Assembly (NCBI GenBank): GCA_973895155.1
Contig: OZ316893.1
Coordinates: 10,979,660 to 11,043,659, forward strand
Length of the DNA: 64,000 bases
Origin: Marsupella aquatica
Lineage: Eukaryota; Plantae; Marchantiophyta
Direction of reading: 5' to 3'
This document shows positions 1 to 64,000 of this stretch, in pieces. The notes under the pieces were generated by a model. It was not told where the DNA came from and did no database searches. It worked only from the letters and a program-made list of their open reading frames with translations. Position numbers and translations under genes: made by a program. The stretch's first letter is position 1, and each line of letters starts with the position of its first letter.

Positions 1-1686
1 TATATGGCGCATCCTTGGTTCATATCCCCAAGTCCAATTTGTTTGGACATTATTTTAATTTTTATGCCTGGCTCTGATGGGTGTCTCCTTTGTTATTTTT
101 TCTATCTCCAAAATTACTTGAACTCCTCATATATATTTTATTTACCATTTCCATTTTCAAATACAATTAGACACCCCGCCCCTCTAACGTTCATTCCTTT
201 CCATGCCCTCAATCAAAGAAAAGAAATGCTGCCTGTCATGTGCCTTGAACACGCCACCTGGTAGTCTCAACTGACCTCCAATACCACTAGGTCACACACT
301 ACTTCTATGTGTCAATTCTCCATACTCATTACCATTTAATCTTTTACAATTATTTTATATTTTATCTTAAAAAAGATATTGATATTTTTAAAATTAATAT
401 TATATTTTTATGTCATTTTTCAATAAGTTAAAAATGTCAAGCATTAGAACTCCTCAAAAATCTGTGCCCTCTTCAAAATTGAACCTGGATCCAAAAATGG
501 GGCTGGATCCAAAAATGGGGCTGGCCTGAAACTACAATGAGACACAAAAATGGAGAGAGTATTCCTGTGGGCTCCGGGAGAGAATCTAGGTGCATTGAAT
601 GACAATGCAGGGACTGGTCTCCCTGAATTAAAAAATTGGAGATGGAGGCACACTTTCCAATGTGACTCCTTCCCACGTGTCTTTCTAATCACATTGTTCT
701 ATGGTACCTTTATCTCATTCTTTTATAAATCCAACTATCATATTATACACATTGTATATCTAATGGATACATATCACTCCTGCCCTTTTTCATGGTTTGT
801 AAGCGTACCAAAGTTGAGATTTGGCTGCTTTGCATATTATAGAGTGTTTGAGATTTGGTGGCCTTGCATATTATAGCATATTATAGAGTGTAGGTGAGAA
901 TCATGGTCTTCGCATAACCAGATCTCACCTCCTGCATTGTGGCGCGCGGTTCATATAGAACATTGAGCCCTGGGTCAGGACGTCACGATGTGAGTCCTCG
1001 ACGACACATAGTAGAGAGGGGCCCCGTTGAGTACAAAATTATAGTTGTGGTCGGTTGAAGTCCAGACGATATGACGATAAGCATGCGTCTCTGCGTTTTC
1101 GAAAGCTGACTGACGACCGAGTCCACTGTGATCCCGTCCGACCCGACCTGAGAGTGTGAAAGTTGATCAAGACCGAGTCTCAGAGACAAATATCTCAGTT
1201 CGCACATCTTTCAAAACCTGGAGGTTCTCCACATCCTTCCCCATCTCGCGATTCTAGTTTTGAACGCATCACTTCGATGTCCGGATACTGTAGTCACTCG
1301 CAAGGTCACACGCTCGGTCCGGACTTATTTCAACACAGCTGATCATTTTCACTTTCCTCGAGCAGAATCCAGTCATTCACACGTCCGTCTATAATCTCTT
1401 TTTGATCCAGTGCTCCTGAGCTGAATCGATCCACCGCCATCCAGCAGCTCCAGCTCAATCCATGCGTACTTCCGAGGGCATGAATTTGGACCTGTCCAAA
1501 TCACTCGGCTGATCTTTTCTCAACAAGCTCGGCTAGGTGAAGGCTGGAGCTACAGCACTAGTACACTAGAACTGTATCGGATCCAGGAGACAAATAACGT
1601 TTGCCGTGTTTATATCTGCCCTCCAGCCACGTGAGCCTTCCAGGCCCGAAAACTGATCAAAACAGCTTCAACACCATCGATCAAGG

Positions 1687-3788
1687 ATGGACGACATTAG
1701 CAATGGAGGCCCCGTTTCACAAGGGGATGACAGCGCGTACGTGGCCCACGACATCCTCATGAAATTGTCGGTCTCCATGTCGCTGAAGGCGGTTCTTGAG
1801 CTGGGAATCCCGGACATTCTGTTCAAAGCGGAAGGAGGAAAGCCCTTAACAGCAGAGGAGATCCTCGCTCACTTGCCCGTCAAGTCACGTCAACCGAACT
1901 CCGATTTGACGAGAAGGCTTGAATGCCTTCTCAAGCTCTTGGTGTGGGAAGGAGTCTTCACGGAATCCTTCAATGACAACAAAGAACCTTCGTATGGCCT
2001 GACCAAAGTTTCCAATTGGTTTGTAAAAGAGAACGAGCTTAACATTCTACCGGTTGCAGGTGATTATTTGATCATTATCAATCTTCAGTTTATCCTTTGA
2101 AATCTTGATCTCAATGGTCTGGATAAGTTTGGTTTTGCAACAAAATTTGTGCCATCTGAAAATGGGACTTGCCAGTAGTACTACAGTTTGGAAACTTAAA
2201 AGTGTGAATCAACAGTCATTAATAGGAATTTACATCTGAGATGCCTGCAGAAATTTGTTTTAGTGAAGAGATGACGGGTGCTTTCGGTCGCCTAAGGAAT
2301 TCCATTCTAGACGATGCTGTCAACCCACTTGAAGAACAACTTGGAATGCCTGCGTACGAGTATGCTGGTAAACATCCGGAGTTCGGCAGGCTATTTCTAA
2401 ATACAATGCGCGGGTTCAACAACATGCAATACAGCGTCATCGATATTTTGCAGCGCTCTGGTGTGCTTGAAGGTGTGGAATGTGTGGTGGACGTAGGAGG
2501 AGGGACTGGAAGTTATGTTGCTGAGATTATCGCCAAGAACCCTCAAATGGGAGGAATCAACTTCGACCTCCCGGGTGTCGTTGCCCAAGCTCCTGAAGTA
2601 AAAGGTCAGTCACTGTTATTTACCATGGCTCCCAGTTGTAGCAAGATTTTGCTCCCGCTTGATCTTTACTCGCCGAAGGCTTTCTCGATCTTGACGACAA
2701 TCACCAGATCTTGACGATTAATCGCCGGAAGTGAGATTTGTCGGATGTCATCTCTAATAACACTTGACACCTTTTAGTGAAGCTATTCTGCCATCGTACG
2801 TTAGCTTCCTCGCAAACTTAACGCACCTGAATCTCGACTTCGCAAAGCGCGACTTCTTTATACCAATCGAGTGTGTTGAGGAAGTAACAAATAGACTCTG
2901 GCACTTTCCCATTACTAGAGTGGGGAGTTTTAATTAATCTGTAGGGTCCTTTCTCGGTTCCATTTCAGGCATATATAGGAAGGATTGTTTTCTTTCGAGG
3001 TCTCTAAAGACCTGGGTTTGTTTCTTGCCACGTTCAGGTATGACAAGCATAGGAGGCGACATGTTCGAGTCTGTGCCATCTGGAGACGCACTGTTTATTA
3101 AGGTAGGTACTGCGCATGATTGTCACACTTTCTAAAATTCTAGCACTCATGCCGGTCTGTACAAACGGCATCTATCATCTAAGAATTCTCGCATCAAAAA
3201 CACCAGCTGTACACCTTAATGGTCATGAGAAAATTTCTTTTCCGTGATAGTTACTTGAAAGTGGAACTATCACAAACATTTTGCATGATTTGAATTGCAT
3301 GTGTGTGATTTTTGGGGCGAGAATCTGAATGTTTGTATGCTTTGAATGTCCCAACGAAGTGTTACATCTTGTCTCTGGCCATTGGTGCCACTCTAACTAC
3401 CAACAGTAAGTGTAATTAAGTTGGAATTTAGCTTACTTCAGTCAGTGTGGTTCAAAATGCTGATGAATTGGACTTCGTGGAGTTGCAGTGGATTGTACAC
3501 AACTATGATGACAAAGATGCCATTCTGATTTTGAAGAACTGTTTCAAAGCTCTCCCTAAACAAGGCAAAGCCATAATCGTTGAGTATGTCTTGGGTGATG
3601 ACAACGACAGAAGCCCGAAAGCCAAAATGGCGATGTGCCTTAATTTTGATATGCTGGTGTTTATGAAGGGAGCCCGGGAGAGAACCAAGCCCGAGTACGA
3701 GAAGATCATCGAGGCAGCAGGATTTATACGCTCTGAGTTCATTAGTGATTCTCAATCCATGGATTTGATCGTAGCATTCAAGGAATGA
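1687..3788 (+). CDS. Plant class II (COMT-like) SAM-dependent O-methyltransferase, copy 1; exons 1687-2059, 2251-2604, 3038-3102, 3489-3788 (363 aa, intact)
   Basis: N-terminal dimerisation domain (LKAVLELGIPDIL), VVDVGGGTG SAM motif, GINFDLP, GGDMFESVPSGDALFIK, WIVHNYDD and GARERT motifs. GT-AG junctions join in frame (1092 nt). Confidence 0.93.
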
Positions 3789-4149
3789 TACCGAGTAGAT
3801 CCAAATTACCCAATTTCTATATAAGTCAGAATAATTTCCGTTACTGTCGGATCGTTATGTTTTCAGGATTGCGAATAGAAATTTTCGTGCTCCTTTTGGT
3901 GGATGACTTCATAGTTGTACCTCAAACTTCACCTAATTAAGATCGATATCTGAGATGAAAAAATCGTATCATCTCAACATGCGTTGAGAAATACGGAAGA
4001 TCTCACTCACTACTTGAGCATCTCTATTACTAGGAATAGAGCTGAAAGATCTCTTAGCTTGCGTCAAACAGGCAGCATATGCCAAAAAAGTTCTTAATAG
4101 ATTTCATTTGACAAAAAGGTCTCCATATGTAGTTTGTATGGAATTTTTT

Positions 4150-4600
4150 CTCTCATACTGTAAGAGCAACATGTGAGCAAATGCAGCACTATCAAGGAAT
4201 GGTTGGGGTCCTTAATGTACGTTGGTGAATGGACGACTCCAATTATTGCTTAGCTGTGCTCCAAATTAGGACAATATTGACATCATCCTGGGCCAGAGCA
4301 TGAGACTAGCACAAACAGAGCATCTGCATATGCCCAAGGAACTATACATAGTCTAGAACATAACTATCCAGTCCACTAGGTTTACAAATTCTGTCTCTCG
4401 GATTTTTTGGGGGTTCATGGATGCCTGAATGCTGATTATCTACACTATCGGATTTGTGGGGATTCATGGATGCCTCAATACTGATTATCTACTGTAGTTG
4501 ATAGAAACCACCAGTGGATATTTCTTCAAATTAGCTGGTGGACCCATCAGTTGGGAATCCCACAAACAGACAATAACTGCCACATCGTCAACAAAGGGTG
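4150..4600 (+). mobile_element. Heavily degraded Ty1/copia RT-RNaseH remnant
   Basis: TTSGYFFKLAGGPISWESHKQTITATSS resembles the copia RNaseH segment (STSGY..LAGGAISW.SKKQ..VA.SS). Upstream GSLMY-like and HPGPEH-like fragments are broken by stops. Boundaries approximate. Confidence 0.55.
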
Positions 4601-5434
4601 AGGGGGCTTGGCAATTCCAACCACGGAGCAGGAGAGATTGGGCTAGTGGTTGTCTGTCATCCAAGAGAAAAAATGTCAAGCACAGGGGACTTGGCAATTT
4701 CAACAAGGGAGCGGGACAGATTGGCGTTGTGGTTGTCTCATGTGGTTTGTCTCCTGTGATGGTGTCTTGTGAGACTCATTCCAGAGAAAAAGTTCCCCGA
4801 CGGTGACTTGCGGGAAATAGTCGGGGAACGTTACGCGTCTGTGGCTTTGCTCTCTTTTACTGTCTCTCCTACCTCTTCGTGCTTGTCGTCACTAGTGAGT
4901 CAACATTTGCCCATCTTCCGTCGGATTTCTTGAGTCTGCGGCTATGGCTTGCTCGTCATTACTCACTAGTTGTGCCTTGCTGACTGTGCCTTGCATTACT
5001 CGAGTCTGCGGCTCTGCGGTGTTGGAGGTTGTCAGGCCTAAGAAAAACACTAAGGTCAGTAGGAAGAAGTTGCTGCTTTTACTTTTTTCCCACAAGTTCT
5101 GTGGGCAAGTTGCTCTGACTTGGTCTCGCACCGCCTTTGTAATCGTTGCAGTAATCGTTGTTATTGCACCATTTCCTTTCTCGTGCTCTCTAAGTCCTCC
5201 ACAGACGACAGGGTTCATCTCGATTGTGTACAAAGAATCCTCATTTGAATCACTGCAACTGCTCTGAACCTCTATCCGTCGTAGATGTTGGAAATGGTTT
5301 TCTGAGATATATTACGAGTGCCTGAATAAATAGCGGCTGGCTAAGCCATAACAGAGGGGAGATCAATGGACTAAAACATAACCCTGAATCTAACCGCTAA
5401 TTCTACTTCTAAAGTCAATTGTCAATTGAATTGA

Positions 5435-8400
5435 AATTGCCTGTAAATGACCAGATATGCTTATATCCAGAGTGTTCATTGCTCTATTATTACTGCCAAT
5501 ACTACCAATGACTGCTTAAATATGTTTGAGAGCCTAAGGCTTGTGCCCTTCCTCCCATACATGCTTGTCTTTTGGGGACGGGATAGTCATTGCAAAAAGC
5601 AGTCCAACAAAATACAATACAAAATATGCATATTTATAGTATTTTGATCAATATTCTATAAAAGACAAGAATACATTTTGGATTTACAACATAAAATTGA
5701 GAATATCTCTTACTGTATTGTACACTGTTTGTTGTGGGAGGCAATTAGAGTCACATCAATTACACATGAGACATCTTTCAGATTCTACCTCTCTAAAACG
5801 TCTTTCACACTTTTGGCAGAACCACTACACATTTTGTATTCCATTAGCCAGTTTTACACCGAGCCACCCCATTAGCCTGAATCTGAGGGTCATGCTTAGA
5901 TCTAGTGTAATCTGATGGTCATAAATAAATCTAGTAAAATAACATAAGATACATGCCTAGCATCTTCTCCTTGACAAGAACAGGCCCATTCGCCTCAATT
6001 AGAGGATCATCCTTAGATCCAGGGCAATCTGATGGTCAGAAATTGATCTACTAGAATTACATAAGAATATTTCCTCTCCTTGACAAAAGAATGACATTTA
6101 TTAACCACACTGGCAAAACAGAACAAACTGTATGCAATGCTAAGGAAGATCGGAAAATGTTGATGCACAATCGATGACAAGCACAAAGAGGTAGGGAGAC
6201 ATCCCAACACTAAAAAAGCAAAGCCATCAATAGGGTGTCTCAAACCGTCAGCTCTTTCCGAGTAATAGCTGTGCCTTAATAGTCAGTAAGATCTTCCATA
6301 TCTGTCAACTCATATTGAGAGAATACCATTTTTGATCTCAGATATCTATCTTAAATCACCAATGGCCATGTAAAAGGAGAAGTGTAAAATACTTCTTCCT
6401 TTTTCATATTAATCTTCACTACGCTGAGACTATTCTCGCTTGTCCATATTCCTCTGTACTACAGTGAGACTTTGCTCCACAATTTCAAATCAGAAAATAC
6501 TGAAATCTGTGAAATGGTGTAACCAGGTTTTTGTCATGGCTAGGGGCTCTTTAAGGTGAAGTTTGACGTCCAACTACGTTATGATCCACCCCAACGAGCA
6601 TAAATTTTCCATTTGCAATCCTTAAAACACAACGATCCGACGGTCATATATCCCGACTTCTGCAGAAATTGGGTATTTTGGATCTGCTCGGTATATATCA
6701 TTCCTTGAATGCTATGATCAAATCCTGGGATCTTGCACTTTTAATAAACTCAGAGCGTGAGAATCCTGCTGCAGCGATGATCTTCTCGTACTCGGGCTTA
6801 GTTCTCTCCCGGGCTCCCTTCATGAACACCAGCATATGAAATTGAAAGCACATCGTCAGTTTGGCTTTTGGGCTTCTATCGTCCTCGTCACCCAACACAT
6901 ACTCGACGATTATGGCCTTGCCTTGTTTGGGGAGAGCTTTGAAACAGTTCGTCAGAATCACAATGGCATCATTGTCATCATGGTTGTGTAGAACACTCTG
7001 CAACACCCCGACGTACAATTCATCAGCATTGTGAACCCCACCGACTGAAGTAAATTGGATCCCAACTTAATTACACCTGCAGTCAAAAGTTGGAATGGCA
7101 CCATTGGCCGAGGGGAAGATGTAATTCTTCCTTGGGCCACTCCAAATCAAACGAACATTTGGGTGACTTACTGCCTCAAGAACTACACACGATCCAAATC
7201 ACACATTTTGTTGTGATAGTTCCACTTTGAAGTAAGAGAAGAAATGTTTTTGTTTCCAATAAATTTCACTGCTGGGGCTGCTGATGCTAGAATTGTTTAT
7301 CATAGATGAAAGACTTCCGCTCGCACAGACTGGCGTGAGTGCTAGAATTTTGAAAAGTCCGCCAATCATGCGTAGTCCCTACCTTAACAAACATTGCGTC
7401 TCCAGATGGCACAGACTCGAACATGTTGCCTCCTATGCTTGTTATACCTGAACGTGGCAAGAAACAAACCCACCTCTTGATTTAGAAATTGATCTGCCTA
7501 ATTATGCCTTGAATGGAAATTACTTTCTAGCAATCAGAAACTTTTGTTCTCGTTGGTACTTCCTCCAACACACTCGATAGGTATCAACAAGACTCGCTTT
7601 GTGAGGTCGAGATTTAGAATGCGTTAAGTTTGCGAGGAAGCAAACATAAGATGCCAGAAAAGCTCCACTAAAGCTGTCAAATACGATTAGTGATGACAGT
7701 TGACTTCTGGATATTCCTTTCAAGCCGTCAGTGAGCGCTCGTGTTCAGTCCTCGTAATGTAACGCGAGTGAGGTAGCTGCCATTGATGGTGACGATCGAG
7801 CGTGAGCAAAATCTTGCTACAACTGAAAGCCATGGTAATTAAATAACAGTAACTGACCTTTTAGTTCAGGAGCTTGGGCAATGACGGATGGGAGGTCGAA
7901 GTTGATTCCTTTCATCTGAGGGTTTCTGGCGATAATGTTAGCAACATGCCTTCCCGTCCCTCCTCCTACGTCCACCACAGTCTCCACACCTTCAAGCACA
8001 CCGGAGTGCTGCAAAAACTCGATGAAACCGTATTGCATGTTGGTGAACCCGCGCATTGCATTTTGAAATAGTCCGCCAAACTCCGGATGTTTACCAGCAT
8101 ACTCGTACGCAGGCATTCCAAGTTGTTCTTCAAGTGGGGTGACAACATCATCCAGAATGGAATTCCTTATGCGACCGAAAGCACCCATCATCTCTTCACA
8201 AAAAGCCATATCTGCAGGCATCTCAGATGTAAATTGCTATTACTGTTGGTTCACACTATAAAGTTTCCAAACTTTGGTACTACTGGCAACTCCTATTTTG
8301 GAAAGACCGGCCATGGATTGTGTCGAAAGCCAACCTATCCAGACTATTGAGATCAAGTGCCCCACCGATAAACTGAAGATTGATAGTGATAAAATAATCA

Positions 8401-10300
8401 CCTGCAATCGGTAGGATGTTGAGCTCGTTCTCTTTAACAAACCAATTGGAGACTTTGGTCAGGCCATACGAAGGTTCTTTGTTGTCATTGAAGGATTCCG
8501 TGAAGACTCCTTCCCACACCAAGAGCTTGAGAAGGCATGTAAGCCTTCTCGTCAACTCGGAGTTCGGTTGGCGTGACTTGACGACGGGCAAGTGAGCGAG
8601 GATCTCCTCTGCTGTTAAGGGCTTTCCTCCTTCCGCTTTGAAGAGAATGTCCGGGATTCCCAACTCGAGAACCGCCTTGAGCGACATGGAGACCGAGAAT
8701 TTCATGAGGATGTCGTGGGCCACGTATCCGCTGTCATCGCCTCGTGAAAGGGTGCCTCCATTGCTAATGCTGTCCATATTGGTGGTTAATTTAAAGCTGT
8801 TTGATCAATATTCTGGCCTGGAATGCCTAAGCGTGGCTAGAGGACAGATATGTGCACGGCAAACGTTAGTAGTTAGTCTCCTGATAATTAATCTACTGCG
8901 TCGGATAGAGTTCTACTATACGACCGTAACTCCAAGCCTTCACGTAACCAGGCTTGTTGAGAAGTGATCAGCCAAGTGACTTGGACAGGTCCAAATTAAT
9001 GTCCTCGGGAAGCATGCGTGGATTCAGCTAGACCTGGTGGACGGTGGTGGAATCGATTCAGCTCAGGAGCACAGGCTCAGAAAAAACTTACAAGTAACAT
9101 ACGTTTGGAGGACTGCATTCTGCTAGAGGAAAGTGAAATGATCAGCCGTGCCGAAATGGGTTCCGACCGAGAGTGTTCCCTTGCTAGTAGCTACCGTAGC
9201 TGGATATCGAACTCATGGATTGAAATTAAGAATAGCGAGCTTGAGAACGACGTGCAATCTAAGTGGGATACTTCCCTTTGTAGTCTCCATCCTAGTCAAT
9301 TCTCACACAGACTCTCAGATCGACTCTGAGAGGAATGGCCGGGAAGGAGTGGTCTGGTCTTCAGTCAAGTTCACACTGTCAGATTCCTGAATGGGAATAA
9401 TTACCTACTTTGGGGCATCCACCTTGCTTGTCCTGTAGCCTCGAGGGGTCATACTAGGGGATATTAACATGAGGGAGAGGACATAAACCATCCAATGGCA
9501 TCTATTTTGCTAATAATTAGCGCAACGAAAGCTGCATTAAAGGCCTACCCCCTAGAGTGAAGCTTAAGGACGGTATCTCCAAGTAAGGTCAGAGTGACAA
9601 TGATTCTAGCAAGCTTCTAGACAATAACTTCAATTAAGGACAAAACTGAAATGGGTGGACGAAATACAGAGATAGGAGCAAAGAGCAGTGTTTTTCTTAG
9701 TGGCACCTCCCCAAAAAATCTTTTGCCACTTTTGGCCAAAATTAGCTACTATGCTGTCTCATTAGCCACTGTTCCACCTAATCCCCCATTAGCCAGAATC
9801 GAACTGCCCGGGAAAATAATTGAATAGTGAATCTTTTGAGCATCTTCTCTTCACACACTTTACATTCGCCACTCTCGAGAAAAAAGTGAAATCCGTAAAA
9901 AATACGCTGGCAAAGAGGAACAATAGTGACATTGACTATAAATGTAGACAAAACTGAAATGGGGTGGGACAGCAGTCATAGATGAGGCAAAGGTATCATT
10001 GAATCCTTTCAATCCTTTGAAATTATTTTTTCTGTCTTCATATCTATATCTTTTGAGGAACGTGTAATCGGGCTTATATAGCATGATGCAAAGGCCTATA
10101 GTCTAGGGTGAAGCCTATAGTTTGTAAATCTCAATAAGGGACAAAATTAATACTGAGTACTAAAGGACAAAATTGAAAATGAGGAGGGCAAAAAATGAGG
10201 GGAGAGAAATTAAGGACGGGGATGCGCAAAGATGAATATAAAGTTTTCTTTGACAAAATTCTTTTTACTTTAATTCATCTTATTTTTTATGATCAAGGAA
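5435..10300. repeat. Left arm of a large inverted duplication (partner about 26420-32310) containing OMT copy 2 and its flanks
   Basis: 5460-5540 is the reverse complement of about 32210-32290; the OMT2 promoter (8780-9420) matches 27840-28465 reversed; more diverged similarity continues as 9420-10300 versus 26420-27560. Ends approximate. Confidence 0.8.
6698..8777 (-). CDS. COMT-like O-methyltransferase, copy 2; exons 8777-8402, 8211-7858, 7447-7383, 6997-6698 (364 aa, intact)
   Basis: Close paralogue of copy 1 with the same exon structure; exons join in frame (1095 nt); VVDVGGGTG, GGNMFESVP and SVLHNHDD motifs. Confidence 0.92.
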
Positions 10301-10689
10301 CCAAAGAACAGGAAGTGGGGCTAGTATTATGGGGCAATAATCACAATTACTTTCACAAGGGCAAGCCTATGATCCCAATGCACAAACAGTTAACATAGGT
10401 TCTTTTGATTGCAAGGAAACGAATGCACAAATAGTTAACATAGATTCTTTTGTTAATTTGCAAGGAAATGAATGCACAAATAGTTAACATAGATTCTTTT
10501 GTTTACAAGGATGGTATTGATTCGTTTGTTGGCTAGGAAACCTCTAATGTCGATTCGTTCCTCCTCTGTGGTGTGTTTGCCACGGAAATACAGCAGGAGC
10601 GTTAACTCCATTGTTATTAGGTGCCGGGGTAACTGACATCCCCTAAAATTGAATCCAAGTTTCGAGGATTGACCGTGCCATCCCTTGAG

Positions 10690-11004
10690 AACGCTGCAAA
10701 TAGTGTGGAACCCTTTGATTGTTATATCCGGGGCATAGCAACATCAGTTTGGAGCAGGTCCACCTCTTGCGATCTTTCTTGTGAGGGCCAGCCTAGCAAT
10801 TTTCGTGATGATTTCCTGAGCAATACTGGACCACTCAGTGTTGCCTTCTCTAAGTAGCCTCGATATGTGACGAGCTTGTTTGTCGAATGTGAGGAAGCCC
10901 AATCCTCCGTGCTTCTTAGGATCCGTAACTGTACGTGGACCAGGCAATCAAAGGCTTGTTGTGGCCGCCATTGTGGTTTCGGCCCCAAAGGAACCGTCTG
11001 CAGG
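10690..11004 (-). mobile_element. LINE (non-LTR retrotransposon) ORF2 remnant, post-RT part, left of the copia insertion
   Basis: KKHGGLGFLTFDKQARHISRLLREGNTEW matches the KxxGGLG post-RT motif of plant L1-type LINEs; continues across the copia TSD into 24332 onward. Confidence 0.7.
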
Positions 11005-11009
11005 CTTTC

Positions 11010-11284
11010 TATTAGAAAAGGTTTAATTGGTAGGCCACCGTCCAAAGTGGTAGGCCACCGTCCTTAGTTGTAGGCCACCGTCCTAAATTAGTGACTTAAA
11101 TTAGACCATGAGGTGAACTATGTTATAGGTACATGTGAGGGAATGTGTAGCATGAGAGAATACACAATATTCTCGTTTGACTTGACCAGGCATCCAAGGG
11201 ATGCCAGTCAATGTATAAAACCCCTCACTACTCAATGACAAACACACCGCATTTCCACATTCTTGGGCTCATGGATTTCTAACA
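11010..11284 (+). repeat. Copia 5' LTR (275 bp, TA...CA ends, three internal ~20-bp TAGGCCACCGTCC units)
   Basis: Direct repeat of 24028-24326; immediately followed by the PBS. Confidence 0.95.
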
Positions 11285-11297
11285 TGGTATCAGAGCC
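11285..11297 (+). promoter_or_regulatory. Primer-binding site complementary to initiator tRNA-Met
   Basis: TGGTATCAGAGCC directly after the LTR-terminal CA. Confidence 0.93.
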
Positions 11298-14200
11298 TTG
11301 TTGTGTTACTTCTGAATTGTGGGATTTCATATTTCTTATGAGGAGAGGAGAGTTGGTCTAGAGAGAGGATTCCCCCTCTAGAACTACTTGAATCAAATTT
11401 GAAGAAGTAAGAATTGGACTCAATTCCCTACCAATTGATGAGAAAAGTTTTTCAAGCAGGTACATCGGGCAGCAAGACAATTTTTTTTTTGTTGGGGGGG
11501 AGCAGTTGAGGCCAAATCTAAGCACGATTAGATGACATTTCAGAAGGAGCAGAGTTTGTCAAATTCACGTTTTGGGCGAGAGGACGCTTGATCTCAAATT
11601 TTGTTTTTGGCATTGTGAAGAATGTGACGACGCAGATGCAATAGAAAGCATTCCGAGTAGGTAATCTATGGTGAGCAATAATAGAAGTGTTCTATTGTGA
11701 ATGCAGTGCTTCTTGCAGTGGTCAAGAAGATTTTTTGTGGTGGCAAGAAGATTATTGGATAGTGATCCAATCAAAGGCGTTGGTGCTTTTCTTTTGAGCA
11801 GCGGCTCAATATGACGTCAAACATGAAGATCCCAAAGTTTGATGGCACATATTTCCAAGTGTGGACAAGAAAATTGATTTTGAGTTTCAAAGATGAGAAG
11901 CTGATGGGAATTGTTGATGGCACTAGCCCAAAGCCAACAACAACTCCAATGTACACCCCAACAAAATATGAATTGGAAGAGTGGGATCATAAAGACAACA
12001 AGGCACTTCGAATTCTGACACAAGGCATGGAGAATTCATAAGCACATCATATCAGTAGTGCCAAGACTGCTGCGGAAGCATGGTCAACACTTCTCAACAT
12101 GTTTGAAGCAAGTGATGCCATAACCAAGATGTATCTTCATGACAAGTTGGCCACTCTCAAGATGAAGCAAGGAGAAAGCGTCATAAAGCATGTACATGTT
12201 TTAAGAGGAATTTTGGAGCAACTTAATGCAGCGGGAGCACCAATGTCAAATGAGGATGCACGATTGGCACTCATGAGGAGCATGCCTCAAAGTTGGAGAG
12301 GGGCAATTATTCCTCTAAGGAGGGATACAACTCTTACTCTTCCGTCCTTGATTGCATATCTATTGCAAGAGGAAACGATGCAAAAAATGAAGGACTTGGC
12401 AGAGTTGACAACATCACTTTACATTGACTCAAGGCTAGGGTCGAAATCTACCATCTCACAAGGTAGTAATTTTGGGAAGGCTAGCACCTCCCAAAAACCA
12501 TGGAAGGAGAAAGCTTCCAAGATGAAATGTCACTTTTGTAAACGGAAAGGACATTTTATTCATGACTGCAGAGCAAGGATAGCCAAGGAGGGAAATGATG
12601 CCAAGAAGGTTCAAGCGAACTCAGTCATACATAAGTTGTATGTGGCATCAATTGGGAATTCCGATGAAGGAGATTCAAGTTGATATGTGGACACAACTGC
12701 AATCCAACATATGGTGCATCATCGAGAAAGCTTTGTGGAATACAAAGCTTGGGATCATGCCCATGTAGTGTATTTGGGAGATGATTCGACCTTGCAGATT
12801 GCTGGAGTGGGATGTGTTCCCATTAAATTCCATGATGGTTCAGTGAGGATAGTGGAACATGTGCTTCATGTACCTTGTCTCACAAAGAACCTATTTTCAG
12901 TGAACCAACTTGATGAAGAAGGAGGAGAGGCTATCATCAAAAAAGGTTCATGTACTTTGAAGAGTCTAAGTGGCTCTATCATTAGTACTTGCTTTACTGT
13001 TAACAAGTTATATAAACTTGGTGTAACTGTAAGCCTCCACACTGCAAATATTGCTATCACAACCGAGATCACAACAAGTGGGGCAATGTGGCATAAAAGG
13101 CTTGGCCACATCAATGAAGCTAGAATGCAACAACTGCAAGACCACAACATGGTGGAAGGCATTGGTAAATTTGATGGAGTTTCTTTGTCTAATTGCGGAG
13201 CCTGTGCAAAGGCAAAGTCTACAAAGTTGAAATATCCGAAGGGTGGAAGATCAAAGGCAACTGAACTTCTTGCCTTAGTTCATTCAGATATTTGTGGCCC
13301 AGTTCGCACTGCCACTCATTCAGGCTATGTCTACTTCATCACATTCATTGATGATTTCTCGAGATATTGTACCATATATCTCTTGAGGCACAAGTCAAAA
13401 GCCTTTGTGAAATTCAAAGAGTTTGAAGCTCTTGTAGAAACACAAACCGACAAAAAGGTTAAGGTGTTGCGGTCTGACAATGGAGGAGAGTACAAGTCAA
13501 CAACCTTTGACCTATTTTGCAAGGAATATGGGATTGCAAGGAAATTTACAGTTGCAGAGACTCCTCAACAAAATGGAGTAGCTAAGAGAAAGAATAGAAC
13601 ACTAGTGGAGGCAGTTCTATCCTTGTTGAATCATTCAGGTCTATCTCAATCCTATTGGGGGGAAGCTATTCATACAGCTAACTACCTTCAAAATCAAACA
13701 CCCACAAAAGCACTAGATGCCGACAAGACACCATATGAGCTTTGGTATGGGAGAAAACCAAACTTGTCACATCTCAGGGTTTTTGGATGTAGAGCACATC
13801 TTAACATCAACAAAAACCATCAAGGGAAGCTTGACAATCATGCCAAAGATTGTATTTTTGTGGGATATCCAGAAGACTCCACATCAAGAGATGTCTATAG
13901 GGTTCAACGAACAACCGATCGCAAGGTGATTGTGGCAAGAGATGTTCGATTTAAAGAAGACCAGCCCGGTGGAAAAGGCCCAGTTACTTCAGAGTTGGAT
14001 GATCCGGTGCTATTTGAACTTCCACTAGCACTAGCATCAACACCAACTCCAATGGGAGCACCAGTGCTAGCTCCGGCACCAGGTCCAGTGGGAGCACCAG
14101 CACTAGCACCAGTGGGAGCACCGGCTTTAGCTCAAGTGGGAGCTAATGCACCTGATGTTAGAGAAGAGGCTATTGAAATTTCAGGCACATCTACTTCAAG

Positions 14201-14455
14201 AGGACCACAACCAAGCAGTTCACTACCACGATCCAGGTCCACAGAATCATTTGCAACACATTTTGATGAATTTGAAGGTTCAATAGAAGATGATGCCTCT
14301 ACTCATGTTGAATTCTCAGAACCAGAATTTGGAAGGGGAAAGAGGAAAAAGATACCAACGAGGAGATATGGTTTTGACTCTGATTCAGCCATTGTGGCCT
14401 TAGTGACTGAATCTGGTCCAAGAATGGTGGAACCTACTTCTTTGAAGGAGGCACT

Positions 14456-14487
14456 AACAAGAAGCCTTAAATGATGAGTAACAAGCC
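14456..14487 (+). repeat. Left TIR AACAAGAAGCCTTAAATGATGAGTAACAAGCC
   Basis: Reverse complement of 22421-22452 with 5 mismatches; the first 15 bp are identical. Confidence 0.93.
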
Positions 14488-15015
14488 CATACTTTAGGAA
14501 CTCTAGCCAAAAAATCAGAAAAACAACGAAAAAGTCAAAAAAAGTGCAAAAATTAGCACCTATTTTAGAGCAAAAATATGGAGCGAACAAAATATGACAT
14601 AAACTAGCTATGTTTTGACACCTAAAAATGACCAAATTCATCTGAAGTTACATTCCACCAATAAATGATCTCAAATACAACACTATTATCTACAATGGTC
14701 TCATAATTACACGAGGTGTCTTTTGAAACAACAACTAAATCACCTCCAAAAGCCATTGTCATTTAAAAACCAGAAAATAAATTACTACAACTTAACCTGA
14801 TACACATTATTGTGAAAAGAAGACAAGGAGAATAGAAATGACACCATCTAATTGAATTGAAACACAACCCACTAAGATAATATTAAACTACAAATTTCTC
14901 AAGAAACTTTAACCATGAATTCATGAATAAGTGGTAAAGGCATTTTGAAAATTTGTAAATTTTCAAGTTATCCATGTTTTTCAATGGTAATGTCATAAAC
15001 AATAACTACTTTTCA

Positions 15016-18000
15016 TTACTCAGATCCAGAAGTTCTCAATTCTTGAAACGAAATATCCCTAGATTTATCTCCTAGCGGGGTTCTAGTTGATCCATTCTCT
15101 TGTTCTTGCTCTTTCTCTTCTGCCAAAAATTCAGTCAATCGGATTTTGATTCGATCTACTGTCTTTTTGTACAATGTATCAGATTTTGTCAACATGAAGT
15201 TGTAAGCAAAAACAGTAGTTGAAGATAAATCAAGCTCTTGGTGAAACCATATTGGTTTCAAAGTTCCTTTCCCACGACCACTTTTCTTCTTTTCGTAGTT
15301 TAAGACTTCTGGTAAGTACTTGGCTTTCCAAGGATCTGACCCGGTTTTTGGAGCATGCCATAAAACATAAATCATTTTTGGAATGTTGAACTCGTCACGC
15401 TGGTCAATTCTTTCCACCTTGGCCACCCAAAATGTTTCCGATTCTTCTCCAGCAACAGAAATATAAGTGTTGACTTCAAGATCCGAAAAGTCTCCTTCCA
15501 TATTCTCCTTCTCTGCATCTATCTTTCCTTGATTCCGATAAGGACCCACGTATATATCTCTGGTAGGTCCGTATACTCTCTCTTCAATTTCCTCTTCATT
15601 GACAAGGACTCTGGGAACTTCAGCAGCAACAGCAATCTCCCTTTGGGAGCGTGGCCATTGAAAAGGGAAAATCAATGGTCTTTGATCAAGGAGCAAAGAT
15701 TTATTCAATTCCCGTTGCTCTTCAAAAAACATTCTCCACCAGTTCACTTCCTCTTCTGAGAATAAAGTTTCAACTGCAAGTATTCCCTTTTGAATCTCAT
15801 TTAACGAATCATCCATCTCCTTCAAAGTCATTCTTGAAGAACTAGACATATTTGGTTGAGTCCTTGTAACGTTCTTATCCCCCTTTTTGAAAAGGGGTAA
15901 TCCGGGAGCACAACCCATCACCTTTTCTGGCTCCTCTTCCCTCAAAAATTTCACGCCTCCGTCAGGTTTCCAAGTTGAGTCCGTGGAAAACTTCTTCCCC
16001 CATTGGGTTGGAACTTGATTTTCCAACTTGTCAAATGCAAATTTGTACTGGTGGTGGAAGGTAACATTTCGAATCCTTTCAATGACTAAAGGTGGATCTG
16101 AGAAGGCATATTGACGGAAATCATATGTTTCCTTTAAAAGAGCGATATTTGGTTGGGGTTGATATGATTCACAAATAATATCACATAGGCTTTCGTATGT
16201 GAATGCCTTAAACCTTGCTAGTCGTTTAGAAAATCGACTGAACATTTGATCTATTTGGTCGTGTGTGTGTCCAACCAACAAGAATCCTAGTTTGATTTTC
16301 CGAAAAACCTTTCTTCGAATCAACATATGAAGATAGGCAAAGAGTAAATTATTTTTATTTTCTCTACTGGTATTATCAAGTTGAAGATAGAGAACAGGCG
16401 GCAAGCCACCAGGCTTTTCTTCCCATTCGTGAAACACCCTTTGCAGGATTGTGACTGTCAAGTTTCCATCATTATGCAATACAGGATAATTAAGAAACAC
16501 TCTTGAAAATAGTGCACCATTGAAAACCAGGCATCCGACAACGTGCATTTGGATCAAACATGTTTCGTCCACCGATTTTGGGGGCCGCGGCCAATGAGGC
16601 AACCTTGTCTTCTTCTGATCCATCCCATCAATGACAACTCCCAAATATTTATCAGAATTTGAAAAACATTTCTTACGATGCTTCGCGAGTTTCTCACGTT
16701 CTTTGGATTGTTGGTCTCTATGTTTTTGTAACATAATTTCCCCTCGCCCTGGAAAAACAACTTGTTAGTTTCTTCAAAAAAAATTAGAAATCATGTGTTA
16801 AGCCATATTCTTGAAACAAAAACTTGTCAAACTTGTAAGCAACTTACTCTTTTCGGTCTCCGAGACAGCTTTGTCCCAAATTGATTTGAACTCCTCGCAA
16901 TCCGCGCAAGCACTGAATCGATTGACTGGAGGAATCTTCACATGACCAAATTCTTGAACCCAAACTTTCAAGAATTGTCGATAGGATATTTTTGAAGATT
17001 CATCAATCTTCAAAATTTCAAAATTCTATTTAATCTATTTTCAAAATTCTATTTAATCTATGATTGCCAACGCAAAATATAAGCTTGAAAGCTTTCCGAC
17101 AAATACTCTTTTGACCAAACGTGTAAGATATAGTCTGCCTCCCTCCTTCATTTCCGTCTCGCTTTATAAGCCACTACAAAGATAAAGATCGATCTTGAGA
17201 TTTCTGCCTCAAAAATTTAGAACGGGCCTCACGAATTTCTTTTGGAGATAGACTTAGGAGACAATGACTCTGACAACAGTACTTACTATTTGTTTTCTTG
17301 ATATCCTCCTCTTTCAACTTTGTTTCACACAAAGTGGCGTTGCTCGTACGTTTGTAACGACTAGATGCCACCGGAACATCATCATCCTCCCCACTCTCCG
17401 AAGACTCGCTTTCATTCGATGATGAAATGGTCACCAACATTTGCTTCTGAACATGCCTAGATTCCAGACCTACAGCCTTCGGAGATGGAGGCTCTTCCTT
17501 CACTCTATGCACCCTTGGAATACCTGGGCGTATTTCAGAAATCCCTCCATTACCATGTAGGGACCCTTTCAATATTTTCCTAGGGTCCCTCTCCACCAGG
17601 TTGGTTTCCCTGTTTGAGTTTCCGTGACTTGATCCGCTCCCTGCCCCAACACCATGACTCCTAGGTAAAACTGAGGAACGCACATTAGAATTCTTTTCTG
17701 GAATACTTTTCAATAACACTGGTCATCTAGTTTCTTCCCTCATCCCCCTGTGAAATGTTTCCGACGTTGGCTTACCAAAGGTTTTACTTTTTGGCATTTG
17801 CTTCAGCCGCTGAACACTTTGCAGACTGCAAAAATCTCTGTCATTTTCCCCACTTAGTGCCTTCTTCGTCTTTCCAAATCCAGTCTTCATGAATTCATGA
17901 GACCGTTTCCCAGACATCCAAATAGGCATTGAACCTTCCAGATTACTCCCCAATTTGTCCTTTGTTGGTGACAAAGGAGATACAACTTGACGTCCAGGGG

Positions 18001-18250
18001 GGCCAATACTCTCCAAGGAGTCAGAGGAGCTCCCTGACCTCTCTTTACCACCGACCAATGATTTCTTCCCACTAATTGCAAGTCGTAAAGGACTACGTTT
18101 TAACTTGCTCATAGGGGTGGGGGGTGGCATATCTAAAACAGTAGTTATTCCAGGGATATCTGGGCCAACCACTGTGCAGGGGCCATCCGGCAATGAAACA
18201 TCATCAGAAACTCCATCTGAATAATCATCTGATTCGTAACACGCCGCCAT
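15016..18250 (-). pseudogene. Sola-like / DUF7869-type DDE transposase with disabled N-terminal half; intron 16847-16749
   Basis: Core motifs IDGMDQ, LYLQLDNTSRENKN and FLLVGHTHDQIDQMFS; upstream CCQSHC, ICRKAFKLIF and FSACADC motifs. In-frame stops at about 17723 (TGA) and 17174 (TAG); a 23-bp tandem duplication near 17015-17062 breaks the frame. The last exon (16748-15016) is open. Confidence 0.85.
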
Positions 18251-18794
18251 TGGAAAAACTAGTGCAAATTGACAAGAAACTCATAAAATCAGTAAAATCT
18301 AACAAATGTTCTCAAAATAATGACCAAGAGTCATGAATAAACGAGCCTATTTATAGTTTTTCACGGATTGTTGGGACTTTTTAACTTCAAAAATATCAAA
18401 TATTCATGAAATTTGCAAGCTTTTTCCCGTTAATACCCCGAAATATTCATGAATAATTGGCCCAAAAACATTGATTTATCATGATTCTGGGTTAATTTTA
18501 CTAAGTCGCGCCTGATCCGTGATTAGTATGTATAACCAAGGAACACGGGGCAACCCATTCATTTTCACTCAATGTCATTTGGATTTCCTTTGTAAAAGAG
18601 TGAAAAACAATCTCGCTATCCAATTTCGTGCCATTTTCAGCACTCATCGGCGACGTGTCGCGAGTTGTCGCGGTCGCACTTCATTTCGACCCTATTTTAG
18701 GTAGTAATTTAGGCCCTGGGTGATTTCTTCACGTCACCCCCCTCCGAACCCTATTTTAAATACCCTTCTGCATCACCGAGGTGTACAAGCAAAG

Positions 18795-18904
18795 AGAGAG
18801 GAGACTCCCTTCATGAATTCATGAAGGTCGGAGCGAGAGGGAGACTCCCTTCATGAATTCATGAAGGTCGGAGCGAGAGGGAGACTCCCTTCATGAATTC
18901 ATGA
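18795..18904. repeat. About 2.7 copies of a 40-bp tandem repeat carrying the palindrome CCTTCATGAATTCATGAAGG, in the divergent intergenic region
   Basis: GAGACTCCCTTCATGAATTCATGAAGGTCGGAGCGAGAGG at 18801 and 18841, with a partial copy at 18881. Confidence 0.95.
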
Positions 18905-19069
18905 TAGGAGTCCTGGGGTGGCCGAGAGCGTTGTTAGATCCGTAAGGACACGGTTTTAGTAGCCATTTGTTGGCACATTCCTTGGTTCTGTGGCACTTTG
19001 TCTCGCAGGTTGGGGTTGAAGTGGACTGATTTTGTGGTATGTTCTCAGGTTTGAAGATCAGGCAAAAAC

Positions 19070-22000
19070 ATGACAATGTCGCAGGAAGAGCTGGTGGATG
19101 ACATCTTTTCGCGCCATCCTTTGACGGACTTCCACAACTCATCCTGGACGATTTCCTTAGGGACGGAAACATGGAAGAAGCCCTTCCTAATGCTGTGTGT
19201 ATTTGAGGGGCTTCCATCGGGGGCATTAGGGTGGGTAAATTACGGCCGCATCGATGTATTTCGACGGGGCGACGAAGTTGTGAACATGTTGATCACAACG
19301 AAGGAAACATCAACTTTGATTGTCGTGGATGTGGAGAGGTTTTCTGGAACGGCTGCCACCTGCTATCTCGATGAGGACATCGATAGCATCATTGAGACTG
19401 TCAAGTCTCTTTCGAGTGAGGAACGTTACCACGACGTCGCGGGAAAGATTTCCGGTTTTGTGTTTGAATTTCACGCTAGCACTTTAAAGAGTGCAATCCG
19501 AAAATCAAGAGAGATTCTCCGGAAAAGGTCGGCAGAGAAGGGAGTATGTCGTCCACCCAAATGTGGGGCTTCCGGTGTTCCTTCTGGATCGAGGCCTAGC
19601 ATTTTACCCGATGATATTTTGACCGTGGTAGCGCCTACAACCTCCCGGGAAGCAGCAGCATCTGGAGGGGGATCTCAAGTTGGCAGATCATCCCAGGGAA
19701 CGGCTTTGACTGGTGGGTCGGCACAATGTACGACTGGAACTCGCATTTCTTCAAAGAAGCGACCTGCTATGACTCCTGAGCCTACCGAGCCCAGTGCTAC
19801 AAAGTCAAAAAAGAAGACTTTGGAGAAAATTCCAACGCATTTGGAGCAAAAGGCTCAATCAATGTCAATGGATGCACGGGTATTGTACCAGGAGGAGATT
19901 CTGGGAAGATGTGGTGTTCAAGAGGAGACCGTGACCGTTGACATTGGTCAACTTTACCCTCCAGTGAGAGAGAAGGCTGTGGGCTTGCCCATTTACCAGG
20001 TCCGACACATCCAACCATATTTCTTGACCCAATTGACCTTGCGGATGAAGACTGTAGGTGCCAGTCCACTTGCAGCTCCGTTTGTCCTCTTGGTGGATCC
20101 GAAGGAGTGTGCTACTAGGCAAGACTTTGATTTTTCAAGGAAAGCTGATTACCATTATTATGTGATTGGGGGCAACCATTCAGCCTGTGCCAAAGCAGAC
20201 CTTGCTCTTCAGTTCCCTAACAACAAGGCATTTCGGAGAGTGCAATCTTGGATATTTGCGGGATTGAGTGTGCAAGAGGCAAGAAACCTTGCGTGGAGTC
20301 ACAATATTGATTCTGAATTTCGACAACAGATGACGACAATCCAGAGAGTAAATTATATTCACATGAGATTTGTTGAGAATGGATTGTCGTCCAACCAGGA
20401 TTTCAAGAAAGAGTGTGCTACTGAAATCAATCTCAAGGATTGGGGTGTACGAAAGGATGCTGAGGTTCTTAATGCCAATGATAACCTATTTCAGTTGGCA
20501 TTCCGGCAAGATCCTGTGTGGTCATTTGTGAGGCAGATTTGTGACAAGTGGGAGATGTGTGAGATCAAAGGTCAAAAAGGAGACAAAGGCAAGAAGAAAG
20601 TCTCTAAGTCTGGAGATGCCAAATTGCCTTATGAGGACATGAAATTAACAGAGTGGAGACACATGCAGACCTTGAAAGATCCTGATATGATTTGCCCAGT
20701 GTTACAGAGAGTTCTTACTAAAGAACTCTCTTTACAGGAAATGGGTCACGAATTTACTCGACACAAATTTCAGATGCAGGTGCAGAAGGTCTTCCTCACG
20801 TGTCTACACGAGGAGAGTTGGTCAGGTTGTAAAACCAAGTACCCTGAGCATTGCACAGACAATGTGCTTAAGAATTTTGTACTTGTTTTCCAGACATGGG
20901 TAAGATTCTGTCACCTTTCTTCGAATGATTGTTTGAATTCATTTAATATTTGGAATCCTTGTTTCTAATTCTACAGTTCCTTTTTGTAGAAAGATACCAC
21001 CTCCCGGAAAAAGAAGGGAGATGAGGAAGGCAAAGATCTCAAGTCATTCCCGGACAAATTCAATGCGCATATTGTGCAAGCCCAAAATTGGCTATCCATG
21101 AAGACTTCTAGTCGGCAAACCCAAGAGGGGGAACTTCATCCAAATTCGTTTGAGCATCCAGAGTTTGGTGATGTGCACTATGATATTTTTACTCATGATG
21201 CTCAGCGATTACATGAGGTGGTTCCGGGTCGGGCTTACACATTAGCTTTAGTGGATATTCCCTACGGGTTTGCATTGCCTGGATGTCTTCATGAAGACAC
21301 TATTGGATGGGGAACTGAGGAGATCACAAAAATGGTCCAATCGTTCAAGGTGGCTACTACTGCAAAGTTGTGGCGTATTATCATTCACCACAGCCTTGAC
21401 CAATATGAGGCCATCAAGACCGTTTTGAAAGCGGAGTGTAATGGAGGGTTCCAGAATTGTGTGTGGTAAGAAATATTTGTTTTTGAAAAAAACAACTATT
21501 AGTTATTCATGATTTCATGAACCATGTTTCTCAGTTTAAATAACTCCTTGACTTTTTGTGACTTTTCAGGGTTAAGGATAATGTGAAGAATGCTGGTGGA
21601 CCAAGATTGAACAGCAACTTTGAGTGCTTTACAATTGGCTTTCACAGCCAGGATGGTAAACGGTCATTGGAGCACTTCAATTTTGACACAAATGAATCAA
21701 GGAACAATGTGGTTGTATGCGCAGCTGTGACTAAGAAGCTGAAACACAACGGGGATAACAAGGCAGTGAATGTTTATCAGAAACCACGTGCATTGTTAGA
21801 TTGGGAAGTGAGTCATTTTAGTCAGGTTGGAGACTGGGTTTTGGATATTTGTTCAGGATCAGGGACTGGGACAACCTCCTCCTTGGCCATGGGGAGACAT
21901 TGCGTTGCCATTGAGATTGACGAGCGACAGAGCAGTGTGTTGAAAGGGAGGATTCTTAACCTTGCAGATAACATTGAAGAGGAAGACGGACAGGGGGAGA

Positions 22001-22131
22001 TGGATGAGGAGAGTGAGGAAGACATTCCTCAGGCCGGAGAGGATAGCGTGGTTGACGATGCCACAATTGTTCCAGAATTGACGACAGGGACTTCCAGAAC
22101 CGAGGAAGGGGAAGCGGTCCCTTTGGATTAG
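19070..22131 (+). CDS. Transposon-borne ParB/Srx-like domain fused to a beta-class amino-DNA-methyltransferase (N6_N4_Mtase-like); exons 19070-20899, 20990-21465, 21570-22131 (955 aa, intact)
   Basis: ParB-like segment VDIGQLYPP..YQVRHI..PFVLLVD..YYVIGGNHSACAK..LSVQEARNLAWSHN. MTase motif IV-like LALVDIPYG, then CVWVK, NFECFTIG and YQKPRALLDWEVSHFSQVGDWVLDICSGSGTGTTSSLAMGRHCVAIEID (motifs X-I-II). Two GT-AG introns splice in frame (2868 nt); acidic C-terminal tail. Confidence 0.88.
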
Positions 22132-22420
22132 ACTAGATAAATAGAGGGACTCGTAGCATTTGAAACCACTTGGGCTTAAGTTGGGTTATATTTTGTAAAA
22201 CTTTGAGTTTGACTTAAACTCTGATCGATGAGTTTGATTTTGATTACTTTTATAAAGTGCATATTTCAAGGTTTATACAATTGTGAGAATATCATATAAG
22301 ATATGCTTAGATTTTGGTGGTAAAATTCTCTTGAGTCTAGTTTGGAAAATACATACCATTTTTTGGTGGTTTTTTGGTATACACTTTTTAATATCATGAA
22401 GATTTTGAAAAGAGAAATAA

Positions 22421-22452
22421 GGCTTTGGACTCATCCCTTAAGGCTTCTTGTT
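22421..22452 (-). repeat. Right TIR (reverse complement AACAAGAAGCCTTAAGGGATGAGTCCAAAGCC)
   Basis: Pairs with the left TIR; followed by TSD CACT. Confidence 0.93.
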
Positions 22453-24017
22453 CACTTACAAGATCAGATGCAGAGCAATGGAGGAAAGCCATTAATGATG
22501 AGTTAGACTCATTGAAGAAAAACAACACATGGACCATAGTCAAGCTTCCTCAAAATCGAAAGGCGGTGGGCTGCAAGTGGGTTTTCAAGTTGAAGTTAGT
22601 ACAACCCGGATGGAAGCATTGCAAGATACAAAGCTAGACTTGTAGCCAAAGGCTATTCTCAAGTCTATGGGGTTGATTACTTGGATACTTTTTCACCAGT
22701 AGTGAAAATCACATCTATAAGGCTCATTCTATCCTTGGTGGCCTTTTATGACCTTGAGGCCATCCTTTTAGATGTGAAGACAACATTCCTGAATGGTATA
22801 CTCACAGAACCAATCTACATGGAGTTGCCTGAAGGATTAGAGTGGTTGGAGAAAATTCTTGACCCTGAAATGGTATGTCTCCTATTGAGGGCATTATATG
22901 GCCTCAAGCAATCCTCTAGGTTATGGTATAAGAGGATTGACACTTTCTTGTTAAGCATTGGCTTTAGAAAGTGCATAGCTGACTCAAATGTGTATTATTA
23001 TGAGTCAGGAGGAAACTTTGTGATATTAGCTCTATATGTTGATGATTGCATACTTGCAAGCAATGACACCAACATATTAGCTGAAGTCAAAACGACACTC
23101 TTGAAGGAATTCGAGATGAGTGACTTAGGCAATATACATAATTGCCTTGGTATGGAAATCTCCCGCAACAGAGAAGAGGGTTGGCTCAAGATGTCTCAAG
23201 AGAGATACATCTTGGACAAATTAAGCACTTTCAACATGAAGAATTGCAAGGCAGTGCATACTCAAGTTGAGTTGGGCTTAAAGCTAAGCAAGGAGGATAG
23301 CCCACAAACTGAAGATGAAAAGTTACAGATGGAGACTGTACCATACCAGAATGCAGTTGGAAGCCTCATGTGGGCTATGATCTGCACAAGGCCCGACTTA
23401 TCCTATGCAGTTGGATCAGTGGCACAATTCATGTCCAATCCAGGTCCAAAGCATTGGATGGCTGTGAAGCAAATTTTTTGGTACTTGAAGGGCACATCAA
23501 GTATGGGTTTGGTGTATAAAAGATCAGAATCTTTTATTCCCTTACATGGATATACTGATGCTGATTGGGGAGGAGATATTGACACAAGAAGATCAACCTC
23601 TGGTTATTGTTTCATGCTCTCAGGTGCAGTAGTGAGTTGGGCAAGCAAAAAGCAAAAATCTGTAGCCTTGTCTAGCACCGAAGCAGAGTACATGGCCTTA
23701 TCAAAGGCATGCACTGAGATAGTATGGTTGAAAAGACTTCTTGGAGACTTGCATCATTAGCAAGCAAGAGCCGTCATTCATTGTGATAATCAAAGTGCTC
23801 TTAGCTTACTTGAAGCGTCTTGGCTTCATGATAGGAGCAAGCACATTGATATTCAATATCACTTTAGTAGGGAACTAGTTGATAGTGGTGAAATAGAAGT
23901 AATCTATTGTCCCACCGAGGAAATGGCAGCGGACATTCTCACCAAAGGACTTCCAAAAGACAAACACATTTATTTGAGAAAAATGCTAGGGCTTTATTAG
24001 GGTTCTAATTAGTCACT

Positions 24018-24027
24018 AAAGTGGGAG
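24018..24027 (+). promoter_or_regulatory. Polypurine tract of the copia element
   Basis: AAAGTGGGAG immediately before the 3' LTR. Confidence 0.85.
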
Positions 24028-24326
24028 TATTAGAAAAGGTTTAATTGGTAGCTAGGCCACCGTCCTTAGTTGTAGGCCACTGTCCTAAGTGGTAGGCCAC
24101 CATCCTTAGTTGTGGGCCACCGTCCTAAATTAGTGACTTAAATTAGACCATGAGGTGAACTATGTTATAGGTACATGTGAGGGAATGTGTAGCATGAGAG
24201 AATACACAATATTCTTGTTTGACTTGACCAGGTATCCAAGGGATGCCAGTCCATGTATAAAACCCCTCACTATTCAATGACAAACACACCGCATTTCCAC
24301 ATTCTTGGGCTCATGGATTTCTAACA
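24028..24326 (+). repeat. Copia 3' LTR (299 bp, four ~20-bp internal units)
   Basis: Direct repeat of the 5' LTR with one extra internal unit; followed by TSD CTTTC. Confidence 0.95.
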
Positions 24327-24331
24327 CTTTC

Positions 24332-25860
24332 TCCAGCTCCATCGACCCAGATTTGAACAGTGCAAGAGTCATCAAGTGATACGTAGGAATGGCTCACACT
24401 ACGTGCTCCAGCATGATCACTCTACCTGCCGAAGTAAGACTCCTATTAGTCCATGTATTTAATCCCTGAGTTCCGAATTCTTGCGAGTAGGAAGGTTTCT
24501 TTGTGAGTTGGACTCAGTTTATAGCCGATGGGACACCCGAGTACTCGCAGGCCTCTCCAATTTTTGCAGTCTTGCAACCTGTATTAGAAAGCCATTAGGG
24601 TATGGACTATCCCTAAAGCAAATTGGGATGATCTGCGATTTGTGAACGTTGAGCCGTGCCCCGGAGATGTTTTCAAAGCGTTGTATCACGTCCCGAGCAG
24701 CAGTGAACTCCTCCTCAGTCGCCTCGAGTAAAAGGCCGGTGTCATCTGCAAATAGCTGGTGGCAAAGCTGCTTCCGTTGGCGAGTCTCAGACCCTGAATA
24801 ACCGGGTGAATAATGTTGCTTTGTAACAATCTCATATGTAATCATTGACATGAGGGGCCCGGGTACGCAACTCTTATACAATAGACAGGGGTCTACATTT
24901 TTATATGGACTAAAAAGTTGGCTATACAAAATAATTAAAATTTGAAAAAACCTGGGTTTTTCACTTTTAAAAATTTTCAAGTCATATAAAAGGTTTGGTT
25001 TTCTTCTTTTTCCATATGAAATTAAAAAATATTATTCATGTTTTAATTTTTATTAAAAGATTTTAAAAATTTTAATAAAAATCCTAAAAAGCTGGCTAGT
25101 TTGGCTGTAGACCCCTGTATTAAAAAAAACCCATATAATTTGGTTTTGATCAATTATTTGTACATCAAAACATGCTTAGTTTTTTTTTAAAGTTACATTT
25201 TTGGATTCCTTGAGTTGAGAGGTACAAGACTTTAGTACACTAAAATGAAATCTAAGATGGTCAATTGAATATAAGGCCATTATAAGGAATTAAAAACTTG
25301 CCTTATAAAAAGGGGAGTTGCATACCCGGGATGAGGGGTTGCAAAGTGAGAGTGAAGAGAATGCTTGACAGCGGACATCCTTGCCTGACTCCCCTGCCAA
25401 GGTTGATAGGTTCAGTGAGTTTTCCGTTAGTGTGGATCTTAGATTGGGCACCTGTGACCAGACCCTTGAAAAGTATGATGGTCTTCTCTCCAAAATCCAT
25501 AGCACGCATAACGGCCCAGATAAACTCATGCGAAACTCTGTCGTAGGCTTTCATCAAGTCAAGCTTTAAGAAAAAAAATTGTTTCTTGCTGATAGGGCAA
25601 TCTCTCTCACCAGGCGAAAGGTGAGCAGATTGTTGAGAATATCTGTACCCTTCAAGAACTAAGCCCGTTTGTTGAGGATCACCAATTCGGTTGGCGATAG
25701 TCTTGATCCAATTTGCGAGTAATTTAGCGATAGTTTTCTCCGTTAGCGTCAGCATCATCAGTGGCCTCCAGTTGATTAGTTCCATGCTTTTGTGATTTTT
25801 GGGGATGAGTTTTAGGACCCCTGCAACTACCTTGACTATGATGATTCAGTCTCCCCAAAA
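24332..25860 (-). mobile_element. LINE reverse-transcriptase remnant, interrupted by the MITE at 24858-25330
   Basis: NWRPL, FLKLDLMKAYDRVSH, RGVRQGCPLSSILF, LFADDT and SGARLNVHKS motifs; frameshifted. Confidence 0.9.
24858..25330. mobile_element. AT-rich MITE (473 bp), TIR CCCGGGTA(C/T)GCAACTC, 8-bp TSD ATGAGGGG
   Basis: TSD at 24850-24857 and 25331-25338; a second copy lies at 29625-30100. Confidence 0.93.
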
Positions 25861-28465
25861 AGCCTAGAAGGCAACTGCAGAGGCTAGTTAATCCACCTCG
25901 ACCTAAACAACCCTGAGGAGACAACAATACTGTTTACCTGGGCCTCCACTCTCCAATTGTGCAGATCTGTTTCTCCAACCAGATCTACACAATTGGCATA
26001 CAGACAGGTCAAAAGAACTCAGTTCATACATCTGTATCGAATGAAGAAACGTTGCAGTAAAGTCATATCAGCCGAATATCAAAAGAGTTATACTGGGGTC
26101 ATTCTCTACGTGAAAAATACAGATTCAAATAAACGGATAAATGAAGATGAAGTTACATCAAAAAAAGTCCAGAGCTTGCCCAAACAAAGTATGTCACCCC
26201 TCACAGAGCTCGGGGCGCAAACAAAGTATGCTGCGTCTCACAGATCAAGCTCGCCCAAACAAAAAAGGATGCTGCGCCTCACAAATTTAGCTCGAAGCAA
26301 ACAGAGTGTGCCAAGCCTCACAGACCTAGCCCAACCATTGATGATTGGCGTATTGTACTCGAGCCTCAATCACACCATTCCCATCAAGTACCAAGCCATA
26401 CTAAGCCTTCCTTGATCATAAATAGAGATGAAGATAAAGAGAATTTCGCAGAAAAAACATTCTATCCTACTTATTTCCTTTTCATCTTTGCCCCATATAT
26501 CCCCCTATTTTATTTGTCTCCCCTCATTTTTGCCCTCCTCATTTTTAATTGTCCTTTATTAGTCACTGTCATTTTTGCCCCTTATTGAGGGTTATAGGGT
26601 AGAGGCTTCACCCTAGATGCTAGCTCTACAAAGTAGTTTTGCCTCATGTGTTATTAGCCCAATTACAGGTTACTTGAAAGTAAATAGATGTGAAGACAAA
26701 GTAAAACCTTGCAAACTAAAGGATTCTATGCTATCTTTGCCTCATCTCTGTTTTTTGTCCATCCTCATTTCAGTTTTGTTTACATTAGCCTGATTACTCG
26801 TTAAAAAACGGAAATAGAGATGAAGACCCACAAAAATATTGCAAAACAAGATACTCTTGTTCATGTTTGCCTCCATCCCTTTTTTGTTCATGTTTGCTTC
26901 CATCCCTTTTTTTTCACCATATATCAGTGTTATTTTGTCTTTACTGAGAGTCGCTATTAGTTTTGTCCTTATTTAGAGTCAATGTAATCTTCGCTCCCAT
27001 CCCTTTTATTTTGTCCATCTTCATTTTTCAGTTTTGTTCTTACTATTGAGAGTTACTCTCTAGAGTCTTCACTTCTAGATAGTAGCCCTTGAAAGCACCT
27101 TTGGCATTGCGTTTCATTAGTAAGATGTAGATTCAATGCTACTTTTGTTCCTGTTTGCTATTATCTTTGCTTTTTGTCCATCCATTTCCCTTTTTCCTTT
27201 ATTTAGAATCATTGTCACTTTTGTCCCATCTCTGCTTTTGTCTATCTCTGTCGTTTGTCCACCCATTCCAGTTTTTCCTTTATTTAGAGTCATTGACACT
27301 TTTGTCCAGAAGCTTCCCAGAATCATATATTGTCACTTTGACCTTGCTTGGAGTTACCCTCCATAGGCTTCACTCTAGACAGTAGCCTTTACAGTAGCTT
27401 TCTTTTGGCTAATTCTTCGATAGAAAGATGTTTTATGTTCTCTCCCCCGGTCTCTCCCTCATGGTAAGCTCCCAAAGTCTGACCCCTCGTGGCCTCATGG
27501 TAAGCTCCCCAAAGTCTGACCCCCTCGTGGCTACACGACACAGGTAGGTGGATGCCAGCATATTTTTTTTAAGGTTTTTTAATTTTTAGCTACTGGACTT
27601 GCCAGGCACGTAAACTGGGCATTCAGGAGCTCTAAGAGAGTAGATCTAGTAATATTTTTTTGTCAGTTTTTCCTGGATTATAATTGACCATCAGATATCC
27701 CTAGAGTAATTTCAGGATGACGGTTAGATTCTGGCAAATAGGATACATGACTAGGTGGAATGTTAGCCAAAAGTGGCGAACACTTTTTGGAGAGGTGGTG
27801 TAATTTGGCTAAAATTTGCACTTAAGAAATAAGTTGGTGGATGCCCCAAAGTAGGTGCTTCTTCCCATTCAAGAATCTGCGTGTGTGACCTTGACTGACG
27901 ACCACACCACTCCTTCCCGGCCAGTCCTCTCAGAGTCGATCTGGGAGTCTGTGTGAAAGCTGACAAGGATGGAGACTACACAGGGAAATATCACACTTAG
28001 ATTGCACATCGTTCACAAGATCGCTACTCTTAATTTCACTCCATCAGTTTGATACTAGATACTGTAGCTACTCGCAAGGGAACAATCTCGGTTGGGACCC
28101 ATTTCAGCACGGCTGATCACGTTCATTTTACTCTAGCAGAATGCAGGCCTTCAAACGTTCGTTGGATGTAAGTTTTTTCTGAACCACTGCTCCTGAGCTG
28201 AATCGATTCCACCGCCCTCCAGCAGCTCCAGCTCAATCCACGCATGCTTCCGAGTACATTAATTTGGGCCTGTCCAAATCACTCGGCTGATCACTTCTCA
28301 ACAAGCCTGGCTACGCGAAGGCTTGGAGTTACTGTAGTATACTACAACTGTTTCGGATCCAGGAGACAAATTTCTAACGTTTGCCGTGTTTATATTTGTC
28401 CTCTAGCCACGTGAGCCTTCCAGGCCCGAAAATTGATTAAAACAGCTTCAACACCATAATCAACG

Positions 28466-30832
28466 ATGGACGACATTAGCAATGCAGGCCCTGTTTCACA
28501 AGGGGATGACAGCGGATACGTGGCCCACGACATCCTCGTGAAATTCTCGGTCTCCATGTCGCTCAAAGCGGTTCTCGAGCTGGGAATCCCGGACATTCTG
28601 TTCAAAGCGGAAGGAGGAAAGACCTTAACAGCAGAGGAGATCCTCGCTCACCTGCCCGTCGTCAAGTCACGCCAACCGAACTCCGAGTTGACGAGAAGGC
28701 TTACATGCCTTCTCAAGCTCTTGGTGTGGGAAGAAGTCTTCACGGAATCGTTCAATGACAACAAAGAACCTTCGTATGGCCTGACCAAAGTCTCCAATTG
28801 GTTTGTTAAAGAGAACGGGCTCAACATTTTACCTTTTGCAGGTGATTATTTTATCATTACTAATCTTCAGGTTATCGGTGGGGAACTTGATCTCAATAGT
28901 CTGGATGAGTTGGCTTTTGATACGATCTCTGGCCGGTCATCTGAAACTAAGAGTTGTCAGTACTTCCAAAGTTTGGAAACTACTTCATAGTGTGAACCAA
29001 CAGTAATAGCAATTTACATCTGAGATGCCTGCAGATATGGTTTTTTGTGAAGAGGTCACGGGTGGTTTCGGTCGCATAAGGAATTCCATTCTAGACGATG
29101 CATGCTGTCAACCCACTTGAAGAAAATCTTGGAATGCCTGTGTACGAGTATGCTGCTAAACATTCGGAGTTCGGCAGACTATTTCAAAATGCAATGGGCG
29201 CGTTCGCCAACATGCAGTACGGTTTCATCGAGTTTGTGCAGCACTCCGGTGTGCTTGAAGGTGTGGAGACTGTGGTGGACGTAGGAGGAGGGACGGGAAG
29301 GCATGTTGCTAACATTATCGCCAGGAACCCTCAGATGAAAGGAATCAACTTCGACCTCCCATCCGTCATTGCCCAAGCTCCTGAAGTAAAAGGTCAGTTA
29401 CTGTTATTTACCATGGCTCCCAGTTGTAGCAAGATTTTGCTCACGCTCGTTCTTCACTCTCTGAAGGCTTTCTCGATCTTCGCCATCAATCGCAGCCACC
29501 TCACTCGCGTTATATTACGAGTACTGAACGGCCTGAAAGGAATATCCAGAAGTCAACTGTCATCACTAATCGTATTTGACAGCCTTTAGTGGAGCATTTC
29601 TGGCATCTTACGTTTGCTTCCTCGCCCGGGTATGCAACTCCCCTTTTTTATAAGGCAAGTTTTTAATTCCTTATAATAGCCATATATCCAATTGACCATC
29701 TTAGATTTTATTTTAGTCTTCTAAAATCTTGTACCTCTCAACTTAAGGAATCCAAAAATGTAACTTAAAAAGAAAACCAAACATGTTTTGATGTACTAAA
29801 AATTGATCAAAACCAAATTATATGGGTTTTTTTTAATACAGGGGTCTACAACCAAACTAGCCACCTTTTCAGGATTTTTATTAAAATTTTAAAAATATTT
29901 TAATAAAAATTCCAGCATGTGTAGGAATATTTTTTAATTTCATATGGAAAAGGAAGAAAACCAACCCTTTTACATGACTTGAAAATTTTAAAAAGTGGAA
30001 AACCCAGGTTTTTTGAAATTTTATTATTTTGTATAGCCAACTTGTTAGTCCATATAAAAATGTAGACCCCTGCCGATTATACAAGAGTTGCGTACCCGGG
30101 CTTCCTCGCAAACTTAACGCATTCTGAATCTCGACTTCACAAAGCGAGTCTTGTTTATACCTATCGAGTGTGTTGGAGAAATTCCCAACGAAAACCCAAG
30201 TTTCTCATTATCTACTAGAAAGTAATTTCCATTCTTCAAGGCATAATTAGGCAGATTCTTTGCTTGTGAGTCAAGAGTGTTTTTGCTTGTGAGTCCAGAG
30301 GTGGGTTTGTTTCTTGCCACGTTCAGGTATAACAAGCATAGCAGGCAACATATTCGAGTCTGTGCCATCTGGAGACGCAATGTTCGTTAAGGTAGGTACT
30401 ACGCATGCCATCTTCCCCTCGGCCAATGGTGGCATACCAACTTTTCACTGCAGGTGTAATTAAGTTGGGATACAATTTACTTCAGTCGGTGGGGTTCACA
30501 ATGCTGATGAATTGTACGTCGGGATGTTGCAGAGTGTTCTACACAACCATGATGACAAAGATGCCATTGTGATTCTGAAGAACTGTTTCAAAGCTCTCCC
30601 CAAACAAGGCAAGGCCATAATCGTCGAGTATGTGTTGGGTGACAAGAACGATAGAAGCCCGAAAGCCAAAATGACGATGTGCTTTCAATTTCATATGCTG
30701 GTGTTCATGAAGGGAGCCCGGGAGAGAACTAAGCCCGAGTACGAGAAGATCATCGCTGCAGCAGGATTCTCACGCTCTGAGTTTATTAGAAGTGCAAGAT
30801 CCCAGGATTTGATCATAGCATTCAAGGAATGA
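28466..30832 (+). pseudogene. COMT-like O-methyltransferase copy 3, frameshifted in exon 2
   Basis: Near-identical to copy 2, but ATGC is duplicated at 29098-29105 (GATGCATGCTGTC versus GATGCTGTC in copy 1), giving TGA at 29118-29120. MITE in intron 2; intron 3 shortened. Confidence 0.88.
29625..30100. mobile_element. MITE (476 bp), same family as 24858-25330 in opposite orientation, 8-bp TSD CTTCCTCG
   Basis: TSD at 29617-29624 and 30101-30108; the empty site is visible in the paralogous introns of copies 1 and 2 (GCTTCCTCGCAAACTTAACGCA). Confidence 0.95.
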
Positions 30833-31056
30833 TATATACCGAGCAGATCCAAACTACCCAATTTCTGCAGAAGTCGGGATATTTTCCGTTATCGTAGGAT
30901 CGTTGTGTTTTAAGGAATGCAAATGGAAATTTATTGCTCCTTTGGGTGGATGACATCATAGTTGGACCTCAAACTTCACCTTAAAGAGCCACAAAGAGCC
31001 ACCAGCCATGACAAAAACCTGTTACACCAGATTTCACCACATTTACTATTCTTTTT

Positions 31057-31284
31057 CCTAAAGTCTCACTGCAGAGGAGAGGAATATGAAAAAGGAAGAA
31101 GTAGTCTCACCGTAGAGGAGAATAACATGCACAAGAGAGAAGTATTGGACACTTCTCCTTTTACATTACCCCTAAAGTCTCACGGCAGAGGAGAGGAATA
31201 TGGAAAAGGAAGAAGTAGTCTCACCGTAGAGGAGAATAACATGCACAAGGGAGAAGTATTGGACACTCCTCCTTATACATTGCC
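31057..31284 (+). repeat. Direct tandem duplication with a ~114-bp unit downstream of OMT copy 3
   Basis: CCTAAAGTCTCAC...GTATTGGACACT...TTACATT begins at both 31057 and 31171. Confidence 0.85.
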
Positions 31285-33093
31285 AGTGATGATTTAAGAT
31301 AAATATCTCAAATTGAAAAATGGGATTCTCTGCATATGAGTTGAGAAATATGGAAGATCTCGTAGACTTTTAAGACACCTCTATCACTAGGAATAGAGCT
31401 GAAGGTTTGAGACACCCTATTGATGGCTTTGCTCTTTTTCAGTGTGGGGATCATGTCTCCCTACCTCTTCTTGCTTGTCATCACTTCTCGGTCAACTTGC
31501 CTATCTTCCTTATCATATATTGCATAGAGTTGTTTTTTTTCTGTTTTGCGAGTGTGGTAATAAATGTCAGCTTTTGTCAAGGAGAAGAAATATTTCTTAT
31601 GATTGTAATTTCAGTAGATCAAATTCTGACCATCAGATTTTCCTGGATCTAAGGATGACCCTCCAATTGAGGCGATTGGGCCTGTTCTTGTCAAGGCCGG
31701 AGAAGATGCTAGGAATATATCTTATGTTATTTACTGGATTAATTTATGACCATCAGATTTCCCTAGATCTAAGCATGACCCTCAGATTCATGCTAATGGG
31801 GTGGCTGGGTGTAAAAGTGGGTAATGGAATTATACTAAATGTATAGTGGTTTTTCCAGAAGTCGAAAAGACTTTTTAGAGGTAGAATCTGAAAGATATCT
31901 CGGGTGAAATTGATGTGGCTCTTTTTGCCTCTGACAACGAACAATGTGCATTACAGTAAGAGATATTCTCAATTTTAGGGTGTAAATCCAAAATTTATTC
32001 TTGTCCTTTATAGAATATATGATCAAAACACTATAATAATGCATATTTTGTATTGAAGTTTGTTGGACTGCTTTTTGCAATGGGATATCTCGCCCCCAAA
32101 AGAAAAGCATGCTTAACGCATAAATTAAGCTAACAAGGCAGACAAACAAGACATAGATGCCAGTCAGAATTGGGATGTCCGTAACAGAATATATGGGAGG
32201 AAGGGCAGAAGCCTTAGGCTCTCAAACATATTTAAGCAGTCCTTGGTAGTATTGGCAGTAATAATAGAGCAATAAACACTCTGGATATCAGCATCTCTGG
32301 TCATGTAGGCAATTATCCAGACACTATTGTAAAACTTACAACGGAAGCCATAGACATGTTAAAGCTGAGAGTCATAGCCTGGGCTACAGAGACAATGATG
32401 GTGTAGATCAATACTTTTGTAATTGAAATAGATGGATTATCCGTAGCACACTAGAAGCTCGTGAGTGAAGTGTACTATGTGTACTATGTGTACTATCTAG
32501 TTGTGATCACCCGTCAGAAAGGGATCCAAGTGATCGAATGTGAGAACACCGGTGAGAAGTAGGAGAAGGAAGAGTAGGGAGAATGTCAAGATTGAAGAAG
32601 TTTTGTCTTGAATAAGCGGGAACACTGAGTACATCCCTACACGTAGTTTCGTAGATGGCAGAGGAGGCTAGAAGATGCAAGCAGCCTTTAACCGTCACAA
32701 GTATTGTCCTTTGAAAACTTAAGTATACATTTGGACGATCAGGTCCATGGGTCTTGCATTCCATAAAGCTTTGTCGCTATGTTTTATATTTCACTGGCAG
32801 TGAACATTTTTTTTGGCCAAAATAATGGGCTTCAGCTGGCTCTGTTAAATCTGCATGCGAACAGCGTGTTTTCTATAAATTGGCAATTCATACATATCGA
32901 CTCTTCCAAGTTCTTGTGTACGTATCTTGTGCTTATTTTTGTTATCCAATCAGCTCATATAGTATAGCTCTCTTCTTAAAATAAATATCCAATATCTCTC
33001 TGGACTCTAGCTAGGCAATCGATCGTGCTTTGGGCACCCGGCACCCATCCTGCCTGCGGGGCAGCAAAATAATGGAAGAGAAAACAACGAGTT

Positions 33094-33600
33094 TACACCG
33101 AACAAACGGTGCTGCAACGGGACTTCTAAACGACTTTGAATAGAGCCTACGCTTAACGTGCGATCCATTGCGATCCAGTTGACATGTTGAACTTGAGGCA
33201 GCAAATGGAAGACAAAAGATATATTCTACACCGAACAAACGGTGCTGCAACGTGACTTCTAAAACGACTTTGAATGCGGTCCATTAACCTTTCAAAGCAT
33301 TGCTCACCAGTTGAACGTGAGGCGAGGATTGGCAAACCCCGTATCGGCCCCTTCTGTTTTCCGAAAGCTTTTGGAAGGAGAACCTAAGGCAGCCATTTAA
33401 CAAAGAGAGATACTACACCGAACAAACGGTGCTGCAACGGGACTTCTAACGACTCCGAATAGAGCCGACTCTTAACGTGTGGTCCATTAATTCAAAGCAT
33501 TGCTCACCAGTTCAACTTGAGGCGCGGATGGCGACCACGTATCGGCCCCTTTTGTTTTCCGAAAACTTTTGGAAGGAGAATGTACGTAAGGCAGCCAATT
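33094..33600. repeat. Three tandem units (about 133-187 bp) sharing the 36-bp core TACACCGAACAAACGGTGCTGCAACG(G/T)GACTTCTAA
   Basis: Core at 33094, 33227 and 33414; the intervening sequences are also homologous to each other. Confidence 0.85.
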
Positions 33601-36600
33601 AACAAGGTACGACTACTTATTCATGTCGAGTGAACCAAATGCTCCCACATCCCCGGACATCAGCAGTGTTGAGCACGCACGCTTACCATCGATATGTTGA
33701 TGTACTCTGGATTGCTCACCGTGTGATGTCAGCAGCAGCTCCATCGATCATCGGTACCATCTTTATACTTGCGTAATGGCTGTTCTATAGCTCTCACTGA
33801 AATGCCACATATGTAGATTCAGTTTCCGCGAATGCAATGGCTCGCTCGTGAAGCAATTCGATTTCATTTATCTCTGTCTGGTGTTGATGCTTACGTATAT
33901 TACATTACGGTGGTGACATATTGTTCAGCATCTCCTTTTGCTCAGGTGCACATTGGTCCTACTTTTCTAATGTAACTGTCAGTCGAGTTGTTGGAAATTG
34001 TAAAACTAACATTGCTACTAGCTCTAAGATCGCTTGTTATTGTCAATCATTTACAAAAAAAACCGCAATCTGGAAGCTGCGATACATAGTCAATTGCGAA
34101 GCACAACATGTTTAGGTGGCGGGGAGCGTCGAGCTTGCTGCTTGTGGGACTCTTAGTGACGAGCCTCGTTATGTAACTGCTGGATAGTAAAGTTTCGATT
34201 CTAGATCGACATGACAGTGTAGGCACGTGTATAAAACAAGTACTTGCAACAGTGCCACATGGCAAATGAATAAAGCCAATTGGAGTCCTCGAAGCAGCTC
34301 GATAATATATAGGAGAGTAGCTTCGTTCATAAAAAGACTTGTCTATAATGGAGTCCTACCGAATCGCATGGTGTACAGATTTGCGACCACGAAGCTCTAA
34401 CCGGCATGTGCAAGATACACGTTGCTTGCACGAAGGGAACAGATGAACAGAATGGACTCGTTCTCGGTGATCTTACAATTTTGTTTTAATTAAATGCAAC
34501 GCGCCACTATATAGGGTAGTGGCCTCATTACGAAATTATCCTCGTAACTAAGAAGATGGTTGCAATGCCAACAAGTATCTTTTAAGACGATCTTCCGAGG
34601 ATTGGACCCTTCCCATCGTGAAATTAACCAGACGGAGCTAGTGTACCCTGGCTATCTAGCCTGGTCAACTCACATGATTGTGTGTGACACACATATTTAA
34701 TATGAATAGCCAGTATAGCTGGAGACAAAATCAGTGTCTAATCCACTCACAGTAGATTTCTTAGCTCTGAAAGACGGTGTTCCCTTTGAAGTTGGACTGA
34801 GAATAAGTGGCCAGGCACAATTAAAAGCCAAGGGGCATACAACAGATAACTATGATCAGATTCGTGCAGCATAACGCAGAGCTGGGGAAGGGAGTGCATA
34901 CTCAGTCTGTAACATGAAGGATAGGCCAATCTTTTCAAAAACCAAGTTCTTGCAGAAGTTGAAGAGCCGAAGACATCGAGGAATTTGAAGACAGTACTCC
35001 TTGTCTTTGCTGAGTATTTAATTATGTTTGCGTTCTTCTCTTCTGGTTCCACTGAGAAAGTTATTTCTGATCGATCCTTTTTTCTGTGATTCCTTCATGC
35101 AAGAGCAACTAAAGCTCCCAAAGTCAGATAATATATTCTGCGAATGTGGGCTCCGGATTATGATCACTCGTGAAGCAAAATAGAGGGTGCTACTGCTACT
35201 GCAGCAAAACTAGTGGCTGCTTTAATTTGATTTATCGAAGGTCGAAGGTGCTGCTGCTGATGCAGTGAGTGAAACAAAAGTCGACTCATTTGTAGACGGG
35301 GAAACCTACCACGCTGTATAAACTTGGTCGAAATGATTGAAATATAATCCAGCAAAAAATTACTTCATGGCAGCAGCCTAAACCCCCCAAAATGAAAAAT
35401 AGAGCACATAATGGCCCTCAATCAGTGTGTGGATTTCATAACGGAAACACTGTCAGTCTAATATTCCATTACTCAATCATTATTGACGACACACAAGAAC
35501 ACCCCTTGATGATTCCTTATGTTTACTTTTCAAAATACATTGCAATAGCATATATCTCTTGGTTAAATAAGGCTCCGACTGCCACATCTGACCAATGTTG
35601 TTGACTCTCATAATACAAGATGAAACCTGCCGTACGTGTCCACATGATGCTATTAGTCACATGTCTTACAATTTTCTCCTCTTGTTCACGAATAAATCCG
35701 GAATGACTAGTAATCAACTGTCTATATAATTAAAGAGGGCAGACTGTACACATGGATCATTCTGGCTAGTATCCTAATCATTGTAGGGATACAGCAGGCT
35801 CACCTTGAAAAGGTCAGACATAGTTTCCCTGTTCCAAATTGTCACATGGAATTGAACCTTTCAGCCCGATAACTTGAAATACACTGGATGAGGTTGGGTG
35901 CATATCTATGGTACTACAGTAGTTTGTTAGGAACCAAGTGCAGTCTCTTTGAAGGATTGCTTAAATCTTGGTTGTACGGTGGGATTGGGCCAAATTGTGT
36001 TGTCCTTCCACTTGGGATCAGCTGGGGTTGGATGGCTATCATCATAGAATCTGCAAAACAAGCCACAATGTTTTTTTTGTTTAACACCAGATTAGCGTCG
36101 TGGTGACCCTCTGATTTCTGCCTATCCTCCAAACTTGACATAAAAGATTCACAGCACCTCTGTATTACCAGCCAAAATGAAAATAGAACATTAATTTTCT
36201 CTAGCGACAGAATTATGTGATATTTAAATAGTTTATGTTTGTACCATTTGAAGGGGAATGCTGAACCAACCCAGACTTGCACCCTACATTACTAAAATCA
36301 CCGTGTCCTGCTAAAATTGCTAAACTCAGGTATGTCATCCAACCAAAGATACCAGTGAACATGTATTGGGACAAAATAGTAACTTATTGAGGTGTATCCA
36401 ACATTCCCATAGTTGAAAGCACAACAATAAGTGTTATTCTTTCCTTGCAGCAAACTTAGCTTAATGAGGAAAGGAACCTATCTTTTAACTAAACTAAACA
36501 AATCTTCAACCTCTAAATGAGAACTCTAATGGTGAAACCGTCATTCCTCCTCGCTTTAAATTTAACAACACTCGAAGTACCTATATTTTTGGCTTCTTCC

Positions 36601-37190
36601 TACCAGGGACTCCATCGGTCATATGTGCAGAAGAAGCCTTTCACCAGTTGACTGGAGTCTTATTTGCAGAAATTCATTCAAGCAAAATCTAACAATCACT
36701 AGAGTAGGACAGAGGAAACGTTCATTCAAATAGTTGGAGTTCAGAAATGGTACGTGTTCATGGATGGTCCTTTCTTGGTTCTTCAAATCGACAGACAACC
36801 AACGTACACACACGGACACACACGGACATTGCGTTATCAATGTCATCAACACGGAATGTAAAGCTAATTGTAGTCAATTGGGGACGCACGTTGTCCAGCA
36901 TAGACAAAATGGCTAAAAACTACTTGACCAGACATGTCAATTGCCCATGAACACATTATCTTTGATAACAACAAAGTGGCTACCCCGTGGTAAATGTAAG
37001 GGCTTAAGGCCCAGACCAAGTCCAGGTCGTACTCCAAACTACTTTCTCATTGCCATACAATAATGAACATCACACATAAGTCTAGCAAACGTTTGAAGGC
37101 TTGATACAATTGAGAACCGACCGACTTTTAACAATTTTCCATTCAGATCTCTTTGAAACGAACTATTAAATTTTGATGTGCTGAATTCAG

Positions 37191-40100
37191 TTATAGTGAT
37201 GATAAGGTGCAATAAACAGTGATGGAAAGTTTTTGCTGTAGTAAGAGGGTATACGTGAGGTCGATGCCAGGATCTCTGTCCTGGAACTTGAATTGAACGA
37301 CACAACCACCATCAATGTCCGCAGATTCCTGTTGAACCTTAGATCGCCTCCCAGCGCATAACGAGAAGGGCTTAGGTATCGTGTATTGCCTCTTCGGCAG
37401 GGAGTAGACCTGCAAAAGAAAAATATCTTCAGCTCGACCCTCTGAAGCCCAAGTTGTAATCTCTGCTGATTCGTGCAGTCTCATTCCTAGTATCAACGCA
37501 ACATTGTGATGTCTCTATCTAAAGTCGGTATTGAAAGTACTCATGCATTCGTCTCTCACCCGATAGCGAACGTTACATGCATCGTTACACCGTATAACAA
37601 AGATTGGCCTCTCAGTCAGACCAGGCTACGTCCACAGATCAAGAGGGAATCGATTGGACATACATGTTGGAAGAATATCTTGCGTTCCCATTCTTCTTGG
37701 TCCCTCTTCATCTGCTTCGCCAGATCTTGTAGTTCTAAATGCCTCCCCAGACCTTTCACCACTACTGGTTCTTTGTCTTTTGGAGGCAGCCTGTTAACCA
37801 CAGGCTTGAATGTACACTCTTTGAATTCCTGGAGCTCTCTGATGACCTTCATCTCTTCAAGTACCCGAGCTTTCTCCTGAAAAGGTTTCCGACCATAGAT
37901 CAAAGATATTTGTAGGGACTCCATGGCTTTGAAGAGCACCTCAGTCAATATGTTAGAGCCAAAATCCTATTTGCTGACATCCACTATCAGAAATTTTGGG
38001 AATTAAGTACTCTCTAATACTCTGTACAACATGAATGGCCATCGAAGATGTTTCAGAAAGTGCCATTTACGATGACCACTGGCCGGGCAAAGGAGAATTC
38101 GAATGGTTCAGAACGAGCTAAGGAACTGAATCTTCATATTTACTACTTGGATTGGGCTAAGATTGAGACACCTGGAACATTCTGATATCAATCTATCAAT
38201 CTCAAATCACATTTTATTTTCTGACATCGTTGACATGACAAAGGCAGGAGAAGAAAGTGAAGATTTGTACCAGACGGAACTGCCGACGACGGTGTAAGAT
38301 GTTTTCCATTCTCTCATCACACGCTCTGGGCGGGCTGCGAGCCACCAGCTGGGAAATCCACGAACAGAACCACAAAATTCAGGTTAGTATACTAGCAGCC
38401 TCACACCGTCTTAGTAGGAGATGACTTTTGAACTTACAGTAACTACACCCATCGACATCAGGTCTTGATCTAACTCAAAAGTGATGAAAATCTAGAAGGA
38501 CTTCCACTCAAGTTTTTCCCGATCCGTGTAATTTTACTCTGACAGATTGACGGTGCATGTTTGCTGTCCTATTGCTGAAGATTCTATATGGGAGGAAAGA
38601 AAGCTTGTGCTTTCAGCAGATACAAACCATGAGTTGTCCAAAGGTGAGAAGTGCTCTAATTCCGGCTATGGATCATTTCTATATTTGGACACAACATTGA
38701 ATCACCATGGCCACTGTCAGTTCAGGTGTCGTATATCCCGAGCCTGTAGTAGGATTCTTCTAATGCCCTTAGTTACTACCCTTTCTGATGTAATCCCTTG
38801 CAAGGGATGTTCGTCGATCATCAGCCTTTACTTCTGACAAGAGATCGGTGAGAAGTCTTATAGCTACTTCAAATCTTTCATTTTATCTCGGGTATTCTAT
38901 GACTGAGCAGACGAAACGATGGATTTTTCAAGAATCTCAAGTCTAAAAAGAGCTGCATGTTGGCAATTTGGTAGCGATTCGCAGGTGTAGTAAGTATTGT
39001 GGTCCACATTTGAATTGTTTTGGTTAATATTGTTGGTCTCATTCTTTCGTTCCTTCTTTAACTACTATGTCTTTGTTCTATTCTTCGTTCATATTCAATT
39101 GGAAAGTAGGTTACCTGACCTAAGTGCGAGAATTGGCTACCATGTGGACAGGGTGCTGATAAAGGATGTAGGGAAGCGTTATTAAATTAACAAATCACCT
39201 TGATTTCTTCATTGTTTCTTTCAGTGCTCCTTGGTCTGGCAATCTGGAGTTCAAAGGCAGTAATTCTGATTTGGAATCATTCTGGTTTAGAAGCAAATTT
39301 CCTTCATCCTATCTGTAATTTCATTTCGGACCTGGTATGCCTCCGATCCTGAATCTCTTATTGGATAATCCTTTTTTTTCTGGTTTATGTGCAGATGCGT
39401 CAGCTCTTCGTTGTAAATATTTGAAAATGTGCAGTGTTTGAAGTTTTGTAAGTGATTATGGCAAAGGGTGGCCATGGGAATGTGGAGTGGATGGCTTGTT
39501 TAAAGTCATGGTTAAAGTCATGGATATCAAATAATCCAGGACTATGGATTGCTTGTACAAATATTCGACACCAAAAAGAGCGGCTGGCTACAGCACTTGT
39601 TGCTGAAATGGCAGAATACACAATTAGTCAGTGAGAGTCTGACCGCAGATTGTGTTGTGCCCCACTTCATACACCGTCAAGTCATTCATTTATTTTATCT
39701 TTTATGCTGCAATTTCCTGCGTTCTCTGCAACGTGCTCATATGACCTTTAAATAACAAGATTGTGTATAAGTAGGAACTTCATTAGAATTCCAAAAACTT
39801 GTAATCTAGTGGACAAGAGACGTCACTGGATGCAGAGTTTTGACAAAACCACCTTCGGGTGAAATGGATGTTCCTTCGCAAAGCTCTGCTCCATCGAAGT
39901 TCTCATCTGCTCCTTCAAATTCTTCCCTTTCTCGTTCTGCATCCAGCATAAAGAAGAGATTAGAAACGCAAGCCCGTGTCTTGTGAGTTTTATTGGGCGT
40001 CGTCACTTTGGATGACATTAAGGAAACGTGATTTAAGGTCAGTCATTTGGCGTCATGCACATCTCCTGCAGGTTGCTTCAGGAAGGGGCCACATGTTCCC

Positions 40101-43100
40101 ATGTAGTTTCAGGCGATTCTTGAAGCTTAAATAAGCAGGTGAAGTTTTCTTCCAGTGAAATTTTCCTAATGCTTTTCTGCTCAGTTTCTGGAAAGTTCCT
40201 GTTGCTTCTACATACTAGATTCTACTAACAGTTTGCAAGGGCCTCGTGGCTCACCTTGTAAAGATCGCGCAGAGAAGCAGAGCGCCCAAGCAGTCGAGAT
40301 GTCTCATCAATTTCGGGTTGGTGGCTGAACTGAGCATAGTAAGCATCCTGCTTGGAGAGAGAATGACACGTATATGGAGACTCCTCCAATGAGACTGCGC
40401 ACAACAATGCGCAATGTTGCAACGACAATGCTTCATTACCTTACCAAACAGGCTTTGCCATCCTTTTGTTTTGTTCTTTTCGGAGTTATATTTAAGCCCT
40501 AAACATTTTCAAGATGCCCTGTTATTGGTCGGCAGTGGGCCATGTTCACGAAACAAGGACCAATGAAATAGATCTCAACTTTACCAAGGTGCAGATCTTA
40601 GGATCTATATGAACGAACTTTGAACCCATTCGTTCACTGCTCTTAAGCTCTTGTATAGAAAGTTAGTCCTAGTGTGATAAATTTTACTTTAGTGGCGAAA
40701 ATTGTTAGCATGGGACACTCGCATGCAGCGATATGTGCTGTCACATGGTGTCATTGATGAAAAGCCCCCGTACAAAGTTCAAGCGCGGAACGTTGCTAGA
40801 GGTCGAGTTACATCGAATCCACTTCACGGTTTTCGATGTTACAGAGATGAAGAAGATGCTCGAAGGCTGGCTAGCAGACAACTTACAGATATTTTTTGCC
40901 TAATATGTTGGCGCCGTTCGGTGTCTCTGTGGTACAGTCTTTCTACTCTCTTGTAGATTGACTGGTCAAACATCTCAGCAATCGGAGAATCCTTGAGAAT
41001 CGCATCACTATTTCCGGTCTTAGGTCTAAAAGTGAGCGTCTCCGTTTGGAACTTTTGCTGCTTTTCTCGCTGCAAATGTTTTCACATCCAATTCCAATCC
41101 CTGTTAATTTCTTATTAAATACCTGTTCTAATTTGATTCTACTCCCTACAACCCCCCGTACCTTGTTCCCTTCAGATCGGATTCGTTTGCCGAAATGGAT
41201 TCATCCGTGACGGAAAAACTGTAAGGGATGATACGTACTCTGCTGAGTTTTTGAGTGTGCATCTGCTAGAACACTAGTCACAACGGTAGATTTGAGAATG
41301 CTCTTGATGCAATGCAAGTACAGGTAAGGTAATTACGATGGATTTGAATTACCTATACAGTCACAGTCAGAGTTATGAAACAGAGGCACAGGGATCAAAA
41401 CTTGTGACGGAGTTCTGACTGTATCCCAGGGATAAATGTTTACCAAGGAATTCTGACTTTTCTAACTCAGACCCGGCATTTTCGTCCACACGATACCTCT
41501 AAACGCAGAGAAGCAACCTCGTTGGATGCTTAGTCAGCTTGATGGAATTCAAATTGCGACCGTTTTATCTTTACTTATTTTTCGTTTAATAACTTCCACT
41601 GTCCTCAACTAATTGCATTAGTATTGAACTTGGCGTGGATTCTAAGTTGAGAACAGACCTGTTTCATCTCCCTTACTTGCATGCAATACTTCTGCCGAGA
41701 AAGAAAGTCCGGTGTGCAGCCCTCAAACAGTTTGGAGGATCTCATGATGAGATCAGTATTGCGGTTGATCTCTGGACTGAATGTGCACTCGTTTTTGGGA
41801 GTCCCTTTCATCTGTAACCAAGAATTGTATCGAGCAGACTCAAGCCAATTCCATTGCGGAAATCACAACATTTTGAATCTGGCTTAAAGTTTTTATGTCA
41901 TAATTTAAATGCTAACCCACACATAGGCCCGATGAGCGCAGTACACAGCAGGCTAACTGCGAATTTGATGTCGCTTCTGTAAGAGGGATCTGGCCTGGCT
42001 GGGGTTTGTGGTGTAGGTATAGATTACAAGGAGTACCAACAGGCAAAAGGAAGTCAAAAGGCAAATTGTTCACCAGTCTGGATTGGAGTTGAGTAAGTTT
42101 AGCAGTTGTTGGGTTTCCCTAAGTAATGTAGTCTAGAGGTTAACATAGGTTCATAGCAAATCGTCTAAATGTGCGAGAAGTTTTACTAAGTCACAGCAGC
42201 CGAGCTCTCACCTCCTTCAACTTCCTGTCTTGGTGTAAGCTTCCCGCATTCGTCAGCCTATCTTCCAGGTTTACTACCTCTAACCCTGTCTGTGACAAAA
42301 GAATTGTGTGGGCACTGAATCAGAAGGATTAAGCGATCAAAGTTTGGAGGGGATCACATGGTGCCTTACCTAGGCTGAATTTGACTGTCAATCAGCCATA
42401 TGATGAATTGTAGAGTAGGACTGAGAACAATTGAAGGTATTGTAAGAAACCTGTTTGAAAATCTTAACAGACTTGGGATTGATTTCGGGCCTGAAGGTAA
42501 GTCCCATCTCCATGTCTTCTTTTGCACGTGCTCGGGCCAGCTTTGCTTCTTTCCGCCGCTGCAAGGACACAGGACAACATGAATTATCAAGTTCTCCTGC
42601 GGTTTCAGCCATACATTCGAACAAAACCATACGGCTCATAATTTCTCTATGCTAAACCCAGCCACTCACTGTCAAAGCTCAAGGTTTTAAGTTTGAGAGA
42701 CTACTGTTGTTGCGAACCTGATATTCCATAGCACGTTCCTCAATTGGCTTGTAGCGAGCTGGGTCGATCCACTCTGTGTTGGAGTTGATTTGGGGCCAGA
42801 AGGAGCACTGATCGAGTTCTTCCTTCTCGATGACTTTCCTTGCCTGCAACCAGGCCATGTATGCAACAATGACTGAACTCTCTAGTGCAGCAAAAGTGTG
42901 TAACTGAAGGATATGCCAGTTTTTGTAAAATGTGAAACGGGAAACCGTGGGGGCTAACGGTCATACCCCACCAAGGAAACCAAACGTTCAGCATGAAGTT
43001 TAAATAGAAAGGATTTCTATCCTAGTTTTATTTAACGCATTAGATACTGTTGGCCCCTGAGATACAGGTCACTTCTAGGATTCTTGTCGATCTGTAGCGA

Positions 43101-46100
43101 CTTACTCTCATAACTTTTTAGTGAAATTGATTGTCCCTGTCATGGGTTTTTCTGATCTTCGAGTGCGAAGAAACTGCATCGATTGCATATGAACACACAC
43201 GCAAACTTACCAAGCAAACACTAAAGTCCGACGTTTTTGGAATGGGATAAGAGTGAGCCTTACTCTTTTTCTCAAGTCAACTCGCTGTTCAATTCCACCC
43301 ACCCGTTGTATCAGTGGAGCAGAATACTGAGAATGTGGTTTCGGCCTTCTTCCTACCTTGGGCTGCAAGATTTGTGCATGTGAGTAACTTTAAGAGATCT
43401 AAGGATGAATTCAGGGATCCGTGACCAAGCACTAACTTTTCGGAACATTGCGTAAAAATATTGTCAATGTTTTTATTAATATAAAGTCTTACCGGTAGAT
43501 GAGAAGATTCCGAATCCATGGTTCTTTATACTTGAATTAGTTAGAGCAAGGATTAGGGAAGTTCTCTTGAATGTAGCAGTGTATGCGTGATAGTGGAATT
43601 TAGAAAGCTACCCGAAAAGAACATTCGGACATGTGCTCTTCTTCCATCTGAGCTCTGGTATGAGCAAACTTTTGGTAAAGATCGGTTCTAGGTTTAGACA
43701 AATGCCTCAACCTCGTCTGCAAAATGGAGGACACCGATGATGTGAGATTTTGAAAGTTCACTCCTCTCTGTATCAAGAGTGCAGACGAGTTTTAGTCTCG
43801 CATTCTGCAGGGCACTGCCAGCAGTAAGGATCCTGTACCAGTAAACATTTGCCAAAACAACAGGCGGAATGAACGCTCCGAAAAGAATCAGGCATAAAAC
43901 TGGCGAAGGCTGCCTTCCGCAAACATCGGATCCTGACGAAGCAAAAATGTCGGAGCAAAATTGTAACACGACTTAGTTTTAGAAGTACTTTGTACCCCTG
44001 TGTTTAATTAACCTCCACAAAACCTGACTACGAAAACAATAACTATTGTCTATGATACGATGAGGCCTCGCTGGTCTTTCTTACCGTCCTCGAAAGATGA
44101 GCTATGATTGTAAATTCACAGTAACTATTAGAAAGCTTTGTGCGAATATTTGACGACCGCTCAGGCGACATTCTCATGATCGGGATACTTGAGGGTTGAC
44201 CACATTTTCCCTTCCGTGCCCAAGGCACCTGGCACACAAACATCTAGTACAAAGACAACAAATTCTCAAATCAGACAAGAGCGGAACTCCACCCTGCAGG
44301 AGGTCATCCAATACACATACCGGAATGGGACCAATCTGCTTGCCTCCGTGATCTTGCGTCCTGAGTCCGTGCACCTGCTGTCCCTGACAAGGATCCCCGT
44401 TCTTCACAATGAGACAATTAGGCTTGGAAACATGGAATCGAACTTGAGCCGTAGTAAATTCCATATCTTGAAGGAAAGGACGGAACATATCAGATTGTAT
44501 GTAATCACATATGCCGCGTGAAGCACGAGGACCGTATCCAGAAACGAGCAGCATCCTTCTCAGACCCCGACATCTTTTTTCTAAGATGGTGACTACCGTC
44601 GACTCCGACTGTCTTCCTTGTCTCTTCAAACTTTTGAAATTGTATCATCGGTCCGGCCAGGTTTAGGCGTGTAATCAGTGTGCTACGTACGACACAATTA
44701 AACAACGGACTTGGGATCAACTAAAGATTTACTGTCGCACAGTAGTGTTAATGTGCCGATTAACTGCCTATGTCGTTGTTCGGTTTGTTGTCTCTCGTGA
44801 CAAATCTAAGCATGCCACTGTTGGAAGTGTTTGCAAGGTGCACATCCTAGCACTAAATGCTTAATGTGGATAAAATCTAAGCTTCTACATTTCTATAACA
44901 AAACCGTAGTCTCGATATTCCCTTGCGGATGACAGAGACGTGGGGACTAGCGCGCTTTCACAGATGATTTTCGTTGAGAGATCAATCTCTTCTGGCAGTA
45001 TCGCTCTAGACCGAATTAATGAAAGATAAATTGACAATCAAGAGTTCATGATATTCAAGTACTAATTTAACTATAGCGAAAGGTAATGATTCATAATTTC
45101 TCGAGGTATCAACTCAGCCTCTCTCAATTCACAGACTTACAGTGGAAACGAGATTGTTATCCTTCTTTATTGTTTGTATGGGCCAAATCGTGCTTTCAAC
45201 ACGGCATAGACAGATCCAACTGATATATAGTAAGAGTACTGGCTCGTTGTGCAGGAAACTACTCGACCAAATAATCCCCAGTGTCTATGGGTTTTAATGC
45301 ATTCAAGATACGCATACGTAACAGACCAGCAATGCCAGTAATGTACATGGTGTTCGTTACGTCGATCCAAAGTTAAGTGGTTCCAATTATGAATCCTTTC
45401 GATTACGTCCCTAGCCTTGAGCATCACGAGTCAGCAAAATAGTCTTGCGCGTCCGACTCTGCGGCTTGCCGGAAATTTATGCCATCACGACTTAGCTTGG
45501 CGGAACATCGAAGTATACACGTCGGCTTGAACTGTGGCTTTGTCGCGACGAACACTGGTCAAGAGCGCAAGTGTGAAATAGCTAGCTTCTTTGACCAAAG
45601 ATTGTGTACTCATACCATGCGGTTAGGAGATTTTCCTGCTTTCTTGCTGTTCATGGCATCCAGTTGACTGCGGAACTTCTTCTGGACCTGTTCACGTAGA
45701 GAGAAACCACTGACTCAAGAACGTACACTTCAAAGGCATTTAGTAGAATCGCGAGCTTGAGATAAAGTGTCATCCAACTGAATGCGTTGAGCGTTACGTT
45801 ATGATTCCATGATGCAGTCGGATATAGCAACAATTCGTCTAGAATACTATGAAGTTCGTAGTGAAATTGAATGAACTATTGCCAGTGTATGCGCTAATCA
45901 AGGCAGTTTTAAATCTATATTGGGATACTGGTAAAAATGATCCTCACTTCTTTGCTCTCAACATGTTGTGGTGAGTAAACTATGTGTACTTCCTAAATGC
46001 CGATGTCAATTTGTGTTTGAAAGTAGAGCAAACTAGCCAACTGTTGTTGTACAGTACGCACGATTGCGTCAAGCACGTATAGTTTATAATATCACACAAT

Positions 46101-48718
46101 TTGCTTTAATACCTCGAATTAATAGACATGTTGCATGCAGCCAAATAGCTAGAAATGTAAGTTGACCTTGAATCTCTTCAGATCAGATTTGATAAGCTTC
46201 GTAGGTCCGATCCTCATTCGTCCTCCCTCTAGCACAATCTCAGTTGCGGCAGTGGTCGGATGCTGGACCACATCATCTGGGCAAGCGAGACAGCAACTGG
46301 ATTGTCAGTGAAAGTACGCCTTCCGTTCCCTCGAGCCATTTCGGTCCGATCGATGGTCACGCAGAATCGTTGTCCAGAGCAAGTAGACTACGCTTGTGAA
46401 CATGCTCACCACAATACAAGGTGCTCTCTTTACCCTTATTCCCGTCGAAGGAGCTTCTTTGGATGTCAACCATCCGCTGCAAGTATCACCAATGAAACAA
46501 TATACCATACCAATGCCTTCGAAACGAGATTTGCCCCGTACCCACGCGTAGGAAAAGATACGAAGTTTTGCCATTATGTGCTGACCAATATATGGAGGCA
46601 TACTTCCCTATTCAAATCCAGGATGCTCGGAGTACATTTTTACCAGGCGTTTCATTCTACACGGTTTCAAACGGGGTTTCAAAGGGTGTGCCATCTCTTC
46701 ACTATAATGAGCATCTCGATCGTGTAGTTCTACCAGCGCTTCGGATTTGGTGTTAAATATCAAAGTAAGGAATCAAATCAGGTCCCTTCTCGTGGATAGA
46801 CCGGGGACTTGATTTGGTGCTAGGTATATTATAAATGTTGTACCTTGAAGAATTCCTGCAAATAGGTGATAAGTGTTGACTAAAAGAATCTAACGGACTT
46901 AATTCCAATTCAATCTGGACGAAACTAAAAGCATTTTGGAGATGTTTTGAAGGTTTAAAGGTCCAGTCATCAAGTGCATCCGATATTTACCTTGACGTTC
47001 GGCGTCAACGCCTTTACATTCTTCAAACCATTCCCAATTTTCTGCATATTTGGGCTGGTTTGGAATGGTAAACGAGAAACTCATTGAGTTTTCATGGACG
47101 CGTTGGGACTTATTCTTGCCCGTGGACGACGCCACCCGATTGCTCCCGCTTGCTTTGGGACTTCCTGGAGGGGGGCTCTTTGGAGGGCTACGTCCAGGAC
47201 TTCTATCCGGAGAGGACCTAGAACTTTTGAAGGAACGAGCAAATGTTGCCGGTGTTGTGTGCAGTTGGCCCTGTCCAGCAATCCTCATGTGACACGTTTG
47301 AGCATCAACTGATCCACGGCCCAACGAGGCGTCGCCATTGAAACCTCCCTCTAGTTCTGCCACTTCGGCTGCCTGCTGCTGCTGCTCCTGCTCCATTTGC
47401 TCCTCAACCTGGTCCAATTCAGGATACGTTGAGTAGTCATTAAAGGCCTCCAGCTCTGACAAATGTAGTGGCTCACCGAAAGCCCTTCGCTCCGATTCAT
47501 GATCAGGTTTTGAGATCAGCTCAGAATGACTGGTCTTCGTCGAAGGAGTTGAAGCTTGCCCCAGGCGTTCATACGCCCAGTCATCGGACCCGCTGTATCC
47601 CGGCTCATCGTTCTCATGTAAGACAGTCCTCGTTCTGATACTGATCGACTGCTCAACATTTTCCTCCTCGTGGGATGAGTTTCTCGAGCCATCGAAAGAG
47701 AAATTGTACTCCTCCACAGGAAGCTGCTGCTTTCGGGAATGCTCCCCGGGGTAACTGTTGTCAGCAGCAGCGTACACATTAATTTCTCGGTCGTTTGCTC
47801 TTGGCGACCCCGGCGCGGCTCGAGGCGTCCCCCCTCGTGGCGAGACGTGGGGGATTGCTCCGTCCTGCCTGTTCATCAGCAGGCCCATGTTCTTCTTCCA
47901 CTCGGGATCTACTTCTGCGGATTTGCGGTCCGATTCCATGCTGCTGCAGACAGTTTCCACGTCGCTCCGGCCATCGCTCCTTCTGCTGGCCGAAACTGTT
48001 GATCTTGAACTCTTTCTTCCACTACTTTTACCTGAGCGCATTTTGTTTTTTTGTGGCAATCCGCCACACCAATCACGAAATCAATAACGAAGTAAAAAAG
48101 AAAATCAATCTACATGTGCATTTTGCTAAAATTGTCTGCGTTTCTGCCGCATGTTATGGTTTGCCATAATCGTCTGATTTGGCCGATGTAAAAGTTGAAG
48201 GACGAGCTAGAATTTCAAAAATCATGTTTGATTCACAAGTACTGTGGCGTCTCCAAAGAGAAAGCGGCCTATTAGTGTGATACAGAAAATCTAAGTTTGA
48301 AATGCAAGTGCCTTTGTACGCGATGACCAGAAGAGAACGGATATTGACAATGACATGCGTGTACAGTTTCTTTTGTAGCATACAATCGGCAATGACATCC
48401 GGATGCTTCGAATGGTTACATGCATTCAAACTACTTAGGAATTCATTCCAATAGACGTTCATTCAAATATCAAGAATGTCTCTGCGCAGACAGGGTGTTT
48501 GTGTGCGCCTGTGTGCAGGGCAAATTAGGGTTCACAATTCTGGTTTACAGTTTGTAGCAAGGGAAGGAATCGAAAGACCAACCGTCAGGGGGCTGGTATG
48601 ACATCGGCGCCATGGACAGGAGTTCTTCACAGCGACGAATGCTGTCCTCAATCTCCTGTTTGAAGTCATGTTGCTGGTGCGAGCAGGGCTCCTCCGAGGC
48701 CATGGACGAATGTTCCAT
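37191..48718 (-). CDS. Long multi-exon gene for a low-complexity/coiled-coil protein with repeated (EC)TFxPxIN motifs; exon structure and start only partly resolved
   Basis: Exons seen at about 48060-47000 (Ser/Glu-rich), 42845-42720 (QCSFWPQINS), 42560-42450 (LTFRPEINPKS), 41810-41660 (ECTFSPEIN), 41070-40900 (LTFRPKTGN), 40380-40255 (FSHQPEID), 37878-37670 (ECTFKPVVN) and 37410-37191 (YTIPKPFSL), with GT-AG-like flanks. Confidence 0.7.
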
Positions 48719-51700
48719 TGGAAAATTAGAAACTTGATCGACCGGGACGTCCAGCTGATCAAACGAGCGGGCCAGTGACAAGCTTCACTCTAGAGGACCC
48801 TTCAAGCCTTCCTATCTCACGTCATATTGGTCATTCCCCTCTCCTCACGTCAATAATCCAGCCCTCAATATGTCCTGTCCCTTCATTACCACATCCATCG
48901 CCACCAGCAGTCCCGGCTAGATCCCGCCAGGCCAGGCCAGGCCTAGCTGGCTAACGACTTCAGGGCACCTCCGAACGACGATTCTGTCCGATCGCTTTCA
49001 TTTCTGGTTCTGATCAGATGGTCGGGACAGGTTCAATTCTCCGAGCATAATTTTTTTCTGTGTGACCACTTCACTACCGATGAAAGACTGAAGCTACAAA
49101 CAATAACCTTCATATTGACCTCCTCTTGGTCCTTTCCCGGTCCATGTGTCTTAGACGGGACAACTTTTGCGAGAAAATGTGAAGAACTAAGTCTGTAGCT
49201 CTAGTGACGTCAATTGACTACCCTTATTGGAGTCCATTGCTTTGTCCGAGTCTACTCGATGCCCTGCCCTGCGTGGCAAATCCAGATCACCTGCCTGCAT
49301 ATACGTACCAGGAGCCTGCTGCCTGCGATGTCAAAATTCTTCGCCCCCTCTCTGCACGTCCTCCTCCTCCTCCTCCTGCTCCTTTCCACGCTGGAGGCAA
49401 GGTAGTTCTGAGCTGGGACAGTTTCTCCCATATCGATCAATCTCAAGGGCACTCGTTACCGTGACTTGTTTCTGGACTCTTGCGGCAAATTAATCTAATC
49501 CTTTGAGGTCGATCTCTCCTTGAATTGCAGAAGAATGCCGGCCCTGGCAGCATTCGAAAGCCCTGACGAGCCGGCGGAGTAGCTGCATTCAATACCGAAA
49601 TTCTTTGCCCCTTTCCTGAAATTTCGACACCAAAACAACACGGACGGGCTCCTCCCTCGTCCCTGTTTTGCTTCCGGGGCCGCGTTGGAGTTGGGCGGGG
49701 GCGCCGCTAATTCGAAGGCCCGCCCTGGCTGGCTGGTGCCCAGCCACTTCGTACACAACTGTGAATGAAATCGGAGAGTAAAAACGGTTACGAAGAGGAC
49801 TAAATACCCTCACAAACATAACAGAAGGATAGGTAGAGGGACCGCAAACAAAGGTTGCGGTCGTCTGGTGAGAGTTCTTACACTGCAATCGACATTCTCA
49901 TCCTTGTCCTCTTGTGCGTTTGCTCGTTTTGGGCTCTGTTCTGTGATTGAAGTATGAGTTAGAATGTGCAGACGAAAGAAAACCACCTGACAGCTGCGGG
50001 AACGGAGTCTCGATGCAAGAAAATTTGGCGACCCAGATTTCGGGACCGGCGTTATATATGTGCTCTACCTTCGGACCTTGCATTCCGACCCTGGTCTCAA
50101 TACGGATTGTTTCCGTCATCGCTATTTCCACTGATGTGATTCCATCCTGTGCATCTTGGAAGCATTGATTCCAGCCTTGGCGTGACAGTCTGTTGTAGTT
50201 GTTCCCCTGGTGAGGTTTGAAGGGAATGATCGTCACGTAATTACGATCCCGGGGGTTTCGCATGGCTTTCAGAGCGAGCTGACGATGACGAGAGATGTCC
50301 TATTATGAGCAAGAACTGCTGCCCGCAGTTGGTGTTAGAGCCAGTTTCGGGCGGGACGTGACATTTGCTTCCGGTTTGATCCTGAGAGGTCACTGATCCT
50401 GTCTCTCCCCGATCTCTTCGATTTTGGTCAATTACGCAGAGAGAGAAGCGGCGAAAAGTGGCCTTCGTACGACTTCTGAGGACGAAAGCGAGAATTCAAG
50501 AATCAGATGCATCAAAGGCTCCGGAGAAGCAGAGAAACATCTGAGACTAGCTGCCAGCGAGGGAGACCGAGAGGGAATCTCGACAGGCATAAAGATGGAG
50601 ATATGTCGTCGCATATCTGTTTCAGATTGCCGGGGAGCAAAGTTGTGATTGAAGGCGTGGGGTTTACTTTCCGACGGGACCCGTTGGGCCAGAGGAGCCG
50701 AAGTTAAACCAAATGAAAAAACGGAACTAAGCACATTGTTCTAATTCGTTCGTTTTTTCTTTCTCACTGTGCGTCTCGTAACCTACGGTTAGGCAAGCAG
50801 TCACCGTCCAGATCAAGTTTCTGACCGTCCGGTTATATACTAGTAACATGTCTACGGAAAACTGTAACGAGAGTACAGAACCTCAAGATCTTCATATGGC
50901 TGGGGATATTTTTCTGTTCAGAAAAATAAAAATAAAAAATTCTCATTCTGCCCTGTCGAAAATCCAACCCAAATTCAAAATCCAACCTTCAATTCCACAT
51001 ATATCACATACATATGACAATTCAAATCCATTTCTTATGGCAGAAATGGATCTTTTCGAAGGCCAGGGTCATGACACATACAGGAAGCTACAAATGATAT
51101 AGGAGATCAAATGAGTAAACGACATGCCAAACTCGACCAAGACTTCAATTGATCAAATGGTAGATGCACTATGTCACAGTGTGTACAAGACTTTAAACTC
51201 GAATTTTTTTACAAGATAATGATAACATCTAGTTTCTCGGAAACCTAGTTGGTGTAACTGCCACATCTGTTTGTTGGTACCAGATAAAACAATCAATAGG
51301 TCTCCACCATACAGAATCCTCGGTCAAGGTCTACTCGCGTGGAGGCAGAGAAACAACGCAAAAGACTCAGGAAAGGGAATAAGCCTTCAATCACTTCTTT
51401 GGCACGCGCCTGAATTGCTCTTCTGATTGGGTGTAGACCTAATGCACAGTGTCCATGACCAGGCTCACGCCAATTTAATATAACTGGAAACGCTCGAGAG
51501 TCTGGATGAGTTCCAAGGATGGTGAAGAAGCTTCAAGTAGCAGCGATGATCGAGGCGATGATAGCGTGTCACAAGAGTGGGACGCCTTTTACAAGGCTTT
51601 AGCGGAGAGAGAAGCGTGGGAGCTCGTTTCGTTCTCTCTGATCAGTGCACATCCTGATTATGGAGGGGAAGAAAGGTATTATCGGTGCCTTATAGCAGAA

Positions 51701-64000: not shown

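Follow-up and report, generated by a model that had tools for sequence, protein, structure and literature searches.

The 8-kb element described here belongs to a Sola1-type DNA transposon family, of which it is a young copy whose transposase gene is broken. It pairs a gene for a DUF7869/DDD transposase with a divergent, three-exon gene for a cargo protein of 955 aa, and we propose a 14-base palindrome, TCATG-N4-CATGA, as a candidate parS-like self site. We consider it an even chance that the cargo protein binds this palindrome on its own element as a dimer and writes N6-methyladenine (6mA) on family copies. The palindrome as a conserved family site is new here; ParB-methyltransferase (ParB-MTase) cargo on a Sola element was already known.

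A young Sola1-type element and its family

The window, by which we mean the whole stretch of 64,000 nucleotides that was analysed, contains the element between terminal inverted repeats (TIRs) and a 4-bp target site duplication (TSD) (Table 1). The TIRs are the longest inverted pair in the 13–24 kb part of the window that was searched. In an empty-site reconstruction, the copia pol flanks rejoin in frame once the element is removed. The empty site is also present in Logan contigs of runs X1 and X3, with the joint at 14451>22453, where four letters fit either side. These contigs bear out the sequence-only reading that TIRs, TSD and a restorable copia frame mark a single moving unit. Other flanking DNA adjoins the left end in contigs of X1 and X3, and the right end in contigs of X1; the flank 4-mers at loose contig ends include TGCT, CCAG and TTGT. 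The left junction happens to read CACTA because of the TSD. We rejected a CACTA element, since TAGTG is missing from the right end and the transposase belongs to the DUF7869 type.

Table 1. Positions of the features of the element and its insertion site in the window.
Feature	Position	Strand	Remarks
Left TSD copy, CACT	14452..14455	+	within copia pol frame
Left TIR (AACAAG...)	14456..14487	+	32 nt, 84% complementary to right TIR
One-mismatch palindrome copy	14913..14926		just 3' of transposase stop
Transposase exon 2	15016..16748	-	DUF7869 catalytic part, open frame; PF25273 E 4.1e-51
Predicted transposase intron	16749..16847	-	GT-AG, 99 nt; from sequence and collinearity with homologs
Transposase exon 1	16848..18250	-	broken in this copy: two in-frame stops and a 23-bp duplication
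Exact palindrome, TCATG-AATT-CATGA	17887..17900		low-complexity 5' part of transposase gene
40-bp tandem repeat, 2.8 copies	18794..18904		between the divergent genes; palindrome in each unit (18811, 18851, 18891)
Cargo exon 1	19070..20899	+	N-terminal, linker, ParB/Srx-like and KorB/SopB-like parts (predicted structure model)
Cargo exon 2	20990..21465	+	start of MTase domain with motif IV, DIPY (open frame; profile alignment)
Cargo intron 2	21466..21569	+	GT-AG; palindrome at 21507-21520
Cargo exon 3	21570..22131	+	MTase motifs X-I (QKP...DICSGSG) and acidic tail; PF01555 E 1.6e-8
Right TIR (...CTTGTT)	22421..22452	-	partner of left TIR
Right TSD copy, CACT	22453..22456	+	4-bp target site duplication

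Sola1 transposases have an acidic triad of the DDD type. The C-terminal part of the transposase gave the DUF7869 match that had been expected of it (PF25273, E 4e-51), and the acidic triad D43/D124/D166 (numbering of alignment A7) is invariant in 20/20 aligned DUF7869 proteins. The sequence-only reading did not mention the breaks in this copy's transposase gene, namely in-frame stops at 17723-17725 and 17174-17176, and the frame-breaking duplication at 17011-17033, in place of which an X1 contig carries 187 different letters. At 17174-17176, no difference from the X1 majority is listed. We rejected an intron spanning that stop, since homologs align collinearly across the stretch.

We refer to the element as Sola1-like on the basis of its TSD, its termini, its triad, and its likeness to Sola1-1_Ec32 of Ectocarpus as described in the available part of PMC12477816. 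A preference for AWWT targets is a hallmark of Sola1 (PMC3845634) that the TSD here, CACT, does not share. AWWT is not obligatory, because the available part of PMC12477816 likewise does not list Sola1-1_Ec32 as AWWT.

The pair of transposase and cargo genes is a family trait, and the family is multi-copy here. Contigs of runs X1, X2 and X3 cover 30/30 bins of the element, and those of X5 cover 28/30; these values reflect depth rather than copy number, and come from four of the 7 listed runs, with X4, X6 and X7 left out. Near-identical contigs from several runs cover the one gene as well as the other. At a related locus, L001, the start of a divergent transposase gene adjoins the cargo gene, and the pair occupies adjacent locus tags in the liverwort Riccia sorocarpa (R1sor_010795/010796) and the fern Adiantum nelumboides (L7F22_049838/049839). 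The cargo is kept across the family. Capture of a host gene by this one element has almost no probability: we found no support for it, and it is opposed by the multi-run contigs, the linkage at L001, the adjacency in liverwort and fern, and the brown-algal layout published in the available part of PMC12477816.

Homologs range from Chara to hemichordates. A metagenome locus scan with one protein yielded 0/36 candidates and an alignment-based scan yielded 3/28. Low-reach, exact-pattern scans for close relatives gave 0/6 and 0/91 in viral contigs and 0/20 in prokaryotic genomes, and no brown-algal name occurred among 30 looked-up matches or a further 16.

Predicted domains of the cargo protein

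Splicing of the cargo gene is predicted from GT-AG sites. We tried 18 start/splice combinations, and no other intron pair joins the three exons into an open frame, which is 955 aa long; both intron positions recur in 3/3 related loci. The motif order, IV (DIPY) followed by X-I, is as first described.

In the structure model, exon 1 begins with an N-terminal domain (aa ~1-160) and a disordered linker, followed by a ParB/Srx-like domain (aa ~279-419) and a KorB/SopB-like helical domain (aa ~420-571). The top 10 Foldseek matches of the exon 1 model are all Noc or ParB (E 4e-5 to 8e-4). The model compares with PadC at Z 9.2 (rmsd 3.1, 97 aligned), with KorB at Z 7.5 (rmsd 14.1, 190 aligned) and with SopB at Z 4.3. 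Matches to KorB/SopB DNA-binding domains across aa 420-571 are weak, with Z 4.3-5.2 for the helical domain alone. The ParB assignment rests on structure, because Pfam, NCBIfam and PHROG searches gave no ParB match on exon 1; hence, the ParB/Srx hit anticipated from the sequence was recovered as a Noc/ParB-like N-domain by fold and not by profile. The N-terminal domain resembles PH domains too weakly to name a function (best Z 4.6, rmsd 3.9, 102 aligned), and ESM Atlas gave no usable match for the N-terminal 165 aa.

The nucleotide-binding motif of ParB is GxxR, the arginine of which serves CTP binding. The cargo protein has GGNHS, and arginine follows the histidine in 0/60 motif hits among 161 homolog proteins. 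Sliding as a CTP clamp is doubtful because this arginine is missing. A tree of ParB domains (57 rows, with no prokaryotic outgroup and with long-branch warnings) groups the window protein with Calypogeia and others (99/93), and no donor was inferred from it.

The MTase part models as a CcrM-like, beta-class amino-methyltransferase. Besides the PF01555 match, exon 3 matches the CcrM model with E 2.5e-10, a match that falls far short of that model's curated cut-off. P0046, an intron-less homolog that is 20-33% identical per exon, folds like CcrM in structure comparison (E 5e-11); its next matches, M.BceJIV and M1.HpyAVI, rank above N4CMT and PvuII. The beta-class claim of the sequence-only reading is upheld by the exon 3 match and by P0046, and the Rossmann MTase fold is read from the model of this homolog, not from the window's spliced domain. 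The mark that it would write is probably 6mA rather than 4mC.

In motif IV, the profile places DiPy opposite DPPY of M.MboIIA and CcrM, and the stretch alone is sub-threshold. Relative to the canonical (D/S/N)PP(Y/F/W), the Asp, second Pro and Tyr are retained and the first Pro is replaced, and relatives have DLPY, DFPY, DAPY or DIPH. This non-canonical, variable motif, together with an animal homolog (P0158) without motif IV, lends something to the view that the palindrome is bound by a protein whose MTase is dead or RNA-directed, and which is a plain DNA-binding autoregulator or organiser. In the same vein, the available part of PMC4738411 judges DIRS1 MTase domains likely inactive and describes many eukaryotic N6A-MTases as having moved to RNA. 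Against this view, DIPYG is conserved in 4/4 close elements. The window and locus L002 have an intact motif I, while L001 and L003 show single changes in it. Purifying selection also acts on the MTase exons (pN 0.17-0.29 vs pS 0.69-0.80 in 6/6 exon pairs). The first proline of DPPY works via its main chain, so the Ile in DIPY need not inactivate the enzyme. We consider a dead or RNA-directed MTase unlikely.

A palindrome as candidate self site

The palindrome has 5 exact copies in the 8-kb element (shuffle mean 0.016) and 1, at 62736, in the remaining 56 kb of the window. L001 has 4 exact copies, L002 has 3 and L003 has 1. Two copies precede the cargo gene in L001, as do two in L002; in the 5' region of the transposase gene, L001 further carries an exact copy and a near one. 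All palindrome sites could lie in transcripts.

Conservation is clearest in intron 2 of the cargo gene, where the palindrome arms are invariant in 4/4 elements (10/10 columns vs 12/53 in the background, p 5e-6, post hoc); the synonymous sites of these elements are near saturation. Intron 1 lacks the palindrome in 4/4 elements. The palindrome is known from just four elements, all in a single close clade. A weak and uninformative test on 161 + 120 homolog proteins gave 0 hits for its peptide imprint. The centre varies between the symmetric AATT, ATAT and CTAG, and the asymmetric ATTT is also found. The symmetric changes favour a two-fold protein site over an RNA hairpin.

What would bind such a site? 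The palindrome could be a site for the transposase or for a host transcription factor, with the ParB-MTase targeting another sequence or none specifically. The near copy at 14913 is subterminal, TCATGA occurs as a single half-site at 18331-18479 and 22394, and one exact copy is outside the element, all of which would suit such a role. Likewise, a 2026 preprint describes, in its available part, sequence-specific activation of cognate copies by the AtMu1 transposase (10.64898/2026.08.24.746577). On the other side, the five exact sites are all internal, more than 900 bp from either element end, and one is kept in the cargo gene's own intron in 4/4 elements. Furthermore, a 14-16-bp dyad is what a ParB/KorB-like domain would naturally read, as established for parS. 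We regard a transposase or host factor site as rather unlikely, and favour the cargo protein as the reader of the palindrome.

The analysis shows the element's boundaries, its two-gene layout, the retention of both genes across the family and the enrichment and conservation of the palindrome; domain folds and splicing are predicted, and for binding and methylation by the cargo protein we infer the following steps. The ParB/KorB-like helical domain would read the dyad as ParB reads parS. Docking at the palindromes would steer the MTase to the shared intergenic region and to the gene bodies. The foreign mark would let the element still be transcribed or mobilised in the face of host 5mC, and would act in trans on every site-bearing copy, as VANC does for VANDAL. 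More tentatively, land-plant Sola1 elements may constitute a miniature ParB/parS system, hundreds of millions of years old, in which CcrM-like 6mA at the palindrome shields the family from 5mC silencing. If so, this class of accessory protein would have an identified target in TCATG-N4-CATGA, and such elements would locally supply true 6mA to the genomes of bryophytes, ferns and gymnosperms. They would also be a concrete place to seek real 6mA/4mC in plant DNA, and would provide a DNA methyl-writer with natural targeting.

This copy was not protected. It differs from the X1 majority at 25 positions, 14 of which are C>T/G>A, and 9/14 of these changes fall in CG or CHG (27% expected, p 0.004). 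In the cargo gene, 6/7 changes are non-synonymous. The 5mC-type mutation bias counts against the anti-silencing explanation. In its favour, CpG observed/expected reaches 0.86-0.92 between the genes and over the first 780 bp of the cargo gene, against 0.15-0.27 in the flanking copia. Against it, the ratio for the whole element, 0.62, is close to the window background of 0.65, and the ParB-coding part is depleted (0.38).

Methylation could also restrain or time transposition rather than counter host silencing, in the way that Dam acts as a self-restraint switch for IS10. The clustering of sites between the divergent genes and the mutation bias of this copy are compatible with such a switch; the lack of palindromes in the TIRs and the high CpG retention in the intergenic region are not what it would lead us to expect, and we judge it improbable.

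Relation to described systems

The sequence-only reading supposed that no such cargo had been described in Sola elements. This supposition fails, on a ground that the reading itself had named as refuting, as the available part of PMC12477816 reports the same cargo: Sola1-1_Ec32 carries, opposite the transposase strand, a gene for a 1104-aa protein (955 aa here) with ParB-like and N4C/N6A MTase parts. As described there, it is also a Sola-1 element with a 4-bp TSD and termini of the form AAC...GTT (AACCG-CGGTT; here AACAAG-CTTGTT), and its best transposase match is Sola1-1_PPa. It differs in length (21.5 kb vs 8.0 kb), in its TIR (282 bp and imperfect vs 32 bp) and in its host, a brown alga rather than a land-plant-type host. 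Self-binding and self-modification are proposed in that part of the source with no target motif named, whereas a palindrome is named here. The candidate palindrome makes the published hypothesis testable. The family offers a land-plant case that is compact (8 kb), young and multi-copy, in which the cargo gene is open and the candidate site conserved, so that binding and methylation are amenable to direct assay. We found no land-plant description of this cargo in the literature searched; Iyer et al. 2011, Bao et al. 2009 and Repbase reports may cover moss or other plants. PMC6431247, PMC12344493 and 10.1101/2024.10.28.620566 yielded no ParB or Sola passage.

Plavaka transposons of red algae, with the accessory genes PAG2 and PAG3, similarly combine a PF01555 MTase with a ParB-like protein, and tandem inverted repeats beside the ParB gene have been proposed as binding sites (available part of 10.1101/2025.02.11.637652). 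In contrast to the element here, they are EnSpm/Plavaka rather than Sola, and the genes are separate, one joining ParB with a 2OG oxygenase and the other joining the MTase with SET. The VANC protein of Arabidopsis VANDAL elements is likewise a transposon accessory protein. Its short self motifs occupy introns, intergenic regions and tandem repeats (available part of PMC5735166), and the palindrome here, in an intergenic tandem repeat and an intron, matches these placements. VANC has been shown experimentally to remove 5mC, and its motifs, in Mutator-like elements, are 8-9-bp non-palindromes; our case is a predicted writer with a dyad motif. If our reading holds, it would represent a second route to sequence-specific self-regulation by transposons, one that works by adding a bacterial mark instead of taking 5mC away.

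Marchantia DN4MT1 and bdelloid N4CMT are also beta-class amino-MTases in eukaryotes. They are host genes with (T)SPPY that write 4mC, with no ParB domain reported in the available parts of the sources, whereas the transposon-borne protein here has DIPY. A link to DN4MT1 found no support: that protein is described as having TSPPY and no extra domains, in contrast to the DIPY and ParB of the cargo protein. Phage and prophage ParB-MTase fusions and the beta-class MTases CcrM, M.BceJIV and M.MboIIA are parallels in domain order (ParB, then beta-class MTase), fold and motif order. Compared with the phage and prophage ParB-MTases, the cargo gene is a spliced eukaryotic gene that encodes an extra N-terminal domain.

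An element moved as a unit into copia

The sequence-only reading held that the whole 8 kb moved as one unit, and this is borne out. The TIRs are 32 nt long and 84% complementary, forming the longest inverted pair within 13–24 kb; a copy of CACT lies on either side of the element, and reading across the empty site leaves the copia pol frame unbroken. Contigs from sequencing runs X1 and X3, which belong to one study and of which X1 is possibly the source of the window, include the empty site, where the two sides overlap by 4 letters. The family is multi-copy, since element termini are joined to other flanks in at least four loose-end rows (4 among the 12 listed of 37). The LTRs of the host copia are 96.9% identical over the 255 bp compared. 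Relative to the X1 majority, the element shows 25 listed single-site differences over ~8 kb, and one segment of it has been replaced. Sequence comparison indicates a young insertion in an older retrotransposon. A second, diverged subfamily appears in X1, X2 and X3 as low-depth contigs over 20827–22408, with an insertion at 21176–21228 and a shorter right end.

The last transposase exon matches DUF7869 (E 4e-51), as had been expected, and three acidic residues are invariant in 20/20 aligned proteins. A probable assignment to Sola1 fits the 4-bp TSD, the AAC...GTT termini and this acidic triad; the insertion does not follow the AWWT target preference of Sola1. The transposase of the window copy is broken. 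The stop at 17723–17725 involves a non-majority base in X1, X2 and X3, and positions 17011–17033 are a 23-bp duplication; in its place an X1 contig carries 187 letters, which correspond to a ~70-residue segment of homologs. A second stop (17174–17176), in collinear coding sequence, is absent from the listed majority differences and so may be common to most copies.

Features of the window
Feature	Position	Strand	Remarks
Plant O-methyltransferase gene pieces	2226-2714, 8280-8804, 28460-29589		PF00891, PF08100; around copia; at least two copies; unrelated to the cargo DNA MTase
Host copia retrotransposon	about 11030-24330		CpG strongly depleted; frameshift near 22600
Sola1-like element	14456-22452		TIRs and TSD
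Transposase gene	start 18250	minus	
Cargo gene, exons 1, 2, 3	19070-20899, 20990-21465, 21570-22131	+	Predicted splicing; open 955-aa frame
Palindrome, exact copies in element	17887, 18811, 18851, 18891, 21507		
Palindrome, near copy	14913		One mismatch, same centre
LINE-like reverse transcriptase fragments	24519-25845	minus	PF00078
ORF with SWIM zinc finger	57522-58607		E 9e-5; then low-complexity region

A predicted ParB-like methyltransferase

The spliced cargo gene stands as first read: the predicted exons give an open frame, both intron positions recur in the related loci L001–L003, and 11/12 exon-1 homologs reach the same junction. In the exon-1 model (mean pLDDT 82), a disordered linker separates an N-terminal domain from a ParB/Srx domain, and a helical domain follows. 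The expected ParB/Srx identity is supported by this model, for which the ten best Foldseek hits are without exception Noc or ParB and VIA-align matches PadC (Z 9.2, rmsd 3.1, 97 aligned); residues 420–571 match the DNA-binding domains of KorB and SopB more weakly than PadC. The ParB nucleotide motif has an arginine, which 60/60 motif hits of cargo homologs lack. Residues 1–160 (19070–19550), a conserved and confidently modelled domain, weakly match PH folds (TFIIH p62, Rtt106, Spt16; Z up to 4.6), and are possibly a chromatin or protein-interaction module.

Because intron 2 splits the MTase domain, the intron-less homolog P0046 was modelled in its place. The best solved matches of this stand-in were CcrM (E 5e-11), M.BceJIV and M1.HpyAVI, followed by N4CMT, RsrI, MboIIA and PvuII, consistent with the anticipated amino-MTase fold. 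The family profile aligns the cargo DiPy to DPPY, which marks N6A enzymes, SPPY marking most N4C enzymes, according to an excerpt of PMC8885841. The motif-IV Asp therefore points to 6mA, being indicative rather than diagnostic. Against L001–L003, the MTase exons have pN of 0.17–0.29 and pS of 0.69–0.80. Relative to the majority, 6/7 changes in the window cargo gene are non-synonymous, with none in the MTase core; this copy is probably drifting despite its open frame.

A conserved candidate self site

The palindrome TCATG-N4-CATGA occurs exactly five times in the element (expected 0.016; 500 shuffles), or at three independent positions, because three copies are units of one tandem repeat. L001, L002 and L003 have four, three and one. 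When spaced 5-mer palindromes were counted without bias, this one ranked first in the element and in both L001 and L002, though not in L003, which is short. In intron 2 of 4/4 elements, 10/10 arm columns are invariant versus 12/53 background columns (p 5e-6, post hoc), with synonymous sites near saturation among these elements; the centre varies symmetrically (AATT, ATAT, CTAG). The other 56 kb of the window hold one exact copy (62736–62749), around which no further likeness to the element was found; the surrounding stretch (62170–62750) is AT-rich and holds several degenerate repeats that include TCATGA or TTATGA.

What might the palindrome do? Its locations (an intergenic tandem repeat, a cargo intron and the 5ʹ region of the transposase) match the layout described for motifs of VANC, from an Arabidopsis anti-silencing transposon system, in an excerpt of PMC5735166. 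A site for the transposase or a host factor seems unlikely. We regard as evenly balanced the simplest mechanism, in which the ParB-like domain would bind the dyads as a dimer, bring the MTase to family copies and allow it to write 6mA near the shared intergenic region. In its favour, CpG obs/exp is 0.86–0.92 in that region versus 0.15–0.27 in copia. Against it, whole-element CpG is about equal to background and the window copy has a 5mC-type mutation bias, 9/14 C>T changes falling at CG/CHG sites (p 0.004; based on the 25 X1-supported rows among 29 listed). Binding by the cargo protein without DNA methylation is slightly less probable than a transposase or host-factor site, and a mark restraining rather than protecting the element is very improbable.

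Precedents and distribution

The earlier claim that no Sola element was described with such cargo is wrong, since an algal Sola-1 example is already reported. As excerpted, PMC12477816 describes Ectocarpus Sola1-1_Ec32, with a 1104-aa ParB-like and N4C/N6A MTase gene opposite the transposase, and suggests that proteins of this type attach to the element encoding them and modify it; its supplement gives AACCG-CGGTT as the termini, a TSD of 4 bp, and Sola1-1_PPa as the best match. Sola1-1_Ec32 shares with our element the gene arrangement, the TSD length and, probably, Sola-1 membership. Red-algal Plavaka elements have a PF01555 MTase and ParB-like gene with adjacent inverted-repeat arrays (excerpt of 10.1101/2025.02.11.637652). 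No land-plant description was found in the literature searched, whose scope stopped short of Iyer 2011, Bao 2009 and Repbase. The architecture is known from algal Sola-1; what is new is a member in a land-plant clade, whose conserved candidate target site makes the published self-modification hypothesis testable.

With an E cut-off of 0.001, the exon-1 profile retrieved 434 representatives; the named sources among the 30 looked up are Chara, Riccia, Adiantum, Ginkgo, Ptychodera, Saccoglossus and Exaiptasia. Of all homologs with a named source, that of the liverwort Calypogeia fissa is closest (62%). One-off capture of a host gene is excluded: in Riccia sorocarpa and Adiantum nelumboides, a transposase homolog and a cargo homolog bear neighbouring locus tags on contigs of the same size, and L001 carries a divergent transposase start beside the cargo gene. 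An exon-1 homolog (P0003) and a transposase homolog (P0163) both come from 8829-bp Logan contigs and possibly represent one near-complete relative. The annotated Chara braunii protein P0016 has two tandem ParB-MTase units, with many further Chara copies, and P0069 fuses an N-terminal SAM domain to a homolog of the cargo helical region.
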